In this document: one piece after another, positions 1 to 64,000 of the stretch | Layout: every line of letters starts with the position of its first letter | Position numbering within the stretch: the stretch's first letter is position 1 | DNA from: Gammaproteobacteria bacterium | Lineage (GTDB): Bacteria; Pseudomonadota; Gammaproteobacteria; UBA4575 | Assembly: GCA_965221955.1 (NCBI GenBank) | Contig: CBDCTA010000018.1 | Location: 64,001-128,000, forward strand | Length of the DNA stretch: 64,000 nucleotides | Direction: 5' to 3' | Notes under the pieces: generated by a model | What the model saw: only the letters and a program-made list of their open reading frames with translations | Database searches by the model: none | What the model was told of the DNA's origin: nothing | Made by a program: the position numbers and the translations under genes

Positions 1-1
1 A

Positions 2-760
2 GACCAGCTTAGCAAAAGAAAAATAAAACAACCCTTGTGCACTTGGAGTGAGTTATCTGAAATGTCTAATAGTAGCTATGTAGATGTGCAGTGTCACTCC
101 CTAACCCACTCTAGAGTATTCACAGCTTTACAATTGACTGATTTTATACACCCTAAATTTGATACATATTTTTACGGAAATATAAACATACCTATAGCTT
201 CAGACGATAATCCCATAAACCCAAATCGTCTTATAAAGTACGGGGATATCGTTTTTAAAAATGACTCAAGAATGAAGTGTACTAGACGTTTTAAAGAAAA
301 TGTCAATCTTTCTAAATATATGAGAGCGTATGTTAAAAAAAATGGTGATAAAGAATTTTTTAACAACCCCAAGTGGAGGAAAGAATTAAAAAATCATTAT
401 GAAAAATGGGACAAAAACAAGCTAGGAGAATTCGAAACCAAGGAAGAAATGATTTCTGCAGTTCACTATGAATTTATAACTTCAAAACAAATATTACAAG
501 AAAGACTTAATACACAAATTACACATTTCTGCTACCCGTGGTTTGAAAGTAGCACTCTTTCAGATCAAATTGCAGGAGAAACTGGATATGAACATTTGTA
601 TTATAGTATGAATATACCTTACGACTATGACAAAAGTATAAAGTCTCACATGAAACATACTCGGATCTCTGAAGAATACCTTCTCAGACTACCAGGCAAA
701 GGCAGAGTGTCATATTCTTCTGTATGGACAAAGAAAATCAAGAACTACATAGCACATTAG
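2..760 (+). CDS. Polysaccharide deacetylase (CE4/NodB-like), 5'-truncated by window edge
   Basis: Frame is open from base 2 (DQLSKRKIKQPLCTWSELSEM); LxWxELxEM, HSLTH metal motif and HFCYPW motif; long insertion between the motifs. Confidence 0.75.
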   Translation, partial: DQLSKRKIKQPLCTWSELSEMSNSSYVDVQCHSLTHSRVFTALQLTDFIHPKFDTYFYGNINIPIASDDNPINPNRLIKYGDIVFKNDSRMKCTRRFKENVNLSKYMRAYVKKNGDKEFFNNPKWRKELKNHYEKWDKNKLGEFETKEEMISAVHYEFITSKQILQERLNTQITHFCYPWFESSTLSDQIAGETGYEHLYYSMNIPYDYDKSIKSHMKHTRISEEYLLRLPGKGRVSYSSVWTKKIKNYIAH

Positions 761-1917
761 GCTAAACGTTTGTGATCTTCGAGCAACAAATCATAAACTT
801 TTTGAATTTGGCTAACGGTATGAGTTACCAAATAATTGCTCTTAAGCTCAATTAATGAATTACTACTTATTTTTTTAGCAAATTTTGCATTAGATAATAT
901 ACGGCATATTGCTTGAGCAATTTGCTCAGGCCTTTTCGGTGCAACTAATAAAGCAGTTCTTTCATGCTCTAATATTTCAGGAATTCCACCGACGCTAGTA
1001 GCAACAATTGGTGTTTGCATAGCCATTCCCTCTAATACTGATACCGGACAACCTTCAGAATGCGAACATATAGTTAGAACATCTAACAGAGATAATATTT
1101 CCAATACATTGTTGCAGTGACCTAGAAATATAATATTAGAAGATATATTTAATTTATGTGCCTTCTGCTCAAGCTCCTCACGCAAGTCTCCTTCACCGAC
1201 GATGACAAAACATACTTCAGGAATTTCTTGTAATACGATGTGTGCAGCATCTAAAAAATCAAAATGCCCTTTGATAGAATTTAATCTACCAACAATACCC
1301 ACTAATTTCTTTTCGACAGGCAAATCTAATGATTTAGAGATAGCTAGTTTAGTATCGGCATCGAACGGTTGAATACAATTTTCTGGGATTCCGTTATAGA
1401 TCACATCTGTTCGGTTCTTATTTAAATATCGTTCATTTACCATGAATTTTTTTACAGCTTTGGACACTGCTATTCCTTTAGCAGTTATAGATGAAAGAAT
1501 CCAATCAGCGATTCTTTGGTAAATAGGAATTTTACTATCAATCATATGCTCATGAACGATCACAGGTATGCGTAAAAATAAGCCCACTATTCTTCCAAAA
1601 TTTGTAGCGCCGTAACCATGACAATGTAATATTTTAATATTGTTACGACGTATAATACGCATCAAATCAAAAATAATTCTTATATCAAATTTATTTCGCC
1701 CTAAGTAATCTGCATTTATTTCATGCTCATCAAGCAATTTACTACCTTCATTTCGTCCGCGAAACACACACAAAAATAATTTATATTTAGTATTAGAAAA
1801 CTCCGGCCACCATGTCATTAAAACACGGGTTCCACCATGTATTGGCGAGCCCTTCATGCTAATTTTGTCGTATATATGTAATACGTGAATTTTTTCGCCT
1901 TGATTCATATCAGTCAT
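757..1917 (-). CDS. Glycosyltransferase family 4
   Basis: VGRLNSIKG, SHSEGCPVSVLEGMA (EX7E) and VGGIPEI motifs of GT-B/GT4. Confidence 0.9.
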   Translation of the reverse strand: MTDMNQGEKIHVLHIYDKISMKGSPIHGGTRVLMTWWPEFSNTKYKLFLCVFRGRNEGSKLLDEHEINADYLGRNKFDIRIIFDLMRIIRRNNIKILHCHGYGATNFGRIVGLFLRIPVIVHEHMIDSKIPIYQRIADWILSSITAKGIAVSKAVKKFMVNERYLNKNRTDVIYNGIPENCIQPFDADTKLAISKSLDLPVEKKLVGIVGRLNSIKGHFDFLDAAHIVLQEIPEVCFVIVGEGDLREELEQKAHKLNISSNIIFLGHCNNVLEILSLLDVLTICSHSEGCPVSVLEGMAMQTPIVATSVGGIPEILEHERTALLVAPKRPEQIAQAICRILSNAKFAKKISSNSLIELKSNYLVTHTVSQIQKVYDLLLEDHKRLA

Positions 1918-1986
1918 TTTATTAATGAGTACTTATAACCTGTAATGTTACAAGGAAATCAAGTTACTGAGAGAAAACTAAATTTG

Positions 1987-2514
1987 TTATCTTCTCGTAA
2001 AAATAACTTTCCCAGGATTGCCTTGCACAATCGAGTTTTCAGGAATCTTTCCAGAAACAACAGAATTTGGAGTTATAATGCTTCTGCTTCCTATCTCAGA
2101 ACCGTCTAAAATTACACACCCTGAGCTAATCCAAACATCATCACCAATCGTAATTCCTTTTGAAGTTTGCTGTTGCTTGCAGATTGGAATATCCAAGTGA
2201 TCATAACTATAGTTAATACTCACAATGGATGCATTAGGTCCGATCATACAATCATCACCGATTTTGATACCTTTTTTATGTGATGCGATAAAAGTATGTG
2301 CTGCGATAGCGACATTAGAACCTATTATTAATGGACCATCAGGCGCCTTGATTTTACAAAATGAGCTAATCACAGAACCTTTACCTATAGACAAGAAAGA
2401 AGTGAGTTCTACTTCTGATCGTGGACTAACCTTACATTTAAATTTAAGCCAACATTTTAACGTTACAAAAAACGGGGGCACAAAAAATCTGCGTAAAATT
2501 GTCGTAACATTCAT
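1987..2514 (-). CDS. Hexapeptide-repeat (left-handed beta-helix) acyltransferase
   Basis: Repeated IGxx hexapeptides (IGDDCMIGPN, IGDDVWISSGCVILDG) and C-terminal GNPGKVI. Confidence 0.88.
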   Translation of the reverse strand: MNVTTILRRFFVPPFFVTLKCWLKFKCKVSPRSEVELTSFLSIGKGSVISSFCKIKAPDGPLIIGSNVAIAAHTFIASHKKGIKIGDDCMIGPNASIVSINYSYDHLDIPICKQQQTSKGITIGDDVWISSGCVILDGSEIGSRSIITPNSVVSGKIPENSIVQGNPGKVIFTRR

Positions 2515-2519
2515 TAAAG

Positions 2520-2762
2520 TTAACTGCGTTCAGCAATAATACTTTTAATTTCATCCACGCTTAGCATGGACTGAATCTCTTTCATCGATAACTTTATTTT
2601 GTATTCATCCTCTATAGCTGTTACTAATTTAAGATGATTCATCGAATCCCATTGGTCAATATTATCTGGAGTATCTTGATCACTAATACTTCCTTCATCT
2701 ACACCAAATATCTCTGAAATTATTTGTTCAACCGATCTACTCATAGTTTCCCCAGCCTTCAT
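2520..2762 (-). CDS. Acyl/aminoacyl carrier protein (start may be ATG at 2744)
   Basis: Small acidic protein with WDSMNHL phosphopantetheine-attachment Ser motif. Confidence 0.85.
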   Translation of the reverse strand: MKAGETMSRSVEQIISEIFGVDEGSISDQDTPDNIDQWDSMNHLKLVTAIEDEYKIKLSMKEIQSMLSVDEIKSIIAERS

Positions 2763-3041
2763 TCATATTCATGTTGTATATAAATATTCTCATAAATTAC
2801 ATTCACAACCTTTTCATACAAATACTAAATCAACTTTAAATCCAAACCATAACTCACTGTAATATATTTATATTAAGTTTAGCCATAATAATATACTGGT
2901 AATTGTTATAAAAACTATCTTCCAAAACCTATTAAATAAACTTTTAATAAATTAATATTTTATTAGACCATGACCTAAAACAATGATATGAATCATATAC
3001 TAAAAGTAGATTGCTATTATGTGAATTAGTTAGACAGTTTC

Positions 3042-4019
3042 ATGAAAAAAGTTGTTGTTTTTGGAAACGGCAAAATAGCCGCCGAATGCTTAAAATTATT
3101 AACCGAAACTCAAGGAGTTGAGATCCGGTTAGTTTTATATAATCCAAACGATCCTTCACTTATAAGTCCAATTCGTACATTTTGTGAGAAGCACTCTATT
3201 CACTCAGAAGCTATTGGCTCAACTATTTTACCAAGCGTGACTGAACTTATTAGAGAAAAAAATCCGGATATTATTTTTAATATAAACAGTCACAACATAT
3301 TCGATAAAAAAATTCTTGATATACCTAAGATAGGCGCTATTAACTTTCACAATGGCCCTTTACCCAAATACAGAGGGCCAGGGTATGTAATTCCAAGTTG
3401 GGCAATATTCAATCAAGAGCATGAACATGGAGTAACTTGGCACTTTATGGATGAAGGAATTGATACGGGCGACATCATCGCACAAGATAAATTTTACCTA
3501 TCTAATAAAGAAACTGCATTAGAATTAAATTTCAAATGCATTACCGCAGGCATTAAGTTATTTGAAAAAAATATTGATGACATATTATCAGACAACTGTA
3601 ATCGAACTTCTCAAAAAGGACCTTCTTCTACATACTTTTCCTCTCAAATTCCTAATAATGGCTATATTGATTTTAATTGGCCATATCACAAGATTGATGC
3701 TTTCCTTAGAGCAACGGATTATAGGCCATATCAAAATCTATTTACGTATGCCAAAGTAAAATACAAAAACAATATATTTATAGTAAATACTGCATCGCTT
3801 CATAAACTAACCCATCACAACTATCAAAATGGTGAAATAATCAGCCTCTCTAGTAATTATTTACGTATCGCTGCAAATGATTCAATTTTAGACATAACAA
3901 AAGTTATGCATAAAGAAGACGATGAAATCTCTATTGAAAAACTTATTAAGGATTATCATATTTCCGAAGGAGATGTATTAAATTACAATTACTCAGATAA
4001 ATTCGAATTAGCATCATAG
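3042..4019 (+). CDS. N10-formyl-THF-dependent formyltransferase (Fmt/ArnA-like)
   Basis: INFHNGPLPKYRG and TWHFMDEGIDTGDII formyltransferase motifs, plus C-terminal Fmt-type domain. Confidence 0.88.
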   Translation: MKKVVVFGNGKIAAECLKLLTETQGVEIRLVLYNPNDPSLISPIRTFCEKHSIHSEAIGSTILPSVTELIREKNPDIIFNINSHNIFDKKILDIPKIGAINFHNGPLPKYRGPGYVIPSWAIFNQEHEHGVTWHFMDEGIDTGDIIAQDKFYLSNKETALELNFKCITAGIKLFEKNIDDILSDNCNRTSQKGPSSTYFSSQIPNNGYIDFNWPYHKIDAFLRATDYRPYQNLFTYAKVKYKNNIFIVNTASLHKLTHHNYQNGEIISLSSNYLRIAANDSILDITKVMHKEDDEISIEKLIKDYHISEGDVLNYNYSDKFELAS

Positions 4020-5564
4020 CTCCGCAAGTTTCTTCCGATCAATTTTGCCATTAAGATTCAATGGAAGTTTTGACATGAAATTAACATCTCTTGGCACCAT
4101 GTATGCAGGTAGTTTACCTGCCAAAAATTTTAACAATTGATCCGAATCAGCCTCCTCTCCCTCAATATACAATTTCAGATAAACTTTATCTTGATCATCT
4201 TTAGTTGGGACTACAGCCACGAGATTTACCTGAGTATACTCTCTTGTTAAGTGTTCAATCTCTTCCAACTCTATGCGGTGCCCGTCTATTTTTATTTGAA
4301 AATCTTTTCTACCACAATAAATATAATTTCCATGACTATTTATATAACATAAATCTCCAGTAAGATAAGCAATCTCATCAATCCCTAAAGTATTCGGTTT
4401 AATAAACACTTGCTTTGATTTTTCAGCATTATTCCAATAACTGTTCGTTACTTGATCACCCCATAAACATAATTCACCAATTTCTCCATTAGGAACATGA
4501 TTCAAATCATTATCTACAATTGCAGCATTAGTATTCTTAAACATTTTCCCAAACGTGAGCACTCCGTTTGATATATCTTCTGAAGAAATATTTATACTCC
4601 AGTCAAAGACGGTACATATGATAGTAGCTTCAGAAGGGCCATATGAATTATGTATAATAGAATTAGGCACGCATTTTGACCAACCTTCTACTAATCTGTG
4701 AATGAGTGATTCGCCCGCAAAAATACAATAACGCATCGCTTCTAGTCTTAACTCTGAAAAAAATCTCTCTATATATGACAAGACCGAAGGTACCATGAAC
4801 GCTACGGTAATATTATTCTCATCTAGTGTTTTTAAAATATTCAGATAAATAACACCTTTAGTTGGCACAATGTAACAGCATGCTCCTAAACAAAGTGGTG
4901 TAAAAAAAGAAACCACAGACATATCAAAACTTAATTGAAACATCTGCATAAACCGATCATTCTCATTAAAATCGTAATTGTTTTTATCTAACATTGTTAA
5001 CATGAAGCTATTAATATTTTCATGATAAATTGGAACACCTTTCGGCTTTCCCGTACTACCTGATGTGAACAATAAATAGAACATCTGATTCAAACTAACA
5101 TCGTCAGCGATGAGATCAAACTCACTCTCTTGCATCTCTTGTGTATAAAAAATGTTTAGCTCGTATGACGCATCACTATGTGCCTTAATCAAGGCATCAT
5201 GATACTTCGATGCAAGAACTAGCTTTAACTTAGTATCATTAATGATTGTTAAATTACGATCTGCAGGATTGTTTTCATTAATAGGCACATAGGCCGCACC
5301 CACTGCCAAAATAGCTATGATCGACGCATAGGTATACACATCATCCCCACTCAATACACCAATAATTTCTTCTTTATTGTAGCCACTTGCTACAATATTT
5401 TGCTTTATAGAATTAGCAATCCTAGTAAATTCTCTATAACTGTAATATTTCCCACGCGCATAAACCGCATGCTTGTCTGGACTTCTTTTACTATTCTCAA
5501 CTATTTTATTGATAATATAATTGGATGGCATTTTTGTATTACTTAAATCTATTATGAAGTGCAA
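4014..5564 (-). CDS. Stand-alone amino acid adenylation enzyme (DltA/NRPS A-domain-like); likely start ATG 5531
   Basis: A-domain core motifs YLLFTSGSTGKPKG, FDMSV, NSYGPSE, GELCLWG, YLTGDL, GRKDFQIKIDGHRIELEEIE, NGKIDR; no fused T or C domain. Confidence 0.9.
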   Translation of the reverse strand: MHFIIDLSNTKMPSNYIINKIVENSKRSPDKHAVYARGKYYSYREFTRIANSIKQNIVASGYNKEEIIGVLSGDDVYTYASIIAILAVGAAYVPINENNPADRNLTIINDTKLKLVLASKYHDALIKAHSDASYELNIFYTQEMQESEFDLIADDVSLNQMFYLLFTSGSTGKPKGVPIYHENINSFMLTMLDKNNYDFNENDRFMQMFQLSFDMSVVSFFTPLCLGACCYIVPTKGVIYLNILKTLDENNITVAFMVPSVLSYIERFFSELRLEAMRYCIFAGESLIHRLVEGWSKCVPNSIIHNSYGPSEATIICTVFDWSINISSEDISNGVLTFGKMFKNTNAAIVDNDLNHVPNGEIGELCLWGDQVTNSYWNNAEKSKQVFIKPNTLGIDEIAYLTGDLCYINSHGNYIYCGRKDFQIKIDGHRIELEEIEHLTREYTQVNLVAVVPTKDDQDKVYLKLYIEGEEADSDQLLKFLAGKLPAYMVPRDVNFMSKLPLNLNGKIDRKKLAEL

Positions 5565-5759
5565 TAATAGTGCATAAATACCTAAATTGTCTGTTTGTTC
5601 ATATTTATTATGAGATCATACGCACATAATAAATTTGTATCTTAATGCTGAGATTGAGACTTTTTGCAAAGCACTATTCATAAATTATAAGTATAGTATT
5701 TAATCACTTAGTAACACTGATATTTGCAGAAATCATCACTTCTACTGATAAATAAAAAA

Positions 5760-6758
5760 ATGGATAATTTTTGGGAAAATAGAAAAGTCTTGGTCACAGG
5801 TGCAGGAGGATTTACCGGCAGCAACTTATGCAACACTTTAGCAAGTAAAAATGCTGATGTTACTGCTTTTCTAAGAAAAAATGGTTCAAAACGCAATCTA
5901 GATTCAAAAATTAGAATTTATACAGGGGATCTCACTAATAGCTATGATTGCGATCAAGCTGCTCAGGGTATAGATACGATATTCAATATAGCTGCAATAT
6001 TCAGAAATGTTAAAGGGTCAGAACAACAGCTAAGAGATATCCACGTTCATGCTACTGAAAATCTAATGCGTGCTGCAAAAACAGCCGGCTGTCGTCGCTT
6101 CATTCACACCAGCACTATGGGCGTTCACGGACACGTTAAAAATGGCCCTGGTAACGAAGAAACAGAATTCTCACCTGGAGATGCTTACCAAGAGACAAAA
6201 GTAGAAGGTGAGTTATTAGCATTTAAATTAGCTAAAGAATTACCGATAGACCTATGTGTAATCAGACCGTGCGGAATCTATGGCCCAGGCGATACTCGTT
6301 TCCTTAAGTTAGTAAAGCCTATTAAAAAAGGACAATTCTTTATGATAGGAAGCGGTGAAACACACTATCATTTTGTCCATATAGATGATTTAGTAAATGG
6401 TTATTTATTAGCGGGCGAAAAAGAACATGCAATCGGTGAAGCATTTTTAATTGGCGGTGAAGAGGCACCTACTTTGAACGAACTCGCCAGAAAAATTGCT
6501 GAAATACAGAATGTGTCACCACCAAAATTTAAAATACCTGTATGGCCAATATATTACGCAGGCTGGTTGTGTGAAATTTTATTCGGCCTATTTAATATTG
6601 AACCCATTTTGCATCGCCGACGTGTAGCCTTTTTTACAAAAAATAGGCACTTCTCTATAAAAAAAGCACAAAATTTATTGGGCTACCAACCCGAGGTAAA
6701 TTTGGAAAAAGGGCTAAAGTCACTAATTGATTGGTATGAGAGTGAAGAACTAATTTAA
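5760..6758 (+). CDS. NAD-dependent epimerase/dehydratase (extended SDR)
   Basis: TGAGGFTG Rossmann motif, YQETK catalytic motif, RPCGIYGPGD; ATG 5760 preferred over the upstream TTG at 5724. Confidence 0.88.
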   Translation: MDNFWENRKVLVTGAGGFTGSNLCNTLASKNADVTAFLRKNGSKRNLDSKIRIYTGDLTNSYDCDQAAQGIDTIFNIAAIFRNVKGSEQQLRDIHVHATENLMRAAKTAGCRRFIHTSTMGVHGHVKNGPGNEETEFSPGDAYQETKVEGELLAFKLAKELPIDLCVIRPCGIYGPGDTRFLKLVKPIKKGQFFMIGSGETHYHFVHIDDLVNGYLLAGEKEHAIGEAFLIGGEEAPTLNELARKIAEIQNVSPPKFKIPVWPIYYAGWLCEILFGLFNIEPILHRRRVAFFTKNRHFSIKKAQNLLGYQPEVNLEKGLKSLIDWYESEELI

Positions 6759-6781
6759 GCTAGAGAACTATAGGGAAATTA

Positions 6782-8341
6782 CTAGGAAACTATATGCAAC
6801 TTTTTTGATATATTTTCTAACTGCACTTTCATTTGATTATCACTCCAGTTAAATTTATTAGCCATCTCTTTTGCAATTTTCTCGAGATTTTGTCTACCTA
6901 AATAACCTCGTTTAGCTAAATTATTTCTTCGCAAAACGTAATCTTCTAGATTAAATACCATCTCTGCTTCAATAGTATAAGAAATATGCTTATACATATT
7001 CTTCAAATAAATTGTGTTTATTTTATCTTGACTAATTATTGGCTGAAGACATAGATCATCAATATTTGAAAATATACTCTTATATTCTTGCAAAGAGTAA
7101 TTAGATATAGGTATTTTTTTAGCCTTATAATTAATACGATCAACGACCATATCAACTACTCGTGATGCTGTACTACGTGCAGTAGTATATTTTACTCCAA
7201 TTACCGAAATTAAATTATCAATGTTATCTACTCTAGCATGGTCAATTATATTAGTACGATGAGAACGTGAAGATCTATCATTAGCTGATGATTGTTCAGC
7301 TGGTGTAAAGCCTGAATATATATAGTTAACTTTATCCTGGCTTAAGTTTATTGAAGGATAGGCTTCGTTAATTTCATCCATAAACCCAGGTAGTTCAGAT
7401 GACACATCAGTATCCATTTCCTTGCTAATATCATGTTCAAAATGCGCTGTGCCAATCACAGTCTTATTTAGCCATGGGGTAAAAAAATACACTCGCTTAC
7501 TTTCACCGATCACCGCATCTGAGGCACGATTACTTTTAACACCAAAAGCAAAATCTTTCCTTATACTATCAATTACAATATTAAAGTTTTTCGTTAGCGG
7601 CTGAAAATTGTATTCATCAGTTCCAATACTAGATTTTAATAGCCTATAAGCCCATGGACCGGCAGCATTAATGATTTGCGAAGCTTTGATATCAAAATGA
7701 CGCCCTGTGACCATATCTTTGACATGTACACCTATAGATTTTTTGGAGGCAATTAATAGTTCATCAGCACGCAAATAATTTGCTAGACACAATCCCTGAC
7801 GATGAGCATCTTTTAACAGCTCTATATGTAATCGATCTGCATCAACTATTTGGCCATCGTACCAAACCGCACCACCTTTAATATTTTCACCATTTATTTC
7901 AGGTAATAACTGTTGGTAGTCGGCTTTAGAAATCAAATATCCATTAGGATAAGCTCTCTTTTTATTTTGCATGGCTGCAACTAAATTATGCATATTGATG
8001 GCCGCTCCTAGAGCTAGTGGCCCTCTAGATCCATATCCATAAGCAGGTAATATAAATTTAAGCGGTTTAATAAGCTTATTTGATATTTGTACCCACCTCT
8101 CACGTTCTTGAACTGACTCAAATACTCGTTTCAAATTGAGATGTTGGAAATAGCGAATTCCACCATGGATAATTTTTAAAGAATTGTGTGAAGTGCCGCT
8201 ACCAAAGTCATTAGCATCTATAAGACAAACTTTAAGTCCACGTAATACTGCATCTCGCGCAACAGAAATTCCATATATGCCCGCACCTATAACCAAAAGA
8301 TCAAATTGGTCATGCTCCAACTGATCAAGATTACGTTGCAT
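6782..8341 (-). CDS. FAD-dependent glycerol-3-phosphate dehydrogenase/oxidase-like protein
   Basis: IGAGIYG FAD motif, DFGSGTSHNSLKIIHGGIRY, INAAGPW, GVKYTTAR motifs typical of the GlpD/GlpA family. Confidence 0.82.
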   Translation of the reverse strand: MQRNLDQLEHDQFDLLVIGAGIYGISVARDAVLRGLKVCLIDANDFGSGTSHNSLKIIHGGIRYFQHLNLKRVFESVQERERWVQISNKLIKPLKFILPAYGYGSRGPLALGAAINMHNLVAAMQNKKRAYPNGYLISKADYQQLLPEINGENIKGGAVWYDGQIVDADRLHIELLKDAHRQGLCLANYLRADELLIASKKSIGVHVKDMVTGRHFDIKASQIINAAGPWAYRLLKSSIGTDEYNFQPLTKNFNIVIDSIRKDFAFGVKSNRASDAVIGESKRVYFFTPWLNKTVIGTAHFEHDISKEMDTDVSSELPGFMDEINEAYPSINLSQDKVNYIYSGFTPAEQSSANDRSSRSHRTNIIDHARVDNIDNLISVIGVKYTTARSTASRVVDMVVDRINYKAKKIPISNYSLQEYKSIFSNIDDLCLQPIISQDKINTIYLKNMYKHISYTIEAEMVFNLEDYVLRRNNLAKRGYLGRQNLEKIAKEMANKFNWSDNQMKVQLENISKKLHIVS

Positions 8342-8379
8342 AAAAATTTATAACATTAATCAATTTCTAAAAAAAATTG

Positions 8380-9141
8380 TTATTTTCGACAAAATGCCAT
8401 TAAGTGATGCCCGGTTCTACTAATTAAAGATTTTGGAAGCATATTATACGAGTCAACAAAAATTTTATTATATAAAAGTGCTTTTAAACCGCTGTGTACT
8501 TTTGTTGCTACCGGAAACCTTTCAGGAACTATTTCTACTGTAGAAAACAGTTTCAACATATTTTCAAACTCATTTATAGAGTACATGTAAAAAACTGGGG
8601 CATCTAAGTGATCAATTTTAACTTTCATTAATTTATGCATGAAATTTAACCAAGATTTACGATTTACAGTCATCAGTATCGCTTCACCACCAGGTTTAAG
8701 CACTCGGTTAATCTCATTAATCATTTTTTGTGGGTTAGGAGTAAAATGCAAAACTGTATGACAATAAACCATATCAAAACTATTATCAGGAAATTCCATT
8801 TTCTCCCCATCCATAACTTGGAAACTACCTTGCAATTTACGCATCGCAAAATTATTTTTTGCCAAATCGATGGAGTGAGCTGCAAGATCAATACCCGTTA
8901 CCTCCGCACCACCTTTTGCAAAACGTGTAAGATCATTTCCAGTACCACAGCCTACATCAAGAATTTTTTTGTCTTTATAACCAGAAAAGTTAACTACTTT
9001 GGGTAAATAATGGAGTTTTTCGAATCTGTATTCTTCAATTTCTTGAAAAAACTCTAATGTCCCTGCCGGGCTTTTAGCCACTTTCCAATCATGCACATGA
9101 TTGTTCCAGAACTCACGTACTTCCTCTTTAACCATGACCAC
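8380..9141 (-). CDS. Class I SAM-dependent methyltransferase
   Basis: ILDVGCGTG, FPDNSFDMV and RVLKPGG motifs. Confidence 0.9.
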   Translation of the reverse strand: MVMVKEEVREFWNNHVHDWKVAKSPAGTLEFFQEIEEYRFEKLHYLPKVVNFSGYKDKKILDVGCGTGNDLTRFAKGGAEVTGIDLAAHSIDLAKNNFAMRKLQGSFQVMDGEKMEFPDNSFDMVYCHTVLHFTPNPQKMINEINRVLKPGGEAILMTVNRKSWLNFMHKLMKVKIDHLDAPVFYMYSINEFENMLKLFSTVEIVPERFPVATKVHSGLKALLYNKIFVDSYNMLPKSLISRTGHHLMAFCRK

Positions 9142-9156
9142 TTGAATATATTAAAT

Positions 9157-10344
9157 TTATGAATGTTCTATCTGATCTATCGCAGCATAAAGCTTGCTCA
9201 CTTTATGCATGTAGATTTCATCAGAATATTTTATTTCTGCAAGCTGTTGAGCTGCTCGTGCCTTTTCATCACCCAACGCTGGATTCTTAATTAACTCCGT
9301 CATACCTTGATTTAAACCCTCTTTATTTGGTGGCACTAATATAGCAACCTTTTTATTTAACACCTGAGTATGAGTAAGTATATTGGTAGCAACAATAGGT
9401 TTTCCTGAGCGCAAATATCCATAAATCTTTAAAGGCGTATTCGTCCCTGTACATCTTGGTGAAACAATAATATCTGCCGATTGAATATAAGATGGTATTT
9501 CTGATGGGTGCACAGTGCCAGTGAACAAAATTGATTGATCAATACCTAAGCTTATAGCTAACTTTGTATAATTTTGAATTTGTTCATCACGACCGCCAAC
9601 TAAAATCAAAAAGGCGTGAGGATTCTTATCTAAGGTGCCATTGAATGCATTAAATAATATATCGATACCTTGATAAGCTTCAAATGTACCTGTATACAAA
9701 ATAATTTTTCTATCTTGTAAAGAGTAAAGCTCTCTTATATTTTTAACATTATTTGAAAAAACTTTACTATCATCAGCAGTATTTTCTATCAGCTCATGCG
9801 GTGTATTTAAATTAAAACTCTCGACTAAATTAGCCAGCTCAGGACATATAGTAATCACTGCGTCACAACTATTAAGTACTTTGCTTTCAAAATATTCAAA
9901 GAATTTTTTTAAAAAAATGAAATTGAATGCACCAAAGTTTTCCAACTGCTGTGGAAGACTACTATGCATATCATAAACATGCAGCATGTTATATTTTTTT
10001 GCAAAATACATAGCAAAGAATGCAGCTTCTTCATGAGAATGAATCACATCATATTTGTTTTTTTTGAGTAACTTTCTAGCAGTAAAATATAGACTAATAT
10101 CTAAAAATATTTTTTTCACAGATGGGCCTATTTTTACATCATTGATGATTCCGTAATTACTAGATCTTATAATTTTTAGGCCATCAAATTCGATATCCTC
10201 ACCAAATGGGTAAGTTACCATATCTACTTTAAATCCCATTTCACATAATGCTCGCACACGATGTAATACGCTGAAAGGAGTTCCACGCGCCCTGAAGTAA
10301 GGCTGTGGAGTTAGCATTAGGACTCGATTATTATTAGCAGGCAT
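9157..10344 (-). CDS. Glycosyltransferase family 4
   Basis: YTGTFEAYQGID, NTPLKIYGYLRSGKPIVAT GT-B C-terminal motifs. Confidence 0.85.
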   Translation of the reverse strand: MPANNNRVLMLTPQPYFRARGTPFSVLHRVRALCEMGFKVDMVTYPFGEDIEFDGLKIIRSSNYGIINDVKIGPSVKKIFLDISLYFTARKLLKKNKYDVIHSHEEAAFFAMYFAKKYNMLHVYDMHSSLPQQLENFGAFNFIFLKKFFEYFESKVLNSCDAVITICPELANLVESFNLNTPHELIENTADDSKVFSNNVKNIRELYSLQDRKIILYTGTFEAYQGIDILFNAFNGTLDKNPHAFLILVGGRDEQIQNYTKLAISLGIDQSILFTGTVHPSEIPSYIQSADIIVSPRCTGTNTPLKIYGYLRSGKPIVATNILTHTQVLNKKVAILVPPNKEGLNQGMTELIKNPALGDEKARAAQQLAEIKYSDEIYMHKVSKLYAAIDQIEHS

Positions 10345-10480
10345 GGAAAAATATTTTGTATCCGACTCAAAAAAATAGTGGTACCAGATAAATTGAAATA
10401 CGATAAACAGTGGTTAGCATAATATGCAAAGCTGATCGCTTTTACGGAACTGGACTACACGACTCGCAGACCCACTCAAT

Positions 10481-10508
10481 ATATAAAGTAGTAAATTTAC
10501 CTTTATAT
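10481..10508. promoter_or_regulatory. Imperfect palindrome in divergent intergenic region, candidate operator
   Basis: ATATAAAG-ta-GTAAATTTAC-CTTTATAT: 8-bp inverted arms enclosing a 10-bp palindrome. Confidence 0.3.
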
Positions 10509-10654
10509 GACAAATTATACAGTGACCATCATCAACATTCTCGCTATGCTTAACCTCTAATCAAGCAGCAAAATGTAAGAACAAAAACAATCACTTAATT
10601 CGACTAAATATCAGCCTCGCCCAAACTAGAACATTTCTCTTCGATAGCCTAATA

Positions 10655-11881
10655 ATGCCTTATTCACCTTTAGATAACTTTGAAGTTCGTGATCATAACC
10701 TTCTTATATCAGGCCTAAACATACGAGATTTAATAAAAAGAAATGTTCAAATTCCGGGTTTTATTTATTCTAAAAATATTATCGACAATAAGATTAAGTT
10801 GCTCAGAGACACTCTTCCATCTTCAATTAAAATTCATTATTCAGTTAAAGCCAACCCATTTGCAGATCTAATTTCGCACGTTAAACATCGTGTTGATGGC
10901 TTGGAGGTATCATCATTGGAAGAGATGCAGACCGCACTTGCAACTGGAATTGACAGTAAAGATATTTGTTTAACTGGCCCTGGGAAGAGTTATGAAGAGT
11001 TAGAAATTGCTATAAAAAACAATATCATCATCAGCGCTGAATCTAGTCTTGAATTATACAGACTAGACGAAATAGGCATGGAAAGAATGCTTAAACCTTC
11101 TGTTTTGATACGGATAAATCCTGATTTCACTCAAAAACGTGCAGGAATGAAAATGGCAAGTGGATCAAGTCAATTTGGAATTGACGCCGAAAAAATCCCA
11201 GAACTTTTAAAATGGATTAATGGATCTTGCATTAACCTACACGGCTTTCATGTTTATAGTGGATCTCAAATCCTTGATGCTGAAGCTATTAATTATTCAC
11301 AAAGGAAAACTTTTGAACTCGCATTAAATCTAGCTACATTGTGCAAAGAACCTATTAAAACTATCAATTTAGGCGGCGGGTTTGGCATTCCGTATTTTTC
11401 AAAACACACTTCTTTAGATATAAAATCTGTGGCAAGAAATATTGAATCCTTAATTCCCACGCTCAACACTGAAAACTTCAGGCAGCCAATCAATCTAATT
11501 ATAGAATTAGGGCGATTTATTGTGGGCGAGTCAGGTGTATATATATGCAAAGTAATTGATAAAAAAGAATCCAGAGGGAAAACTTATTTAGTAACGAATG
11601 GCGGTATGCATCACCAATTGGCAGCCTCGGGCAACCTAGGGCAAAAAAATAGAAAGAATTTTCCTATATATATTGCAAATAAAATTGACTCAAATGTGAG
11701 GGAAACAGTGAATGTAGTTGGAAAATTATGTACACCATTAGATATTCTTGGAGAAAATGTAGAATTGAGCCAAGCTGAAGTTGGGGACTATGTCGCAATC
11801 ATGCAATCTGGAGCATATGGTTATTCGGCAAGCCCAATAAATTTTTTAAGCCAACCGAAAGCATCTGAAATACTTGTCTAA
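10655..11881 (+). CDS. PLP-dependent decarboxylase (LysA/fold III), exosortase A system-associated type
   Basis: HYSVKANP PLP-lysine, HVYSGSQ, NLGGGFG, ELGRF, LCTPLD, GAYGYSASP; ASGNLGQKNRKNFP segment and context match the XrtA-associated subfamily. Confidence 0.85.
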   Translation: MPYSPLDNFEVRDHNLLISGLNIRDLIKRNVQIPGFIYSKNIIDNKIKLLRDTLPSSIKIHYSVKANPFADLISHVKHRVDGLEVSSLEEMQTALATGIDSKDICLTGPGKSYEELEIAIKNNIIISAESSLELYRLDEIGMERMLKPSVLIRINPDFTQKRAGMKMASGSSQFGIDAEKIPELLKWINGSCINLHGFHVYSGSQILDAEAINYSQRKTFELALNLATLCKEPIKTINLGGGFGIPYFSKHTSLDIKSVARNIESLIPTLNTENFRQPINLIIELGRFIVGESGVYICKVIDKKESRGKTYLVTNGGMHHQLAASGNLGQKNRKNFPIYIANKIDSNVRETVNVVGKLCTPLDILGENVELSQAEVGDYVAIMQSGAYGYSASPINFLSQPKASEILV

Positions 11882-11908
11882 AAAGATGAAAGCAATTACT
11901 TTTTATAC

Positions 11909-13885
11909 TTATAAATTTACTTGGACACCTTTAGGTATTTTATAAATATGGATAGCATCCTCGATCGAATTAAACTGATGATATTCTACTAGCATATCAT
12001 CAATTTTTTTGTATATAGGCGGAAGCGTTATTTTTTTACCAGGACCATAAATTACAACCCATCTCTCAAAATTTGAATCTGCAATCTTTGTTTTAAATGA
12101 ATCTTCTGTATAGAGCAAATCATACCCGCTCCAGATATCTCGCTTCCCGCCACATGCTGAACGACTTGTAAATGAATCGTGCGTGAGCGGCAAGTAAAAG
12201 TAAGCTCCTTGATGGTCTTTTATGTAGTAATCGATAACTGGAACAGCAGTAACTAATATACTGTTGGCCTGTCTACGCGAATTAATATATTCAGCAGCTG
12301 ATTGGAAATCTATGCGAGGGTAATAATGACGTGTACGAGGCCCATCGTAATCAAGTCGAAAATTAACCCTTTCTGAATCAATTTCTATTGCGTCTTTCGC
12401 AGAAAAATCATCAGAAATTAAAAAGAATAAACTTACGAGTATGATAAGGCTTGCGTTTTTTGACCACATCGAAAAACCAGCAGGTACCATACGAACGATT
12501 ACAATGGCACATACCGACAAAATAAGTGGGTATAGGTAATACGTATACCTTGAATCTACGTAAAATGTAGACATCATTGCAGTAATCATTACTAAAATTA
12601 ATATTATCCCTAGCAACCTATTAAACTTAACATCATTATCTCTCTTTGCATTGAATACTAATAAAAACGCTAATACAGCAGCAATGGATGCGAGAATTGT
12701 TTGATACGGCATGGCCGAATACCATGGTTTAAATATTCGAAAATAAACATCTGGATAACTAAACATTGAATTAATAACTTCTTTTATAGCCTGCACCAAT
12801 CCAGAGTTGCTTGACTGTATAAAAATATAAAAACCTAAGCCGACAAACCAAAAAATAATTGCCAAGCAATAAATAATAAAAGCACGACTATTTTCTTTAA
12901 ACCAAGCGAACATTGTGTTTTTACTTAACAGGTAAACCGCAACTAAACTTCCTAGGAAAAGAGCAAGCTGATTTGAGATAACAGCAATAATCGCGATTAT
13001 TAACCCAATCGTTGCTACTGGCTCCGCACCTTTAACTCTGTAAATTGAATATGCGATTAAACCTATTCCCCATACCCCAAGCACTAACGCTAATATTGGA
13101 AATAGAATAAAGTCCTCTGATAGAGCCAATATTCGCTCGGGGAAAAGCACAGGAAAGGTTGTCCCATTGGCTGCAGTACTTACGATATATTCAGGAGGTA
13201 AAAATTGACCAACACCTAAACGCCGAAACGGAATAATATGGGTTACAGTTATTAGTACTGCGATACCCAACCACGCAATGTAGTCATATATTTTAATAGA
13301 TTTTTTATTCAGAATTGGATTGAGTACCGCAAGTCCAAAACAAAATATTGCACCCGCATAAACAAACACAGACAAAAAAGCCAAGCCATAACACAACCAA
13401 GTATTAACTAATTCGCTTGGTTTATTTGCTTGAAGTACTAACCAAACCTGCCAAATTACAATAGTTTGAAATAAAGCATACATTCTCCCAAATCGTGAAA
13501 ACTCAATCTCCCATAACGAGAAGGCCAAAAAGAATATCCCAATTACTGCTGCAGACCATCCTCCGATTTTTCGACAAATCAAAAATATAGCTGGAAATGC
13601 CGCAATATTAGCAATAAGTGGAATTATTCGAATAGCAAGTTCAGGATCATTCAAATAAAGTCGAAGTGGTACTGTAAGATATTGTTGAAAAATCCCGCGA
13701 ATATAATAACCACCACATTCAAAGCGAGGTAAGTTTGTCCGAATAATATTTTCAATCGATGAAATAAAATAGTACTCATCAACAGCAACTGGCCATTTAC
13801 CTAGGCCTTTTAACCTTATAATTATCCCCAGTATTGAAATAACTACAGCGAGTAATATATATGGGTTTTTTGTGTTTGTTTTCAT
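11909..13885 (-). CDS. Polytopic membrane protein, GT-C fold glycosyltransferase-like (ArnT/PMT-like)
   Basis: Many hydrophobic helices, acidic DE pair after TM1 (VAVDEYY), RMYAL motif, soluble C-terminal domain. Confidence 0.6.
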   Translation of the reverse strand: MKTNTKNPYILLAVVISILGIIIRLKGLGKWPVAVDEYYFISSIENIIRTNLPRFECGGYYIRGIFQQYLTVPLRLYLNDPELAIRIIPLIANIAAFPAIFLICRKIGGWSAAVIGIFFLAFSLWEIEFSRFGRMYALFQTIVIWQVWLVLQANKPSELVNTWLCYGLAFLSVFVYAGAIFCFGLAVLNPILNKKSIKIYDYIAWLGIAVLITVTHIIPFRRLGVGQFLPPEYIVSTAANGTTFPVLFPERILALSEDFILFPILALVLGVWGIGLIAYSIYRVKGAEPVATIGLIIAIIAVISNQLALFLGSLVAVYLLSKNTMFAWFKENSRAFIIYCLAIIFWFVGLGFYIFIQSSNSGLVQAIKEVINSMFSYPDVYFRIFKPWYSAMPYQTILASIAAVLAFLLVFNAKRDNDVKFNRLLGIILILVMITAMMSTFYVDSRYTYYLYPLILSVCAIVIVRMVPAGFSMWSKNASLIILVSLFFLISDDFSAKDAIEIDSERVNFRLDYDGPRTRHYYPRIDFQSAAEYINSRRQANSILVTAVPVIDYYIKDHQGAYFYLPLTHDSFTSRSACGGKRDIWSGYDLLYTEDSFKTKIADSNFERWVVIYGPGKKITLPPIYKKIDDMLVEYHQFNSIEDAIHIYKIPKGVQVNL

Positions 13886-14064
13886 TATATGGTTCTAAAA
13901 ACTGTGATATTGCTCTCGCTTTTCTTACATCAAGCAATGATGAATAAGCTTATTCAAGTAAAATACATACAAGAAGTATTGCTAATGCTTTATACTCAAT
14001 ATGTCGTTAAATTTTAATTAAAAACTATTTTTCGGAACAAACTAATAGCCAAGAATATTAACTA

Positions 14065-14874
14065 ATGACAGTACCTGTTTCAGTAATAATTCCATACTAT
14101 AATGCTGAAAAATATTTTGACGAAGCTCTCACCTCAGTAAAAAACCAGACTGTTCCTCCAGCACAGATTATTGTAATCGATGATGGTTCAAACAAAAAAT
14201 CACAAGAATTTTTAGATTCTTACTCCGCCGAGTTTGACTTAATTCGATTAAAAACGAACAAAGGCCCAGGCTTTACTAGAAATGCTGGCATTGCCAAAGC
14301 AACTCAACCTTATATTGCATTTATGGATAGTGACGATATATGGGTTCTTGATAAACTAGAAGCGCAATACAAATACATGGAAAATCATCCTGTGGCAGAT
14401 GTATCTCACACAGGCTCTATTATCTTTGACGAACATGGGAATGAAAAAACTGCATCAGAACGCCCTCAGATTCTCTCAATCGAAAAAGCACTTGAATTTC
14501 ATGAAATGATGACGCCTAGCATAATGATCAAACGCGAAGTCATCGAATCCATCAATGGCTTCAACCCTAGAATAAAATGTGCTCAAGATTGGGAACTCCA
14601 AGTTCGACTCGCTCTGTCAGGTTTCCAGATACACTATCTACCACAAATCCTATTGCGTGTGAGACGCCAAAATCACGGTAATCACTCATCTAAGTGGCAT
14701 CGCTTCTTAATTGGTCATTTGAAAATATTACTCATCCACAGACGCGAATATATCAAGCATTTTGGCCTCAAGGGCTGGATTAGCCTCATCTCCCGTGAAA
14801 TGGCACGAGCAGGTTATCGACAGAAAGGATTAATAGGTCACACATTAAAAATACCTAGCAAGTTAGGCTTATAG
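14065..14874 (+). CDS. Glycosyltransferase family 2
   Basis: VSVIIPYYN, IIVIDDGS, FMDSDD (DxD), QDWEL motifs. Confidence 0.92.
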   Translation: MTVPVSVIIPYYNAEKYFDEALTSVKNQTVPPAQIIVIDDGSNKKSQEFLDSYSAEFDLIRLKTNKGPGFTRNAGIAKATQPYIAFMDSDDIWVLDKLEAQYKYMENHPVADVSHTGSIIFDEHGNEKTASERPQILSIEKALEFHEMMTPSIMIKREVIESINGFNPRIKCAQDWELQVRLALSGFQIHYLPQILLRVRRQNHGNHSSKWHRFLIGHLKILLIHRREYIKHFGLKGWISLISREMARAGYRQKGLIGHTLKIPSKLGL

Positions 14875-14903
14875 GCTATTATCTTGAAATCTGCTTGAAA
14901 TAA

Positions 14904-15593
14904 ATGCGCAAGTATCTCATCTCATTATTTCGGCTTTTAGGGCTGAATATCCAACACTGGCACCAGCCATTTGATGACATCCCTAAATTAGTTGATACCT
15001 CCACCATATTACATGCTATTGATGGTGGTTGTTACAAAGGCAGAATGGCAAATAAGATGTTGTCAACATTTCCTAATGCTGTTGTTCACTGCTTTGAACC
15101 ACAAACAGATCTCAATGCAGATTTACATCATACTTTTGCTAATGAGAAAAGAATTAAAATTTATGATACTGCACTTTCAGATCATAGCGGGGAAACTGAA
15201 TTCCATATCAACCAAGAAAAATATACTTCTTCCGTTCTTAAGCCAACATGCAATGATATAAATTCACTAAATAGCACAACCGTAAGACTAGAAACTTTAG
15301 ATAATATTGTCGAACAAAATAATATACCCCAAATTGACTTTATAAAGCTTGACTTGCAAGGATATGAACTTCAAGCATTAAAAGGTGCAAAGAACACTTT
15401 TAAAAGTGCAAAACTCATATATGTAGAGTTTAATTTTCAAGAACGTTATGAAGGCTGTAGTATGTTCTATGACATTAGCAAATACTTATATGAGGCAGGA
15501 TTTATACTCTACCGCTTATATGAAGTATACGGTTATGATAATGGCGCCTGGAAACTTGCTGACGCACTATTTATAAATAAAAATCTTATTTAA
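14904..15593 (+). CDS. FkbM-family methyltransferase
   Basis: IDGGCYKG, VHCFEP, ETLD, IDFIKLDLQGYELQALKGA. Confidence 0.88.
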   Translation: MRKYLISLFRLLGLNIQHWHQPFDDIPKLVDTSTILHAIDGGCYKGRMANKMLSTFPNAVVHCFEPQTDLNADLHHTFANEKRIKIYDTALSDHSGETEFHINQEKYTSSVLKPTCNDINSLNSTTVRLETLDNIVEQNNIPQIDFIKLDLQGYELQALKGAKNTFKSAKLIYVEFNFQERYEGCSMFYDISKYLYEAGFILYRLYEVYGYDNGAWKLADALFINKNLI

Positions 15594-15629
15594 TCTAATT
15601 CCTCTCAAAATTTAACATAAACTAATATT

Positions 15630-16745
15630 GTGAAAATTCGAGATATTAGAATCCAATCAGCTAACAATATATCTCGCCTCTCTGCTCAAATAGAAGATAC
15701 AGAAGTCTGGTTCGAATGTAAGTCTGGCCATAACTTACATGAAAACGCTGATGTTTTTATTATTGCAGCTTTATTACCTGCAATGCAGAAAAGCCAAGAC
15801 ATTTACCTTGACTCCAATCTACATGTTTCACCCCAACTCTTATCTAACTTAGATCACATTCAAGAAATATTTGCGCTGTGGTACTCACAACTTAACAAAG
15901 TTCAAATACACGCAAAATCATACGAAAAAAACGTACCAAATCAAGCTGGTGTTGGCAGCTTCTTTTCAGGTGGAGCAGATGGAAGCTATACTTTTCTTGC
16001 GCATGAAAATGAAATTACGCATTTGATATTTGTTGAAGGGGTCGATATCCAATTGGATAACGAAAACCTTTTAGAAAAAGTTATACATACAAATAGCAAT
16101 TATGTAAAACAAAAAAACAAAGAATTTGTGAGGATTCGATCAAACATACGAAAATATATTACTGATTTTGGAATTAGCTGGGTTATTGGAAATGGTGCTG
16201 GCTTATCCTGCATCGCTCATGCACTTGCATTTAATAAAATTTATTTTGCAGGAAGCCATAGCGCTTTAGGACTATTCCCTTGGGGCTCACATCCTCTTAT
16301 CGATCCTTTGTTCAGCAATGAACACATAGAAATAATACATGACGGCTTAGCGGTAAAACGTACTGAAAAAATAAAAAAAATATCTGAAGATAAAGATACG
16401 TTAAATATTTTGAGAGTCTGCTGGCAGGATTCTGGTTATAACTGTGGGAAATGCGAAAAGTGCTTGCGCACGATGTTAACCCTACGCTTGTTAGACATTA
16501 AAACTGAAACATTTCCTGAAGTTGATATTATACAATCACTAAAATCAATTCATATATATACTGATGCTCAAGAATTATTTTTACAAGAAAATTTAGAGCT
16601 CGCATTAAATAAAAATGATAAACAAGCTATTAAAGTTCTAAAAATGATAGAAAATAAAAATAAGACTAAAAAAGCACTAAAAATCCTTGACGAAACATTA
16701 CTTAAAGGCATATTAGGCAAGTTAAAAACTATTTTTATTAAATAA
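15630..16745 (+). CDS. Uncharacterised PP-loop (adenine nucleotide alpha-hydrolase)-like protein with Cys cluster
   Basis: FFSGGADG PP-loop-like motif and RVCWQDSGYNCGKCEKCLRT Cys cluster. Confidence 0.6.
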   Translation: MKIRDIRIQSANNISRLSAQIEDTEVWFECKSGHNLHENADVFIIAALLPAMQKSQDIYLDSNLHVSPQLLSNLDHIQEIFALWYSQLNKVQIHAKSYEKNVPNQAGVGSFFSGGADGSYTFLAHENEITHLIFVEGVDIQLDNENLLEKVIHTNSNYVKQKNKEFVRIRSNIRKYITDFGISWVIGNGAGLSCIAHALAFNKIYFAGSHSALGLFPWGSHPLIDPLFSNEHIEIIHDGLAVKRTEKIKKISEDKDTLNILRVCWQDSGYNCGKCEKCLRTMLTLRLLDIKTETFPEVDIIQSLKSIHIYTDAQELFLQENLELALNKNDKQAIKVLKMIENKNKTKKALKILDETLLKGILGKLKTIFIK

Positions 16746-16748
16746 TAT

Positions 16749-17732
16749 TTAAATTATATCAGCTATCCATTTTACATTTTTTGGCTTAGGTAAGTTACTT
16801 TGTATTCCTGGCTTTAGCACAAGCCAACTATAAAATGCACAAATTGTATTAATATCCATGTTTTTATACTTTGAAAGTAAATTAATTTTATTTTGTTGAA
16901 TTTTATTTTTAGCTTTTTCGTCAATAGCATCAGCCCATAACCTAATCGTCCAAAAATTATTTATTGCCAACTCGGCATGCTCAATTGTTCTTAGCCTATT
17001 ATGATAAGACAAGCCACTACCGCCTAATATCTTCCATAAAAAATTGGGTATGGAAAGAAAGCTAATTGTTGAACCTGATAAATTTGCAAAGTGATCTGCA
17101 GGATTAAATCTATGAACTGCTAAACATTTATCTGTGGAAATTTTTGATAAATGATTATGTATTTTTGAAAGAATTTTCTCAGGAATATGCTCTAGCACAT
17201 TCGAACTTAAAATAAGATCAGGTTTTTCGTTATTATTTGGATTGTAGTTACATACATCATAATTTGATAAATATTCTATATTTAGCTGCTTTAAATAGAT
17301 TTGTATATCATCGTTTTCATTTAACTTATCTTTTAACGAATATAATTTTTTCTCTATCGTATTGTCCCATTCTCCAAGGTTTTTGATTATTTTTTTCTTA
17401 TTCTTAATGATACTCTCTAATGACAGCTTAAATGTTTTTACAGTTAACCATGGATTTAGATCTACTGTGACGACTTTATTGGCTCCATATAGACATGCAA
17501 CAATTGGCACAAATGGATACCAGCCAGTACCGATCTCAAGGATATTCGCATTTTTTAAGCTATCTCTATATTTAAGGGAAAGAGAATATAACTCAATAAC
17601 CCTTGATAACATTTCATCTTCGTCCAATCCTCCGCTCCCCGTTAGGGTCTGAACATAGCTATGTATTTTATGCCTAAATGGCAGAATACCGAGCATAGCA
17701 CTAAGAAAATACTTCAAATACCATTTAAGCAT
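16749..17732 (-). CDS. Putative class I SAM-dependent methyltransferase
   Basis: ILEIGTGW motif I and DLILSSNVLEHIP. Confidence 0.7.
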   Translation of the reverse strand: MLKWYLKYFLSAMLGILPFRHKIHSYVQTLTGSGGLDEDEMLSRVIELYSLSLKYRDSLKNANILEIGTGWYPFVPIVACLYGANKVVTVDLNPWLTVKTFKLSLESIIKNKKKIIKNLGEWDNTIEKKLYSLKDKLNENDDIQIYLKQLNIEYLSNYDVCNYNPNNNEKPDLILSSNVLEHIPEKILSKIHNHLSKISTDKCLAVHRFNPADHFANLSGSTISFLSIPNFLWKILGGSGLSYHNRLRTIEHAELAINNFWTIRLWADAIDEKAKNKIQQNKINLLSKYKNMDINTICAFYSWLVLKPGIQSNLPKPKNVKWIADII

Positions 17733-17920
17733 TATTAGTTAAATCCACTAATTTCCTTAATTTAATTAGAACTATTTTATGATCAACTTATCATTATCTA
17801 GCATTAAACAAATTAATGCTTGTGTTTATTTCTAAATTAATTCATAAAGACTTGATAATTTTCAATCAATTTTCTTATTTAAGCATTAATATAGTCTACA
17901 ACAATATAATATATTTTATT

Positions 17921-19462
17921 ATGAGATTAAAAAAGTTTACTTTACTTACATCTTTACATTTTATTTTTTTTTGCACTACATTTTCTTTAGCAAATTCAAA
18001 TGACGCTCATATCAATTTCAAAAATGTTACTCATAAAGTAATCATAGGCGATTTATGCAAAGCTGATAATCCTTTTGATGTAGACTTTATGGATGCCAAT
18101 AACGATGGATACTTTGATTTATTTTCATTCAGCCACTATGGTGTAAAACACTGCTTGTATTTACAAAAACAAGATGACTCTCATACATTCGTTTATGTAG
18201 ATGGGAATCAAACAAATTATAACCAGACCTCAGTTCCTCCTCGTGGCTCATCACGAGCAACCTTCTTAGATTTGAATGGAGATAAAAAAGAAGATTTTAC
18301 TAGCTTAGAGGCTGACATTAAAAGTGCCGTATGGTTTAACAATACAGAAAAAGAGAATTTTATACCAAAATATAAAACAAAAAAATCTTGGTGCGCATCT
18401 CGAGACCATTGCAATATTGGCGAAATCAATGGAGATGGATTTATTGATGTTATACACAATGATGGTCTCGCAGTGTCTTACTTAAAAGGACGGAAAATTG
18501 CAAATCTTAAATCTAAAGGCAGCTGGGAAGCTATTGATATAAATTCAGATACTTGGCCAGATTTAGTTGACGCGTCCAATGGCGGGTTCTGGAAGAATGA
18601 TAATGGAAAATTTAACTGGATAGAAATTCAATCATTAAGTGTATGTAAAGGTGGCAAACATCAAGATTTTGCAGATTTTGATAATGATGGTTACATAGAC
18701 CTTATATGTGCTAACGGTAAATCAAAAACTAATAATAATGGTGGAAGTAGATTTTTGCTTAAAAATTTAGATGGTAAAAATTTTAAAAATGTGACAAAAA
18801 ATTCTGGAATTGAATATATTGGATGGAAAGCTTACTGGAGTAATTACTCAAATACTTATGCTGCTGATTTTAACAATGATGGCTTAATTGATATTGTATT
18901 TGCTGGAAGTTCATACAAAAAAGGGAAAGGATTAGAGTTCCTTATAAATAAAGGAAATTTTAAATTTACTTCTCCAAATATTTATATAAATGATCACTGT
19001 AATGCACCTGATATGGGCAGCTATGGATGTAAACCAAGAGTAGATGTAGCTGATTTTGACAACGATGGCTTGCTTGATCTTGCCAAAATGTATTCAGGTT
19101 TTGAAAAGTCCAGCGTTGAAATATATAAAAACACTACAACAAATGATTTCAACTGGCTAAAAATTAGGGTTAGAGGTAAAAATCATAATACTGATGGACT
19201 ACACACACAGATAAATATTTATGAAAATGAAACAAATAAATTAATAACTAACTATCAAGTTTCTAATCATTTTGATGGGCGAATGAAATATCTTCATGCT
19301 GGCTTGAATAAATATTCGAAAGTAAATGTTGAAGTAATATGGCCACATGATGATGGCACAGAAATATTCAAAAACATATCAAGCAATCAAGAATTAATTA
19401 TTTATTACTCAATGACAGGAAGCAAAATTGTTAAAAACTGGAAACCAGGAAATGGTTGGTGA
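17921..19462 (+). CDS. Secreted FG-GAP/VCBS repeat protein with ASPIC/UnbV-like C-terminus (CRTAC1-like)
   Basis: Signal peptide from ATG 17921 (MRLKKFTLL...SLA); seven DxN/DxDGxxD-type repeats; NWLKIRVRG...LHAGL...VEVIWP C-terminal domain. Confidence 0.8.
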   Translation: MRLKKFTLLTSLHFIFFCTTFSLANSNDAHINFKNVTHKVIIGDLCKADNPFDVDFMDANNDGYFDLFSFSHYGVKHCLYLQKQDDSHTFVYVDGNQTNYNQTSVPPRGSSRATFLDLNGDKKEDFTSLEADIKSAVWFNNTEKENFIPKYKTKKSWCASRDHCNIGEINGDGFIDVIHNDGLAVSYLKGRKIANLKSKGSWEAIDINSDTWPDLVDASNGGFWKNDNGKFNWIEIQSLSVCKGGKHQDFADFDNDGYIDLICANGKSKTNNNGGSRFLLKNLDGKNFKNVTKNSGIEYIGWKAYWSNYSNTYAADFNNDGLIDIVFAGSSYKKGKGLEFLINKGNFKFTSPNIYINDHCNAPDMGSYGCKPRVDVADFDNDGLLDLAKMYSGFEKSSVEIYKNTTTNDFNWLKIRVRGKNHNTDGLHTQINIYENETNKLITNYQVSNHFDGRMKYLHAGLNKYSKVNVEVIWPHDDGTEIFKNISSNQELIIYYSMTGSKIVKNWKPGNGW

Positions 19463-19481
19463 CCAAATTATATATAAAAGT

Positions 19482-21149
19482 ATGAAATATCTTATACGCA
19501 CTCTAAGCTTTATAGCTATTTATACTCTTTCAATCATTCCATGCTGGAGTAGCACTATAAATAATAATTTATTAGTAAAAAAAAGTGATATTCCCGACCA
19601 AATTAATATCGGCTTAATATTAAATAAACAATCGAAAAAAAAAGTAAATGATTACCTCGTATTCAATATCCCACTACCTCCGGGTTTAATTAAAGATACT
19701 AATAATCTTTCTATATATAACGCATCAAATAAGTCTTTGACTTTCTACGCTGAACCTATAGTTTGGTGGAAATATTTAAACACCCTAGAAAATAACTCGA
19801 TCCGCGCCTTAAAAATATTTTTAAAAGTCGATAACTTCCACACTATTCCTGACAAGTTAGATATTAAAATTAATTTTGAGAACCCACCAGAAAATAAAAT
19901 TATTGAAAAGCCACTAAATGTAGAAGAATGGACATATTCAGAAGTTTTAATTGGAAATAAAAACACAATTAAATCAAAAAAGATTCGCGAACCAATTGTT
20001 TATTCAACCTATTCTCCTGAGTGGTTAAGCCTTTGCCTACTTCGCTCACGAACACTACCAACAAGTAAAAGCAAAAAACTTAAATGGTTTGACAAATCAT
20101 TTCTTAATTTTTCAAATACTGTCTACGATGGCATCAACAGACCTAAATCTTCCCCACAAAAATTTGATATTTCAGATTACGAACCTTGGATGTATGACTT
20201 AGCAGCAACAATCTTTAATCTATACATTAAAACAGGGGATGTTAAATGGCTCAAACAAGCACATTTGTTAACTCAAATTTATTCATCTTTCATAAATGAA
20301 AGTGGTCAATCTACCCTCAAACAGAATCTTGATTTAAAACACAGCTATAACTTATCTATGCTGATAGATTATATATTAATCGGAGATGCTTCATTAAAAG
20401 CAAAAATAGAACATGTCGCAAAATTCACTTCGAACTGGAGAGAAGATTATAAATTAAACTATGGATTCTGGACGGAAAGGCACCAAACATACTCATTACT
20501 TGGTGCATTAGTCGCCTGGGAGGCAACTGGGGAGCCCATATATGCTAAAAGAGCAGCTAAGATTGCAAAAACAACTATTCTAGAAGCAAAATCTCCCGAG
20601 AATGGCTGGGAGTCACAGGGGTGTATATTACACACTATTCGATCTCATGAGGGCGACGCTGATGATAGACCTGCTTGCAGTCCTTGGATGTCAGCCTTAC
20701 TTTCTGATGCGATGTTGAGGTATTACATTCAATCTAGAGATGAACAAGCGTTACATTTCTTATACGAACTTGCAGTATTTACGAGCAATTATGGAATTTA
20801 TGAAGTCACAAATGAGGTACATATGAAAAACATGTATGTGCCATGGTATCTGGCTTCCAAGACTGTTAAATATACTGACGATGGGCCATGGGGCGATAGA
20901 GAGCATGCGTGTGATGTATCAGGGTTATTAGCAAAAGGATTATGGGCCGGACATCAGATCAATCAAGATACAAAATCTATATCTAGAAGCTTAGAAAAAC
21001 TTTTATACACTTGTAGAAAAACATTGGATCGATACTACGTAACATCTAAAAAAAATAATTCAAAATATTGGAAAATTTATCCTGCTAGAAAATTTAATTG
21101 GTGGTTCGGATCTACATCTGATTTAACATATTTATACTTATTTAAATAA
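19482..21149 (+). CDS. Secreted hypothetical protein, predicted N-terminal beta domain plus alpha/alpha toroid (lyase/hydrolase-like)
   Basis: Signal peptide from ATG 19482; IPLPPG...LSIYN...WW...SIR N-terminal pattern; repeated YxxTGD/AWEATGE/YYIQSRD helical-hairpin motifs. Confidence 0.55.
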   Translation: MKYLIRTLSFIAIYTLSIIPCWSSTINNNLLVKKSDIPDQINIGLILNKQSKKKVNDYLVFNIPLPPGLIKDTNNLSIYNASNKSLTFYAEPIVWWKYLNTLENNSIRALKIFLKVDNFHTIPDKLDIKINFENPPENKIIEKPLNVEEWTYSEVLIGNKNTIKSKKIREPIVYSTYSPEWLSLCLLRSRTLPTSKSKKLKWFDKSFLNFSNTVYDGINRPKSSPQKFDISDYEPWMYDLAATIFNLYIKTGDVKWLKQAHLLTQIYSSFINESGQSTLKQNLDLKHSYNLSMLIDYILIGDASLKAKIEHVAKFTSNWREDYKLNYGFWTERHQTYSLLGALVAWEATGEPIYAKRAAKIAKTTILEAKSPENGWESQGCILHTIRSHEGDADDRPACSPWMSALLSDAMLRYYIQSRDEQALHFLYELAVFTSNYGIYEVTNEVHMKNMYVPWYLASKTVKYTDDGPWGDREHACDVSGLLAKGLWAGHQINQDTKSISRSLEKLLYTCRKTLDRYYVTSKKNNSKYWKIYPARKFNWWFGSTSDLTYLYLFK

Positions 21150-21274
21150 AGTATATAGTCTCATACCTTTCCACATCCTATTGAATACCAGATTAGTAGA
21201 ACATATCTATCACAACCATCTTCTACACATTCTTCTAATATCATTATAGCTCTATAGCACACATAAACATTTGT

Positions 21275-22291
21275 TTGATGAGCAAAAAAGAATTATTTAA
21301 TAATATTTCTTCCAAATCTGGTGCAAGTTTTCTATTACGTATTTATAAGAATATGTATAAGAATGAACTTCCAATACTTGCATATCACCGCGTGATAAAC
21401 CACCAAGAAAAATTTTTTCCCAATGACATCGAATTGATTAGTTCATCTCCGAAAATGTTTGAAAAACAAATTAAATATATTTGCAGACACTACCAGCCCA
21501 TAACATTTAAAATGTTCTCAAATAACCATCATGACCCTAAATCATTTAAAAAACCTCCAATAATTATTACTTTCGATGACGGATTTTATGACAATTATAA
21601 AATTGTTTACCCTATATTGAAAAAATATGATGCTCAAGCAACTTTTTTTTTAGTCACAAATACATTAGATACAGATGAACCATTATGGTTTGATTTATTA
21701 GCATACTTAATCATGAAGACGGATAAATCTTCAATATTAATACAGGATAAAGAAATACTTCTAAGTAATGATATAAGAACAAAAAGAAAAATAATTGAAA
21801 AAATACTTCTAGATGTGAGGCAAATAGATAACAAAGATAGGTTAAAAATTGTTGAAGAGTTGAAAAAACAACTTCGATATTCTATCGACTACGCAAAAAC
21901 AACTAATTATCTAAGCTGGAATAATGTTAGAGAAATGTATAAAAATGGAATGGAATTTGGCTCACATTCTGTCTCACATCCTATTTTAGCTCAAACAAGT
22001 ACAGATCAGATAAAAAATGAATTATCTCAATCTAAAGAAAGAATCGAAGAAATGTTACAGGATGAATGTAAGACTTTTGCATATCCTGTTGGCGGGTTTG
22101 AGGAATATAATGATCATACTTTAAATATACTAAAAGAAATAAAATATTCTTATGCATGCACCTACGAGCCTGGTATCAACAAGATACCAATAAAAGATAA
22201 ATTTCAACTCCGCAGAATTCATGTAGAAAGATATAACTCATTTAATTTTTTTAAAAATAATCTCATTTCTTCTTTTTTTGGCTATAAATAA
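21275..22291 (+). CDS. Polysaccharide deacetylase (CE4)
   Basis: PILAYHRV, ITFDDG, GSHSVSHP, FAYPVG. Confidence 0.9.
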   Translation: MMSKKELFNNISSKSGASFLLRIYKNMYKNELPILAYHRVINHQEKFFPNDIELISSSPKMFEKQIKYICRHYQPITFKMFSNNHHDPKSFKKPPIIITFDDGFYDNYKIVYPILKKYDAQATFFLVTNTLDTDEPLWFDLLAYLIMKTDKSSILIQDKEILLSNDIRTKRKIIEKILLDVRQIDNKDRLKIVEELKKQLRYSIDYAKTTNYLSWNNVREMYKNGMEFGSHSVSHPILAQTSTDQIKNELSQSKERIEEMLQDECKTFAYPVGGFEEYNDHTLNILKEIKYSYACTYEPGINKIPIKDKFQLRRIHVERYNSFNFFKNNLISSFFGYK

Positions 22292-22307
22292 ATTTTAATT
22301 CGTAAAT

Positions 22308-23843
22308 ATGAGTGAAAAGAAAAAAATACTAAAGAATACATTTTACTCTTCAATAAGTATTTATACCGAATATGTATTGGGGCTAGTTTGCTCAATAATT
22401 ATTGCTCGCACTTTAGGTGCTACAGAGTATGGTGTTTATTCGTTATTAATATGGGTTGCCGCATCTAGCATTATATTGATCAATGGTGGAATTAATACAG
22501 GGCAAATAAAGTTTTTATCTGAGTTTAATAAAAAATATGATGAAGACTATACATTAAGCGCACTGAACTACTTTCGAAAGATACAAACAGCAAAAACAAT
22601 TTTTATTCTATTAATTGGTGCATCCATTAGTGAATTTATTATAGCTAAATTCAATTTTGGCGAATATAGAACATTCTATTGGATAATACTTATTTCAGTA
22701 TTATTCAAAGGTAGATATATGTTTCATGTTTCAATCGCAAAAGGTTTTGAGCATTTTGACAAACTGTCAAAACTTAGCTTGATTGTAACGCCTATAAATT
22801 TAGTGTTTATAATTATCGCAGGCATATATATCAAAAATATTGGTATTTTTATTTATATTTACTTTTTCACTAGCATATTGTTTTACTTATTTTCCTACTT
22901 GATCATCGTAAAACCTATAGGCATTAATCGATTGAGTAATACGAATCTAAATAAAAATGATTTGTCAAGAATTAACAATTATTTAAAAATTACTAGTGTA
23001 ATTGTAATACTAAGTTATTTTGTTTCAAAAGAATTGGAATTATTTATGCTTGGATGGCTCGCTGAACCAAGTGATGCCGGTTTGTTTAGGATAGCAATGA
23101 CACTAGCAGGAAGTATAATGCTTATGGCACCAGGCGTTTTCAGTTCTGTATTACTGCCTATGATGTCTAAATCTTTAGCCGAATCTAAACAAATTGCTAA
23201 TAGAAGATTTTACGATTCAACGCGAATACTAATTATTCTAAGCATTCCAATAACAACATTTATTATTTATATTTCAAACTCATTAGTAATAGCAATTTAT
23301 GGAGAAGAATTTGCCAATGCTGGAATTGCATTGTCAATTTGCATAGTGGCTGTAACAATCGTTACTATTGCCGATAGCGCACAAAGTTATTTACTTAGTG
23401 CAGAAAAACAAAAAACAGTCTTATATATATTAATCATTGCCTTATTCTTAAAGATATCAATAGGTTATTTTTTAATTGCGAATTACCAACTCATTGGCGC
23501 TGCAGTTACATATTTAATTGCAATTTTGTTTTCATATTTATCAAGAATTTATTTAACATGTTATTATTTAAAATCTAAATTTCCTTTTTTGACATTAATA
23601 AAATCCGTTACAGTTTCATTAATCTGCTTACTACCATTAATTTTAATTGGTGAAAATTACAGTATTTATATAAATATTTTAATCTTTTCAGCAGTATATG
23701 GTATTTCTTTTACTATTTTATCTTTCGCTACTAATTTATGGTCAAAAGAAGATATATTAATGTTTATCAACTTATCTAAAAGGATCCCTGCTCAATCAAT
23801 CCAAAATTTAATTATTAGAACATTGGAAAATAACAGAAAATAA
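22308..23843 (+). CDS. wzx: Wzx-type oligosaccharide flippase
   Basis: About 12-14 TM helices; IARTLGATEYGVYS N-terminal MOP-family motif; EPS context. Confidence 0.85.
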   Translation: MSEKKKILKNTFYSSISIYTEYVLGLVCSIIIARTLGATEYGVYSLLIWVAASSIILINGGINTGQIKFLSEFNKKYDEDYTLSALNYFRKIQTAKTIFILLIGASISEFIIAKFNFGEYRTFYWIILISVLFKGRYMFHVSIAKGFEHFDKLSKLSLIVTPINLVFIIIAGIYIKNIGIFIYIYFFTSILFYLFSYLIIVKPIGINRLSNTNLNKNDLSRINNYLKITSVIVILSYFVSKELELFMLGWLAEPSDAGLFRIAMTLAGSIMLMAPGVFSSVLLPMMSKSLAESKQIANRRFYDSTRILIILSIPITTFIIYISNSLVIAIYGEEFANAGIALSICIVAVTIVTIADSAQSYLLSAEKQKTVLYILIIALFLKISIGYFLIANYQLIGAAVTYLIAILFSYLSRIYLTCYYLKSKFPFLTLIKSVTVSLICLLPLILIGENYSIYINILIFSAVYGISFTILSFATNLWSKEDILMFINLSKRIPAQSIQNLIIRTLENNRK

Positions 23844-23871
23844 CTTTCTGAATAACTCTATTCAATTAACA

Positions 23872-25011
23872 ATGAATGTTTTACATTTAACATATTCTTT
23901 ATCAGCTGGAGGAAGACGTAACGCTATAGTAAATTTATGCGAAGGTTTAGTTAACAAATCTGTAAATAGCTATACATGCTCCATAACGCATTTATCTGAA
24001 GAAGATTTTATAAGACTTAGCTCTTTGTCTTTTAAAGGAGTGTTTTCCATGGAATTTAATGGCCGTTATTTTTCTAACAAATCCTTATTACTATCAAAAC
24101 TTAGTAAAATATGCGAGAAAAACAACATTGACCTTATCCATACTCATGATGCAACGAGCCAAATTATTACTGCATGGATGCATAATAAAAATAAAACAAT
24201 CCCTCATGTACATACATTTCATCGATCTTTGGATATTGATACCGTCGGAATAAAAAATAAAATTAGGAATTATTATGCAAATCAACACACAAATATAATA
24301 ACTGTTGGCTCAAATGACCGAAAAAATCATTTAAAAAAATATAACTTGTTTTTAAAAAGCAATAAAATTCAACTTATTCCTTTTGGTATAGAGGTATATA
24401 AATATGCTTACTCTGATAAATACAATAAGCAGCTTAGAGACAAATTCGATATAGATTCGAACGATATAATCATTGGCTGTATCGGTCACTTTGGTAAAGA
24501 AAAAGGATTAGACATAGCTCTTAAAAGCTTTGCAACTATACATAAAGAAGCAGATATCGATAATTTAAAACTGATAATTCTTGGGAAAGGCAATACCAAG
24601 CAGACAAAATATCTTCTAGAACTCTGCAATGAGTTAAGTATAAAAAATAATGTGCTATTTCCTGGATTTGATGAACATATAGAAAAATGGTATAGCTGTT
24701 TCGATATTTTTTTACATACACCAAGAAAAGAAGCTTTTGGACTAGTAGTTATCGAAGCAATGGCTGCAAGTTTACCTGTTGTTGCTAGCCGGGTAGGCGG
24801 TATTGTAGATATCGTATCTCACAACACATCTGGCTATCTTGTGGAAAGTTGTAACCCAAATAATATTGCTGAGTACTTATTAAAACTTATCAAAAATAAA
24901 CAAGATATAAAAAAGTTTGGAGATCGTGGATATGAACTGGCTAAGACTAAATTTTCTTTGTGTAACTTTGCAAATGGGTATTACAAGCTTTACAAGTCAT
25001 TAACATATTGA
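23872..25011 (+). CDS. Glycosyltransferase family 4
   Basis: KEKGLD, EAFGLVVIEAMAASLPVVASRVGG. Confidence 0.9.
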   Translation: MNVLHLTYSLSAGGRRNAIVNLCEGLVNKSVNSYTCSITHLSEEDFIRLSSLSFKGVFSMEFNGRYFSNKSLLLSKLSKICEKNNIDLIHTHDATSQIITAWMHNKNKTIPHVHTFHRSLDIDTVGIKNKIRNYYANQHTNIITVGSNDRKNHLKKYNLFLKSNKIQLIPFGIEVYKYAYSDKYNKQLRDKFDIDSNDIIIGCIGHFGKEKGLDIALKSFATIHKEADIDNLKLIILGKGNTKQTKYLLELCNELSIKNNVLFPGFDEHIEKWYSCFDIFLHTPRKEAFGLVVIEAMAASLPVVASRVGGIVDIVSHNTSGYLVESCNPNNIAEYLLKLIKNKQDIKKFGDRGYELAKTKFSLCNFANGYYKLYKSLTY

Positions 25012-25016
25012 AAATT

Positions 25017-26081
25017 TTATATGGAAGTAGCATTACTTTTTTGAGGAACAATTCCATTCGGGAACTGTTCTCTTAGAATAGTAGAGGCTGATATTGGATC
25101 ATCAATTGGGTCCCATTGCTTACAGAATATTTTTTTCATAAGTCCAGCCATTTTATTTGAGATAAATATTGGCATTCCAAAAAACCTTGCTAGTAAAAAC
25201 ACTTTTCTCCTAAATGCCCAAACATACATAAAATTCTCACCGTAAAAATTATATCCCCATCTTTTTTCAAATAGTTTATGAGATTTTTTAGCTAAATCTT
25301 TATTCCACCTGAAAAAGAAATACTTCATATCAGATAAATTCATACGTGTTCCAAGATTATCAAACAAAACTACAGATTCCGGCTGTACTACTATTGACTT
25401 TTTCATAGCCCTTGTTTGCAAGCCTATATCAATGTGCTCACGCACAACCATTTGCGGAATTTCTATTTCTTGCAAATGACTAGTTAGAAACAATACGCAA
25501 TGCAACTCAAATGTATCTGTTGATTTGATTCCAACTGGAAGTTCATCAGGCAATACCCTTCTATATTTTTTATTTTCAATAAGATACTCAGTATTGTCAT
25601 GATTGAGCACTCGGATGTCACAAGTAAGCAAATGATTACGCAATGTAGCACCCTTATCTACACCTTCCCTCTCCAATATAAGGGGCGAAACAATGACATT
25701 ATCGTTATTAGCGGTTGCAATTAATGGCTTCAACCAGCCTGGTGTTACATTTGTGTCGTTATCTAATAAAACGGTGTATTTAGTTGTGATTTCTGCTCTG
25801 ATACGGTCTAATGCGGCCATAGGGGTAATTAGGCCATACGAGAAAATTCGCACATTATTTTTAGCGTTTGTTATCTTCATCGCTTTTTTGAGCTCAGATT
25901 TAGGGTAACCTAAATCTAAGATAACTAAATCAAATTCTTCCTCTGTATTCTCATATAAACCAGCTATACATATATCTAGTCGGGAATATCGGTCGCGCGG
26001 GGTAATTATTATCGTCACTTCATTCATAGGTGTGTAAGGTATTGATTTAGACAATGACGCAATTATATCCTGATGAAACAT
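25017..26081 (-). CDS. Glycosyltransferase family 2 (start may be ATG 26027)
   Basis: VTIIITPRDR, VLLDNDTNVTPGWL (DxD). Confidence 0.75.
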   Translation of the reverse strand: MFHQDIIASLSKSIPYTPMNEVTIIITPRDRYSRLDICIAGLYENTEEEFDLVILDLGYPKSELKKAMKITNAKNNVRIFSYGLITPMAALDRIRAEITTKYTVLLDNDTNVTPGWLKPLIATANNDNVIVSPLILEREGVDKGATLRNHLLTCDIRVLNHDNTEYLIENKKYRRVLPDELPVGIKSTDTFELHCVLFLTSHLQEIEIPQMVVREHIDIGLQTRAMKKSIVVQPESVVLFDNLGTRMNLSDMKYFFFRWNKDLAKKSHKLFEKRWGYNFYGENFMYVWAFRRKVFLLARFFGMPIFISNKMAGLMKKIFCKQWDPIDDPISASTILREQFPNGIVPQKSNATSI

Positions 26082-26150
26082 CTAGAAACATGAGATAGGT
26101 CAGATAATTGCAAGATTATATATCGTTAACCTTTGTTAAATTAAACAAAT

Positions 26151-28166
26151 ATGACAATAAAAATAGGACTGGTTGGGGCAGGATATATCTGCGAATATCA
26201 CGTTAAAGCCATTGTAGCGAACCCTTCATTAAAATTGATAGGTGTAACCGATCTAGATTTCAATAAAGCTAAACTAATAGCTGACCAATACAATTGTCGT
26301 GCTTTTCAAACCTTAGAGGAAATGATCAGTAGTGGCGCTAAGTCTATACACGTTTTAACTCCTCCCAATTCACACATTGAGGTAGCAACTGAGGCAATGA
26401 AACTTGGTTGTGATGTATTAATCGAAAAACCCCTTTCCGAAAACCCTGAAGCCTGTAAATCATTAAATGATTTAGCAAAACAACTTGGTAAAAATGTGTG
26501 CGTGAATCACTCATTGTTATTTGACCCACAGATTATCAAAGCTAAAGAAGCCATAGATTCTGGAAAGATAGGTGACGTCATTTCCATAGACATACTAAGA
26601 AGCTCGGTCTATCCGACTTACTCAGGCGGAACATTACCTCCCCATTACAGAGACGGGGGGTATCCATTCAGAGATTTAGGAATTCACTGCTTATATCTGC
26701 TTGAACATTTCTTAGGAAGTATTATTGATGTGGATGCAAAGTGGCAATCTCTTGGAGGCGATAAAAACCTAGCTTTTGACGAATGGAGCGCCATGGTTGA
26801 ATGTGAAAACGGAATTGGAAAATTTCAACTAAGCTGGAATGTAAAGCCACTACAAAATTTAATGATCATTCAAGGTACGAAAGGAATTTTAAGAGTTGAC
26901 TCATTTTTAATGTTCAACTCCTCAAAAAAAGCATTGCCAGCTCCTAAAGTAGTCGAACGGATCGTGAACAACTATACGGATTCTTTACGACCAATATTCG
27001 AAATGCCGGTTAATGTGGTGAAATTCGCCACAGGTAAAATTGTCCCATATCAAGGGCTTACTAATTTAATAAATGAATTTTACTCTGCATTAGAGCACAA
27101 CACTCAAGTTCCTGTATCTATTGAACAAGCCATACCTTCAGTATATTGGGTTGAACATATTGCTAAACAAGCAGATCAAGAAGCTCTCGAATTTAAAAAA
27201 CGGTCAAGGAATTTACCCCCAGCAGATATACTTGTAACAGGTGGCACTGGTGGACTTGGCAGCAACATTGTACGGCATTTAATAAATGCCGGATATACTG
27301 TACGCGTTTTAGCGCGTTCATTACCAAAAACCACTATTGAAAATGTTCAATACATAACCGGTAGTTTGGGCAATCCTGAAATTGTTAACGATGCAGTTAA
27401 AGATGTGCGTTATATCATCCATGCTGGTGCAGCAATGCAAGGAGATGAAAATGAACATATATGCAGTACAGAAGTTGGAACAAAAAATATTATTACAGCG
27501 GCAAATAAATTTAATATTAAAAAAATAGTACACATCAGCTCTTTATCTGTTATTGACTGGGCTGGAAATGATATGCACAACGTCGATGAGACTGCCGATT
27601 ACGAACCCAACCCAACAGCAAGAGGCTATTACACTCAATACAAACTTAAAGCAGAACAACTAGTCTTAGATGCGGCTGAAAATGAACAAATAAATGCTGT
27701 AATTTTAAGACCGGGACAAATTTTTGGAGAAAAACTACCTTTAGTTACTGGCGCTGTCGCCCGTCAAGTCGGTAATAAGATGCTAGTTTTTGGAGATGGC
27801 GAAATACAATTACCTTTAATCTATATTGATGACGTTTCAGATGCAGTGCTCGCCGCAATAAATGAAAATTTACCCAATGGCGAAATCATACATTTAACCG
27901 ATTCTGCCACATACACCCAAAATCAAGTATTACAATTGACCCGCCCAGATAAAAAAATCATACGAATTCCCAGGAAACTTATGTTTATAATGGGAGGGTT
28001 CAGTGAAAAAATATTTAAGCTTTTAAAAAGACAGTCTCCTTTTTCTCGCTACCGCCTGGAATCTGCAATGCCTAGAATATCTTTCAAAAGTGATAAAGCA
28101 AAAATTAAATTAGAGTGGTCTCCAAAAATAGGTGTTGAAAACGGTATAAAGTTGAGCTCTAAATAA
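26151..28166 (+). CDS. Fusion of Gfo/Idh/MocA oxidoreductase and NAD-dependent epimerase/dehydratase
   Basis: N-half GLVGAGYI, EKPL, DLGIH; C-half VTGGTGGLG, YTQYK, LRPGQIFG. Confidence 0.85.
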   Translation: MTIKIGLVGAGYICEYHVKAIVANPSLKLIGVTDLDFNKAKLIADQYNCRAFQTLEEMISSGAKSIHVLTPPNSHIEVATEAMKLGCDVLIEKPLSENPEACKSLNDLAKQLGKNVCVNHSLLFDPQIIKAKEAIDSGKIGDVISIDILRSSVYPTYSGGTLPPHYRDGGYPFRDLGIHCLYLLEHFLGSIIDVDAKWQSLGGDKNLAFDEWSAMVECENGIGKFQLSWNVKPLQNLMIIQGTKGILRVDSFLMFNSSKKALPAPKVVERIVNNYTDSLRPIFEMPVNVVKFATGKIVPYQGLTNLINEFYSALEHNTQVPVSIEQAIPSVYWVEHIAKQADQEALEFKKRSRNLPPADILVTGGTGGLGSNIVRHLINAGYTVRVLARSLPKTTIENVQYITGSLGNPEIVNDAVKDVRYIIHAGAAMQGDENEHICSTEVGTKNIITAANKFNIKKIVHISSLSVIDWAGNDMHNVDETADYEPNPTARGYYTQYKLKAEQLVLDAAENEQINAVILRPGQIFGEKLPLVTGAVARQVGNKMLVFGDGEIQLPLIYIDDVSDAVLAAINENLPNGEIIHLTDSATYTQNQVLQLTRPDKKIIRIPRKLMFIMGGFSEKIFKLLKRQSPFSRYRLESAMPRISFKSDKAKIKLEWSPKIGVENGIKLSSK

Positions 28167-28170
28167 TAGC

Positions 28171-29322
28171 TTAAGCTACTTTCGTAACTTTTACTTTTTC
28201 AACTTGCATCAAGACCTCATTAACACGATTCTCCCATGTTAATCCCTCGACATAATTAACACGTTTTACCGCTTTATCTATTGAATCTGTATCAATCGCC
28301 TGCTTTATATATTCAATAAACTCCTCGTCTGTCTCAGCAATATATACAATATCATTAAATCCTAAAATTTCTGGAAATGATACAGAAACTACGGGTTTGC
28401 CTGTTGCCAGATACTCTTTTAATTTAATTGGATTGCAGTTGTATATTTGGTCGTTGTCAACATATGGCAATATGCAAACATCAAAGCATGCAGCATAATT
28501 AGGCAATTGCGAAAAAGATTTCTTTCCTAGAAAGTACACATTACTTAACTCATCAAGACTTTTAGTATCAACAGCCACATGCCCAATCAGTACCACATTC
28601 ATATTCGAATATCGCTCACTTATTTTTTGAATCAGCGATAAGTCAATCCAAGATTCAATCAGGCCGAAAAAACCTATGATAGGTTTTTTTATGCATGCGA
28701 TATCTTTAGGCCTGCTCAGTTTATCAGTATATGCTTTGTTGAAATGTTGAAAGTCGACTCCGTGTGGACTGTAATACACATTTTTGTTAATTTTATTCTT
28801 TTCATCTGTCAGTGACTTTGATGCTGTAAATACTATGTCGGCGCCAATAGCAAGTTCATAATCCATTTTATTTACAGCTTTATGATTAACATCTGGTAAA
28901 GCACTATAATCATCAATGCAATAATACACTGTTTTAGATTCATTCAATTTTCCTATAAGATGTCCTGCATGAGGTACAACAAACCATAATATTGGAGACT
29001 TAAATCCAAGATCATTACTTACACATTTCAGAAAATAGGTTGAAATTAACGTATTAAACTTTTTAATTACTTTATTCCCATGAAAAGGTATTTGAACAAG
29101 TGTATAGACTGATAAATTATTTGAGATCCTTATAGGTTTTTTAAAAAACAAAGCTAATTTTTTAAAAATTTTTGAGATATCACGTTTGTTACCCTTAGGA
29201 GCACGTAAGCCGGGGCATTCCACATATAAAATCTCGTGCTTCTGACTTAGACAATTTGCAATATGATGACTACTTGTGCGATTTTCTGCTGACCAGTCAT
29301 TTCCAAAATAAATAATCTGCAT
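28171..29322 (-). CDS. Glycosyltransferase, GT-B (TuaH-like)
   Basis: YYCIDDY, PHGVD, NPIKLKEYLATGKPVVS. Confidence 0.85.
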   Translation of the reverse strand: MQIIYFGNDWSAENRTSSHHIANCLSQKHEILYVECPGLRAPKGNKRDISKIFKKLALFFKKPIRISNNLSVYTLVQIPFHGNKVIKKFNTLISTYFLKCVSNDLGFKSPILWFVVPHAGHLIGKLNESKTVYYCIDDYSALPDVNHKAVNKMDYELAIGADIVFTASKSLTDEKNKINKNVYYSPHGVDFQHFNKAYTDKLSRPKDIACIKKPIIGFFGLIESWIDLSLIQKISERYSNMNVVLIGHVAVDTKSLDELSNVYFLGKKSFSQLPNYAACFDVCILPYVDNDQIYNCNPIKLKEYLATGKPVVSVSFPEILGFNDIVYIAETDEEFIEYIKQAIDTDSIDKAVKRVNYVEGLTWENRVNEVLMQVEKVKVTKVA

Positions 29323-29361
29323 ATATTTAGTGGTTTTATAAATTGACTTAAACTCTTTTAA

Positions 29362-30534
29362 TTATCTTTCAATTTGTTGCAAACTATTTAGAAGCATTTC
29401 AGCTGTATTCTTCCATGACCTATTTTTTTTGCTAGATTCAAACATCTTAATATCCCAACGCTTATGTAATGCTTCACCAATTTTTTCCTTTAATTCATCA
29501 ATATCATCAGGCCGAAAAAGCAGTCCAGTTACCTCCTCTTCAATAACTTCCGGCACTCCTCCCACATTGGATGCAACAACAGGTGTACTACATGCAAGTG
29601 CTTCTAATACGACATTGGGCATTCCTTCATTGAAACTAGGAAGAACAAGTATATCTGCAGCATTTAGCCACAAAGGTATATTTTTGTGTTCAACTGCTCC
29701 ATGGAGCACAACACATTCACCCAAATCATGCTGAATAATTTCTCGCTGCAAGTCCGTACGCAAAGGACCATCTCCAACAAAATGCAATTTAATATTTAGA
29801 TCAGTCTCTTTCATGAATAGCGAAAACGCTTGTAATAATGCTAATGGATTTTTTTCAGGCTTCAGATTACCTATATATACTATATTTTTTTCTCCAAAAT
29901 ACTTTAGACCAAGATTTATTTTTGCATCTTTAATGCAAATAGGATAGAAAATATCTGGATTTACACCATTCTGTATGACGACAATATTGTCTTTATTTAC
30001 CCTAAATTCAATTTGCATGGTGTTCGACAAGTCATGACTAACAGAAATTATTTTACTCGCACTATTAAGCGCCCAGCTTGTCATAAACTTTCGACATCCT
30101 CCTCGTACACTATGGATATCAGAACCATGCACTTTCACAACAACTGGCAGCCTAAATACTTTTCCTAATAAAATTGTCGCAAATCCATCTGGATAGGCCC
30201 ATGTTCCCAATAAAATATTCGGTCTTTCTTTATAAATCAGGAATGAGGCACAAAAAAATATAGAGATAAAATAAAAAAAGCCATACATACATCGCATAAC
30301 TTTAGGTGTATAGAAATATGTTGGATAATAAACACTTATCTCAGAACCCTTTATTGAAAATATATTAATATTCCTTTCAGAAAATACTTTTTTAATTTTT
30401 GTAAGCCATGATATTGGCGCTATAACAAAAATTTTACATAGGCGGGATAATTCTAAAATTTGTTGATAATTAAAAGTGGCACGGTTTGATTCCATTTGAT
30501 TTGGAAACAAATTTGTTATGATTAAAATCCTCAC
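29362..30534 (-). CDS. Glycosyltransferase family 4 (TuaC-like)
   Basis: WAYPDG, VHGSDI, PSFNEGMPNVVLEALA. Confidence 0.9.
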   Translation of the reverse strand: MRILIITNLFPNQMESNRATFNYQQILELSRLCKIFVIAPISWLTKIKKVFSERNINIFSIKGSEISVYYPTYFYTPKVMRCMYGFFYFISIFFCASFLIYKERPNILLGTWAYPDGFATILLGKVFRLPVVVKVHGSDIHSVRGGCRKFMTSWALNSASKIISVSHDLSNTMQIEFRVNKDNIVVIQNGVNPDIFYPICIKDAKINLGLKYFGEKNIVYIGNLKPEKNPLALLQAFSLFMKETDLNIKLHFVGDGPLRTDLQREIIQHDLGECVVLHGAVEHKNIPLWLNAADILVLPSFNEGMPNVVLEALACSTPVVASNVGGVPEVIEEEVTGLLFRPDDIDELKEKIGEALHKRWDIKMFESSKKNRSWKNTAEMLLNSLQQIER

Positions 30535-30567
30535 AGGGACAATAAATAATATATGTAAATCAATGAG

Positions 30568-31740
30568 TTACGATTTATTCCATAAAGGCGCTGGAAGAAT
30601 ATAGTCTCGATAGTTATTTGGATCACCCACTTCACCTGCCTCAGCAGCTTTTATGATGTTATACATTTCTCTTGCGCTTACATAGTGTAAAAAATTATTT
30701 TTCTTATCATTGTAAGTATTCTCTAGATCAGTAAAGAACTGATCCATCTCAGATCCCAATAAAAATTCCATATTTTCTTCTTGTGCGCCATGAGTATGAA
30801 GCTTAATAAACACCCACTCTTCTCTGCCTTTTACATGGATATTACATCGCAACCAATGTTTCATTCTATTAATAGTGGGACGTTGCTCTATCCGAATATC
30901 TGAGTTTTCAATTTTAGGAATCTTAAGTATTCCTCGCTCTTCCCACGTTATGCATAAAGGGCCCTGAACTATCATTAAATCACCAGACTCATCACCACGT
31001 ACTCTCACATCTATACCATCATTATGAGATTTAGGTTTAGATGGATCATCCTTTGCATAGTAAATACTGTTGATTTTCTTTGTTTGCGAACTATCTGGAG
31101 CGGCAGGTAAAGTAAAGTCAGCATAACAATCTAATTCCTTTAACAAAAGAATTTCGTTATTTAGCCCACACCATTTTCCATCCGATCGAGAATTATCTAA
31201 ACACCAATTACCATGAATAAAACCCCATTTTATCTTGCCTGATTTAGGGCACTTTGAGAGTGCTCCATGATCTTCATGCAAGGTTTTTACAAATGCCTCA
31301 ATGGTATTGCAGAAATTTTCTTCATTATCATCATTATGGTGAATATGTACTTCAATTTCGCCAAAACCTTCGCTACATAATTTAGCAATTTTATCTAAAT
31401 AACTTTTCTCATACTCTTCTTCTGGATAAAAAAACGAATGCTTTGGATAACAGCCATCAGCATCTTTATGACATGAAGCAATTTTTTTATACTCTTTTGA
31501 CCATCTCTCAACACGTTGAGCTTCAACTTTTTTATCAGGTTTCCCCCACATTGGTTCATAATGATCCACAAAACAAAACATAATGTGTCTAGGTAATGAA
31601 GAGGCACGTGAAAAACTTAATTTACTTAAGTAATAAGTAGGCACCCATATATGGGCATTTCTAGTCTTGAGAATAAAATAGATTAAAATGGCTAAACTGA
31701 ACCCGACACCGAAAAGTATATATAGCCACAACAAACTCAC
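30568..31740 (-). CDS. Membrane-anchored hypothetical protein, possible metal-dependent hydrolase/deacetylase
   Basis: N-terminal TM helix; His/Asp-rich motifs VDHYEP, EVHIHH, FIHGNW, KLHTHG; overlaps upstream gene by 4 bp. Confidence 0.6.
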   Translation of the reverse strand: MSLLWLYILFGVGFSLAILIYFILKTRNAHIWVPTYYLSKLSFSRASSLPRHIMFCFVDHYEPMWGKPDKKVEAQRVERWSKEYKKIASCHKDADGCYPKHSFFYPEEEYEKSYLDKIAKLCSEGFGEIEVHIHHNDDNEENFCNTIEAFVKTLHEDHGALSKCPKSGKIKWGFIHGNWCLDNSRSDGKWCGLNNEILLLKELDCYADFTLPAAPDSSQTKKINSIYYAKDDPSKPKSHNDGIDVRVRGDESGDLMIVQGPLCITWEERGILKIPKIENSDIRIEQRPTINRMKHWLRCNIHVKGREEWVFIKLHTHGAQEENMEFLLGSEMDQFFTDLENTYNDKKNNFLHYVSAREMYNIIKAAEAGEVGDPNNYRDYILPAPLWNKS

Positions 31741-32885
31741 CTAGAAGTCCTTTCCCATGCTGGATTGACGTTACTTGATAAATATTTAAAGAAACCTACA
31801 AATAACGCAGCATTCATACTAACAAAGAATATTATTATAGAGATTATTTTTGGCATTTTATCTGTAAATGAAAATATCATTGAGAATGCTGAAAAAATGT
31901 AGACTGACAGTTGAATAACTAGCAAAATCATGAACACTGGGTTTTCTACCAGAATAATGCTTGTAATTAAACACAGTAATAGTAAATGAGGGGCAAACCA
32001 TCTCAAAACTTTATGTGAGATATATGTAAAGAAATGCGTGATGCTTGTAGCAGGATTAAGAAATTTTAGAAGCCTAAAAAATGCTTGATAATTACCTGTT
32101 CCTATCCTTACTCTTCTTTTGAACTCATGCTCAATTGTTTCAGGTGCATATTCATGCGCTATAGCTTCTGGCTCGTATATCATTTTATTACCTTGTAAGA
32201 CAACTTGCATCGCTACCATGAAGTCATCGATAATTGTATCGGGTAACAGTGGTATAAATAATTGCTTGCGTATTGCATAAATAGCGCCATTCGCGCCTAA
32301 CAATCCATTAACTTTATTTTCATTAATTTTTAGAAACTTCTCATATTTCCAGTAAAACCCATCTTGATTACTGCTATGCGACGATGCATGTATTTCCAAC
32401 TCTCCACAAACCCCTCCAATCAGTGGATCACTAAATGGCTTGACCAGTTTTTTAACTACATTTGATTCAAATAAAGTATTTGCGTCTGAAAAAATCAAAA
32501 TTTCTTCCTTTGCCTCCTCACACAAGTCATTTAACACAGAGGCTTTACCACGGCGTTCTTGGAATGGAAAGAATTTTAAATTTTTTAGACGATGGTTCTG
32601 AATTAAAGTATTTGTTTTATCAGTACTGCCATCAGATCCAATATAGATATATAATTTTTCAGACGGATATTGTAAATCATTCAAATTATCAAGTCTTTCG
32701 GTTATATCTATCTCTTCATTATATGCCGCAATAATGATTGCAACTTCAGGCCATTGAATATTTTCAGAATCACTAACTACTGACGTTTTCATCTGTACCA
32801 ATTTTGAAAGAAAAAATATCAGAACTGGATAAATTAGATAAGAATACACGACTAACGCTGCAGCGACCCAAAATACAAATTCCAT
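31737..32885 (-). CDS. Glycosyltransferase family 2, membrane-associated
   Basis: IIIAAYNEE, GSDGSTD, FSDAN, GANGAIYAIR, IIDDF, RRVRI; N- and C-terminal TM helices. Confidence 0.9.
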   Translation of the reverse strand: MEFVFWVAAALVVYSYLIYPVLIFFLSKLVQMKTSVVSDSENIQWPEVAIIIAAYNEEIDITERLDNLNDLQYPSEKLYIYIGSDGSTDKTNTLIQNHRLKNLKFFPFQERRGKASVLNDLCEEAKEEILIFSDANTLFESNVVKKLVKPFSDPLIGGVCGELEIHASSHSSNQDGFYWKYEKFLKINENKVNGLLGANGAIYAIRKQLFIPLLPDTIIDDFMVAMQVVLQGNKMIYEPEAIAHEYAPETIEHEFKRRVRIGTGNYQAFFRLLKFLNPATSITHFFTYISHKVLRWFAPHLLLLCLITSIILVENPVFMILLVIQLSVYIFSAFSMIFSFTDKMPKIISIIIFFVSMNAALFVGFFKYLSSNVNPAWERTSR

Positions 32886-32902
32886 AGGTTTATTCGCTTG
32901 AC

Positions 32903-33550
32903 TTAGTGTCTAGATAATTCGCTGACAGGACATATATCATATCCTGCAGATATCCATTTATCTAACAACTTAGGTAATGCCTTTATAGTATAAGAATTAT
33001 CATCGTGAAATAAGATGATGTCACCCGATTTAACTGGATTTTTATCAAATCTTTCAAGCAAAAACTCCTCGCTTTTTTGCGTGTAGTCCATGCTATCGTA
33101 TGACCAATAAATAATCTGTCTACCTGATCTAATTAAGCGGACTAGTAATGATGGCTTTAGCCTTCCCCTAGGGGGTCTAAATGCTTTTGGTCTTGATGTA
33201 TTAATTTTAGGTAGTAGTAAATCTAACTTTGCAATATCATCAATTTGCTCTTTTGGAGTGAATTTTTCGAACTCCCAGTGGCTATAACTATGGTTATAAA
33301 CATCATGGCCGGCAGTGATGATGTCTTGGAATATTGTTTTATATTTTTTCACGTGGTCACCTGTAACAAAAAAGCTTGCTTTTAGATTTCGATCACCAAG
33401 TATTTTGAGCACTTCACATGTATAACCTTCATGCGGGCCATCATCAAATGTGAGATAGATCGTTCTTTTACTCTGCGGACCAGATTGGATAATCCATTTA
33501 TCAGGCAAAAATTGATAACAAATTGATTTGAGTTTACTTGTTAACATCAA
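32903..33550 (-). CDS. Polysaccharide deacetylase (NodB/PgdA-like)
   Basis: LTFDDGP, NHSYSH, FRPPRG, IILFHD. Confidence 0.92.
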   Translation of the reverse strand: MMLTSKLKSICYQFLPDKWIIQSGPQSKRTIYLTFDDGPHEGYTCEVLKILGDRNLKASFFVTGDHVKKYKTIFQDIITAGHDVYNHSYSHWEFEKFTPKEQIDDIAKLDLLLPKINTSRPKAFRPPRGRLKPSLLVRLIRSGRQIIYWSYDSMDYTQKSEEFLLERFDKNPVKSGDIILFHDDNSYTIKALPKLLDKWISAGYDICPVSELSRH

Positions 33551-34656
33551 TTTGGCGCTCTTTTATATAGCTTTTCATAGCATTTAGCCATATTCGATAC
33601 ATTGCCATGTTCAATCACCCATTTTTGTCCTAACAAAGCAAATTGCTTACGCATATTTTTATCTTGTATTAAGGTCGAAATATTTTTTGCAAGTGCTACA
33701 GGGTCTTTTGGCGGCACTATTAAACCATTCTTACCATGCTGCACAATTTCAGAATTACCACCAACATCTGTGGCAACTATCGGTAAACCCACCGCACAAG
33801 CTTCTAATAAAGCAATCGAATACCCTTCAGATACAGAAGACATTACGAAAATGTCCATATTGCTTAGAAATGGCTTAACATCTTCTTTATCACCCAAAAG
33901 CTCAACCAGATCAGATATTCCAATTTTATTAACATGCTTTTGAAGTTTTTCTCTCAACGCCCCACCACCAATAATTTCCAAAGAAATACGATTATATTCC
34001 TCACTTAACAACTTAAATGAGTCTAATAGGGTAAAATAATCTTTAGCCCAATTTAACCTTCCTACACTTCCTATTATTAAATTTTTACTTTTTTTTACTT
34101 TTCTTAGAGCACTATTATTTGAATTTATATTTTTAATGCTAATATAATTGTTAACTTTTATTCCATTTGGAACAACTACACATTTCTCTTTGTCTACGAC
34201 CCCATCCTCAATTAATTTTTTCTTTGCTGCTTCACAAACAGCAACTACATAATTAGTTCGACGTAATGTGCTTTTATAATGCTTTTCTCGCTTCGCATTT
34301 GGGTCACGAGCGCCCAAACCATGTCGAGTATTCAAAAAACACTTAATTTTTAACATTAATGATGAAAAATATGCGTAATAGTGGGCTACGGCATTATGCG
34401 TGTGAACCACTTCTGTATTTTGTTGTTTAAAAGCTTTTCGCAACTTATATATTGCAGATAAGTCTATTCCTTTTTTTTTGCTGCAAACAATACACTCTAT
34501 TCCTTTACTTCTAGCCTCTTCTGCTAATTCACCAGCATTAAATAAACAAACTATTAAGCATTTATGTCCTTGTTGAAGCTGTGCCTCGACCAAGTCAATG
34601 ACCATTCTCTCCAAACCACCCCGACCAAGTGATTCAACAACATGCGTGATATTCAT
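33547..34656 (-). CDS. Glycosyltransferase family 4
   Basis: GGLERMV, VGRLNWAKD, SEGYSIALLEA, TDVGGNSE. Confidence 0.9.
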   Translation of the reverse strand: MNITHVVESLGRGGLERMVIDLVEAQLQQGHKCLIVCLFNAGELAEEARSKGIECIVCSKKKGIDLSAIYKLRKAFKQQNTEVVHTHNAVAHYYAYFSSLMLKIKCFLNTRHGLGARDPNAKREKHYKSTLRRTNYVVAVCEAAKKKLIEDGVVDKEKCVVVPNGIKVNNYISIKNINSNNSALRKVKKSKNLIIGSVGRLNWAKDYFTLLDSFKLLSEEYNRISLEIIGGGALREKLQKHVNKIGISDLVELLGDKEDVKPFLSNMDIFVMSSVSEGYSIALLEACAVGLPIVATDVGGNSEIVQHGKNGLIVPPKDPVALAKNISTLIQDKNMRKQFALLGQKWVIEHGNVSNMAKCYEKLYKRAPN

Positions 34657-36003
34657 TTAATGATTAAGGTTTGAAATTGTTACTCTATACTTGCCAGAGG
34701 ATGTAAGCGGAATATCATCTACCAAATTAACTTCTATATTGATCTTATCACCCAGCGCCTTCCTCGTTTCAGATTCTATAATCTTGGCGCTCTCAGTTGA
34801 AAATTTATCTCTAACGATTAATTTAATTTCAACATTATTGATATCTTTTTGTATAACTTGAAATTTATCTAGCCCTGAAAAGTCTTTGAGGAAATGAGGA
34901 AAAAACTCACCAGGTAATATTTTTCCATCTGAGGTATAAATGCAATCCAATGTCCTTCCAATTACTTTATCCATCAGCGGCAAGCCCCTTCCACATTCAC
35001 ATTTTTTATCACTTATTATTGCCATATCTTCGTTTTTATAACGTATGAACGGCATTCCATAATTATGCAAATCTGTTACTGCGACTTCACCAATTTCATT
35101 TTGTACTGAAAGCCCATCAGTATTCACCGTTTCCATAACCAAATGATCAATATTCATATGCATCCCGTTAAAACAGTCGCATTCTGAGGCCATTAACATA
35201 AACTCTCTACTACCGTAGGTGTTAAATACATCTGTATTAAAAACTTTTTTGATTAATGTACGTTGAAAATCATGCAAAGGTTCAGCGCCTGTGATAATCG
35301 ACATTGGAGAGTGTATTTCAATATTATTTTCAGCAACCCATTTTGCAAGCATATATATAGGGTTTACATATGAAACAATAATCTTTGGCTTGCGTTGATT
35401 AATACGCTTTACATATTTTTCAATTGTTTCTTTATCCATATCAAAGCAAGAAAGCATTTGCCTTCCATATATTTTATGATACATGCCCTCTTTATATTTA
35501 GCATAAGGCGAAACTTCTCCTATATTTGTCCCCCACAAAAATGTAGCTTTCCTACCTGGCAACATCTTTGCCCAACTATAACCTCTCCACATAACAGCAT
35601 TTCTACGCTCATAACTTTCCTTTGTGTATTCGAAACTAAGTGGTGCACCTGTTGAGCCACCCGTGGTTTTCTTTAAATTCATGTGCTTATGTGGTGTTGC
35701 AATTAAATCATTGTAATTATTTTTAATTATATCCTTAGTTAAAAAAGGCAGCTCCTCAAATACATTAAATTCAGTTAAATCAGTCGGATGAAAGTCTATT
35801 TTTTTCCAAAGATTGTTATAGTAATTTACATGCTCAAATGAATAAGATACTAGCTCTTTGAGCTTAGAAAACTGTATTTTTTTTAGTTCTTCATAAAACA
35901 AATACTGCTGAGATTCGTATTCTTTAGCAAAACTACTGCTACTGCGCCCTCTTAGCTTTTCATAAGTTGGTAGAAGAATATGTCTGAAAACCTCTTCATA
36001 CAT
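34657..36003 (-). CDS. Phenylacetate-CoA ligase-like / CapK-family adenylate-forming enzyme
   Basis: TTGGSTGAP loop, YGSREF, TDLHNYGMPFIRY, CECGRGLP, SGKYR. Confidence 0.85.
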   Translation of the reverse strand: MYEEVFRHILLPTYEKLRGRSSSSFAKEYESQQYLFYEELKKIQFSKLKELVSYSFEHVNYYNNLWKKIDFHPTDLTEFNVFEELPFLTKDIIKNNYNDLIATPHKHMNLKKTTGGSTGAPLSFEYTKESYERRNAVMWRGYSWAKMLPGRKATFLWGTNIGEVSPYAKYKEGMYHKIYGRQMLSCFDMDKETIEKYVKRINQRKPKIIVSYVNPIYMLAKWVAENNIEIHSPMSIITGAEPLHDFQRTLIKKVFNTDVFNTYGSREFMLMASECDCFNGMHMNIDHLVMETVNTDGLSVQNEIGEVAVTDLHNYGMPFIRYKNEDMAIISDKKCECGRGLPLMDKVIGRTLDCIYTSDGKILPGEFFPHFLKDFSGLDKFQVIQKDINNVEIKLIVRDKFSTESAKIIESETRKALGDKINIEVNLVDDIPLTSSGKYRVTISNLNH

Positions 36004-36030
36004 AATTAAAATCCTAAACCCATTTATGAT

Positions 36031-37305
36031 TTAGGCTCTGAAAAACACAAATATGATTAGATAAATGAACACAAGCATGCCTGTTGATGCATAGGCACAT
36101 ATTTTAAAAGTGTTTTTGAAAGTTAAGTCCATGTAGTCTGGATACTTTTGTATTACATAAAAATAAAACCCTGAAGCCATCGCACACAAAATTAAAAATA
36201 ATGGGCTATCTGTACGACTAATGAAAAATGTTGTAAACGCATACGCGAGCAAACCAAACAAAATACCTTTTGAGAGTCCCTTTAACTTTAATAATTCATT
36301 ACTTTGCTTAGCTGATAACTTGTTAGCAGGCTCATATTGATACGCAAAGTTATGTGTCATGTATATTGAAATCATCAAAAAAGAAAACCAAAAGAAATAC
36401 CCTATTAACCCTGTCTCAGCTGCAACTTGAACATAAGAACTATGCGCAACTATGTCATGATGATCTGTATATAAAGTATATCCAACTCCAAAAAATGGAT
36501 TACTTTTTAACATTTGGAAGCCTTCATACCATGCATCTACTCGTCCAACTGTTGAGGCTTCTGTAGTACCAATTGTAGAAAGTCGAGTCTTGATTACTGC
36601 TAAGGGAACCAATAAAGCTGCAACAAACCCCGTATAAAATGGATTAAAACGTTTCCATGTATACACTCCTGTCAACATTAATAATGAGGCAAATGTACCT
36701 CTAGATTTCGTAAGTATAATTGCATAAAAAATTACTGGCGCTGTTGTTAACCATAGAAATTTAGTCAGAAAAAACTTGGTTGAGCCTACAATGTAGGCTA
36801 ACAATGCCAGTATAATCAATAATAGCATTCCTAAATCGTTTGGGTCTTTGAATATTCCAATATAACGTATTCGATCATCTCTGAATAATTTAACACCTGT
36901 CCATCCTATACCATCTGATCCATGGAATTGCTCAATACCATGGATAGCAATTACTAATCCACATATGCATAAAAGTCGCATATATAGTTCAATTTGTTTA
37001 GGTAAAATAAAAACTGAGGACGCTATTAAAAATATAGCTAGTCGTCTAGATAGTATATTTGTTGTATCAATTGTTCCCTGAAGATAAAACCAACTTAGAT
37101 GAGAAAGTATTGCTGCAGAAATAAAACCTAACAATAACTTTAATTGCAATGAATTTAGATTCTTTTCTGGTTTAAATAACCAAAATAATAAACATGACCC
37201 TAATAGAACTGTAAGAACAGGTGTTTCATAAAACGCTGGTACATATTCGTGCAATCTTAAAAATAAGAATACAATATACGCAGCAAACAAAATTGAAATA
37301 AACAA
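36031..37305 (-). CDS. O-antigen ligase/polymerase family protein (probable Wzy)
   Basis: About 11-12 TM helices; DPNDLG, TKSRG, NPFFGVG, AHSSYVQVAAETG motifs. Confidence 0.82.
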   Translation of the reverse strand: MFISILFAAYIVFLFLRLHEYVPAFYETPVLTVLLGSCLLFWLFKPEKNLNSLQLKLLLGFISAAILSHLSWFYLQGTIDTTNILSRRLAIFLIASSVFILPKQIELYMRLLCICGLVIAIHGIEQFHGSDGIGWTGVKLFRDDRIRYIGIFKDPNDLGMLLLIILALLAYIVGSTKFFLTKFLWLTTAPVIFYAIILTKSRGTFASLLMLTGVYTWKRFNPFYTGFVAALLVPLAVIKTRLSTIGTTEASTVGRVDAWYEGFQMLKSNPFFGVGYTLYTDHHDIVAHSSYVQVAAETGLIGYFFWFSFLMISIYMTHNFAYQYEPANKLSAKQSNELLKLKGLSKGILFGLLAYAFTTFFISRTDSPLFLILCAMASGFYFYVIQKYPDYMDLTFKNTFKICAYASTGMLVFIYLIIFVFFRA

Positions 37306-37319
37306 GAGCGCCCCTCTAT

Positions 37320-38432
37320 TTAATTAGTTAACTTATGAAAAAGATATATCAACTTTGAAGTCAACAACTTATTAAATATAATAATATTAAACATTGTGGC
37401 CGTATTGCACCCATATGCAGATTTATATGACTCAGCTTGGCCCATCATAAAATCGTAAATATATTTTTTATCATCAATCGCAAGCTTAATAGCTTCTGTA
37501 TGCGCTAAAACACCTGGTGAAAGTTTTTTATATTGCACTAAATCAAATCCCGATTGATAATAATAAACTACGTCATTCATGCAAAAATTGTAAAGTATAG
37601 ATAAATATTTTCCATTAAGCTTTATATACAAAAGTTGTAATTCGTTTTTACTTAAAAACATTTTTGCAATTTTTTTATGAAACTGCACAAATTCTGAAGA
37701 CGTGAAAGCTCCGCTTTTACCTCTTGCTTTCCATCTAGCCGAATGAAGCTCTGCAAGACGCTCAAATTCTTTATTAACTTCATTCTCATCGCTTACACAC
37801 TTAACCTCTAATTTACCTACGGTATTAATTTTTTTATTATTAGTTTTAATAGATCGTTTAATTCTTGGCGAAAGAGTTTGATAATATTTTTCCCACGTAT
37901 TGGGCAGTTTTATATAATAGCGGTAGCCACACATATCAGACTTAATAGAAAATCCAATTTTTCTAGCTTCATCGACTAAATCACGATAAATTACTGAATT
38001 AATTAAAATCCTTGATAATCTAATGGTAGCCCAACCATTAATATTTTCTGAGAAATACTGCAGTATTTGGCGACATACTCGTTGTTTAAACTGATCTTGT
38101 GTTATGACATCCAGATACTCTGAGCACACCTCCATATGATCTGGCTCACCTGTACCCAAGAAGTAAATATGCTTTAAATGCGGAAATGTAGAAGTCGTTC
38201 TTATATAAAATGGCGCAATTGCTACCACTTTTTGTGCATTGCTTAATACAAGTATATTGAGTTTTGTATCCTTAGTACGATATACGTCCCACCACGTATA
38301 CATCCATGACCAGGTTAAAAAAGGTGAAGCTTGGTCGAATGAAAGCAGAAGATCGTTCCAACAATCCTCTAACTCTTTGAATCTCTGTGTAGAATCTACA
38401 ATCTCTAAAGCAAGCTTATCAGTATCTGACAA
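37320..38432 (-). CDS. GNAT-family acyltransferase (CelD/BcsL-like)
   Basis: PFLTWSWMYTWW, IAPF, YYQSGFD, LSPG, YDFMMG...YK. Confidence 0.82.
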   Translation of the reverse strand: MSDTDKLALEIVDSTQRFKELEDCWNDLLLSFDQASPFLTWSWMYTWWDVYRTKDTKLNILVLSNAQKVVAIAPFYIRTTSTFPHLKHIYFLGTGEPDHMEVCSEYLDVITQDQFKQRVCRQILQYFSENINGWATIRLSRILINSVIYRDLVDEARKIGFSIKSDMCGYRYYIKLPNTWEKYYQTLSPRIKRSIKTNNKKINTVGKLEVKCVSDENEVNKEFERLAELHSARWKARGKSGAFTSSEFVQFHKKIAKMFLSKNELQLLYIKLNGKYLSILYNFCMNDVVYYYQSGFDLVQYKKLSPGVLAHTEAIKLAIDDKKYIYDFMMGQAESYKSAYGCNTATMFNIIIFNKLLTSKLIYLFHKLTN

Positions 38433-38478
38433 ATTTAATTGTATCTCATCAAATTGTTTGACTTACAAAGATTCAGAA

Positions 38479-39897
38479 TTAAAAGTTTTGATAAACAATA
38501 CCTGCTCTAATTTCAAAAGCATCGAAATCACTTCCTTCTACATCGCTATCTCTATCACGATAATCAATACTGGATTCTAGTCTCCAATTTCGTGTTATAT
38601 AATTAGTTGCTTCAAATTGGATCAATAGATCTTCATCGTTTCGATTATCAAGTGTAAAGTCGGTCTCCCGAAACTCGCCCGACAAACCGAACACAACTCG
38701 ATCACTATAAGGTAGTGAGAATTCCACAATCGCACCATCAATATCGCGATCATTAATTTCTACCAAATCATACTCTTCTTCACGAGTGAAAATTTCAAAG
38801 CTAGAACCCAATTTAGAGAATTGTTTGTTATATCTAAGAGAGAAGCCTCTATTGTCAACCGTGTCACCTGTTACAGATAGATCGACGTCACCAAATCTAT
38901 CATCGCCACCAATACTCTGGAATCCACCGCCAACTGTCCCCCCTACACTATTGAATCCTGAACCAAGACCAAATGAACCACCATCTAGCGAATCAGTACT
39001 TGTATCTGAGAACCCATCATAGGCGTTTAAACCAAGGCTTGAAGTAGAATTAATGGTGTAATTTATATCGATAGAATTATTTGCACCATCCGAAGTTTTA
39101 TTTGGACCTGAGTCACGATTAATTTTTGTAAAACCAACTTGGGCAGACACTCCAAGAGAGGATCGAGTATGATCATATTGGACATAGTAATTATGACGAT
39201 CAAAGTCAACGTTACCTTCAGTCAAAGGATCCTCGTTATCATCGTCAAAATTAACTGACTCTGTCGAATAATTTAATGAAATACTGCTACTTGTATTGAT
39301 GTCTCTAATAATGCCAACTGTACCTTGCAACCGATCATTATCAATGTTTGACGATTCCGACTGCGTGTTTAGATATCGGCCTTCAAAATTTAATCTCGTA
39401 TTGCTGAATATTTCAGGAGTGAAAGTTGGTCCTGTTACAAATGTATTTACATTCTGTTGATTTTGCTGGTTGGGGGCATCTCTTATATCAATGGGGAACT
39501 CAGTACTAAAATGATCCTCAAAAGTCCAAGTGAATAATTCTGGGCTAATTTTCCAATCAAGTATAGCGTCTAAATCAAAATCATTTCGGTTTCCTATCGT
39601 TCCGTCAGAGTATCCTCTATATTCACTCTCTGCACTGATTTCAGCATCAAATTTTGGTCCCAAATGAGTTGCATTGATAGAGCCTCTAGGTTCAATAACA
39701 ACATCACTATCTTCATTTGAGTCAGTTCTCCGAACATTATCAGTGTATTCTACAAATAGACCAGCCTCCCAATCTACGCGCCAATTAGCCTGAGCTATCA
39801 TAGGCGTGAACAAAAAAACTGCCAACACAAGTACGACACACTTGAAAGTAAATTGGTCTTTTAGCAAACCATTTAGCTGAGGAATTCTGAATTTCAT
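38479..39897 (-). CDS. Outer-membrane beta-barrel protein of polysaccharide export
   Basis: Signal peptide ending AQA, YTDNV N-terminal motif, alternating beta-strand pattern, terminal Phe (IVYQNF); next to wza and chain-length genes. Confidence 0.8.
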   Translation of the reverse strand: MKFRIPQLNGLLKDQFTFKCVVLVLAVFLFTPMIAQANWRVDWEAGLFVEYTDNVRRTDSNEDSDVVIEPRGSINATHLGPKFDAEISAESEYRGYSDGTIGNRNDFDLDAILDWKISPELFTWTFEDHFSTEFPIDIRDAPNQQNQQNVNTFVTGPTFTPEIFSNTRLNFEGRYLNTQSESSNIDNDRLQGTVGIIRDINTSSSISLNYSTESVNFDDDNEDPLTEGNVDFDRHNYYVQYDHTRSSLGVSAQVGFTKINRDSGPNKTSDGANNSIDINYTINSTSSLGLNAYDGFSDTSTDSLDGGSFGLGSGFNSVGGTVGGGFQSIGGDDRFGDVDLSVTGDTVDNRGFSLRYNKQFSKLGSSFEIFTREEEYDLVEINDRDIDGAIVEFSLPYSDRVVFGLSGEFRETDFTLDNRNDEDLLIQFEATNYITRNWRLESSIDYRDRDSDVEGSDFDAFEIRAGIVYQNF

Positions 39898-39994
39898 TAG
39901 TAAATTTAGTTAGTTATTTGGTTACAAAAGTATAACAAGATAACCCTCTCTACGCGCAGGATTATTTAGCTGGATACTCTTATTTACTTTTTAA

Positions 39995-40780
39995 CTAAAA
40001 CGGGCTTTTATTATAAATAATGCCTAAAAACTTATTCTCATCAATATTTTCTATCGCACTCGCTAGCTCTTCCTCATCCACCTCGCCATGATTCACAACA
40101 GCAACAGAGAAATCTGAAAGCTCATGCAAAATTCCAGCGTCAGCTGATTCAGTATTACTAGGAACATCCAGGATGATATATCGATCCGGGTAACGATATT
40201 TTAGCTCATCAATAAAGTCTCTCATTTTAGGTGACGTGATGAACTCATCTGAACGATCAGGACTAAATTTTGTTGGAATTACTCTTAAACTTTTGACACC
40301 AACTTTATATATAATCTCTTCAAGTTCAGCCTCGCCATTAAAAAAATCAATCAGGTCGGCTGAGACATCCATCTTAAATAAATTTGAGATGTTAGGATTA
40401 ATAAAATTACAATCTACAATTAATGCACTCTTAGTATTATCTGAAGCTATACTCGCAGCTAAATTCATCGCCACAAAAGATGAACCACCACTTTTTTTGC
40501 AAGAGGTAACCGCTAATACAAAATTACGACCTCCGTTTTCTTTATATAGCTCTGTGCGCAAATTGCGAAAAGCGTTAACCGTTTTTATATCCGTAGCAAT
40601 ACTCCTTTTTGAAAGTTCTTCACTATTTAGAAGCTTAATCTCGGTCATATTCTGCAAGCGATCACTTCCACCCGCAAGCATCATATTTTTACGACGACGC
40701 TTGAGCATTTCACCACGTGGCGCAGTAGATACAATTGACTCAGTTTCGTTTTTTTGAATTGCTTTCTCGATTAAGCTCAT
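39995..40780 (-). CDS. BY-kinase (CpsD/CapB-like) homologue with degenerate Walker A
   Basis: AFRNLRT, VTSCKKSGGSSFVAMNLA, IVDCN, RYIILDVP, LGIIYN. Confidence 0.8.
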   Translation of the reverse strand: MSLIEKAIQKNETESIVSTAPRGEMLKRRRKNMMLAGGSDRLQNMTEIKLLNSEELSKRSIATDIKTVNAFRNLRTELYKENGGRNFVLAVTSCKKSGGSSFVAMNLAASIASDNTKSALIVDCNFINPNISNLFKMDVSADLIDFFNGEAELEEIIYKVGVKSLRVIPTKFSPDRSDEFITSPKMRDFIDELKYRYPDRYIILDVPSNTESADAGILHELSDFSVAVVNHGEVDEEELASAIENIDENKFLGIIYNKSPF

Positions 40781-40813
40781 GAGTACTTTTCCCTAAATAA
40801 TTTTATTAAACAT

Positions 40814-42379
40814 TTATGCCAGCTGCCCAACAAAAAAATCTTTGTATTTAACAAAAATTACAACCAAATAAATATTTGCTACAAGCGCAAACACAACTAT
40901 CGCTGAAAACATTGATGTAGTTTTTTTCTTCGGATTTGACAACAATCGTGTTTCAGGAATTTCACCCAAAACCCTTGTACCAAGCTGCTTACTTATCATC
41001 GACTTGTGGCGAATATATGGATTAAGCTGAAATAGCACTAAGAGCACGCCTAACGGGATAGCAATACCGGCCAAAGGGCCAAGTGCTGCTACCTGAGCAA
41101 ACTTCAAACCGTCTGCCTCTAGTGGCACTAATGCTGGCTCCTGAATCCTAAATCTTTGATCTCGCTGCTCGACATCAATGTTCATTGAGACCCTAGCTTT
41201 CTCACGTCTCTTGACTAAATCTTCATAAACCTTCTCTGTTACTTCATAGTCGCGTGTTAACTCAGCCAATGCTGCTTCAAACTCGGGCATTTTCTTTGCC
41301 TTCGCAAGTTCAATATTAAGTAATTTTTGAGACTGCCCTATGCGTGTCTGATATGCCGCTATGCGTGTTCTAGTTTTCGCAAGCTCATCACGTAAATTTG
41401 CATAGGCCGGATTAATTGTAAATGCATCAGATTCTGAAGAAGAGTCAACTGCAAGCTCATCTGTTGTAGGATTATTTAGCATTTCACGCAAATCTTCGAT
41501 CTGGTACTTTAATCGCACAATATCTGGATAACTATCGTGATAATCCAAACGCAATTGTGCTAACTGTTGCTGTAATTCAGAAATTTGAGCCAATATTTGC
41601 CCTTCGCGGCCCATAGAAGTTGCAACATTTTGTTCACCTGAAAGTTGCTGCTGTATACTTCTGATACGAATTTGCTCTTCTTGTACTGCCAAAGTAGTTT
41701 TTTCTATATCATTTCGAAGCTTATTGATTCGATTAGCAACACTTGCCTCAGAACCCATAGCATCATCCATAGCTTTAGTTTTAAAGTCCTTTAGCTTTTG
41801 TTCAGCAACTAGCAACTTCTTATGATAGTCATCTACTTGTCTGCTAATGAACTCATACGCATCATTACTCTCTCTCTGTGCGTTAGAAACACTTTCTTCT
41901 ATAAATAGATCGCCAACTATCTTTGCAGTACGATATGCAAGCTGTGGATCACTGTCTGTGACTTCAATTTTTACAAAATTTGGTCCTGCTCTTTTTATGT
42001 CTATCTTCTCAATAACATCTCTGATTTTTCTAGATTTCTCAATGTCACTGGCGCTTACATCCACCCAACCAGCATGAACAACTGTTTTACTCATCACTTC
42101 ATTGCTGAAGATAATTTCTTTATATAATGCAATGCGATCTCTTTCCTTACCTCCAACAGTTGTGCTAACGGCTGTACCCTTCATCAAAGGCGATAAGATA
42201 CTTTGCTTATTTGCTTCAATTGTTGTTGAAGATGTATAAGTTTTAGGTAGGACGTTCGCAACGATCAAAACAATAATGCTGACAGCAGCAAAACCTAAGC
42301 TTAGCCAAAATATATTTTTCTTTACAGATTCTAAATATAGCTTTGCTATGTGATTTAGCGGTAGTTCTAATATGTTCAT
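40814..42379 (-). CDS. Polysaccharide chain-length determinant / co-polymerase, XrtA-system type
   Basis: N-terminal TM, PKTYTSSTTI, long coiled coil with YHDSYPDIV and LTRDYEV, FRIQEPA followed by C-terminal TMs. Confidence 0.88.
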   Translation of the reverse strand: MNILELPLNHIAKLYLESVKKNIFWLSLGFAAVSIIVLIVANVLPKTYTSSTTIEANKQSILSPLMKGTAVSTTVGGKERDRIALYKEIIFSNEVMSKTVVHAGWVDVSASDIEKSRKIRDVIEKIDIKRAGPNFVKIEVTDSDPQLAYRTAKIVGDLFIEESVSNAQRESNDAYEFISRQVDDYHKKLLVAEQKLKDFKTKAMDDAMGSEASVANRINKLRNDIEKTTLAVQEEQIRIRSIQQQLSGEQNVATSMGREGQILAQISELQQQLAQLRLDYHDSYPDIVRLKYQIEDLREMLNNPTTDELAVDSSSESDAFTINPAYANLRDELAKTRTRIAAYQTRIGQSQKLLNIELAKAKKMPEFEAALAELTRDYEVTEKVYEDLVKRREKARVSMNIDVEQRDQRFRIQEPALVPLEADGLKFAQVAALGPLAGIAIPLGVLLVLFQLNPYIRHKSMISKQLGTRVLGEIPETRLLSNPKKKTTSMFSAIVVFALVANIYLVVIFVKYKDFFVGQLA

Positions 42380-42400
42380 GTTTCTAAATACTCACAAAAT

Positions 42401-43021
42401 TTAAAATATTCTTTCAGGAACAGTAATAACATCACCTGGAATTAAAATATGGTTTGAATCAATCTTGCCTCTTATCAACATATCTTCAAGACGCAATGGG
42501 ACTGAAACTGTTTGCTCATTACTCCTTCGAATTAAAACCGCCCGATTCCCTGCAGCAAACTCACCCAATCCGCCAGCCTCTAGTACAGCATCAATAACTG
42601 TCATACCTTGGCGATACGGAATTGAAACCGGATTACCTACAGCCCCTGTCACTCGAACACGACGCAGAAATTCTTTACTACTCATTGAAGATAAAGTAAC
42701 CGTAACGTTTGGCTCACGCACATCTTTACGCAACAACTCCGTAATCTCAGACGCTACTTCCTCAGCTGTCTTACTTGCTACTTCTACGTCACCAAGAAGT
42801 GGCATACTAATACGGCCATCTGGTCGCACAGGAACCGACACAGATAATTGATCATTTCCCCATACGTGCACAGAAAGAACATCATCAACACCTATGCGAT
42901 ACTCATCTACAACTATTGAATGCGCATCAGGGTCAAGTGTTCCCTCAGGAATTGGGTTACTTGCACAAGAGGTTAATGCAAAAAACACACTTATAAAGAA
43001 TAGTATTAATATTTTATTCAT
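42401..43021 (-). CDS. Short OPX/Wza-like polysaccharide export lipoprotein
   Basis: Lipobox LTSC; YRIGVDDVLSVHVW...VRPDGRISMPLLGDV Poly_export motif; one SLBB domain; ends PGDVITVPERIF. Confidence 0.9.
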   Translation of the reverse strand: MNKILILFFISVFFALTSCASNPIPEGTLDPDAHSIVVDEYRIGVDDVLSVHVWGNDQLSVSVPVRPDGRISMPLLGDVEVASKTAEEVASEITELLRKDVREPNVTVTLSSMSSKEFLRRVRVTGAVGNPVSIPYRQGMTVIDAVLEAGGLGEFAAGNRAVLIRRSNEQTVSVPLRLEDMLIRGKIDSNHILIPGDVITVPERIF

Positions 43022-43307
43022 ATTCGTTTTTGAGCCCAGTTTATAGTTCGATCCAAATTATATGGATAACTGTAGGGGAATTTCACAACCAACACAGTGA
43101 ATAATATCTCACAAATTGGATTTCGAAAGTATTAATTAACCGATAGATGGTTAATACCATTAATTTATATAAGGTATTAATTAAGTAATACTCTCAGTAT
43201 TGATTGTCAATTGAATGAATCGCCTTACAAATTAAGGACAATGTGTATGCTATGAATGCAATAATATTTACGATTGTTAATAGTTAATAACAAAAGCAAT
43301 TATCTTT

Positions 43308-45332
43308 CTATTGCTCCAGGGAATTCTTTGCATATGTGTAATGCTCTTGAATCTCTGCATTATCTGGCATCATTTCCAGTGCACTTTCAATCAACTGCAG
43401 CCCTTTTTCTTTTTCCCCACTACGGAATAATAACCAACCATAAGTGTCTGCAGTTGCTGCATCATAAGGATTTAGTTTATAGGCTTTTTCTGCGACTTCT
43501 AAAGCACGCCCGTCTTTTACATTAAAATAACACCAAGCTAAGTTATTCAAAATAACAAAATTTTCAGGATATTGATGCAATAATGACTCATATAATGGTA
43601 TAGCTTTGTTATATATTTTCTTTGTAATATAAATATCTGCAAGCAAAAGCTTCAATTTATAATTATTTACGAGTCTTTGCTGCCATCTCTCTAGCAAGTT
43701 AAGTGATTTATCGTGTTCCTTTTGAACTCTAGTTCTTAGAACGAGTTTTTTTATGCTTTCAGCTACTAAGTTTTCATCATTCTCTGAGATATTTTCAACA
43801 TCAATACTCTTAAACTTATCAATAGCAGATGCATATTTCTTAATCTCAATTTCATAATTTATATCAAATAATATTAGTGCTGTATTTTTTGGATCTTTAG
43901 ACAGCCATATTTTTATTTTTTCAGGAATATCATTCTTTTTTCCAATATCGTTTAAAACACCCATATAAAGGATCTTCATATGACTTGATCCAGGATAATA
44001 CTTAACAAGTTGTTGAATAAAATTTTCCGCTTCGACTTGTCTATCCATTTCTAGATAAAGAGCTATTATATTTCGTATATTCTGAACATTATTAAGCTCT
44101 TCAATATCGTATGTAGATAATATTTCAGAATATTTCTTTGCATCATCGCTTTTTAAATACATATACGCTTGCAACGGCAGCAAAACTGCATAGGCATTTG
44201 AATTATTAGATAAATCACTCGCTAACTCATGAGCAACTGATTTATAACTATCAAACTCAGCATTTACCATTGCTTTTAACGTTATAAATTCTAAATTAGA
44301 ACTCTCTCCAGGTACATTTTGTTGCAATAACGCATTCGCTTCAGATAGCTTATCTTGCTTAACTAAAGCTTTAGCTAAAAATAATATAACTCTAAGGTTA
44401 TTTTTATCCAGTTTTAATAATTCTCTTAAATTATGCTCTGCATCTTTATACTGCTTTTTTGAGTAAGCTAGTCTAGCAAGTTCATAATAATATATAGGAG
44501 ACTTAGGATAAGACTCCAAATATGATTGATAAAATTTTTGGGCATCAGCTGCATTTCCCAGCGCAGTTTTTGACTGCACAATATTTTGTACAATTTGCAA
44601 ACTTTTTTGCGATAAAATTTTTGAATTATCCAATCTTAGTGCTTTCAAGTAATAATTTTCAGCATCCAAATATTCTGCAGTTTTAAATTTTATATCCGCC
44701 AATAACAACCATGCTTCAATTAGCCCTTGATCATTTTCCAATAGATTATTTAGCCGACCAACTGCATTAGCTACTTTATTTTCAATAAGATCAATTCTTG
44801 CTAACCAAAGTTGTGCTTGTGGATAATTTTCACTTTCTTTATTTATAGTTAAAAAAAGTGATTTTGAAGTTTCTAAATTATTTTCCGCCAGCTCTATTTT
44901 TGCACGCAATAAAACGACTTCAGGATCAGAAGAATATTTCTCTTGCACTTGGTTAGATTGCAATAAATTTTTCGCTTCTCTAATTTTACTTTGCTGGTAT
45001 AAAGACTCTATAATTTGCAAGTCTATATCTTCAAATTCATGTCCCTCAGACTTTATACTTTTTAAAAGTTCATACGAACGATCTGCTTGACCAATTTGAT
45101 TATAGGTTCTAGCAAGCACATACCGCAGTTCTGGATCATTGCGATCGCTATCAGACAATGCTGCAATTTCAGTCAAGACATCATGATAACGCCCGCTTTC
45201 AAAATAAAACTTGATGATACTTATATCTTGATCGCTAGTTACTAGCTCTTGAGCTTGCTCATTTGAGCACGACGAAACTAAAAAGAAAAAAGTAAAAATA
45301 ATAATTTTAGGTAAATATAAATTCATGGTCAT
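43308..45332 (-). CDS. TPR-repeat lipoprotein, PrsT-like
   Basis: Lipobox-like LVSSC; TPR repeats ending LNNLAW...A+KAY+LNP...DTYGW; directly downstream of xrtA. Confidence 0.8.
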   Translation of the reverse strand: MTMNLYLPKIIIFTFFFLVSSCSNEQAQELVTSDQDISIIKFYFESGRYHDVLTEIAALSDSDRNDPELRYVLARTYNQIGQADRSYELLKSIKSEGHEFEDIDLQIIESLYQQSKIREAKNLLQSNQVQEKYSSDPEVVLLRAKIELAENNLETSKSLFLTINKESENYPQAQLWLARIDLIENKVANAVGRLNNLLENDQGLIEAWLLLADIKFKTAEYLDAENYYLKALRLDNSKILSQKSLQIVQNIVQSKTALGNAADAQKFYQSYLESYPKSPIYYYELARLAYSKKQYKDAEHNLRELLKLDKNNLRVILFLAKALVKQDKLSEANALLQQNVPGESSNLEFITLKAMVNAEFDSYKSVAHELASDLSNNSNAYAVLLPLQAYMYLKSDDAKKYSEILSTYDIEELNNVQNIRNIIALYLEMDRQVEAENFIQQLVKYYPGSSHMKILYMGVLNDIGKKNDIPEKIKIWLSKDPKNTALILFDINYEIEIKKYASAIDKFKSIDVENISENDENLVAESIKKLVLRTRVQKEHDKSLNLLERWQQRLVNNYKLKLLLADIYITKKIYNKAIPLYESLLHQYPENFVILNNLAWCYFNVKDGRALEVAEKAYKLNPYDAATADTYGWLLFRSGEKEKGLQLIESALEMMPDNAEIQEHYTYAKNSLEQ

Positions 45333-45333
45333 G

Positions 45334-46866
45334 TTACAAAGATATCAAATTATTTAGTTGGCCATAGTGAGTATGCAAAAAGTCTTCAAGAACACTATCT
45401 GAATTCATATCACATTTCATTGCAATAGATGTGATTGCACTGCCATAAACTCCTTTAAAACTCATGAGAACTTCATTTAATTTAACTTGCCACTCTTTTG
45501 CATAAAACCTATCACCCACTTGAAACCAATACCATATTCGAAGGCAACTCCCATCTCGTTTATTATTAATAGTTAATTTATTTATCGGTATCTGGCTCTC
45601 TTCTGACTCGTCCAATAAAATTTGATCAGATAAAACATTTGAAACATGCCACTCATTACTATCGACAATTTTATTATTTGAATTAATTAGTTCACTATTT
45701 TTATCTTGCTTTCCATACAGATAGATATTAAGCGTTATTATGCTTTTTTTCTTTTCAAACTGTCGAATATACTGTTTTGTATAAAAACTATATTTTGGCG
45801 ACCACCGCGAAGAAAATAACAATGGCTCGCTCCAACCTTTAGCAGGAACAATATCATTGGATTTCAGTGTAGCAATTTTTTTGATATTACCATCTATGAA
45901 ACCTGCATATAGAGGCGCTGCAGAAATTATTAGGAAATATATTATAAGCGTTACAAATAATTTGTATCCTTGCATGTTTTTATTAACATTAATATAACTG
46001 GTCTGCTGCTGATTCGTTTTTTTCCATAAACTTGGTTTTATAAATCTAGCAATAGTAAATAGTGGCACCAACATCAATATAAAAATGAGCCAACCTAAAT
46101 TTTCATGATCTTGCACAAGCGGATAATCCATCCCCTTCCAGACCCCAAGAACTATGATTATCAATATTCTAAATAAATTACCAACCAACATTATCACTAC
46201 TGCTGAGAGCACTAACACTATAGTTGCCCAATTACTTTGATAATTTAAATAACCATATACAAAAGATAACAACACTCCTACTAACAAGTACCGCAATCCA
46301 CTACAACTCTCTTCTATCTCGAACATACCTTTCGATAAAATAACTACGTTATCAACAATTCGATAATCAAAGTTTGAAACGGATAGCAATGTATCTGTTC
46401 CAAATACAGCAATTTTCTGAAGATAAGGTAAAAATAATGACCAAACTGGAATCGTAAATAATAGTATAAAAATAGGTATCAAAAGAACTTGATAATTTTT
46501 CAGCCCCAAAAAATAGGTAACTGTAAAAAATATCAGAAATGGTAGGCATAGCATTTGAATTGTATTTACACTAGCTACGTAAGAAACCAACCAAACCAAA
46601 GTTATACCAAATATAAAAATCGCAGAAGTAGACGATGAACGTGAATATTTGATTCGAGCTTGTTTGGCGCAACTATAAAGCAAGAATATAGACAACAAAA
46701 TGGTTAAATAACCATGTGAATACGTGCCGTATTCATTCCAATTGTCAAAAAGTATACTGATCGAACCTCGATAAAATAGTGCTAAGCCGCATATAGCTAT
46801 AGCTATTGATATCCAGATTAAAAATAGTTCTCTGTACTTTGGGTTAAAAATAGACTTTTGCTGCAT
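45334..46866 (-). CDS. xrtA: Exosortase A with C-terminal EpsI-like domain
   Basis: YSHGYL, catalytic Cys in EESCSGLRY, Arg in GNLFRI, His in QDHENLGW; 8+ TMs; C-terminal WYWFQVG domain. Confidence 0.9.
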   Translation of the reverse strand: MQQKSIFNPKYRELFLIWISIAIAICGLALFYRGSISILFDNWNEYGTYSHGYLTILLSIFLLYSCAKQARIKYSRSSSTSAIFIFGITLVWLVSYVASVNTIQMLCLPFLIFFTVTYFLGLKNYQVLLIPIFILLFTIPVWSLFLPYLQKIAVFGTDTLLSVSNFDYRIVDNVVILSKGMFEIEESCSGLRYLLVGVLLSFVYGYLNYQSNWATIVLVLSAVVIMLVGNLFRILIIIVLGVWKGMDYPLVQDHENLGWLIFILMLVPLFTIARFIKPSLWKKTNQQQTSYINVNKNMQGYKLFVTLIIYFLIISAAPLYAGFIDGNIKKIATLKSNDIVPAKGWSEPLLFSSRWSPKYSFYTKQYIRQFEKKKSIITLNIYLYGKQDKNSELINSNNKIVDSNEWHVSNVLSDQILLDESEESQIPINKLTINNKRDGSCLRIWYWFQVGDRFYAKEWQVKLNEVLMSFKGVYGSAITSIAMKCDMNSDSVLEDFLHTHYGQLNNLISL

Positions 46867-46907
46867 ACAAAAAGACTTAACACATCGATAAATATATTAA
46901 CCTAACA

Positions 46908-48320
46908 CTATCTCGCGCCTTTACCCCAAAGCACGACTTCCGCTGTTTGTAAAAGAATAACAAGATCGAAGATCAAACTATGATGCTTCACGTAGTACAA
47001 ATCGAAATTTAGTTTTTCTATAGCATCTTCTATTGAGCTTCCATAGGGGTATTTCATTTGCGCCCATCCGGCTAAACCAGGTTTAACTCGGTGGCGTTCA
47101 CTATAAAAAGGAATTTCTTCGATGAGTTTCTCTACAAATTCTGGTCTCTCAGGTCTAGGCCCTACCAAACTCATGTCACCACGGAATACATTATAAATTT
47201 GCGGCAACTCATCAATTCGATAAGTGCGCAAAAATTTTCCAATTTTTGTCACCCGAGGATCATCCTGACTCGCCCAAATAGCCTTGCCTTCTTGTTCTGC
47301 ATCAGAGCGCATTGTGCGAAATTTCAGTAAGTTGAAATTTTTATTATTTAAACCCACGCGAGTTTGTTGATAAAAAATAGATTCCTTGCCTCCGCATTCT
47401 AACCAAATACTTAATGCTGCAAATAAATATAAAGGTGAGGCAACGAATAATAAGATAGCACTAGAAGCAAGATCAAAAATACGTTTAGTAAAATATCGAA
47501 AACTATCTTGCTTAAACCCTTCTGAAAAAATAATCCATGCAGGATTTAATAAGTTGGTATACACCTTACCTAATTGTCTTTCTAGAAAAGTTACCAATTC
47601 AACAATTTTTACTCCCTTAAGTCTCGCATCCATCAGCTCTTTTAAAGGAAGTTTATTTCTGCGATCCGTTAAAGCGACAACAATCTCGTCAACTTCATAT
47701 TTCTCTACGATTTTTTCTATAGGCAAGCTTGCATCCAATAGAAGATCTGATTGAATTTTTATCTGCTCTTCTTCGACTGGCAAAAATCCTACAATATTCA
47801 CACCACTACGATCAGACTTGCGACGCATTTTTGTAATCCACGTGGCGTTTTCATCTGCGCCTAAAATCAGAACATTTCTTTTTAATGCCTCAAGATTAAC
47901 AGTGTGGAAGAAAATAAAATGAAATAGAATTAGAGACAGAAATGAAAGACTTGAGGCGATAAGAAATACACCTCTTCCCATATAGATATCTGGAAAGATA
48001 TAAAAAATAAATCCAAAGGCAATAAAGGCAATAATAAACCCAACTGTCAAACGGCTAAGTTTGTTAATGATATGTTCACGTCTTTGGGCCTGATATAAAC
48101 CCATACTCAAGAGAGTCACTACGACTATCACTGCATGAATCACTGCACGTGGAAACAAATTTCCTACACTTTCAGTCGCAGCAGCTAGAGGATCGAGCTC
48201 GTTATAAAAACGTGCATATGCACCAACATATACGGTTAAAAACAACACTACTGCATCTATTAGTGCTAATAGCACATATGGAGCCTTGATATGTTGATTG
48301 CCAATTCGTATGTCAAACAT
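46908..48320 (-). CDS. Priming undecaprenyl-phosphate sugar transferase, XrtA/PEP-CTERM-system type
   Basis: KRIFD, KFRTM, DPRVT, RIDELPQ, GDMSLVGPRPERP, VKPGLAGWAQ; N-terminal TM domain; C-terminal GKGAR. Confidence 0.93.
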   Translation of the reverse strand: MFDIRIGNQHIKAPYVLLALIDAVVLFLTVYVGAYARFYNELDPLAAATESVGNLFPRAVIHAVIVVVTLLSMGLYQAQRREHIINKLSRLTVGFIIAFIAFGFIFYIFPDIYMGRGVFLIASSLSFLSLILFHFIFFHTVNLEALKRNVLILGADENATWITKMRRKSDRSGVNIVGFLPVEEEQIKIQSDLLLDASLPIEKIVEKYEVDEIVVALTDRRNKLPLKELMDARLKGVKIVELVTFLERQLGKVYTNLLNPAWIIFSEGFKQDSFRYFTKRIFDLASSAILLFVASPLYLFAALSIWLECGGKESIFYQQTRVGLNNKNFNLLKFRTMRSDAEQEGKAIWASQDDPRVTKIGKFLRTYRIDELPQIYNVFRGDMSLVGPRPERPEFVEKLIEEIPFYSERHRVKPGLAGWAQMKYPYGSSIEDAIEKLNFDLYYVKHHSLIFDLVILLQTAEVVLWGKGAR

Positions 48321-48567
48321 ATAGTTCAGTAATAGTTTAGTTTTATAATTGGTTTGTTGTTACCGTATTCTGTTCAGACGAAAATATGCTTTATGTTATA
48401 GAAATTTCCGCCCTAGCCCTCTCAGACACGAAATAAAGCACTATATCCCTTTGAGATTTGTAACCCCGTGGCGAAAATCACATAATTATTAAGTGAATTC
48501 ATTTATTTTACGCCAGCTGATATTAATTACTCATTAACCCATATACTAAACAAAGATACAAAACATT

Positions 48568-49842
48568 GTGCTACCCAAAAAAATTCACATAGGCGTAATC
48601 GGCTTAGGCTATGTAGGTCTACCTCTGGCCGTTGAATTTGGTCGATATCTTCCAACCACGGGCTTCGATATAAACACCTCTCGATTAAATGAATTACAAA
48701 ATGGTATCGACCGAACTCTTGAGGTAAGCAAGGACGAATTGGCCAATACAAATCTATTAAGCTTTTCTTCTTCTATCGAAGATTTAAGAAAGTGCAACGT
48801 ATTCATTGTCACTGTTCCTACTCCAATTGATGATCATAAAGTGCCGGACTTAACTCCGGTACGCAAAGCATCCGAAACAGTTAGACAAGCACTTAAAAAA
48901 GGCGATGTCGTAATATATGAATCGACTGTATATCCCGGTGTAACCGAAGATATTTGTGTACCGATACTGGAGTCTGACACGAATTTACAACTCAACAAAG
49001 ATTTTCACGTTGGATATAGCCCTGAACGCATAAATCCAGGTGACAAGGAACATCGTTTACCAACAATCAAAAAAGTGACCTCAGGTTCAACACCTGAAGC
49101 TGCAGAATTTGTAGACCAGCTATATCAAAAAATAATTACTGCAGGCACACACAAAGCTAGTAGCATAAAAGTAGCTGAAGCAGCAAAGGTGATCGAAAAT
49201 ACTCAACGTGATGTAAACATTGCATTAATTAATGAGCTCTCACTCATTTTTAATCGCATGGAGATTGATACGTTTGAAGTACTGGAGGCTGCCGGAACAA
49301 AATGGAACTTCTTGCCTTTTAGACCCGGACTAGTTGGCGGACACTGTATTGGTGTAGACCCTTATTACCTCACCCACAAAGCGCAAGAGATTGGGTATAA
49401 CCCAGAAGTGATTTTATCAGGAAGACGAATCAACGATGGCATGGGCCCATATGTAGCTGAGAGCGTTATAAAACTCATGACACAGAAAAAAGTACATGTC
49501 GTAGACTCTAGAATTCTTATTCTTGGGTTTACGTTTAAGGAAAATTGCCCTGATATTCGAAATACACGCGTGATTGACATCGTTGAAGAATTTAATACCT
49601 ACCATGCTGAAGTAGATATTTATGACCCTTGGCTAGATATTAACGAAGCTAATGAGGAATATGGTATCTCTTTTCTTACTGATTTACCTACAAGCAAATA
49701 TGACGCCATCATCCTTGCAGTGAATCATGAAGAATTTAAAAATATGGGTGCAGAAAAAATTCACGCACTCGGAAAAGAAAATCATGTGCTTTTTGATGTA
49801 AAGAATACTCTGCCAAAAGAGCAAGTAGATGGTCGCCTTTAG
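48568..49842 (+). CDS. tviB: UDP-N-acetylhexosamine 6-dehydrogenase (TviB/WbpO-like)
   Basis: [49 protein letters not shown] catalytic Cys. Confidence 0.85.
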
Positions 49843-49886
49843 TTTGACAATCTAGACATTCAACTAAATATAAATAAGAAACAAAG

Positions 49887-50894
49887 ATGAAAGTAGTAGT
49901 TACAGGTTCAGCAGGTTTTATAGGCTCAGCTGTTTCGCTTTATTTACTTAATCGTGGCGATGAAGTATTAGGCATCGATAATCTTAATGATTATTATGAT
50001 GTGAATTTAAAACTTGGTAGATTAGAAAGAACAAAAACATATGATCAATTCACAGAAGCTCGTATTAATCTTGAAGACAAAGATGCAGTTTTCTCTGCAA
50101 TAGATAAATTTGAGCCACAACGTGTTATCAACTTAGCTGCACAAGCGGGTGTTCGCTACTCAATAGAAAATCCTTCAGCTTACGTCGACACCAACCTAGT
50201 AGGTTTTTGCAATATCTTAGAAGCTTGTCGACATCATGATGTTGAACATTTGGTGTATGCATCCAGCAGTTCAGTGTATGGCGCGAACACTAAAATGCCT
50301 TTTTCAGTACATCAAAATGTAGACCACCCATTAAGTTTGTATGCCGCAACAAAAAAAGCCAACGAACTTATGGCGCATGTATATAGTAATTTATACGGCT
50401 TACATACAACTGGCTTACGCTTTTTTACCGTGTATGGTCCTTGGGGACGACCTGATATGGCACTATTTTTATTTACTAAAAGTATTCTCGCAGGTGAGCC
50501 GATTAACGTATTCAACTATGGCAATCACCGTCGAGACTTCACTTATATTGATGACATCGTGGAAGGTGTGATCCGCACTTTAGATCACTTACCGGAAAAA
50601 AATGAAGCATGGGATAGCGATGACCCAGATAGCGCAAGTAGTTTTGCTCCGTATCGCCTTTATAATATTGGCAATAATGCGCCTGTAGAACTAAGCCATT
50701 ACATAGAAGTTTTGGAAGATTGCCTTGGCAAAAAAGCAGAGCGTAATTTGCTGCCATTACAACCCGGCGATGTTCCCGACACCTATGCTGATGTCGAAGC
50801 ATTGGTACAAGATGTTGATTACAAACCAAATACTTCCGTAGAAGTCGGCATTAGAAACTTTGTTGACTGGTATCGACAATTTTACAAAGTCTAA
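49887..50894 (+). CDS. UDP-glucuronate (or GlcNAcA) 4-epimerase, CapI/Uge-like
   Basis: [47 protein letters not shown]. Confidence 0.9.
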
Positions 50895-50993
50895 ATCGTC
50901 AAATTTAAGCCACTTTTAACCGTTACAGATAAGACAATCCTGCCCTTATCCTTGAATATAAACATAGGCTTAGGTATCCTTCCCTTACAAATT

Positions 50994-51011
50994 TTACTGT
51001 ATTTACAGTAA
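50994..51011. promoter_or_regulatory. Palindrome upstream of small ORF, candidate operator
   Basis: TTACTGTA-tt-TACAGTAA perfect 8-2-8 inverted repeat. Confidence 0.3.
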
Positions 51012-51086
51012 CTATTTGATTGCATTTAATATTTAGTAAATTTATGGTTGGGCAGTTTGCTAGCAGACGTGAGGAGTGCTTAATCT

Positions 51087-51326
51087 ATGCAATTGGTAAA
51101 TATCCTACTTACAATTGGCCTGATCGTACTCGTTTCAGGTATCACTGTTCTATCGTTATGCGCAGTCATTGCATCCTCTAGAGCTCACCAAAACCCAACA
51201 AGCAACCAAAATCATTCTGGCCCTGAGCGCAGGAAAAACACTGCCTGTAATTTCCCAGTCACTTGCTCAGATGGAACCACCGTATATTTTGACCGTAGAT
51301 TACAAACTGATAGACGCTTTGCCTAA
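51087..51326 (+). CDS. Small membrane-anchored hypothetical protein with GPERR/DRR motifs
   Basis: GAGGAG RBS at 51071-51076, ATG start, N-terminal hydrophobic helix, fills the gap up to the serC stop. Confidence 0.65.
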   Translation: MQLVNILLTIGLIVLVSGITVLSLCAVIASSRAHQNPTSNQNHSGPERRKNTACNFPVTCSDGTTVYFDRRLQTDRRFA

Positions 51327-51327
51327 A

Positions 51328-52425
51328 TTACGATCCGTGACTTGACTCAAAGTCCTCTAAAAACTCAATTAACTTTTTAACACCCTGTGGCTGTATCGCG
51401 TTATACAGACTCACACGTATACCACCAACGCTTTTATGCCCCCGTAAACCAAGTAAGTTATTTTTTTCCGCTTGTTGTAAAAAAATTTTCTGCACTTGTT
51501 TGTCATCTATTGTAAACGGAATGTTTATATTCGAGCGAAACAACTCGTCAACATGATTCTTATATAACCCACTATTATCGATCAGACTATAAATCTCATC
51601 CGCACAAAGTTTCCTGCACTTATTAAGCTCATCAACACCTCCTTGAGCTTTCAACCATTTCAACATTAACCTTAAAACATAAATAGCAAAAATGGGTGGA
51701 GTATTTGTTAATGATTTATTCTCAAAGCAACGTCTATAATCGAATACTCTCGGCACATTGCAATGTACTTTACTTAGCAAATCCTTTTTTATAATCATTA
51801 CACATAGTCCTGCAATACCTAAGTTTTTCTGTGCGCTGGCATAAATCAAGTCATAATCTTTTACGTCTATATCCCGCGTTAAAATAGATGAGGTCATATC
51901 ACAAAAGATTGACCCACATTCCAAATGAATGCTTTTCTGAAACGCTACACCATTAATCGTTTCGTTATCACAGTAGTGCAAATAACTTGCATCTGAGCAT
52001 AAGTGCCATTGTTCAGCAGGTTTAATTGAAATTTTTTCATTTTTCTCAAGCGCCTGGATTACGTTTACATTTGTATATTTCTTGGCTTCCTCAGCAGCTT
52101 TATTCGACCAATGTCCAGTACAAATGTAATTCGCAGTATCTTTTTTATCTATAAAATTTAATGGCAACATTGAATATTGAGCTGTCGCTCCACCGTGCAA
52201 AAACAATATTGCATAGTCTGCAGGTATACACATTAACTCTCGCAACAAGCATTCGGCATCAGTTAATAATTCAACAAAAATCTCACTGCGATGGGAAAGC
52301 TCAAGAATAGATAAACCGCTGCCACAAAAATCAAGCAACTCTTCTTGTATAGTTGTCAATACTTCACGCGGTAGCACTGCAGGGCCCGCACCAAAATAAT
52401 AAGTTTGTTGGGTATTAGTGGACAT
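51328..52425 (-). CDS. serC: Phosphoserine aminotransferase
   Basis: AGPAVLP, LSHRS, GGATAQY, NETING, AQKNLG PLP-lysine, NTPP, GHKSVGGIRVSLYNA; follows gyrA. Confidence 0.95.
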   Translation of the reverse strand: MSTNTQQTYYFGAGPAVLPREVLTTIQEELLDFCGSGLSILELSHRSEIFVELLTDAECLLRELMCIPADYAILFLHGGATAQYSMLPLNFIDKKDTANYICTGHWSNKAAEEAKKYTNVNVIQALEKNEKISIKPAEQWHLCSDASYLHYCDNETINGVAFQKSIHLECGSIFCDMTSSILTRDIDVKDYDLIYASAQKNLGIAGLCVMIIKKDLLSKVHCNVPRVFDYRRCFENKSLTNTPPIFAIYVLRLMLKWLKAQGGVDELNKCRKLCADEIYSLIDNSGLYKNHVDELFRSNINIPFTIDDKQVQKIFLQQAEKNNLLGLRGHKSVGGIRVSLYNAIQPQGVKKLIEFLEDFESSHGS

Positions 52426-52524
52426 AATACGAAACTAAAAACAGAAAAGTTTAGTACAGGAAGCTAAACAAGAATACTAAAAAAAACTAAGAGAGCTTAT
52501 TCGTTTCCAGTGTCGGATTTACCT

Positions 52525-55095
52525 TTAGGCTTCTTCTTGTGCTTCTTCTTGGGAAAGATTTTCGATACGCTCCACTTCTACCAAGCGCTCATCTTCAGAA
52601 AGACGTATTAATCTTACACCTTGAGTATTGCGCCCCATTCGCGACACGTCTTTAACCGGAGTTCTTACTAAGGTGCCACTATCGGTAATCAGCATGATTT
52701 CGTCATCATCCGATACCGCAACTGCACCCACAACATCACCATTACGACCCGAAGTTTGAATTGCAATTACACCTTGTCCGCCACGCTTTTGCACAGGGTA
52801 CTCGCTCATATCCGTGCGTTTACCGTAGCCATTTTCCGTTGCCACTAGAACATCTGTTGAAGTCATATTTTCTTTAATCGTGATTAAGGAAACCACTTGT
52901 TGGTCTTCGCCCAACTTTATGCCACGGACTCCAGTTGCATTGCGCCCCATCGCACGCACATCATCTTCAGTAAACCGAATTGATTTGCCCGCACTGCTTA
53001 CTAACAATAAATCCGTATTGCCATCCGTTATCGCAACATCGATCAGTCGATCATTCTCGCGTAAATCAACTGCCAAAATACCGCTAGCACGTGGTCGTGA
53101 AAATTCGGTTAATTTAGTTTTCTTCACTGTGCCGCTGCTTGCTACCATTACCACATATGCATCTTCACGATATTCTTTTACCGGCAACACAACATTGATA
53201 CGCTCATCTTCTTGCAATGGCAGTAGATTAACGATTGGTTTACCACGCGCGGTACGCCCCGCTTGTGGTAAGGCATACACTTTCAACCAATATACTTTGC
53301 CACGACTCGAAAAGCACAAAATCGTATCATGTGTGTTGGCAACAAATAATTGATCAACAAAATCTTCAGCCTTGACTGAAGTAGCTGCTTTCCCACGTCC
53401 TCCACGTCGTTGTGCACGATAGGTATCGAGTGGTTGTGACTTGGCATAACCTGCATGCGACAATGTGACGACAACATTTTCCTCGGGAATCAAGTCTTCC
53501 ATAGTAAGATCGGCTTGTGCATCGGTGATCTCAGTACGACGTTTGTCGCCATAATGATCACGAATTTCTTCTAACTCTTCGCGAATCACTGCCAATAAAC
53601 GCTCAGGGTCTTGCAGAATCTCCAACAAGTCGATGATCTTTTCTAATAAATCGCTATAGTCACTGACAATTTTGTCTTGTTCTAAACCCGTTAAGCGATG
53701 TAAACGTAAGTCCAAGATCGCTTGAGCCTGGGTCGGTGAAAGATGATATTCACCTTTATGCATTCCATATTTAGGATCTAGATCTTCAGGTTTTGATGCA
53801 TCTGCACCGGCGCGGTCCAACATTTTGATCACTACGCCTGGCTTCCAAGATTTAGCTACTAGTTTTTCTTTCGCGACCGCAGGGCTTTCCGATTTTTTTA
53901 TCAGTGCGATAATTTCATCAATATTCGTTAATGCGACCGCTTGCCCTTCTAATATATGTGCACGTTCACGTGCTTTACGTAATTCAAAAATTGTGCGACG
54001 AGTAACTACATCACGGCGATGGCGAATAAACGCCTGCAAAATTTGTTTTAAATTTAATAAACGTGGTTGACCATCAACTAATGCCACCATGTTAATGCCG
54101 AACACACTCTGCATTGCAGTGTGCTTATATAAATTATTTAAAATAACTTCACTGACCTCACCACGACGTAGCTCTACTACAATACGCATACCGTCTTTGT
54201 CTGATTCATCACGCAAGCCATCAGCTGCAATGCCTTCAAGACGCTTTTCTTTAACCAAATCTGCGATTTTGATAATCAAGTTTGCTTTGTTTACTTGATA
54301 CGGCAACTCAGTGACTACAATTCGCTCGCGGCCACTTTTTTCATCTTGCTCAATATGCGTGCGTGCGCGCATATGTACACGACCTCGGCCTGTGCGATAC
54401 GCTTCTACAATCCCAGCTCGGCCATTAATCAATGCAGCTGTAGGAAAATCTGGACCAGGCAAATGCTGCATTAATTCTTTGTAATCCGCTTCTGGGTTTT
54501 GAATCAGCGCAATACTGGCATCAATCACCTCAGTCAAATTATGTGGTGGGATATTGGTTGCCATCCCCACAGCAATCCCGGATGAACCATTGACTAATAA
54601 ATTAGGAATGCGAGTCGGAAAAACCGAAGGTTCAGTTTCTTCGTCGTTGTAGTTAGGAACAAAATCAACTGTATCTTTTTCAAGATCTGCAACAATTTCA
54701 TGCGCAATTTTAGCCATGCGTATCTCGGTATAACGCATTGCAGCGGGCGCATCGCCATCAACGGAACCAAAGTTACCTTGACCGTCCACCAACATATAAC
54801 GCATCGAAAAAGGTTGCGCCATACGCACAATCGTGTCGTAGACGGCGGTATCGCCATGTGGGTGATATTTACCAATCACATCCCCAACTACACGTGCAGA
54901 TTTTTTATAGGGTTTATTCCAGTCATTTCCCAACTCATTCATAGCATACAAAACACGACGATGAACTGGTTTTAATCCATCTCGAACGTCAGGCAAAGCA
55001 CGGCCAACGATCACGCTCATAGCGTAATCGAGGTACGATTGACGCATCTCATCTTCGAGATTTACTGGGAGTATTTCTTTGGCGATTGCAGCCAT
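52525..55095 (-). CDS. gyrA: DNA gyrase subunit A
   Basis: [30 protein letters not shown] catalytic Tyr, GyrA-box QRRGGRG. Confidence 0.99.
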
Positions 55096-55304
55096 CTAAA
55101 TGCTAGCTTTATGTGTTTCAGGTGTAACTTTTTAGGTGAACTTATATTCGTTCTAATGCGCTAAATTATAACATAAGTCCAGGAGAGTGGGTCGGAACAA
55201 AAGGCAATATAAACGTATCTGACAGCTTTAAAAATCGATTTGATGATTATTGAATCCCTATTTTTATGGTTGGCCGAGTTAAAAAAGCACAAAATATGGC
55301 CAAA

Positions 55305-56348
55305 TCACTCGCTTTTCATTAACGCTTCAATTTTGCTGCGATTCGGTGCTTCCACCACACCTTTTTCAGTCACCAAAGCGGTAACTAATTCAGCTGGCGT
55401 AACATCGAAGACGGGGTTCCACACCTGTGCATTTTCTGGACTAATTGACTGATCTTGGATCAAGGTGATTTCACTTTGTGACCGCTCTTCAATTTCAATT
55501 TCATCTCCACAGTTCACCTGCATATCAATCGTACTAGTTGGAGCTGCCACCATAAATTTCACATTATGCTGACGTGCCATAACCGCCAAAGAATAGGTAC
55601 CAATTTTATTTGCTACATCCCCATTACTGGCTACACGATCTGCACCGACGATCACCCAAGCCAACTGTTTTTGGCGCATTAAACTTGCCGCTGCACTATC
55701 GCAAATTAAGGTAACCGGAATATTGTCTTGCAGTAATTCCCACGCAGTGAGTCTCGTACCTTGAAACCATGGACGTGTTTCATCTGCATAAACGGCTTTA
55801 ATTTTATTTTGCGCGAAGGCACTGCGTATCACACCCAATGCCGTGCCATAACCACCCGTAGCCAATGCACCTGCATTACAATGAGTTAGCACAGTCGATT
55901 TTTGCTTGAGCAGATCTGCACCAAAATCACCTAATGACTTATTTGCTTGAATATCTTCTTGATGAATGCGTTTTGCAGCAAAAAGCAAAACTGGTTCCGG
56001 ATCTTTGCTCTTTAGTTTCACAATTTCATTTCGCATGCAGTCTATCGCCCAACGTAAATTCACAGCAGTGGGTCTTGCCAGCGACAGCTCTGACAGATCT
56101 TGCTCAATCGCTTGCTGCCAATTCGCTGCTGATTCTTGATATCTTGTTCGTGCTGCCAATACCGCACCAAAAGCAGCTGTTACACCAATTGCTGGGGCAC
56201 CCCGCACCACCATATCCTTAATAGCTTGTGAAACATCCTGCAAAGTATGGCAGTGTATATACTCCACCTTTTGAGGTAACAGGCGCTGATCCAGCAAAAT
56301 TAAATGATCATCTCGCCATGCGATGGCTTGATCTGCTAATGATTTCAT
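55305..56348 (-). CDS. mtnA: S-methyl-5-thioribose-1-phosphate isomerase
   Basis: LDQRLLP, MVVRGAPAIG, RPTAVNL, THCNAGALAT, ETRP, NKIGTY, NPVFDVTP; ATG 56348 preferred. Confidence 0.95.
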   Translation of the reverse strand: MKSLADQAIAWRDDHLILLDQRLLPQKVEYIHCHTLQDVSQAIKDMVVRGAPAIGVTAAFGAVLAARTRYQESAANWQQAIEQDLSELSLARPTAVNLRWAIDCMRNEIVKLKSKDPEPVLLFAAKRIHQEDIQANKSLGDFGADLLKQKSTVLTHCNAGALATGGYGTALGVIRSAFAQNKIKAVYADETRPWFQGTRLTAWELLQDNIPVTLICDSAAASLMRQKQLAWVIVGADRVASNGDVANKIGTYSLAVMARQHNVKFMVAAPTSTIDMQVNCGDEIEIEERSQSEITLIQDQSISPENAQVWNPVFDVTPAELVTALVTEKGVVEAPNRSKIEALMKSE

Positions 56349-56494
56349 TTTAGTTAAACCAACTGTTTTATTTTGCACAGATTATGCACGTCATGGTGCA
56401 TCTTGAATATCAAAATTAATACTACAATAGTTGCTTTAAATAGGTTGCTTATCAACAATCTGCTAAAGTCAGCATTAAAATTTAAATAAGCTAT

Positions 56495-57817
56495 ATGCAA
56501 CAAATTCAAACTCTGATGCATTGCAGCACGTTGATTCCGGTGAATGAAACTGCTGCTGAAAATGAGCGTGTGCTATTGGAACATAGCATTGCCATTCAAG
56601 ATGGACGCATTCTAGATATTTTGCCTACTGCGAAAGCCAAGCAGAAATATTCAAGCGCTTCCACATTTAACTATGACCATCATATTGCTCTACCTGGATT
56701 AATTAACACACATACGCATGCTGCGATGACCTTGTTCCGCGGTTTAGCAAATGATTTACCACTAATGGAATGGTTAGAAAACCATATTTGGCCTGCTGAA
56801 CAGAAATGGGTGAATGAAGAGTTCGTACAACTCGGTACACAACTAGCCATGGCAGAAATGTTGCGAGGCGGCGTGACATGTTTTAACGATATGTATTTTT
56901 ATGCCGAGGATTCTGCTCATGAAGCTACCAAGTCTGGCATGCGAGCATACATAGGTATGATCTTGTTAGACTTCCCCACACAATATGCCAAAGATGCTGA
57001 CGAATATTTTTCAAAAGGATTAGCCTTACACGATCAATACAAAACTCACCCTCTTGTTAAATGCACCTTCGCTCCTCATGCGCCTTATACTGTATCTAAC
57101 CCTCCGCTAGAGCGTGTTGCCATGTTAGCCAATGAATTAGAACTTCCTGTTCACATTCATTTGCATGAAACGCGTGATGAGATTGCACAAAGTCTGGAAC
57201 AGTACAACGTGCGACCCATCCAACGCCTACTTGATCTTGGGCTACTCAATAACAATTTAATAGCAGTACACATGACTCACCTCGAAGATGATGAAATTGA
57301 TTTACTTGCTGAAACCAATGTCAATGTTGTGCATTGCCCACAATCTAATTTAAAACTTGCAAGTGGATTTTGCCCGGTACAAAAACTTAGAGACAAGAAT
57401 ATTAATATCACTATTGGTACAGACAGTTGTGCCAGTAACGATGACTTGGATATTTTCGATGAAATGCATAGCGCAGCATTGTTGGCTAAAGGCGTAGCAA
57501 ATAATGCTGCAGCTTTCCCAGCTTATGAAGCACTGCGAAGTACTACTATCAATGCAGCAACTGCCTTAGGCATAGGCCAAGAAGTAGGTTCTTTAGAAAT
57601 TGGCAAATCTGCCGACCTTTGTATTGTTGATATCGACATGCTGGAAGCACAACCCATGTACGATCCGATTGGGCACCTGGTGTATGCTACGCAACGCAAT
57701 CAAGTTTCTGATGTTTGGGTAGCAGGTAAACAGCTATTAAGTAATCGTGAGTTATTAACGCTTGATCAAAACGAAATTGTTGCTAGAACTAAGCAATGGC
57801 ACAAGAACATTAATTAA
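56495..57817 (+). CDS. mtaD: 5-methylthioadenosine/S-adenosylhomocysteine deaminase (TRZ/ATZ amidohydrolase)
   Basis: PGLINTHTH, PHAPYT, HIHLHET, HCPQSNLKLASG, GTDSCASN; conserved mtnA-mtaD-ubiG context. Confidence 0.85.
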   Translation: MQQIQTLMHCSTLIPVNETAAENERVLLEHSIAIQDGRILDILPTAKAKQKYSSASTFNYDHHIALPGLINTHTHAAMTLFRGLANDLPLMEWLENHIWPAEQKWVNEEFVQLGTQLAMAEMLRGGVTCFNDMYFYAEDSAHEATKSGMRAYIGMILLDFPTQYAKDADEYFSKGLALHDQYKTHPLVKCTFAPHAPYTVSNPPLERVAMLANELELPVHIHLHETRDEIAQSLEQYNVRPIQRLLDLGLLNNNLIAVHMTHLEDDEIDLLAETNVNVVHCPQSNLKLASGFCPVQKLRDKNINITIGTDSCASNDDLDIFDEMHSAALLAKGVANNAAAFPAYEALRSTTINAATALGIGQEVGSLEIGKSADLCIVDIDMLEAQPMYDPIGHLVYATQRNQVSDVWVAGKQLLSNRELLTLDQNEIVARTKQWHKNIN

Positions 57818-57826
57818 CCATTCGTA

Positions 57827-58558
57827 ATGCCCGGTCTAAAAGAAAAACACAGTCCAAATGTGGACGAACAGGAATTAGCAAAGTTTGAAGCCCTCGCTTA
57901 CCGCTGGTGGGATACTGAAAGTGAATTTAAGCCTCTACATGACATCAATCCACTGCGACTCAATTTCATTGATGAACGCACAAGCTTAAAAGGGAAAAAA
58001 ATATTAGATATAGGATGTGGAGGTGGCATCTTATCTGAATCTATGGCGCAACGTGGTGGTGCTGTTAAAGGCATTGATTTAGGCGAAACACCGCTTGCGG
58101 TAGCAAAAATTCATGCTAAAGAACAAAGTACAAACTCTAAATTAGATCTTGAATATCAAGCAATTTCAGCAGAAGACATCGCGCAAATAGAACCGCAATC
58201 TTATGATGTGGTTACATGTATGGAAATGCTAGAACATGTTCCCGATCCAGCAGCAATTGTTCAAGCTTGTGCCGATTTAGTAAAACCAAACGGGCATGTG
58301 TTTTTTTCTACTATCAATCGCAATCCTAAATCATTTTTATTTGCCATTGTTGGCGCTGAATATATATTAAATCTATTGCCCAAAGGCACTCATGATTATG
58401 AAAAACTTATTCGTCCATCTGAGCTTGATCGCTGGATACGCCAAGCAAACTTACACACCAACGAAATAATTGGCATGACTTATAATCCACTACTTAAAAC
58501 GTATAAGTTATCTTCTGATACGAGCGTAAACTATATTGTGTACGCACAAAAAAGCTGA
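57827..58558 (+). CDS. ubiG: Ubiquinone biosynthesis O-methyltransferase
   Basis: [54 protein letters not shown]. Confidence 0.97.
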
Positions 58559-58572
58559 TTTATAAAAAATTA

Positions 58573-59247
58573 ATGCCTACCAACGCACGCGTTCAAGCAG
58601 TACTTTTTGATTTAGACGGCACACTAGCCGACACTTCTCCTGACATGACGGATGCGCTCAATTTATTATTAACAAAATACAATAGACCCACACTTGAATA
58701 TGAGTTTGTACGCAACCACACATCTCGCGGTAGTATCGCAATGATTCAACTCGGTTTTGAAGAAAAATTAGGAGAAGAACATAGCATTCAACTGCGTGAT
58801 GAGTTTTTGCAACTCTATGCAGAGAATTTATGCAACCACACAAAACTCTTTCCTGGAGTAGACGAATTATTAGATTCCCTAGAAGAAAATGAAATTCCAT
58901 GGGGAATTGTTACCAACAAGCCTGGGGCATTAGCTGAACCCTTAGTACAGGAATTAGGTATTGCTTTCAGAGCTGTTTGCATGGTCAGCGGTGATTCCTT
59001 ATCGCGCAGAAAACCTGATCCCGACCAACTTCACCATGCCGCAAACATGCTCGGTATTAATGAACCTCATACGGTGTATATGGGCGACGACCCTAGGGAT
59101 GTGCAAGCCGGTAAAGCCGCGGGTATGCGTACCGCTGTAGCCGCATATGGATACATCCAAGACGACCAAAATCCACAACATTGGGATGCAGATATTGTGC
59201 TTGAGCATGCCTTGCACCTTAAGGATTGGCTTTTTAGCAACAGCTGA
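58573..59247 (+). CDS. HAD phosphatase, Gph/MupP (MurNAc-6-phosphate phosphatase)-like
   Basis: FDLDGTLAD, VTNKP, KPDP, YMGDDPRD; directly after ubiG. Confidence 0.85.
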   Translation: MPTNARVQAVLFDLDGTLADTSPDMTDALNLLLTKYNRPTLEYEFVRNHTSRGSIAMIQLGFEEKLGEEHSIQLRDEFLQLYAENLCNHTKLFPGVDELLDSLEENEIPWGIVTNKPGALAEPLVQELGIAFRAVCMVSGDSLSRRKPDPDQLHHAANMLGINEPHTVYMGDDPRDVQAGKAAGMRTAVAAYGYIQDDQNPQHWDADIVLEHALHLKDWLFSNS

Positions 59248-59261
59248 TCGACAATATCTAC

Positions 59262-60530
59262 ATGATTAGTGTAGAACTTCAAGACACCTGGCAATTTGTC
59301 CTGTTATGCGCAAGCTTGTGCTTACTGAGTGCTGCATTGGGCGCGCTCATTATGCGCAGTCGTGCACGCAGAGAGAACGAAAAACTTGAGACCATATCAC
59401 AACAATTGTCTATGCAGTTACAGTTAGAAAAGGAACGCTATCTTGAAAAGATCGAAACGATTGAAGAATCTCGCAAACAACTGGAAAATTCTTTTTCTGT
59501 ACTTTCACAACAAGCATTACAACTTAATAATGAAAATTTTCTAGCTCTGGCAAAAGAAAAGCTTACACAGTTTCAAATTCAGGCTGAAGCTAACCTCGAT
59601 AAAAAAGAAAAATCTATTGAAACCTTATTAAAACCAATTCAATCCGCTCTTAAACAAACTGAAGAACAGATTCAATCTATTGAAAAAGATCGTAAAGAAT
59701 CTTTTGGCTCGCTTTCACAACATTTGAAAATCATTAACGAAACCCAATCAGATCTACGCTTAGAAACTCAAAACTTAGTCCAAGCATTACGCAGACCTGA
59801 AGTACGTGGACAATGGGGTGAGCTCACTCTGAAGCGCATCGCTGAATTAGCAGGCATGGTAGATCACTGTGATTTTTACGAGCAACAACAAAGTGAAGCG
59901 AATGATTCCCGTATGCGCCCAGATATGATTGTGCGCATGCCTGATCAAAGAGAACTTATTATCGATGCAAAAACGCCATTAGATGCTTATTTAAATGCAA
60001 CTCAAGCAAGTGATGAAAATACACGTGAGAATTCATTAGTTAGACATGCCCGAAATGTACGCGAGCGTATGCGTGAACTTTCCAGCAAATCATATTGGAG
60101 CCAATTTAAGCATTCTCCAGACTTTGTAGTATTGTTCATTCCAGGCGAACAATTTCTATCTGCAGCGTTAGAACAAGACCCTCAATTACTAGAAGATGCT
60201 TTAAAAAATAAAGTTATACTTGCAACTCCTACTAGCATTATCGCATTACTTCGAGCGGTCGCGTTTGGTTGGCGCCAAATCGCAGTTGCTGAAAATGCTG
60301 AAAAAATTCGTGAACTTGGCGAAGATCTATATCATCGCCTAGCCACTTTTGCCGAGCATTTACAAAAGCTTGGTAAAAATCTGGATTCAAGCGTGGAGCA
60401 ATATAATAAAGCCATGGGTTCATTGGATCGCCAGGTATTAAGTGGGGCTAGAAAATTCACAGAACTTGGAATCGAGAAAAAGAAACCAATTCCTGAATTA
60501 AGAATTGTTGAAAATACACCAAAGACATAA
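59262..60530 (+). CDS. rmuC: DNA recombination protein RmuC
   Basis: N-terminal TM and coiled coil; RGQWGE, RPDMIV, IDAK, PDFVVLFIPGE, ATPTS. Confidence 0.93.
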   Translation: MISVELQDTWQFVLLCASLCLLSAALGALIMRSRARRENEKLETISQQLSMQLQLEKERYLEKIETIEESRKQLENSFSVLSQQALQLNNENFLALAKEKLTQFQIQAEANLDKKEKSIETLLKPIQSALKQTEEQIQSIEKDRKESFGSLSQHLKIINETQSDLRLETQNLVQALRRPEVRGQWGELTLKRIAELAGMVDHCDFYEQQQSEANDSRMRPDMIVRMPDQRELIIDAKTPLDAYLNATQASDENTRENSLVRHARNVRERMRELSSKSYWSQFKHSPDFVVLFIPGEQFLSAALEQDPQLLEDALKNKVILATPTSIIALLRAVAFGWRQIAVAENAEKIRELGEDLYHRLATFAEHLQKLGKNLDSSVEQYNKAMGSLDRQVLSGARKFTELGIEKKKPIPELRIVENTPKT

Positions 60531-60605
60531 AAATACTTCCTCAACCATTTGCAAGGACTGCATGATTCTTCCTCATCGGGAAATCTATTTCTCAAAGACA
60601 CTTTA

Positions 60606-61358
60606 ATGAATCCATCTGAATATCAACCGAAAAATAATTTTCTTACTACCCAACATGTCGTCATTACCGGTGCTACAGACGGTATTGGGAAAGCTTTAGC
60701 CTATTCATGTGCTGAATATGGCGCAGAGCTGTTGATACTTGGCAAAAATGAGGACAACCTAAAATCTCTAACAGAAGATTTAACAAACTTATCAAATAAT
60801 GATCATCAATATTATTCAATCGATTTTAGTATTGCCGGTGAAGGTGATTACATAAAATTTGCTGAATACTTAGCAGAGCAGAATAAAGCTATCGATTCAC
60901 TGGTTCTTAATGCTGGCTACATGGAGGCATTGCAAGGTATACGTAATTTTCAACTTGAGACATGGCTTAGAACAATCACAGTGAATCAACATGCACCCTT
61001 TATGTTATTAAAGTGCTGCATTCCATTACTCGAACTATCTGACGATCCAAGTATCGTTTTTTCAACACACGATTGTTCCAAAGCGTATTGGGGTGCTTAT
61101 GGTGCAGCCAAATCTGCTCAACTAGGTATGATGGAAATTTTGGCTCAAGAATTAGATAGCGACAAACCTATTAGGGTAAACGGAGTAGATCCTGCACCCG
61201 TACGAACCAAATTGAGGTTAACTAATTTTCCTGGGCTCAACCCAAAAGATTTTGCAGCACCGGAAGACGTGATCGCACCTTATCTATATTTTATTGGATC
61301 CGATAGCAAAGGCATTACTGGAACGAACTACAAGCTGAACCCAGACTTTACTGGCTAA
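60606..61358 (+). CDS. YciK-like short-chain dehydrogenase/reductase
   Basis: ITGATDGIG, LNAG, YWGAYGAAK; ATG 60606 preferred. Confidence 0.8.
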   Translation: MNPSEYQPKNNFLTTQHVVITGATDGIGKALAYSCAEYGAELLILGKNEDNLKSLTEDLTNLSNNDHQYYSIDFSIAGEGDYIKFAEYLAEQNKAIDSLVLNAGYMEALQGIRNFQLETWLRTITVNQHAPFMLLKCCIPLLELSDDPSIVFSTHDCSKAYWGAYGAAKSAQLGMMEILAQELDSDKPIRVNGVDPAPVRTKLRLTNFPGLNPKDFAAPEDVIAPYLYFIGSDSKGITGTNYKLNPDFTG

Positions 61359-62086
61359 GAGCTCGATACCAAATTCTGTAAGCTTTTAAATTGATTGGGT
61401 GTTAAATCAATATATTTTCCTAAACGCATATCTCGTGGCAACTCTATTGAGCCATAGCGTGTACGAATTAATCGACTTACTCTAAGATTTTGCGATTCCC
61501 AAATTCTACGCACTTCTCGGTTACGTCCCTCGTTTAATACCACACGACACCAAGTATTAGCCCCCCTACCTTCTTGTACCTCAAGAATTTTTAATTTCGC
61601 AATACCTTCTTCTAATCGCACACCGTTTTGAATGTTCGACATGATTTCATTGGTTACTTTACCTTGTACACGCACTCGGTATTCACGCTCAATTTGATTG
61701 CGTGGATGCATCAGCTCATTTGCCAATTTCCCATCTGTTGTAAATAAAAGCAAACCTGAAGTATTAACATCCAAGCGCCCCACAGACACCCAACGCCCTG
61801 ATTTCAAATACGGTAATTTCCCAAAAACGGTGGGCCGATTCTCTGGATCTGAACGAGAAACAATCTCACCAGTGGGTTTGTTATACAAAATGACACGACT
61901 ATGAATATTTGTTTTTAAATGGACTAACTCACCTCTAATTTCAATCTTTTCATCACCATTGATCGATTGACCCAAGGTGCACAACTCACCATTAACCTGG
62001 ATATCCCCTGCCTTAATCCAACGCTCTATTTCACGACGCGAAGCCACCCCTTGGTTTGCAAGATATTTTTGAATTCTTTCTGACAA
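61355..62086 (-). CDS. rluB: 23S rRNA pseudouridine synthase B-like (S4 + RsuA domain)
   Basis: ERIQKYLA...SRREIE S4 domain, GRLDVNTSGLLL catalytic Asp, EGRNREVRR; downstream of scpAB. Confidence 0.88.
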   Translation of the reverse strand: MSERIQKYLANQGVASRREIERWIKAGDIQVNGELCTLGQSINGDEKIEIRGELVHLKTNIHSRVILYNKPTGEIVSRSDPENRPTVFGKLPYLKSGRWVSVGRLDVNTSGLLLFTTDGKLANELMHPRNQIEREYRVRVQGKVTNEIMSNIQNGVRLEEGIAKLKILEVQEGRGANTWCRVVLNEGRNREVRRIWESQNLRVSRLIRTRYGSIELPRDMRLGKYIDLTPNQFKSLQNLVSSS

Positions 62087-62170
62087 TTTATTTAATATTT
62101 CAAAAATAGAAAAATGTCCACTTTGGGTCGTAAACGGTCATTATACTTAATTACTAATCATCCTTAATTT

Positions 62171-62394
62171 CCCATAATCTACTTGACGAGAAAGCAGATA
62201 AGACTGCTGACAAATGAACAGTGAAGTTCATTTGAGGCATGTTGAGCATGGATGCGAATCATACCGACAGCCAAGTCGTTCTGTGCGGCGAGTGCACCCC
62301 CGTTCAATAGATAAGGGGCAAGTAAATGGGGTGTCCTTTCTTTTGGTTCCCATTTCTTATTTTCTTAGGCTTTGGACAAGCAAAGAAAATGAAC
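62171..62394 (+). other. Structured non-coding element (multi-hairpin; candidate dispersed repeat/MITE-like or ncRNA)
   Basis: Several hairpins enclosed by a long-range stem, followed by a TTTCTTTTGGTT...CTTTGGACAAGCAAAGAAAA hairpin, in a 370-bp scpB-rluB gap. Confidence 0.5.
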
Positions 62395-62456
62395 AAGTAA
62401 TTTGATAAATATGATTCAGCGAACTGAACGTTCACTTCTTGCCGATAATAAAAAAT

Positions 62457-63107
62457 TTAGTGTCTAGTCTGATTCGGCTCTACTTCAACGATATCCCCAG
62501 AATCCGTGACTACACCTAATTGTGCTTGCGCATCATCTTCTACTGGCGCACCTAAATCAAGCTCTGGATGTTCTTGATCTAAGTCTGTTAAATCAGCAAG
62601 CGTGGGCAATTCGTTTAGTGTTTTTAAATTAAAATAATCTAAAAACTTTTTAGTACTTCCATACAATGCTGGGCGACCGGGTACTTCTTTATGCCCAATG
62701 ACTTTTATCCACTCTCTTTCCAAAAGAGTTTTTATAATACTACTGCTTACACTTACTCCACGAACTTCTTCAATTTCACCACGTGTAATCGGTTGACGAT
62801 ATACAATTAAAGACAGTGTTTCTAATAAAGCACGCGTATAACGCGGAGGTTTTTCTTGCCATAAACGCGCTACCCAAGGTTGCACATCTGTACGGGTTTG
62901 ATAACGGTAGCCACTGGCAATTCTTTTTAGTTCAACCCCACGCCCTTCGCATTCATCTTGTAATGCTTTTAAAATATTTTTAATTTGATCACGTGTGGGT
63001 TTGTCTTCATCATGTTCAAATAATTGCAACAAGCGATCAATATTCAATGTCGTATCGGCAGCCATTAGTGCGGCTTCTAAAATTTGTTTTAGCTGATCAT
63101 CTTTCAT
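62457..63107 (-). CDS. scpB: SMC-Scp complex subunit ScpB
   Basis: LEAALM, ALLETLSLIVYRQPITRGEIEEVRGV, PGRPALYGSTKKFLDYFNL. Confidence 0.96.
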   Translation of the reverse strand: MKDDQLKQILEAALMAADTTLNIDRLLQLFEHDEDKPTRDQIKNILKALQDECEGRGVELKRIASGYRYQTRTDVQPWVARLWQEKPPRYTRALLETLSLIVYRQPITRGEIEEVRGVSVSSSIIKTLLEREWIKVIGHKEVPGRPALYGSTKKFLDYFNLKTLNELPTLADLTDLDQEHPELDLGAPVEDDAQAQLGVVTDSGDIVEVEPNQTRH

Positions 63108-63116
63108 AATAATCTT

Positions 63117-63953
63117 TTAGAATATTTCATCCTCAACAGGGCCTTTGACAGCCGGTTTTACATAGATAGGTGCAAAAGGTTCTGACTGAACCAATTCAAT
63201 GATATGACCTTTAATTAATTCGAGAAGCGCTAGAAAAGTAACAATAACTCCACTACGCCCTTCTTCTGGGGTGAAAAAGCGATTAAATTCAACAAAGTCT
63301 TCAACGTTTAACATCGTCAACACTTTTGACATTCTTTCTCGCACTGATAAAGGTTCACGCTCGATGTGATGACTTGCAAACATTTGTGCACGCTGCATCA
63401 CTTCTTGAAATGCTGCGATCACATCTTTTAAATCTACTGTAGGCTGCGGACGTTCGTATTCATATTCAGATTGAATAACCGAAACTCCAAAAGTATCACG
63501 ATGCATACGTGGGATTTCATTAATTTCTTCTGCGACTTTTTTAAATCTCTCGTATTCTTGTAAACGACGAATGAGTTCCGCACGCGGATCTTCTTCTTCA
63601 TCTTCTTCGACCGGCCGTGGTAATAATAAGCGTGATTTGATTTCTGCCAACATTGCCGCCATCACCAAATACTCTGCTGCAAGCTCTAGACGCATCTCTT
63701 GCATCAGCTCGATGTAATTCATGTATTGCTGAGTAATCTGAAAAACCGGCAACGTCAAAATATCTAAATTTTGTCGTTTGATTAAATATAAAAGTAAATC
63801 GAGTGGCCCTTCGAAAGCATCAAGAAAAATTTCTAAGGCATCGGGAGGGATATACAGGTCTTCTGGTGGTACCGTCATGGGCTCACCTTTAACTACTGCA
63901 AAAGGTAACTCACCCTGAAGGTTATCCTGCGAATTGGATTCTGTATCAGCCAC
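63117..63953 (-). CDS. scpA: Segregation and condensation protein A (kleisin)
   Basis: FEGPLDLLLYLI, AAEYLVMAAMLAEIKSRLLLP, TFLALLEL; GTG 63953 with AGAGGAG RBS preferred over the upstream start at 63983. Confidence 0.96.
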   Translation of the reverse strand: MADTESNSQDNLQGELPFAVVKGEPMTVPPEDLYIPPDALEIFLDAFEGPLDLLLYLIKRQNLDILTLPVFQITQQYMNYIELMQEMRLELAAEYLVMAAMLAEIKSRLLLPRPVEEDEEEDPRAELIRRLQEYERFKKVAEEINEIPRMHRDTFGVSVIQSEYEYERPQPTVDLKDVIAAFQEVMQRAQMFASHHIEREPLSVRERMSKVLTMLNVEDFVEFNRFFTPEEGRSGVIVTFLALLELIKGHIIELVQSEPFAPIYVKPAVKGPVEDEIF

Positions 63954-64000
63954 GTATTCTCCTCTACGGCTATGATAACCCAATTGCCTCTCTTACGTCT

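What the first reader, a model, noticed from the sequence alone, without database searches (positions are those of the whole stretch)
757..5564. Candidate NRPS-like carrier-dependent module for (N-formyl)aminoacyl decoration of an exopolysaccharide
Seen: a stand-alone A-domain enzyme (4014-5564, DltA-like FDMSV), a formyltransferase whose stop overlaps it (3042-4019), and an operon of carrier protein, LbH acyltransferase and GT4 (2762 to 757). No condensation domain, thioesterase or DltB-type MBOAT is in the window. Known: DltA/DltC load an amino acid on a carrier for polymer decoration; LbH enzymes LpxA/LpxD use ACP-bound acyl donors; formyltransferase domains in some NRPSs act on carrier-bound amino acids; N-formyl-aminoacyl sugar substituents occur in some O-polysaccharides. 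Inference: the A domain loads an amino acid on the carrier, it is N-formylated, the LbH protein transfers it to a nucleotide sugar or lipid-linked repeat, and GT4 incorporates it. This would be a cytoplasmic, MBOAT-free Dlt alternative acting on an XrtA-type EPS.
Basis: partly seen in the sequence, partly recalled or inferred. Interest (0 to 1): 0.8.

Follow-up and report, generated by a model that had tools for sequence, protein, structure and literature searches.

The report
Carrier-protein acyl-decoration cassette in EPS locus
An exopolysaccharide gene cluster carries a conserved, uncharacterised cassette in which a Dlt/Alm-like amino-acid-activating enzyme and a small carrier protein are paired with a hexapeptide-repeat acyltransferase instead of the usual membrane acyltransferase, which suggests a new variant of a known way of putting amino-acid-derived groups on surface sugars.

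Summary
All five genes are real, at the stated coordinates. The locus is an exosortase/PEP-CTERM EPS locus. The genome has no MBOAT and no condensation domain.

- The adenylation (A) enzyme belongs to a family of stand-alone Dlt/Alm-like enzymes. Of 73 metagenome loci, 48 have a carrier gene nearby and 25 have an MBOAT.
- The LbH-linked enzymes form a sub-clade without MBOAT.
- Carrier and LbH genes are adjacent or overlapping in every LbH-family locus, including five found by searching with the LbH.
- The formyltransferase (FT) abuts the 3' end of the A gene in seven loci. Two of them read A→FT→carrier on one strand.

Points against:
- The LbH is not LpxA/D-like and has no conserved catalytic His.
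- The FT's nearest solved relatives are ArnA and sugar N-formyltransferases.
- The GT4 at 757-1917 is not conserved with the module.
- Three of five genomes with carrier-LbH-flavoenzyme lack the A family.

Verdict: a new variant of a known kind. The chemistry is untested.

The parts
1..760 (+). 3' part of a 397-aa polysaccharide deacetylase-family gene. It starts 433 nt before the window. It neighbours the cassette but is not conserved with it.
   Evidence: Pfam Polysacc_deac_1, 5.2e-13, on the full ORF L002:17567-18760. No counterpart in the other loci.
757..1917 (-). GT4 glycosyltransferase, last gene of the carrier-LbH-GT4 run. It is not a conserved member of the module.
   Evidence: Pfam Glycos_transf_1, 3.5e-37. 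Absent from syntenic G013. Its cluster occurs in 5 of 76 loci.
1987..2514 (-). 175-aa left-handed beta-helix (LbH) acyltransferase. It is the proposed transferase for the carrier-bound group.
   Evidence: Hexapep, 1.3e-17. The best NCBIfam match is WbbJ at 69.7 bits, against a cut-off of 243. The family is 58-82% identical across the 120 listed cluster representatives. It has no invariant His. A carrier gene lies immediately upstream in all LbH-family loci.
2520..2762 (-). 80-aa phosphopantetheine carrier protein.
   Evidence: PP-binding, 23.3 bits against 20.8. Trp38, Ser40 and Glu51 are invariant in 36 carriers. It is one of only 3 PP-binding matches in the genome.
2763..3041 (.). 279-nt divergent intergenic region between the carrier operon and the FT. 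It presumably holds both promoters.
   Evidence: ORF layout. No promoter scan was run.
3042..4019 (+). 325-aa stand-alone formyltransferase with N- and C-terminal domains.
   Evidence: Pfam PF00551 and PF02911. Asn101, His103 and Asp141 are invariant. The nearest solved relative is the ArnA FT domain at 1.1e-21; the LgrA F domain scores about 7e-7. It abuts the 3' end of the A gene in 7 loci.
4014..5564 (-). 516-aa stand-alone adenylation enzyme of the Dlt/Alm type.
   Evidence: AMP-binding, 1.8e-63. TIGR01733 scores 313.7 against 317.4; DltA TIGR01734 scores 282.3 against 559.85. Asp214 ('FDMSV') and Lys507 are kept in 28 of 28 relatives. The inferred specificity code is DMVFIASIIK.
5724..6758 (+). 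344-aa extended SDR of the sugar epimerase/reductase type. It is a conserved cassette member.
   Evidence: Pfam Epimerase, 4.9e-41. The best NCBIfam match is HpnA, 163.9 against 367.65. Its cluster is found in 8 loci.
6782..8341 (-). 519-aa FAD oxidoreductase like glycerol-3-phosphate dehydrogenase/oxidase. It is a core partner of carrier and LbH.
   Evidence: Pfam DAO and DAO_C. PDB 3da1, 1.7e-48. It lies next to carrier-LbH in L169-L173. It is also present in OWN, L085, L003, L089, L093 and L111.
8380..9141 (-). 253-aa SAM methyltransferase, conserved in part of the cassette.
   Evidence: Methyltransf_11, 9.3e-28. 84% identical in L085 and 73% in L111.
9157..10344 (-). 395-aa GT4 glycosyltransferase, the conserved one.
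   Evidence: Pfam. Orthologues in L085 (76%), L111 (39%) and L089 (32%). Same cluster in L003.
10655..11881 (+). PLP-dependent decarboxylase of the exosortase-A-associated family.
   Evidence: TIGR03099, 509.1 bits against a cut-off of 478.45. With the cassette only in this genus.
11909..13885 (-). 658-aa polytopic membrane protein of no known family. It could be the periplasmic-side transferase or a polymerase.
   Evidence: No Pfam or NCBIfam match. About 12 hydrophobic segments in a crude Kyte-Doolittle scan. 32% identical in G013.

Best explanation
The genes belong to a mobile cassette of about 12 genes inside an exosortase/PEP-CTERM exopolysaccharide locus. The cassette decorates a sugar with an amino-acid-derived acyl group through a carrier protein.

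Proposed steps:
1. The stand-alone A enzyme adenylates a small, probably aliphatic, alpha-amino acid and loads it on the phosphopantetheine arm of the 80-aa carrier. This step is inferred from family, motifs and gene adjacency.
2. In the loci that have it, the formyltransferase most likely N-formylates the carrier-bound aminoacyl group. This is inferred from gene order only.
3. The 175-aa LbH protein, whose gene is coupled to the carrier gene, takes the acyl group from the carrier and puts it on a sugar on the cytoplasmic side. It does the job that an MBOAT or a GNAT-like protein does in sister branches of the same A family. This is inferred.
4. The acceptor is probably a polyprenyl-phosphate-linked or nucleotide sugar made or handled by the co-conserved pair of ArnC/GtrB-like GT2, the SDR and the GlpD-like flavoenzyme. 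It is not the product of the GT4 at 757-1917. This is a weak inference.

No step has been shown biochemically.
For: Anatomy and motifs.

The A family:
- Asp235 and Lys517 equivalents are kept in 28 of 28 relatives.
- The commonest code in the family is DLMLLCVIFK (17 of 65 rows). It shares 6 of 10 positions with a true DltA (TIGR01734, 691 bits), whose code is DLMTLCTVAK.
- Solved relatives include LgrA module 2, AlmE (4oxi, 2.7e-46) and DltA.

Co-occurrence in loci found by searching with the A enzyme:
- A carrier gene lies within 8 kb in 48 of 73 metagenome loci, and in 23 of the 27 loci with at least 3 kb on both sides.
- An acyltransferase candidate (GNAT-like, GNAT, MBOAT or LbH) is present in 56 of 73, and in 26 of those 27.
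- MBOAT is present in 25 of 73.
- None of the 8 loci with this LbH family (OWN, L085, L003, L088, L089, L093, L097, L111) has an MBOAT within 8 kb. The own genome has none at all.
- All 9 LbH-linked A enzymes fall in one clade of 15 rows with SH-aLRT 99, in a quick tree.

Carrier and LbH genes overlap or lie within about 25 nt of each other in OWN, L085, L089 and L097. The same holds in 5 of 5 Acidobacteriota loci found by searching with the LbH.

FT:
- It lies within 173 nt of the 3' end of the A gene in OWN, L085, L093, L108, L113, L121 and L130. L121 and L130 read A→FT→carrier on one strand.
- 5 of the 7 closest FT homologues are on contigs of the same length as contigs of top A homologues. 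This is suggestive only.
- No DegT-type sugar aminotransferase lies in the locus; the two good matches are on other contigs.

The cassette is syntenic in a congener. The two GT2 paralogues each have orthologues beside LbH and A in L003, L088, L089, L111 and L085.
Against: - The LbH resembles acetyl-CoA-dependent MAT/GAT/WbbJ enzymes (3ect, 1.7e-13), not LpxA or LpxD. I know of no LbH of that type that uses a carrier-bound donor (recall).
- In 3 of 5 Acidobacteriota genomes that hold carrier-LbH-flavoenzyme, no A-family gene was found at E<=1e-40. None lies within 10 kb in L169 or L171. The carrier can therefore be loaded in another way, or with something other than an amino acid.
- The FT's closest solved relatives act on nucleotide sugars (ArnA, 1.1e-21; GDP-perosamine and dTDP-Qui3N formyltransferases). 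The LgrA F domain is far weaker.
- The FT is present in only 3 of the 8 LbH-family loci.
- The window's own specificity code (DMVFIASIIK) differs from the family norm at 8 of 10 positions, so the amino acid is unknown.
- The code positions were placed by motif from recalled GrsA numbering, not by alignment to 1AMU.
- A role for the flavoenzyme is unexplained. If it deaminates the aminoacyl group, formylation would make no sense.
- All loci found by searching with the A enzyme are biased towards containing A, and several are near-duplicates.
Confidence: 0.5

Rival explanations
1. Arn-like reading. The FT formylates the free amine of a nucleotide- or undecaprenyl-phosphate-linked amino sugar, as the ArnA FT domain does for UDP-Ara4N. 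The ArnC-like GT2 handle the formylated sugar and a deacetylase-family enzyme later removes the group. A, carrier and LbH would then be a separate decoration that happens to sit alongside.
For: - The closest solved relatives are the ArnA FT domain (1.1e-21) and sugar N-formyltransferases.
- The best NCBIfam rows are 'formyltransferase' PRK06988 and ArnA.
- Two ArnC-like GT2 (NF007986, 195.9 and 102.6 bits, both below the cut-off) lie 8-10 kb upstream, and a deacetylase-family gene abuts the cassette.
- The GT2 pair is conserved with the cassette.
Against: - The GT2 pair is kept in loci without an FT (L003, L088, L089, L111).
- The deacetylase is not conserved.
- There is no sugar aminotransferase in the locus.
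- The FT always abuts the A gene and twice sits between A and carrier on one strand.
- All FT matches are below the curated cut-offs.
Confidence: 0.22
2. Tetronate-like reading. The amino acid is only a precursor. On the carrier it is converted by the flavoenzyme (amine oxidation to a 2-oxoacyl) and the SDR (reduction to a 2-hydroxyacyl). The LbH then transfers a hydroxyacyl group (such as lactyl, glyceryl or dihydroxybutyryl). This would be comparable to the ACP/ligase/LbH set proposed for tetronate on the V. cholerae O1 antigen.
For: - The flavoenzyme is the most faithful partner of carrier and LbH: 5 of 5 loci found by searching with the LbH, and 6 of the 8 LbH-family loci found with the A enzyme.
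- The SDR cluster is in 8 loci.
- VC0248-VC0252 are assigned to tetronate synthesis and acylation of perosamine (passages of PMC3441752). Their ACP/ligase/LbH make-up is recalled, not checked here.
Against: - The flavoenzyme is homologous to GlpD/GlpO (3da1, 1.7e-48), not to amino-acid oxidases.
- The SDR looks like sugar-nucleotide epimerases.
- An FT in the same cassette needs a free amine.
- No sequence comparison with the Vibrio proteins was made.
Confidence: 0.15
3. The LbH is an ordinary acetyl-CoA O-acetyltransferase of the EPS. The A enzyme and carrier serve something else, for example the little-understood ligase-decarboxylase pair that NCBIfam associates with exosortase A systems.
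For: - The LbH resembles MAT/GAT/WbbJ enzymes.
- The TIGR03099 decarboxylase is present over its cut-off, while its usual partner ligase TIGR03098 is not over the cut-off anywhere in the genome. The A enzyme is the second-best match to that model, at 187.7 bits.
Against: - Carrier and LbH genes are coupled in every LbH-family locus across at least two phyla, also where no decarboxylase is present.
- The decarboxylase accompanies the cassette only in this genus.
- The His that aligns with the MAT/GAT catalytic His falls on a variable column.
Confidence: 0.1

Closest known systems
AlmEFG of Vibrio cholerae El Tor (glycine addition to lipid A)
   Same: A stand-alone DltA-like ligase loads an amino acid on a small phosphopantetheinyl carrier, and a non-MBOAT acyltransferase moves it to a glycolipid (passages of PMC4278540). 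AlmE (PDB 4oxi) is a clear homologue of the A enzyme, at 2.7e-46.
   Different: The Alm transferase AlmG is not an LbH protein (its LPLAT-type fold is recalled). The target there is lipid A. Alm has no formyltransferase, flavoenzyme, SDR or GT2 partners. Here the context is an EPS locus.
DltABCD D-alanylation of teichoic acids
   Same: The logic of A enzyme plus carrier is the same. The family's commonest specificity code shares 6 of 10 positions with a true DltA. 25 of 73 related loci carry an MBOAT like DltB.
   Different: There is no MBOAT in this genome. The A enzyme scores 282 against a DltA cut-off of 560. The transferase candidate is a soluble LbH protein, so transfer would be cytoplasmic.
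Initiation module of linear gramicidin synthetase LgrA (F-A-PCP)
   Same: A formyltransferase, an adenylation unit and a carrier act on one amino acid. LgrA is the best solved match of the A enzyme (2.2e-107 overall) and a weak match of the FT (about 7e-7). The gene order A→FT→carrier in L121 and L130 mimics it with separate proteins.
   Different: Here the parts are separate proteins with no condensation domain. The FT is closer to ArnA than to the LgrA F domain.
Tetronate acylation genes of the V. cholerae O1 antigen (VC0248-VC0252, wbeK-O)
   Same: It is a polysaccharide locus with genes assigned to making an acyl group and putting it on a sugar amine (passages of PMC3441752). By recall the set includes an ACP, an AMP-ligase and an LbH acetyltransferase-like protein.
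   Different: The ligase there is not known to be amino-acid specific. I made no sequence comparison here. The mechanism is also unproven there.
LpxA/LpxD, the acyl-ACP-dependent LbH acyltransferases of lipid A synthesis
   Same: The fold is the same, and they give a precedent for an LbH enzyme using a carrier-bound donor. The VIA structural comparison places LpxA and LpxD among many tied LbH matches (Z 10-12).
   Different: The sequence scores are far below their cut-offs (about 36-39 bits against 207-242). The LbH is half their size. The donor would be aminoacyl rather than hydroxyacyl.

Membership tests
DltA (TIGR01734, D-alanine--D-alanyl carrier protein ligase) | Score over the curated equivalog cut-off (559.85 bits) | tested here: not met
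   282.3 bits. A true DltA scored 691 bits in the same model.
Dlt system | DltB-type MBOAT in the operon or genome | tested here: not met
   0 PF03062 matches in the 96.6%-complete genome. The controls were positive.
Dlt system | DltD (SGNH-like) partner | not tested
   I made no search for PF04914.
Amino-acid adenylation domain (TIGR01733 / NRPS A domain) | Curated cut-off of 317.4 bits, plus an Asp that binds the alpha-amino group and a catalytic Lys | tested here: inconclusive
   313.7 bits, just under the cut-off. Asp214 in 'FDMSV' and Lys507 are invariant in 28 of 28 relatives. Position numbering rests on recalled GrsA motifs.
Non-ribosomal peptide synthetase | Condensation domain and/or thioesterase acting with the A-carrier pair | tested here: not met
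   0 PF00668 matches in the genome. The only PF00975 match over the cut-off is on another contig.
AlmEFG-type aminoacylation | AlmE-like ligase and small carrier | tested here: met
   4oxi at 2.7e-46. The carrier has PP-binding over the cut-off and an invariant Ser.
AlmEFG-type aminoacylation | AlmG-type (lipid A acyltransferase-like) transferase | not tested
   No such family appeared among the annotated neighbours, but I made no dedicated search.
MAT/GAT/WbbJ-type LbH O-acetyltransferases | Hexapeptide repeats, family cut-off and conserved catalytic His | tested here: not met
   The repeats are present. WbbJ scores 69.7 against 243 and MAT 49.7 against 314. The His of 3ect aligns to a column that varies (S/K/G/R/Q/N), and no His is invariant in 24 family members.
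LpxA/LpxD acyl-ACP LbH acyltransferases | Family cut-offs | tested here: not met
   LpxD 35.9-39.1 bits against 207-242, and LpxA 30.9 against 226.
LpxA/LpxD acyl-ACP LbH acyltransferases | Use of a carrier-bound acyl donor | not testable with these tools
   Only gene coupling speaks for it.
ArnA formyltransferase domain / sugar N-formyltransferases / Fmt | Asn-His-Asp catalytic triad | tested here: met
   Asn101, His103 and Asp141 are invariant in 36 sequences.
ArnA formyltransferase domain / sugar N-formyltransferases / Fmt | Curated cut-offs of the named equivalogs | tested here: not met
   PRK06988 137.2 against 316, ArnA 130.8 against 777, Fmt 98.6 against 201.5, and dTDP-sugar FT 47.9 against 238.
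NRPS formylation (F) domain | Fusion to the N-terminus of an A-PCP module | tested here: not met
   The FT is a separate gene on the opposite strand. Its similarity to the LgrA F domain is about 7e-7. I did not search for longer, fused forms.
Exosortase A (XrtA/PEP-CTERM) EPS locus | Exosortase plus XrtA-system export, chain-length and priming-GT families | tested here: met
   Over their cut-offs: TIGR02602 152.4 against 105.55, TIGR03007 318.2 against 278.85, TIGR03027 190 against 180, and TIGR03013 554.6 against 393.35. The XrtA-specific model itself is under its cut-off (172.8 against 208).
Exosortase-A-associated ligase/decarboxylase pair (TIGR03098/TIGR03099) | Both models over their cut-offs | tested here: not met
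   TIGR03099 scores 509.1 against 478.45, so it is met. For TIGR03098 the best genome match is 228.7 and the A enzyme scores 187.7-192.4, against 592.35.

The most novel reading that the evidence does not exclude
Carrier + 175-aa LbH + GlpD-like flavoenzyme is the core of a widespread, undescribed decoration system found in Acidobacteriota, Gammaproteobacteria-labelled MAGs and this lineage. In it, a non-lipid-A LbH enzyme takes its acyl donor from a dedicated carrier protein and installs an (N-formyl)aminoacyl or amino-acid-derived group on a polyprenyl-phosphate-linked sugar. That would be a third route, besides MBOAT (Dlt) and LPLAT (Alm), for aminoacylating surface glycans. It would also be a stand-alone counterpart of the NRPS F-A-PCP initiation module working on a polysaccharide.
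Probability: 0.3. Interest if true: 0.75.

Novelty: new variant of a known kind. Interest (0 to 1): 0.55.

Why it matters
Amino-acid esters and amides on surface glycans change charge, phage and antimicrobial-peptide sensitivity, and biofilm properties. Only two enzymatic routes from a carrier protein are characterised: Dlt, through an MBOAT, and Alm, through an LpxL-like enzyme.

A carrier-dependent LbH transferase would add a third, soluble route. It would extend carrier-dependent LbH chemistry beyond lipid A. It could also explain N-acyl or N-formyl-aminoacyl substituents that are known chemically in O-polysaccharides but have no assigned genes.

The LbH family is very tightly conserved (58-82% identity across the 120 listed cluster representatives), and the cassette recurs across phyla. 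That makes it a tractable target for biochemistry.

If the rival readings hold, the locus is an ordinary mixture of acetylation and Arn-like sugar formylation, and of modest interest.

Tried and rejected
1. The search for related loci in genome contigs with the full-length A alignment. The patterns chosen were generic A-domain core motifs. 80 loci came back, but only L003 reached 40% identity; the others were at most 36%, mostly ordinary NRPS modules. I then aligned only residues 195-300 from three loci and used that for the metagenome scan, which gave 73 family loci.

2. Kin searches with the A enzyme. It was found in 1 of 14 other genomes of the genus. It was found in 0 of 400 other sampled genomes of the phylum at E<=1e-90. 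The cassette is rare and patchy in its own lineage.

3. Complex prediction with FT plus carrier, each given as a 36-row alignment. The result was no support (score 0.00, controls not run). This is not evidence for or against binding.

4. Structure of the LbH (pLDDT 74). Foldseek against the PDB gave only meaningless beta-solenoid rows with E>0.1. VIA-align gave many tied LbH matches (Z 10-13; N-acetyltransferases, LpxA, MAT, carbonic anhydrases) that do not separate the sub-families.

5. Atlas search of a 317-aa ORF beside the carrier in L169. Recognition was low and no family emerged, so it may not be a gene.

6. I considered and dropped the idea that the SDR is a thioester reductase. TIGR01746 scores 43.5 against 213, and the best matches are sugar epimerases.

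7. I considered a hopanoid-type (HpnA/HpnL-like) reading of the SDR, the PF03706 protein and the GT2. It rests only on weak sub-cut-off matches and I did not pursue it.

8. Literature.
- Searches found no paper describing an A-carrier-LbH module in a polysaccharide locus. The terms were: adenylation domain / carrier protein / hexapeptide / polysaccharide / formyltransferase; exosortase / PEP-CTERM / acyl carrier protein / decarboxylase / ligase; DltA / acyl carrier protein / exopolysaccharide / acetyltransferase / alanylation / Gram-negative; and amino acid adenylation / acyl carrier protein / capsular polysaccharide / O-antigen / aminoacyl / gene cluster.
- The library lacks most subscription journals, so this is not proof of absence.
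- PMC1569441 (Haft 2006) holds none of the words decarboxylase, acyl carrier, ligase or acyltransferase in its main text. Its supplements were not seen.
- Papers seen as passages only: PMC4278540, PMC3441752 and PMC2907700.
- All other literature statements are recalled. These are: the AlmG fold, Cys269 of DltA, LgrA module 2 being Gly-specific, FlmF1/FlmF2/NaxD, LbH N-acetyltransferases without a catalytic base, and the make-up of WbeK-O.

9. The tree is the quick IQ-TREE (SH-aLRT only). The careful search did not finish within the time limit. A-gene ORFs shorter than 430 aa (11 of 76 loci) were left out of the tree and of the code table.

I could therefore not make a full neighbourhood census of the 308 LbH relatives.

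Full report
**1. What is there.**
The window is G000:C18:64001-128000, from a 2.69-Mb assembly that is 96.6% complete and about 33% G+C.

ORFs match the finding:
- GT4, 757-1917(-)
- LbH, 1987-2514(-)
- carrier, 2520-2762(-)
- FT, 3042-4019(+)
- A enzyme, 4014-5564(-)

Pfam confirms every domain. The carrier reaches the PP-binding cut-off (23.3 against 20.8 bits), and its WDS serine is invariant among 36 related carriers. The FT has both formyltransferase domains, with Asn101, His103 and Asp141 invariant in 36 relatives. The A enzyme carries 'FDMSV' and the terminal Lys.

FT and A converge, and their stop codons overlap at 4014-4019. Carrier, LbH and GT4 are co-directional with gaps of 5 and 69 nt. 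So there are at least four transcription units, not one operon plus a coupled pair.

**2. Setting.**
The rest of the window is an exosortase/PEP-CTERM EPS locus. It has:
- an exosortase fused to EpsI (TIGR02602 over its cut-off; the XrtA-specific model is below its own);
- the XrtA-system chain-length determinant, export protein and priming glycosyltransferase, all over their cut-offs;
- a tyrosine kinase and many GT4 and GT2 genes.

Immediately right of the finding lie an SDR, a GlpD/GlpO-like FAD oxidoreductase, a methyltransferase and a GT4. Then comes the exosortase-A-associated PLP decarboxylase TIGR03099, over its cut-off.

The 18 kb left of the window edge holds a deacetylase-family gene, a glutaminyl cyclase, a FemAB-like GNAT, a Wzx flippase and two tandem ArnC/GtrB-like GT2.

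Across the genome:
- no MBOAT and no condensation domain;
- one PF01648 phosphopantetheinyl transferase;
- three PP-binding matches;
- one weak thioesterase match, on another contig;
- two real DegT-type sugar aminotransferases, both on other contigs.

**3. Which families.**

*A enzyme.*
- It scores just under the amino-acid-adenylation model (313.7 against 317.4) and well under DltA (282 against 560).
- Its solved relatives are LgrA (best with module 2), tyrocidine and gramicidin A domains, DltA and AlmE (4oxi, 2.7e-46).
- Its database relatives are at most 50% identical. They are stand-alone proteins of about 505 aa from many phyla.

*LbH.*
- It is closest to WbbJ/MAT/GAT-type O-acetyltransferases, not to LpxA or LpxD.
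- It belongs to a very tight family of 175-176 aa. The 120 listed cluster representatives are 57-82% identical.
- No histidine is invariant in that family. The column aligned to the His of the MAT-like structure 3ect is variable.

*FT.*
- It is closest to the ArnA formyltransferase domain and to sugar N-formyltransferases, then to Fmt. The LgrA F domain is much weaker.
- It passes none of the curated cut-offs.

**4. Conservation.**
Among kin the cassette is rare:
- The A enzyme was found in 1 of 14 other genomes of the genus.
- It was found in 0 of 400 other sampled genomes of the phylum.

In that one congener the order LbH-carrier-FT-A-SDR-FADox-MT-GT4-decarboxylase is kept. A and FT are about 50% identical, the carrier 59%, and the flanking genes 63-84%. 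The GT4 at 757-1917 is absent there.

A first broad scan was swamped by NRPS modules. A scan with a family-specific stretch gave 73 metagenome loci. I called ORFs, clustered them and named the clusters with Pfam and the Atlas.

Counts over the 73 loci, within 8 kb of the A gene:

| Feature | Of 73 loci | Of the 27 loci with ≥3 kb on both sides |
|---|---|---|
| Carrier gene | 48 | 23 |
| GNAT-like 224-aa protein | 39 | 18 |
| MBOAT | 25 | 12 |
| GNAT | 7 | 3 |
| LbH | 6 | 4 |
| Any of these four acyltransferase types | 56 | 26 |

The general theme of the family is therefore 'A + carrier + an acyltransferase of variable fold'. Most members are Dlt-like with an MBOAT.

The LbH of L137 is an outlier (27% identity). 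Setting it aside leaves eight loci with this LbH family: OWN, L085, L003, L088, L089, L093, L097 and L111. None has an MBOAT within 8 kb. In a quick tree, all nine LbH-linked A enzymes sit in one 15-row clade with SH-aLRT 99, nested among MBOAT-linked ones.

**5.
In the LbH loci the following recur.
- The GlpD-like flavoenzyme (OWN, L085, L003, L089, L093, L111, plus the truncated L086, L092 and L108).
- The SDR (8 loci).
- The GT4 at 9157-10344 and the methyltransferase.
- Both ArnC-like GT2 paralogues, each with its own orthologue at 40-80% identity. GT2a orthologues are in L003, L088, L089 and L111. GT2b orthologues are in L003, L085, L089 and L111.
- Some loci add a PF03706 flippase-like membrane protein, a DUF5060 glycoside-hydrolase-like protein, an asparagine synthase or a sulfotransferase.

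I then searched from the LbH side in 401 Acidobacteriota genomes and found it in 5.
- In all five fetched loci the carrier gene lies just upstream of the LbH, and the flavoenzyme is within about 0.6 kb.
- A 530-aa GDSL protein follows the flavoenzyme.
- No A-family gene lies within 10 kb in L169 or L171.
- Three of the five genomes have no A-family gene at E<=1e-40.

The tightest core is therefore carrier + LbH + flavoenzyme. The A enzyme is a frequent partner but not an obligatory one.

**6. The formyltransferase.**
- An FT-cluster gene lies within 8 kb of the A gene in 6 of the 73 metagenome loci, plus OWN and L085.
- In seven of these eight it lies within 173 nt of the 3' end of the A gene.
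- It is convergent with A in OWN, L085, L093 and L108.
- In L121 and L130 the order is A→FT→carrier on one strand, with small gaps.
- L121 and L113 (L130 was too short for the tree) lie in a different A-enzyme clade from the LbH group, so the FT-A link arose or was kept in more than one branch.
- The closest FT homologues (45-58% identity) sit on contigs whose lengths equal those of contigs bearing top A and LbH homologues: 570337, 81375, 18240, 4888 and 3252. This is suggestive only.
- The GT2 pair is kept whether or not an FT is present.

I read this as favouring an FT that works with the A-carrier pair. The homology to sugar formyltransferases keeps the Arn-like rival alive.

**7. Which amino acid.**
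I placed the ten specificity positions by conserved motifs, using GrsA numbering from memory rather than an alignment to 1AMU. The resulting codes:

| Enzyme | Code |
|---|---|
| Window | DMVFIASIIK |
| G013 | DFMPICAVYK |
| Family's commonest (17 of 65 rows; seen with MBOAT, LbH and FT alike) | DLMLLCVIFK |
| True DltA (TIGR01734, 691 bits) | DLMTLCTVAK |
| LgrA module 2 (read by eye from the alignment; Gly-specific by recall) | DIANLCIIYK |

The family norm therefore looks like a small amino acid (Gly or Ala type). The window's enzyme differs from that norm at 8 of 10 positions, including Ala for the Cys in 'FCGE'. Its substrate cannot be named.

**8. Mechanism and odds.**
Best reading (0.5):
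1. The A enzyme loads a small amino acid on the carrier.
2. The FT, where present, formylates it on the carrier.
3. The LbH transfers it to a sugar in the cytoplasm.
4. The acceptor is probably tied to the GT2 pair, the SDR and the flavoenzyme.

Only homology, motifs and gene order support this.

Rivals:
- Arn-like sugar formylation (0.22).
- On-carrier conversion to a hydroxyacyl group, as proposed for tetronate (0.15).
- An ordinary acetyltransferase, with A and carrier serving the exosortase-associated decarboxylase (0.1).

**9. Comparison and novelty.**
AlmEFG already shows carrier-dependent, MBOAT-free aminoacylation of a glycolipid. Dlt is the parent system. LgrA shows formylation of a carrier-bound amino acid. 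LpxA and LpxD show LbH enzymes using carrier-bound donors.

What would be new is the combination: an LbH transferase of a distinct, His-less family working with a Dlt/Alm-type A-carrier pair, a stand-alone FT and a GlpD-like flavoenzyme, in EPS loci of several phyla. Four literature searches found no description of it.

I rate it a new variant of a known kind, with interest 0.55.

Noticed in passing
upstream of the window: L002 8006-8947 and 8981-9931 (G000:C18 54006-55931): Two tandem ArnC/GtrB-like GT2 paralogues. Each has its own orthologue (40-80% identity) beside the LbH, carrier and A genes: GT2a in L003, L088, L089 and L111; GT2b in L003, L085, L089 and L111. This suggests a polyprenyl-phosphate-sugar step belongs to the cassette.
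   Followed up: partly
window 6782-8341 (-); L169-L173: A GlpD/GlpO-like FAD oxidoreductase is the most faithful neighbour of carrier and LbH. This holds even in Acidobacteriota genomes that lack the A enzyme, where a 530-aa GDSL/SGNH protein follows it. Its role is unexplained.
   Followed up: partly
window 10655-11881 (+): The exosortase-A-associated PLP decarboxylase (TIGR03099) is over its cut-off. Its usual partner ligase, TIGR03098, is not over its cut-off anywhere in the genome. The best match (228.7 bits) is on contig C29, and the Dlt-like A enzyme is second at 187.7 bits.
   Followed up: partly
window 11909-13885 (-): A 658-aa protein with about 12 hydrophobic segments and no Pfam or NCBIfam match, conserved at 32% in the congener. 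It may be a GT-C-type transferase or a polymerase.
   Followed up: no
metagenome loci, e.g. L103 11039-11713, L099 3381-4055: In 39 of 73 related loci a 224-aa protein with no Pfam match follows the A gene directly. The Atlas places it at 0.99 with a cluster in which 47% of members carry GNAT PF00583. Typical order is A, GNAT-like, carrier, MBOAT: an undescribed Dlt-like operon type.
   Followed up: partly
L002 15548-16639 (+) (G000:C18 61548-62639): A FemAB-like GNAT (Acetyltransf_6, 1.4e-21) lies 3 kb left of the cassette. Enzymes of this kind use aminoacyl-tRNA, so the locus may have a second, tRNA-dependent aminoacylation step.
   Followed up: no
L085 5906-6886 (-); L089 6792-7715; L086; L092: A PF03706 (LPG_synthase_TM, flippase-like) membrane protein and a DUF5060/GH5-like protein recur in LbH-type loci. 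The window's genome has a DUF5060 protein at L002 11623-13203.
   Followed up: no
window 34657-36003 (-): A second adenylate-forming enzyme (PaaK / coenzyme F390 synthetase-like) lies inside the same EPS locus, next to an O-antigen-ligase-like gene.
   Followed up: no
protein P0065; L112, L114, L117: Some relatives of the A enzyme are fused or extended. P0065 is a 712-aa A-GNAT fusion. The A-gene ORFs in three MBOAT loci are 897-1006 aa. Such fusions argue that the acyltransferase works directly with the A enzyme.
   Followed up: no

Follow-up and report, generated by a model that had tools for sequence, protein, structure and literature searches.

The question raised by this locus is whether a stand-alone adenylation (A) domain, a carrier protein, a left-handed β-helix (LbH) acyltransferase, a formyltransferase (FT) and a GT4 glycosyltransferase, which lie close together in the window (the whole stretch of 64,000 nucleotides that was analysed), form a module that decorates an exopolysaccharide (EPS), as an earlier note had proposed. 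Our preferred reading, to which we assign a probability of roughly 0.55 from sequence comparison, is that the A domain would load the carrier and the soluble LbH acyltransferase would decorate a sugar of an XrtA-type EPS, with FT as an optional tailoring enzyme.

Layout of the locus

The ORF list and profile searches (Pfam and NCBIfam) confirm all five genes, with the domains that the earlier note had given them. The features are:

2..760, + strand: polysaccharide deacetylase, PgaB/IcaB-like, C-terminal part (TIGR03938 PgaB, E 1.4e-17; Polysacc_deac_1)
757..1917, − strand: GT4 glycosyltransferase, 386 aa (Pfam Glycos_transf_1, E 3.5e-37)
1987..2514, − strand: LbH acyltransferase, 175 aa (Pfam Hexapep, E 1.3e-17)
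2520..2762, − strand: carrier protein, 80 aa (Pfam PP-binding, E 7.9e-5)
2763..3041: divergent intergenic region between the carrier operon and FT (ORF positions)
3042..4019, + strand: FT, 325 aa (Pfam Formyl_trans_N, E 7.3e-18; Formyl_trans_C, E 2e-7)
4014..5564, − strand: stand-alone A domain, NRPS-type, 516 aa (Pfam AMP-binding, E 1.8e-63; AMP-binding_C)
5724..6758, + strand: extended SDR, HpnA-like (Pfam, NCBIfam)
6782..8341, − strand: FAD oxidoreductase resembling glycerol-3-phosphate dehydrogenase/oxidase (Pfam, NCBIfam)
8380..9141, − strand: SAM-dependent methyltransferase (Pfam)
9157..10344, − strand: GT4 glycosyltransferase, the conserved GT of the cassette (best match the XrtA-system family TIGR04063, below cut-off)
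10655..11881, + strand: PLP-dependent decarboxylase, XrtA-associated (TIGR03099, 509 bits, cut-off 478)
11909..13885, − strand: ArnT/PMT_2-like GT-C membrane protein, 658 aa (12 TM segments predicted from hydropathy)

The FT stop was thought to overlap the A-domain gene. The overlap is real (6 nt), but the orientation has been corrected: FT (+) and the A-domain gene (−) are convergent, and it is their 3′ ends that overlap. Because the two genes converge, and FT is also transcribed away from the carrier operon with 2763-3041 between them, the set comprises three transcription units and not one. A promoter scan gave 24 sites, against 29 expected, and is uninformative for 2763-3041. The carrier gene ends 5 nt from the start of LbH, and a gap of 69 nt separates LbH from the downstream GT4.

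The setting is an XrtA/PEP-CTERM EPS locus, as had been suggested. The exosortase scores 152 bits on NCBIfam model TIGR02602 (cut-off 105.6), and the EPS markers TIGR03013 (554.6, cut-off 393), TIGR03007 (318, cut-off 279) and TIGR03027 (190, cut-off 180) are also above cut-off. XrtA markers are found in all four of the long related LbH-type loci. The deacetylase at 2..760 is part of a protein of 397 aa, whose ORF starts 434 nt before the window (full ORF L226:567-1760). It is part of a strain-specific insert outside the conserved module, and no homologue was found in the genome G013.

The A domain and its carrier

The A domain scores 313.7 bits on the NCBIfam amino acid adenylation model TIGR01733 (cut-off 317.4) and 292 bits on the DltA model NF003417 (cut-off 476; range over the DltA models 282-292 bits), and thus resembles DltA without being an equivalog of it. 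The FDMSV motif reported previously is present. Among solved structures the A domain is closest to NRPS A domains and DltA, and the AlmE structure 4oxi matches with E 2.7e-46. Since homologue alignments start at residues 12-17, the likely start is the ATG at 5531 rather than the TTG at 5564. D214 and K507, the equivalents of Asp235 and Lys517, are invariant across 30 family members. The ten pocket residues (DMVSIASIIK) differ from both the family consensus and the G013 orthologue.

The carrier scores 23.3 bits on the Pfam PP-binding model (cut-off 20.8), and its phosphopantetheine-attachment motif (W38 D39 S40) is invariant in 8/8 sequences. Its best solved relative is 2lml (GmACP3, E 9.4e-9), and the genome encodes one PPTase of the ACPS type.

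Stand-alone, Dlt-like A domains encoded beside a carrier gene make up a large family, of which this one is a member. A carrier gene is present in 62 of 82 related A-domain loci, and in 29 of the 30 that have at least 1.5 kb on both sides; this supports the suggestion that A domain and carrier are a Dlt-type loading pair. A DltB-like MBOAT is found in 37 of the 82 loci (TIGR04091, E 1.5e-51) and LbH in seven, plus the window, and the two are mutually exclusive (together in 0/82). In the tree, LbH-linked A domains form one clade (10 of 66 tips, support 0.90). These results support the idea that a soluble LbH replaces the MBOAT. The lack of MBOAT and condensation domains, originally noted for the window, holds for the whole 2.69-Mb assembly (96.6% complete), with no match to PF03062 or PF00668, and no MBOAT was found in G013.

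The formyltransferase

LbH, carrier, FT and A domain form a four-gene indel within the XrtA EPS locus, which two species of the genus have and a third lacks entirely. In G013 the block stands between a flippase-like gene and the SDR, and in G012, from which it is absent, these two genes are 347 nt apart. LbH is followed by the flippase-like gene in G013, by a Wzx gene in G001 and by other genes elsewhere. The expected co-occurrence of five genes was therefore found for these four but not for the GT4 at 757-1917, which is strain-specific, being absent at that position from all eight related LbH loci, and is ruled out as a conserved partner and as part of the module. Between the window and G013, FT, A domain and carrier have 50-59% identity, compared to 63-84% for flanking genes. 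The four genes are contiguous, and one recombination tract, rather than function, may explain why they are gained, lost or diverge together.

FT has two domains (N and C) and an intact N-x-H...D catalytic triad, with N101, H103 and D141 invariant in 20/20 sequences. Its relatives among solved structures are led, at E 1e-21 to 1e-18, by ArnA (formyltransferase domain, E 1.1e-21) and by sugar N-formyltransferases, among them a GDP-perosamine enzyme (1.6e-20) and QdtF-like proteins. The F domain of LgrA, which acts on a carrier, matches only with E 7e-7, and the score of 130.8 compares to an ArnA equivalog cut-off of 777. These relatives are what would be expected if FT were simply a sugar N-formyltransferase belonging to an Arn-like branch, unrelated to any carrier-bound amino acid. 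It would then formylate an amino sugar (nucleotide-linked or from de-N-acetylation), which an ArnC-like GT2 would place on polyprenyl phosphate, and the A-carrier-LbH trio would be independent. We consider this possible but doubtful. ArnC-like GT2 genes (NF007986, E 7.9e-58) and the ArnT-like GT-C are indeed in the same locus, and three polysaccharide deacetylase genes lie within or beside the window. FT is also absent from six of the eight related A-domain/LbH loci long enough to judge (L001, L109, L133, L152, L110, L138). In addition, an FT homologue (38-39% identical) flanks a paralogous module whose loader resembles aryl/acyl-CoA (carboxylic-acid) ligases, so FT need not act on an α-amine.

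However, no DegT-type aminotransferase was found in the window or within 18 kb upstream of it, the two strong matches being on other contigs, and FT is gained, lost and diverging along with the rest of the block. FT-linked A domains form a sub-clade of four tips (support 0.99), and the convergent overlap of 6 nt is found in 4/4 cases (window, L090, L130, L169). FT also converges on the adenylating-enzyme gene in L250 and L251, and is always tail-to-tail with it in both module types. Contigs sized 4888, 570337 and 5835 are common to the FT, A-domain and LbH homologue lists, and those sized 3252, 18240, 36818 and 81375 to the FT and A-domain lists, equal size being an indirect indication of co-location. 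The linkage of FT is real but clade-restricted, and on sequence grounds we propose that it is an accessory tailoring enzyme of its sub-clade.

Genes flanking the block

The SDR (83% identical in G013; present in L109, L133, L152, L114, G001 and G012) is a conserved companion of LbH-type modules. The FAD oxidoreductase always adjoins it, and is found in 4 of 56 genomes of the family; the methyltransferase is 84% identical in G013 and 76% in G001. Beside these SDR-FAD-methyltransferase genes, one species of the genus has the A domain exactly where another has FkbH, a swap of loader. The PLP decarboxylase occurs here without its usual ligase, carrier and hydrolase partners, there being no TIGR03098 match above cut-off in the genome, while G001 has the full TIGR03098/03099/ACP/03100/03101 set.

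The swap, the position of FAD, NAD and SAM enzymes next to a carrier, and the loss of ligase and carrier by the decarboxylase could together indicate that the carrier-bound unit (an amino acid, or a glyceryl unit in G001) is remodelled by the FAD enzyme, SDR, methyltransferase and/or PLP decarboxylase before transfer by LbH, in parallel with the amino- and hydroxymalonyl-ACP pathways of polyketide synthesis. This is unlikely: in G012 the SDR, FAD enzyme and methyltransferase remain by the flippase-like gene on a contig that has neither carrier nor LbH nor loader, so these enzymes do not need a carrier, and the FAD enzyme is GlpD/GlpO-like and not acyl-CoA-dehydrogenase-like.

The GT-C protein has a DEYY motif after its first TM segment. 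Its Atlas scores are 1.00-0.99, with 19 of 30 matches in PMT_2 clusters, although the match to PMT_2 itself (E 0.0019) is below cut-off, and its homologue in G013 is 32% identical. It would use a polyprenyl-phosphate sugar donor.

The LbH acyltransferase

LbH has 289 homologues at E<=1e-25, with identities of 57-82% among the 120 listed. Its nearest relatives by sequence are the acetyl-CoA-dependent O-acetyltransferases Maa, LacA, NeuO and WbbJ, not LpxA/LpxD. The catalytic His of these relatives is missing from the subfamily, where an invariant Y102-x-Y104-D105 takes its place, and the G001 orthologue has no His anywhere in its sequence.

A carrier gene is adjacent in 15/15 subfamily members examined, including 8/8 A-domain loci, five of which have a 4-nt stop/start overlap. 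The loaders beside the pair are of three kinds: A domain, FkbH (in G001, in the order FkbH-carrier-LbH; TIGR01686 301 bits, cut-off 147) and acyl-AMP ligase (in a paralogous module of six genus genomes, in the order LbH-carrier-FabG-like-AMP ligase). This adjacency across three loader kinds argues that the subfamily takes carrier-bound acyl groups. The paralogous modules sit in housekeeping surroundings outside EPS loci, and the acceptor could thus be something other than an EPS sugar.

It could be supposed from the nearest families (WbbJ, WcaF, Maa), from the setting of the paralogues and from an ArnC/ArnT-like route that could equally serve lipid A or proteins that LbH is an ordinary EPS O-acetyltransferase using acetyl-CoA, with the carrier cargo going elsewhere (for example to lipid, lipid A or protein) via another enzyme, but this is unlikely in view of the constant carrier, the missing His, the mutual exclusion with MBOAT and the finding of no other acyltransferase conserved with the LbH-carrier pair.

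Comparison with known systems

The locus shares with DltABCD a small carrier of its own and a stand-alone A domain in which Asp235 and Lys517 have their equivalents, and most members of the A-domain family pair with a DltB-like MBOAT. It differs in having no MBOAT in the genome, no DltD seen and a soluble LbH as the proposed transfer enzyme, and in its polymer, which would be an XrtA exopolysaccharide, the locus being of Gram-negative type. In AlmEFG of Vibrio cholerae, as described in PMC4278540, the carrier AlmF is loaded by the A-domain ligase AlmE, and the amino acid (glycine) is passed on to lipid A by AlmG, an acyltransferase that is not an MBOAT. AlmEFG is thus already an MBOAT-free Dlt relative, and the cytoplasmic, MBOAT-free Dlt alternative put forward in the earlier note has a precedent. 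It differs in its target, lipid A rather than EPS, and in being described without a formyltransferase. RfbK/RfbL of the V. cholerae O1 O-antigen are likewise an adenylating enzyme and carrier in a polysaccharide gene cluster, which supply the acyl substituent of a sugar; in that account they use 2,4-dihydroxybutanoic acid instead of an amino acid, and the ligase is of the acyl-CoA-ligase type (PMC12208996).

LbH has the left-handed β-helix fold of LpxA/LpxD, and its proposed carrier-bound donor would resemble their acyl-ACP. The similarity is however marginal (LpxD 35.9 bits, cut-off 242.5; LpxA 30.9, cut-off 226), and LbH has no extra domain at 175 aa. FT has the two-domain architecture and triad of ArnA, and ArnC- and ArnT-like genes are present, but the locus lacks an aminotransferase of the ArnB type, and FT falls well short of the cut-off for an ArnA equivalog. 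LgrA, to whose F domain FT has weak similarity, is an example of a formyltransferase domain that acts on an amino acid bound to a carrier.

Proposed mechanism

The sequence shows which domains are encoded, how the genes are linked and that MBOAT and condensation domains are lacking. From this we infer each chemical step below, the use of an amino acid, its acceptor and the point at which formylation occurs. The A domain and ATP would activate an α-amino acid and attach it as a thioester to the phosphopantetheine arm of the carrier, as DltA does with DltC. LbH, rather than a membrane MBOAT, would take the aminoacyl group from the carrier and, on the cytoplasmic side, transfer it to a sugar intermediate of the XrtA EPS pathway, where it would most likely esterify a hydroxyl. 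FT, where present, may N-formylate an amino group of the product, either on the carrier-bound amino acid or after transfer. The decorated sugar probably moves by an Arn/Gtr-like route, through the upstream ArnC-like polyprenyl-phosphate sugar synthases and then the ArnT-like GT-C.

The gene set seems to be an MBOAT-free cousin of Gram-positive D-alanylation, and would join AlmEFG among the MBOAT-free relatives of Dlt.

Layout of the genes

An ORF check recovered all five reading frames that the earlier note had placed at the start of the window, and they are as follows.

757-1917, minus strand: glycosyltransferase GT4, 386 aa (Pfam Glycos_transf_1, E 3.5e-37)
1987-2514, minus strand: left-handed β-helix acyltransferase (LbH), 175 aa (Pfam Hexapep, E 1.3e-17)
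2520-2762, minus strand: phosphopantetheine carrier protein, 80 aa (Pfam PP-binding, E 7.9e-5, 23.3 bits, cut-off 20.8)
3042-4019, plus strand: formyltransferase (FT), 325 aa (Pfam Formyl_trans_N, E 7.3e-18; Formyl_trans_C, E 2e-7)
4014-5564, minus strand: stand-alone NRPS-type adenylation (A) domain, 516 aa (Pfam AMP-binding, E 1.8e-63)

The genes for FT and the A domain run towards each other on opposite strands and overlap by 6 nt, and FT is divergent from the carrier operon; there are therefore three transcription units. A scan of 600-6000 found 24 promoter-like sites (29 expected) and 3 terminators (2.3 expected). Alignments of homologues begin at residues 12-17, which makes the ATG at 5531 the probable start of the A domain.

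The GT4 at 757-1917 had been counted as a member of the module. It is not conserved, and sits in a strain-specific insert composed of a methyltransferase, Wzx, a FemAB-like protein, a glutamine cyclotransferase, a deacetylase and the GT4 itself, which replaces the flippase-like gene of G013, another genome of the same genus. It was rejected as part of the module on these grounds. The glutamine cyclotransferase (Glu_cyclase_2, E 7.6e-89, at L211:16640-17431) is an unusual neighbour, lying just upstream of the window and inside the exopolysaccharide (EPS) locus.

The remaining genes as a unit

Among 14 other genomes of the genus, the A domain was found only in G013, where the locus is collinear with the window.

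Protein identity between the window and the G013 locus
LbH: 77%
carrier: 59%
FT: 51%
A domain: 50%
SDR (5724-6758): 83%
FAD enzyme (6782-8341): 63%
methyltransferase (8380-9141): 84%
GT4 (9157-10344): 76%
decarboxylase (10655-11881): 76%

At the DNA level, identity is 0.46-0.66 from the 5' part of the carrier through FT and the A domain, and about 0.7-0.8 in most of the flanks. In G013, exactly LbH, carrier, FT and A domain lie between the flippase-like gene and the SDR. In G012, on a 4.2-kb contig, 347 nt separate the same two genes, and none of the four lies between them. The block is filled in one genome and missing in the other, and thus these four genes come and go together. G012 also shows that the FAD enzyme, SDR and methyltransferase work without the carrier system. 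A role for the SDR in reducing the carrier-bound thioester was considered and rejected, since it resembles extended SDRs in a general way and is still present in G012, at a locus that lacks the carrier.

The adenylation domain and its carrier

The A domain scores 313.7 bits against TIGR01733 (amino acid adenylation), just under the NCBIfam cut-off of 317.4, and falls far below the DltA models (TIGR01734, 282.3 bits, cut-off 559.85; NF003417, 292 bits, cut-off 476) and the XrtA-associated ligase model TIGR03098 (192 bits, cut-off 592). Judged by these scores it is an adenylation domain and does not reach DltA equivalog status. The equivalents of Asp235 and Lys517, assigned by hand from the core motifs, are D214 and K507, which are invariant in an alignment of 30/30 family members, so that the residues expected of an NRPS adenylation domain are present. 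A protein search returned many stand-alone homologues of about 500 aa, 37-50% identical and none of them functionally named.

The ten pocket residues, hand-mapped from motif positions, read DMVSIASIIK in the window and DFMSICAVYK in G013. Because six of the ten differ, the two species probably load different amino acids. The sole acidic residue in the pocket is D214, which argues against a basic diamino acid as the substrate.

The small carrier has the serine for phosphopantetheine attachment that is found in Dlt carriers, in a W-D-S motif invariant in 8/8 sequences, and the genome encodes one ACPS-type phosphopantetheinyl transferase. The best solved relative of the carrier is GmACP3 (2lml), the title of whose reference entry gives a putative role in LPS biosynthesis (PMC4847154).

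Searches with the A domain gave 2/56 in the order and 1/401 in the phylum sample, this being the window's own genome. In the sample of relatives there were 8/41 matches at E<=1e-40, six of them in open frames of 988-4297 aa (NRPS megasynthases); once such frames are removed, the only orthologue left is that of G013.

The acyltransferase

LbH is the only acyltransferase-like protein of the module. By sequence it is nearest to the acetyl-CoA-dependent sugar O-acetyltransferases Maa, LacA, NeuO, WbbJ and WcaF, and it is below cut-off on their models (WbbJ 69.7 bits vs 243, WcaF 54.6 vs 192, Maa 49.7 vs 314). In the best solved relative, 3ect, there is a histidine that we take to be the catalytic one of this O-acetyltransferase class. 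It aligns with the invariant Y102 of LbH, within the motif Y102-x-Y104-D105, and the LbH orthologue of G001 has no histidine anywhere; LbH thus lacks both the family-model score and the catalytic histidine of an acetyl-CoA sugar O-acetyltransferase. Nor does it belong with LpxA/LpxD (TIGR01853, 35.9 bits vs 242.5; NF003657, 30.9 vs 226). Beside the invariant Y-x-Y-D, the subfamily has a conserved basic C-terminus (I-F-x-R-R).

The genes for carrier and LbH are neighbours in 8/8 loci with A domain and LbH. Carrier stop and LbH start overlap by 4 nt in five of these (L090, L109, L110, L138 and L152, the first being the G013 locus), and are 5 nt apart in the window. More widely, a carrier gene is adjacent in all 15 of the LbH-subfamily members examined, with A domain, FkbH or AMP ligase as the loader. 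From this gene linkage and the sequence, we think that LbH takes its acyl donor from the carrier. There are 289 homologues at E<=1e-25, annotated only as 'acyltransferase', and the 120 matches listed of these are 57-82% identical, as against 37-50% for the A domain. That LbH is conserved far better than the A domain fits a constant acceptor and arm with variable cargo.

Two other loaders occur within the genus. The complete genome G001 has the order SDR - FkbH - carrier - LbH (L234:11174-14812), in which FkbH (TIGR01686, 301 bits, cut-off 147) occupies the place of FT and A domain, and the carrier matches PP-binding with E 6.4e-7. FkbH enzymes load a glyceryl unit on a carrier, and the variant suggests a glyceryl decoration instead of an aminoacyl one. 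A paralogous module, LbH - carrier - FabG-like reductase - 450-aa AMP ligase, is present in G003, G006, G008, G009 and G012, and as a second copy in G013. Its loci (L247-L252, at G012:C97, G003:C86, G006:C85, G008:C20, G009:C67 and G013:C12; for example L250:3-3838) are surrounded by housekeeping genes (htpG, trmD, rplS). The LbH is of 177 aa, and the carrier, of 98-104 aa, has a G-x-D-S motif and no Pfam match. The copy in G013 has reductase and ligase in pieces, with no FT after them.

MBOAT or LbH in related loci

The whole assembly (2.69 Mb, 29 contigs, 96.6% complete) was searched for the partners expected of a Dlt or NRPS system. There were no matches to MBOAT (PF03062) at E<=0.01 anywhere in the genome, using a search that found the family in Bacillus subtilis and other controls, and none to the Condensation domain (PF00668), for which the control genomes also responded. 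The earlier note had staked its proposal beforehand on there being no DltB/MBOAT or C-domain partner just outside the window, and at the scale of the genome this holds. No LpxL-type (lipid A late acyltransferase-like) AlmG transferase was found among the Pfam and NCBIfam matches of ORFs at 2-13885.

Related loci were collected in two ways. A profile scan of genome contigs settled on generic NRPS core motifs, and of its 79 loci the only family member was L001 (40% identity), the others being NRPS A domains, 24-36% identical. In metagenome contigs, a search for a DNA pattern encoding the family-specific motif DRFLQMFELTFD yielded 80 loci; together with L001 and L090 these make up a set of 82. 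A carrier gene is present in 62/82, and in 29 of the 30 loci where the A domain has at least 1.5 kb on each side. A DltB-like MBOAT is present in 37/82 (TIGR04091 E 1.5e-51, below cut-off; recognised by clustering and annotation of neighbours), often accompanied by a 219-aa GNAT (27 loci), an uncharacterised protein of about 480 aa (22 loci) or GDSL-type proteins (12 loci). In seven of the 82 a 175-aa LbH stands in place of the MBOAT. None of the 82 has both, and 38, mostly short contigs, have neither.

A midpoint-rooted FastTree phylogeny covers 66 A domains, each with 420 or more aligned residues, and leaves out 17 partial sequences (L102 and L114 among them). All the LbH-linked A domains fall in one clade of ten tips (SH-like support 0.90), for eight of which LbH is visible; L130 and L169, which make up the rest, lie on contigs of about 2.9 kb, too short to reach the LbH position. 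Because of this single clade, the phylogeny implies that the Dlt-like loading pair swapped its membrane acyltransferase for the soluble LbH once.

The MBOAT-bearing loci belong to a large uncharacterised Dlt-like family, mostly metagenomic (L091-L170; for example L148:6696-8147, L091:6459-7118 and L097:8978-10417), with the order A domain - carrier - DltB-like MBOAT, plus the 219-aa GNAT, the protein of about 480 aa and/or GDSL/LysM proteins. The family often adjoins Wzt/ABC-2 O-antigen exporters and DegT aminotransferases, and its pocket residues fall into a few sharply distinct groups.

The formyltransferase

FT is a genuine member of its family, with both domains above cut-off (Formyl_trans_N 65.4 bits, Formyl_trans_C 31.6 bits) and the triad N101, H103, D141, aligned to the ArnA motif, invariant in 20/20 sequences. 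It is not an equivalog of ArnA (130.8 bits vs 777), Fmt (98.6 vs 201.5) or PRK06988 (137.2 vs 316). The FT-linked A domains (window, L090, L130 and L169) form a sub-clade with support 0.99, each with the same 6-nt convergent overlap. The match lists of FT, A domain and LbH share the 'longest contig' values 4888, 570337 and 5835, and those of FT and A domain only share 3252, 18240, 36818 and 81375, which suggests further co-located sets.

Whether FT acts on the loaded carrier is a separate question, and three observations count against it. FT was not found in the related loci L001, L109, L110, L133, L138 and L152. Its closest matches are ArnA and the sugar N-formyltransferases, at E 1e-21 to 1e-18, and its similarity to the LgrA F domain is weak (E 7e-7). 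Finally, G008 and G009 have an FT homologue (38-39% identical) that is convergent with the AMP ligase gene in the paralogous module, and this ligase resembles aryl/acyl-CoA ligases, not amino acid A domains. Two further observations are in its favour: neither the window nor its upstream 18 kb holds a DegT-type aminotransferase (both strong matches in the genome are on other contigs), and the FkbH variant of G001, the cargo of which has no amine, has no FT. On this evidence, it is likely that the transferred amino acid is N-formylated, either on the carrier or after transfer.

The XrtA locus and its other genes

The window is an XrtA/PEP-CTERM exopolysaccharide locus, with exosortase, TIGR03013 priming transferase, chain-length determinant, export protein and PrsT. 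Models TIGR02602, TIGR03013, TIGR03007, TIGR03027 and TIGR03099 are matched above cut-off, while the XrtA model TIGR03109 is below it (172.8 bits, cut-off 208), and a PEP-CTERM protein lies upstream of the window. XrtA markers, some below cut-off, occur in all four long loci of the LbH type: PrsK/PrsR and TIGR03013 in L109, a TIGR03108-like amidotransferase in L152, the same with TIGR03015 and TIGR03007 in L001, and TIGR03007 in L133.

Three genes are conserved alongside the trio of A domain, carrier and LbH in other phyla: those for the HpnA-like SDR, the GlpD-like FAD enzyme and the GT4 at 9157-10344. A DUF5060 glycosidase-like protein and a TIGR00374 flippase-like protein are frequent further companions, and two ArnC-like polyprenyl-phosphate sugar synthases (NF007986, E up to 7.9e-58, below cut-off) also accompany the trio as a pair. 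For the 658-aa protein at 11909-13885, no family passed the threshold; it has 12 predicted transmembrane segments with a DEYY motif after the first, and Atlas groups it with ArnT/PMT_2 clusters (scores 1.00-0.99; PMT_2 E 0.0019). The ArnC-like pair and this ArnT/PMT_2-like protein are therefore candidate parts of an Arn/Gtr-like periplasmic glycosylation branch in the locus. Our best guess is that the acylated sugar would travel via this branch.

Several other features of these loci deserve mention. The TIGR03099 decarboxylase (10655-11881) stands alone in this genome and in G013, and G001 has the full set of TIGR03098 ligase, TIGR03099, carrier and the hydrolases TIGR03100 and TIGR03101 (L234:18569-19999, L235:161-6301). 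The ligase has no match above cut-off in the genome studied here; it is absent exactly in the two genomes with the Dlt-like A domain. In the related XrtA locus L109, a sulfotransferase lies between LbH and A domain (L109:10632-11636) with an APS kinase nearby (L109:1-541), which hints that its polymer is sulfated. A 671-aa fusion at 26151-28166 of the window joins a Gfo/Idh/MocA dehydrogenase (UDP-GlcNAc 3-dehydrogenase-like) to an HpnA-like SDR, and no sugar aminotransferase was found in the EPS locus that carries it. The same locus has a second adenylate-forming enzyme (PaaK/F390-synthetase-like) and two FemAB-like Acetyltransf_6 proteins (34657-36003 and 37320-38432 of the window; L211:15548-16639), which could be further acyl- or aminoacyl-transfer chemistry.

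Comparison with known systems and implications

Where surface polymers carry amino-acid esters, these determine charge, biofilm properties and sensitivity to phages and antimicrobial peptides. To our knowledge, the known routes of aminoacylation require transfer by a membrane MBOAT, as in Dlt, or by a lipid A acyltransferase, as with AlmG. The first two steps proposed here are like those of DltA and DltC, but the system has no DltB, its A domain is below the DltA equivalog score, and the Condensation domain of an NRPS is absent from the genome. An MBOAT-free relative is already described, in which AlmE charges AlmF with glycine for transfer to lipid A by AlmG (PMC4278540), and carrier-dependent acyl decoration of an O-antigen is known in outline from RfbL/RfbK (PMC12208996). 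A limited open-access text search found no description of polysaccharide aminoacylation by A domain, carrier and LbH, or of FkbH in polysaccharide loci. The novel elements are a histidine-less LbH as transfer enzyme, its place in an XrtA exopolysaccharide locus, loaders that can be exchanged and an FT that recurs as a free-standing protein.

Of the interpretation put forward in the earlier note, the GT4 at 757-1917 has to be dropped, and the core is well supported by comparative genomics: the A domain would load the carrier and the carrier would feed LbH, without MBOAT, in an XrtA locus. We give this mechanism a probability of roughly 0.55. A wider reading, which we consider unlikely as a whole, is that carrier and LbH form a plug-and-play unit for surface-glycan acylation, with the loader exchanged between close relatives (A domain for an amino acid, FkbH for glyceryl, acyl-AMP ligase for a carboxylic acid) to give species-specific polymer chemistry. 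Here, the amino acid would be N-formylated on the carrier, and the histidine-less LbH would then esterify it onto a sugar linked to polyprenyl phosphate; the ArnT-like GT-C enzyme would bring it to the XrtA exopolysaccharide in the periplasm.

If the wider reading is true, N-formyl-aminoacyl decoration would have a complete route that uses a lipid carrier and needs no MBOAT, and this route could also explain substituents like the N-formyl-L-alanyl group reported in a Vibrio anguillarum O-antigen (PMC10059132). Should FT act on the carrier once it is loaded, it would correspond, as a separate protein, to the NRPS formylation domain. If the core mechanism is true, a soluble LbH fed by a carrier, with loaders that can be exchanged, would be a third solution to aminoacylation. 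A conserved and unnamed LbH family with 289 homologues would thereby gain a function, and there would be a starting point for some of the accessory chemistry of XrtA/PEP-CTERM loci, which is poorly understood.

Follow-up and report, generated by a model that had tools for sequence, protein, structure and literature searches.

The Dlt system (DltA, DltC, DltB, DltD) decorates a cell-surface polymer by way of a stand-alone adenylation (A) domain of ~500 aa and a small dedicated carrier. In NRPS starter modules of the F-A-PCP type, such as the linear gramicidin synthetase LgrA, formyltransferase, A domain and carrier act together. In Vibrio cholerae O1, the tetronate genes RfbK-RfbO supply an ACP, an AMP-ligase and an acetyltransferase of the left-handed beta-helix (LbH) type that N-acylate an O-antigen amino sugar; the acyl group there is a hydroxy-acid, not an amino acid, and no formyltransferase is known to take part. 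In zwittermicin biosynthesis, FkbH and an A domain are alternatives for forming hydroxymalonyl- and aminomalonyl-ACP. Our literature search found no paper tying FkbH to O-antigen, or to polysaccharide together with glyceryl; the one paper found to combine FkbH, acyl carrier protein and exopolysaccharide concerns pathway reconstruction (PMC7901079).

Here, we describe a cassette within a 64,000-nucleotide stretch (the window) of a gammaproteobacterial genome that is 96.6% complete. Its loader enzyme has been swapped: an A domain and a formyltransferase stand where relatives keep an FkbH-like, glycerate-type loader. The cassette shares with Dlt the stand-alone A domain, the small dedicated carrier and, by proposal, the decoration of a cell-surface polymer, and JGI automatically names many relatives DltA, but a formyltransferase is present, the target would be an XrtA-type exopolysaccharide (EPS), no MBOAT is encoded in the genome and the LbH enzyme would carry out the transfer in the cytoplasm. 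As in LgrA, formyltransferase, A domain and carrier occur together, although here as three separate genes in a genome with no condensation domain. With LpxC/LpxD and NodB/NodA, where de-N-acetylation is followed by N-acylation from acyl-ACP, it shares an LbH enzyme coupled to an acyl carrier and a CE4 deacetylase next door, yet the deacetylase is linked in only two loci, the window and G123. The usual form of the cassette recalls FkbH/ACP glyceryl loading in that an FkbH-like loader precedes the same carrier family, whereas the context is polysaccharide rather than polyketide and the acyl group would be passed to LbH. The XrtA-associated TIGR03098/TIGR03099 pair belongs to the same kind of locus and its decarboxylase is present here, but G016, G018 and G025 have the canonical pair at a distance from the cassette. 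Finally, the formyltransferase has the fold, Asn-His-Asp triad and C-terminal subdomain of ArnA and other sugar N-formyltransferases, but its clade is distinct from that of E. coli ArnA, and the locus offers it no aminotransferase partner.

The five genes of the original prediction are all real, with open reading frames exactly where it placed them. On the reverse strand, an operon encodes an ACP-like carrier protein with Ser40 in WDSM (2520..2762; PP-binding 7.9e-05), a 175-aa hexapeptide LbH acyltransferase (1987..2514; Hexapep 1.3e-17) and, as terminal gene, a GT4 glycosyltransferase (757..1917; Glycos_transf_1 3.5e-37). A stand-alone formyltransferase with N and C subdomains lies on the forward strand (3042..4019; Formyl_trans_N 7.3e-18, Formyl_trans_C 2e-07), and the stand-alone NRPS-type A domain on the reverse strand (4014..5564; AMP-binding 1.8e-63 plus AMP-binding_C). 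The overlap noted between these two genes measures 6 nt, but they are on opposite strands with convergent 3' ends and are therefore not co-transcribed. The five-gene module had also missed a wider conserved block. An extended SDR, HpnA/3beta-HSD-like (5724..6758, forward), and a GlpD/GlpO-like FAD oxidoreductase (6782..8341, reverse) are conserved cassette members by Pfam, NCBIfam and synteny; by Pfam and synteny, a class I SAM methyltransferase (MT; 8380..9141, reverse) is conserved in the genus only, and a second GT4 (GT4b; 9157..10344, reverse) is the first gene of the conserved block.

The cassette sits in an XrtA/PEP-CTERM exopolysaccharide island, with GT4s, flippases and the XrtA core on its flanks. 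Exosortase A at 45334-46866, with TIGR03013, TIGR03007 and TIGR03027 elsewhere in the window, bears out the predicted EPS setting. As had been claimed, a scan of 52 window ORFs yielded no condensation, thioesterase or MBOAT family, and a whole-genome search revealed neither an MBOAT nor a Condensation domain. The only PPTase in the genome is AcpS-type; its gene shares the contig with the cassette and lies ~50 kb upstream.

We surveyed 23 LbH-orthologue loci besides the window, with the loader visible in 16 and the carrier side in 20. Fifteen of the 16 have an FkbH-like loader, the usual form, of which the original prediction was unaware, and the A domain plus formyltransferase recurs only in the congener G013. 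None of the 15 FkbH-type cassettes has a formyltransferase, and a genome search of the host found no FkbH. G001, a complete genome of the same genus, reads GT4b (68% identity to the window)-MT (76%)-FAD (53%)-SDR (37%)-FkbH-ACP (30%)-LbH (53%), with FkbH in the slot of the A domain, as in 14 further loci. The ACP, LbH and SDR diverge with loader type, whereas GT4b and MT do not; at 83% identity to the window copy in G013 and 37% in FkbH-type G001, the SDR co-varies with the loader. This SDR gives weak thioester-reductase and NAD_binding_4 matches, and together with the FAD oxidoreductase it accompanies the cassette in all seven other loci with at least 5 kb of upstream sequence visible. No MT was found in FkbH-type loci outside the genus. 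Co-occurrence of the five predicted genes extends to four of five in G013 but not to the GT4 at 757-1917, whose place there is taken by a flippase-like PF03706 protein; homologues of this GT4 (35-52% identity) lie downstream of LbH in G123, L056, L058 and L060. In metagenomes, the A domain, formyltransferase and LbH share at least three contigs, as paired by equal size.

Comparison supports the prediction that the A domain is a stand-alone NRPS-type activator of an amino acid, encoded beside a carrier. It narrowly misses the cut-off of the amino-acid adenylation model TIGR01733 (313.7 against 317.4 bits), and among solved structures NRPS A domains and DltA come closest to it. The description 'DltA-like' holds for architecture only, since the DltA model reaches 292 bits against a cut-off of 476. 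Identity as the XrtA-associated TIGR03098 ligase was rejected (192 against 592 bits). The core motifs are complete (SGSTGKPKG, FDMSV, YGPSE, YLTGD, GRKDFQIKIDGHRIE, NGKIDRK), and the enzyme retains D214 and K507, which we take to bind the alpha-amino and carboxylate groups; alignments place its true start probably at M12, near 5531. The ten pocket residues could be read, as had been suggested, but the window has DMVFIASIIK where the G013 orthologue has DFMPICAVYK, and the code therefore points to no particular substrate.

The formyltransferase residues N101, H103 and D141 align with N102, H104 and D140 of E. coli ArnA, presumably the catalytic residues of that enzyme. Among solved structures, the best scores come from ArnA at 80.7 bits, from GDP-perosamine formyltransferase at 76.8 and from QdtF-type enzymes at 70.9, ahead of the formylation domain of LgrA at ~32. 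The top NCBIfam models are PRK06988 formyltransferase and ArnA, and the protein scores below every curated cut-off. A tree in which ArnA is the sole sugar formyltransferase forms a three-way polytomy of the stand-alone formyltransferase clade, fused F-A proteins, and Fmt with ArnA. A search of 401 genomes from the class gave 17 non-self matches at E<=1e-30, each within an open frame of between 593 and 3370 aa, and 10 of the 11 scanned combine Formyl_trans_N with AMP-binding in a single frame; within the class, the nearest relatives are fused F-A NRPS starter modules.

Gene neighbourhoods agree with the predicted partnership of formyltransferase and A domain. The identical convergent 6-nt overlap is found in G013, while in G008 and G009 a formyltransferase (38-40% identity) converges with a different AMP-binding enzyme and adjoins a GIDSL carrier, a KR-type SDR and an LbH protein (44-46% identity). 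In the Ignavibacteriales locus L014, a formyltransferase (37%) lies 2 kb away from an A domain (42%) in a non-polysaccharide neighbourhood of KAS III, FabG and ACP. Six metagenome contigs (18240, 3252, 570337, 4888, 5835 and 36818 nt) carry homologues of both, and those of 4888, 570337 and 5835 nt carry LbH homologues (61-80%) too, a co-occurrence inferred from equal nucleotide size, not from contig sequence. Linkage in three congeners, one Ignavibacteriales genome and six size-matched contigs supports a recurrent association of the formyltransferase with adenylating enzymes.

The carrier scores 23.3 bits for PP-binding (cut-off 20.8) with a phosphopantetheine site WDS(40)M, and by alignment it probably starts at M7, near 2744. 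The G013 carrier matches it at 59% identity, the FkbH-type carrier of congener G001 at only 28-30%. Of the 20 orthologous loci whose upstream side is visible, 18 have an ACP as the next gene upstream of LbH; stop and start of the two genes often touch or overlap, and the pairing spans three loader types. The carrier and LbH genes are a widespread pair, coupled in nearly all loci whatever the loader. LbH itself had been likened to LpxA/LpxD, but its sequence groups it with the acetyl-CoA-dependent sugar O-acetyltransferases (Maa, LacA, NeuO, WbbJ). Its best NCBIfam models (WbbJ, WcaF, Maa) all stay under cut-off, the LpxD model gives 39 bits against a cut-off of 207, and the closest solved relatives are sugar O-acetyltransferases; an alignment of 20 sequences contains no invariant His. 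From gene context, we propose that LbH uses an acyl carrier. The homologues nearest to the window's LbH (72-82%) include some on contigs size-matched to those of the A domain (156024 nt), of the formyltransferase (2467 nt) or of both (4888 and 570337 nt).

Three neighbours lie outside this block. The XrtA-associated PLP decarboxylase (10655..11881, forward; TIGR03099, 509 bits against a cut-off of 478) was rejected as a cassette member, having been found without the cassette in G014, G022 and G019, where it adjoins a UDP-glucose dehydrogenase; of 41 relatives, 21 have a match above cut-off to the model, and 15 of these 21 have no canonical TIGR03098 ligase. A 658-aa polytopic membrane protein (11909..13885, reverse) has a weak GT-C match (PMT_2 E 0.0019, under cut-off), is 26% identical to its G013 counterpart and is missing from FkbH-type loci. 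At the window edge lies the 3' part of a 397-aa CE4 deacetylase of the NodB/PgaB type (1..760, forward), whose gene begins 433 nt before the window (whole gene G000:C18:63567-64760). It matches the PgaB N-terminal domain model (1.4e-17) with TFDD and HSLTH motifs, lacks an obvious signal peptide on inspection by eye and has no similarity to ArnD; a 33% CE4 homologue follows LbH-GT4 in G123. This deacetylase is a candidate for making a free sugar amine.

The formyltransferase could instead be an ordinary sugar N-formyltransferase (ArnA/WbkC/QdtF-like) that never touches the carrier and whose substrate is either an NDP-amino sugar or an aminoacyl group already attached to the sugar, while the A domain, carrier and LbH still acylate the polysaccharide. 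Its closest solved relatives are sugar formyltransferases, its top NCBIfam models point the same way, the tree gives no supported placement with F-A domains, and two DegT aminotransferases on other contigs of the host genome indicate that amino sugars exist in the cell. However, neither the cassette nor any scanned window ORF encodes an aminotransferase, DegT-type or other, FkbH-type cassettes, without an amine to formylate, have no formyltransferase, and both the fusion of its class-wide relatives to A domains and its adjacency to adenylating enzymes in unrelated contexts, L014 included, tell against this explanation, which we regard as unlikely. More doubtful still is a plain acetyl-CoA O-acetyltransferase role for LbH, with the carrier-bound (formyl)amino acid going to a small molecule or lipo-amino acid by reductive release through the neighbouring extended SDR or by transfer to a lipid. 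The LbH sequence family and the weak SDR matches are compatible with it, as are the nearest A-domain relatives (38-42% identity), whose clusters are not of the EPS kind and encode GNAT-like proteins, LuxE/LuxC, FkbH and KAS III. It fits poorly with the adjacency of carrier and LbH across three loader types, with their co-variation with the loader, with the size-matched contigs of the nearest LbH homologues and with the position of the cassette inside an EPS island.

It is also conceivable, though we give it little credence, that the SDR and FAD enzymes oxidise the carrier-bound unit, which is then methylated before transfer, much as hydroxymalonyl-, aminomalonyl- and methoxymalonyl-ACP are formed; in that case the final substituent would be something other than a plain formyl-amino acid. 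The constant presence of both oxidoreductases and the strong co-variation of the SDR with the loader favour such chemistry, the enzyme classes (NAD, FAD, SAM, loader, ACP) match the methoxymalonyl-ACP pathway, and the alternation of FkbH and A domain matches zwittermicin extender-unit biosynthesis. Those pathways, however, employ HADH-like and acyl-CoA dehydrogenase-like enzymes where this locus has an extended SDR and a GlpD-like protein, the two enzymes here could equally act on the sugar acceptor, and the pocket residues are unlike the serine code.

The mechanism of the original prediction is partly supported by these comparisons and is the best-supported reading because of the swap in the loader slot, the carrier-LbH pairing and the linkage of the formyltransferase to adenylating enzymes. 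Against it weigh the grouping of LbH with acetyl-CoA-dependent enzymes, the sugar formyltransferases among the solved relatives of the formyltransferase, the three-way split of the tree, the two DegT aminotransferases, the convergent orientation of formyltransferase and A domain, the loss of the GT4 in G013, the differing pocket residues, the indirect nature of the contig-size matches and a PPTase of the AcpS type only. Gene content, motifs, synteny, co-occurrences and the swapped loader are observed; from these we infer the chemical steps, whether formylation comes before transfer, and which acceptor is used. The A domain would activate a free alpha-amino acid and thioesterify it to the holo-carrier, where the formyltransferase would N-formylate the aminoacyl group using N10-formyl-tetrahydrofolate. 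LbH, translationally coupled to the carrier, would then shift the N-formyl-aminoacyl group onto a repeat-unit sugar in the cytoplasm, either as an ester on a hydroxyl or, by LpxC/LpxD-like logic, as an amide on an amine that the neighbouring CE4 deacetylase has released, and GT4 enzymes would provide or elongate the acceptor. The O2 antigen of Vibrio anguillarum, which bears an N-formyl-L-alanyl group (PMC10059132), offers a chemical precedent. Taken together, the cassette is somewhat more probably than otherwise a carrier-dependent acylation module for an XrtA-type EPS, in which a swapped loader would allow an N-formyl-aminoacyl group to be transferred to sugar.

The five genes of the original prediction, and the domains it gave them, were borne out by a check of open reading frames and by domain models. 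A GT4 glycosyltransferase (757-1917, minus strand), a 175-aa hexapeptide (LbH) transferase (1987-2514, minus) and an 80-aa PP-binding carrier with its serine site in a WDSM motif (2520-2762, minus) form a single co-directional run, with 5 nt between carrier and LbH. Beside this run stand a formyltransferase with N and C subdomains (3042-4019, plus) and a stand-alone adenylation (A) domain of 516 aa (4014-5564, minus). These two genes do overlap, but they are convergent, and only their 3' ends share 6 nt. The setting is a large XrtA/PEP-CTERM exopolysaccharide (EPS) island, as proposed, with exosortase A, TIGR03013, TIGR03007 and TIGR03027 at 40-48 kb and, upstream of the window, more glycosyltransferases, one flippase and one PEP-CTERM protein. 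Condensation, thioesterase and MBOAT domains are absent from the 52 window ORFs scanned. Nor does an MBOAT or condensation-domain partner lie elsewhere: the whole genome (96.6% complete) has no match to MBOAT PF03062, which a control search detects in B. subtilis, no condensation domain, and also no FkbH (PF21211). It carries one AcpS-type PPTase. A promoter and terminator scan of 600-6000 gave no enrichment over shuffled sequences.

G013, which belongs to the same genus, has a ten-gene block syntenic with the window. Compared with the window, its LbH is 77% identical, its carrier 59%, its formyltransferase 52% and its A domain 50%. The block continues with an SDR (5724-6758, plus; 83%), a GlpD-like FAD oxidoreductase (6782-8341, minus; 63%), a methyltransferase (8380-9141, minus; 84%), a second GT4, GT4b (9157-10344, minus; 76%), a decarboxylase (76%) and, as positional counterpart of a window membrane protein, a gene at 26%. 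The 6-nt convergent overlap between formyltransferase and A domain recurs as well. The expected co-occurrence of five genes therefore holds for four, LbH, carrier, formyltransferase and A domain, and fails for the GT4 at 757-1917, which is not conserved there. Its slot after LbH is taken by a flippase-like membrane protein (PF03706/TIGR00374; L013:6907-7887, minus), of the family of the MprF transmembrane domain. Weaker relatives of this protein occur in three other retrieved loci (L055, L057 and L061).

We searched 400 genomes of the class and metagenome contigs with LbH and fetched the neighbourhoods, which gave 23 further loci with an LbH orthologue (44-80% identity). A carrier gene lies immediately upstream of LbH in 18 of the 20 loci with a visible upstream side (exceptions L069 and L071; the other three contigs are cut there), and in several loci stop and start touch or overlap. 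The gene preceding the carrier is FkbH-like (PF21211) in 15 of 16 visible loci; only G013 has the A domain and formyltransferase. In each of the seven loci where 5 kb or more can be seen upstream, GT4b, FAD oxidoreductase and SDR occur as well. The plainest example, the complete genome G001 from the same genus as the window, reads GT4b (68%), methyltransferase (76%), FAD oxidoreductase (53%), SDR (37%), FkbH, carrier (30%) and LbH (53%): this is the window's block, with FkbH exactly at the position of the A domain and formyltransferase. Set against the FkbH-ACP-LbH polysaccharide cassette, a category defined in this analysis, the window has the ACP-LbH pair with GT4b, FAD oxidoreductase and SDR upstream, and has no FkbH-like loader, that is, no FkbH-like enzyme charging the carrier. 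Cassettes with A domain and formyltransferase are rare, those with FkbH common.

Carrier, LbH and SDR are much closer between the two A-type genomes than between A-type and FkbH-type genomes, which is not so for GT4b and the methyltransferase. We infer that carrier, LbH and SDR handle the acyl group set by the loader, for which this divergence pattern is the expected one. FkbH enzymes put a glyceryl unit on a carrier; hence the acyl group put on polysaccharide most likely derives from glycerate in the common cassette and from an amino acid in the window's version. The FkbH-type cassette, ordered GT4, FAD oxidoreductase, SDR, FkbH, carrier and LbH in L104 (G001:C1:1405000-1424999, at 2178-9479) and found in L051, L055-L060, L062-L066, L068 and L072, probably attaches a glycerate- or lactate-type acid to a sugar as an ester or amide. 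The gene after LbH is a MaoC-dehydratase/KR fusion in L051, L056, L058, L060 and L063, with a further GT4 downstream in L056, L058 and L060. Some FkbH-type cassettes have an MBOAT gene close by, in L052 (G123:C794, 3304-5974), L060 (5312-6859) and L063 (8850-10160), accompanied in L052 and L060 by a 354-376-aa protein of no family.

The A domain has all the NRPS core motifs A3, A4, A5, A7, A8 and A10 (SGSTGKPKG at 168, FDMSV at 213, YGPSE at 308, YLTGD at 400, GRKDFQIKIDGHRIE at 418 and NGKIDRK at 505), plus the amino-acid-binding Asp and Lys. It scores 313.7 bits against the amino-acid adenylation model TIGR01733 (cut-off 317.4). The description 'DltA-like' goes no further than its architecture: the DltA equivalog models return 282-292 bits against cut-offs of 476 and 560, and the closest solved structures are NRPS A domains first and DltA second. 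An orthologue occurs in one of 40 relatives, G013, and the best matches of the others (29-32%) lie within NRPS megasynthases. Retrieval from a genome collection yielded ten loci, nine with stand-alone A domains at 38-42% identity, from Ignavibacteria, Bacteroidota and Chlorobi-type genomes, and one (28%) inside a 4212-aa NRPS. We conclude no more than that it would act on an alpha-amino acid whose amine is free; formylation would then follow activation.

The ten pocket residues, located by motif anchoring without a reference alignment, are DMVFIASIIK for the window's A domain and DFMPICAVYK for its G013 orthologue. The relatives all retain Asp and Lys, and the window's code has no duplicate among 127 of them; with the code unique and different even from that of its own orthologue, we dropped the naming of an amino acid. 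The A domains of the two species (4014-5564 and L013:10299-11804) differ at seven of ten pocket positions at 50% identity, beside neighbouring SDR, methyltransferase and LbH genes at 77-84%, which suggests that different amino acids are attached in the two species. Elsewhere, stand-alone A domains occur in L015-L018, as tandem pairs, and in L020 and L021 (Ignavibacteria/Bacteroidota/Chlorobi-type MAGs). In the Pfam-scanned loci L015, L020 and L021 each A domain has a GNAT-like or unassigned protein of 225-236 aa after it; a carrier is nearby in L015-L018 and L021, LuxE/LuxC in L015 and FkbH in L021. These loci look like small-molecule or lipo-amino-acid clusters.

The formyltransferase appears to go with adenylating enzymes, judging from its neighbours and, indirectly, from metagenome contigs. 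NRPS F domains have no curated model and were recognised by fusion or adjacency to an A domain and carrier; in the window and in G013 the formyltransferase is adjacent to both. Its closest relatives across the class (401 genomes) are fused to A domains: the 17 non-self hits at E<=1e-30 all fall within open frames of 593-3370 aa, and Formyl_trans_N and AMP-binding share a frame in 10 of 11 scanned, the eleventh being truncated at the locus end. Homologues at E<=1e-35 occur in four of 56 genomes of the order, all of one genus (the window's own, G013, G008 and G009). In G008 and G009 the formyltransferase (38-40%) is convergent with another kind of AMP-binding enzyme, one that resembles acyl-CoA synthetases, and its neighbours are an LbH (44-46%), a KR-type SDR and a GIDSL-bearing carrier of 104 aa. 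The site in the genome differs from the window's. This third cassette form, made up of LbH, carrier, SDR, AMP-binding enzyme and formyltransferase (L114, G008:C20, 3-3838; L113, G009:C67, 5306-9269), is located next to htpG, outside the EPS island, and both contigs stop at the formyltransferase. Among five stand-alone-A-domain genomes, a homologue was found only in the Ignavibacteriales locus L014 (37%), where 2 kb separate it from the A domain and the surrounding cluster contains KAS III, FabG and ACP, not sugar genes. The large NRPS genes of L026-L042 have the formyltransferase domain first, then a linker of about 250 aa (with a partial Condensation match in L027) and then an A domain; among the 400 other genomes of the class that were searched, 15 have such formyltransferase-first genes.

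In a 5.8-billion-protein metagenome collection, where co-occurrence was read from matching contig sizes and sources, formyltransferase and A-domain homologues share sources and contig sizes of 18240, 3252, 570337, 4888, 5835 and 36818 nt. LbH homologues appear at 4888, 570337 and 5835 nt, and additionally at 2467 nt with the formyltransferase and at 156024 nt with the A domain. Three genes on one 4888-nt contig leave little room for anything beyond the window's arrangement. The nearest LbH homologues (72-82%) include four proteins from the shared-size contigs (P0252, P0254, P0256 and P0257), and FkbH-type LbH proteins reach at most 61-66%.

A rival reading has the formyltransferase acting on a sugar amine. 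Its N101, H103 and D141 align with N102, H104 and D140 of E. coli ArnA, the Asn-His-Asp triad, and its scores against solved structures run from ArnA (80.7 bits) through sugar N-formyltransferases (77-58) and Fmt (52) down to the LgrA formylation domain (about 32, the lowest). Yet it stays under the curated cut-offs of PRK06988 (137 vs 316), ArnA (131 vs 777) and the dTDP-amino-sugar formyltransferase model (48 vs 238), and the 52 window ORFs scanned include no DegT domain as partner aminotransferase for such a role; the genome's two DegT aminotransferases lie on other contigs. As a methionyl-tRNA formyltransferase (Fmt) it scores 98.6 bits against TIGR00460 (cut-off 201.5), and the genome has a separate Fmt locus on contig C22. 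That locus (G000:C22:344824-345306) has an open frame of only 171 aa with the remainder in another frame, probably through an assembly frameshift. In a quick maximum-likelihood tree of 58 sequences, with ArnA as the sole sugar formyltransferase, the window protein falls in a stand-alone formyltransferase clade (SH-aLRT 88), separate from a fused formyltransferase-A clade (99) and an Fmt plus ArnA clade (90). The tree did not settle the branching order of the three, nor whether the window protein is sister to NRPS F domains.

LbH may similarly be a plain acetyltransferase. By sequence it seems to belong among acetyl-CoA-dependent sugar O-acetyltransferases, with Maa, LacA and NeuO as its best solved relatives, and the proposed LpxA/LpxD type finds no backing in model scores (LpxD 36-39 bits vs 207-242; LpxA 31 vs 226). 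It also lies under the sugar O-acetyltransferase cut-offs (WbbJ 69.7 vs 243; Maa 49.7 vs 314). An alignment of 20 LbH orthologues has no invariant His; a conserved catalytic His serves the Maa/LacA/WbbJ family. Gene context, the ACP upstream in 18 of 20 loci, points to a putative carrier-bound acyl donor. In predictions of an LbH trimer with the carrier (alignments A2 and A3), one control scored above the complex. A further alternative is that the SDR and FAD enzymes, which accompany the cassette with either loader, oxidise the carrier-bound unit.

We lean slightly towards a mechanism that keeps formylation on the carrier throughout. The A domain would load an amino acid on the carrier, the formyltransferase would formylate it there, and LbH would move the formylated group to a repeat-unit sugar in the cytoplasm. 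A neighbouring CE4 deacetylase, whose 3' part occupies 1-760 (plus), may first free the amine to be acylated, a deacetylate-then-acylate logic like that of LpxC and LpxD in lipid A synthesis. The CE4 protein contains the motifs TFDD and HSLTH, lacks an evident signal peptide and is linked again to LbH-GT4 in G123; as an ArnD-type deformylase it was rejected, with no similarity to E. coli ArnD. In the same EPS locus, a NodC/PgaC-like GT2 is followed directly by a NodB-like deacetylase of 215 aa (88.6 bits against the NodB model; 31737-33550, minus), another possible source of free sugar amine. Within the XrtA core or next to it are genes for an adenylating enzyme resembling PaaK/F390 synthetase and for two FemAB-like GNAT proteins (Acetyltransf_6) (34657-36003 and 37320-38432, minus; L024:17548-18639, plus), which could form a second, separate route of acyl or aminoacyl addition.

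Genes further along were assigned outside the module. Of 41 relatives, 21 have the XrtA-associated decarboxylase TIGR03099 (10655-11881 in the window) above cut-off, and only six have its presumed constant partner, the canonical TIGR03098 ligase, which there immediately adjoins the decarboxylase; ligase-decarboxylase pairs lie apart from any cassette in G016, G018 and G025. We rejected the decarboxylase as a module member because it lacks the ligase in 15 of 21 genomes and stands without a cassette, beside UDP-glucose dehydrogenase, in G014, G022 and G019. In several genomes this solitary decarboxylase gene beside UDP-glucose dehydrogenase is found where the variable EPS island ends. The A domain was likewise rejected as a stand-in for the TIGR03098 ligase (192 bits, cut-off 592): with the formyltransferase it replaces FkbH by position, not the ligase. 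Haft 2006 (PMC1569441) makes no mention of decarboxylase, ligase, acyl carrier or formyl. The 658-aa polytopic membrane protein (11909-13885, minus), with a weak PMT_2 (GT-C) match (E 0.0019), was dismissed as ArnT, the match being below cut-off and the gene not conserved with the cassette.

To our knowledge, the nearest analogues are the V. cholerae tetronate genes and the zwittermicin extender-unit pathway. The cassette can be read as a further form of an established process in which surface polymers are acylated from a carrier. Some bacterial surface polysaccharides are known to bear aminoacyl and N-formyl-aminoacyl groups, and the N-formyl-L-alanyl group of the Vibrio anguillarum O2 antigen is a chemical precedent (PMC10059132); the main text of that paper mentions no formyltransferase, carrier or adenylating enzyme and names no genes for the substituent. 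A literature search, with most subscription journals outside its coverage, found no described system of this kind, no paper describing an FkbH-form cassette, and nothing linking FkbH to polysaccharides beyond a search match to a pathway-reconstruction paper (PMC7901079).

If the mechanism is true, it would be a fully cytoplasmic, MBOAT-free and testable route from free amino acid to polysaccharide substituent. A wider reading, which we put forward tentatively as the less probable way for matters to stand, is of a widespread cassette with interchangeable loaders in bacterial polysaccharide loci. A dedicated WDSM-type carrier, a small His-less LbH transferase and GT4, FAD and SDR partners would be served by FkbH (glycerate/lactate-type acyl), by an NRPS-type A domain with formyltransferase (N-formyl-amino acid), or by an acyl-CoA-synthetase-like enzyme with formyltransferase. 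Swapping the loader would diversify the surface polymer between species of one genus, and the window would yield an N-formyl-aminoacyl group joined to XrtA exopolysaccharide as an amide or ester. Were this so, the window would hold the first gene set assigned to substituents like the N-formyl-L-alanyl of V. anguillarum O2. The exchange of FkbH and A domain within one genus is a natural comparison, with the same backbone genes and only the loader differing, and the much commoner FkbH-carrier-LbH cassette could account for exopolysaccharide esters of the glycerate or lactate type.
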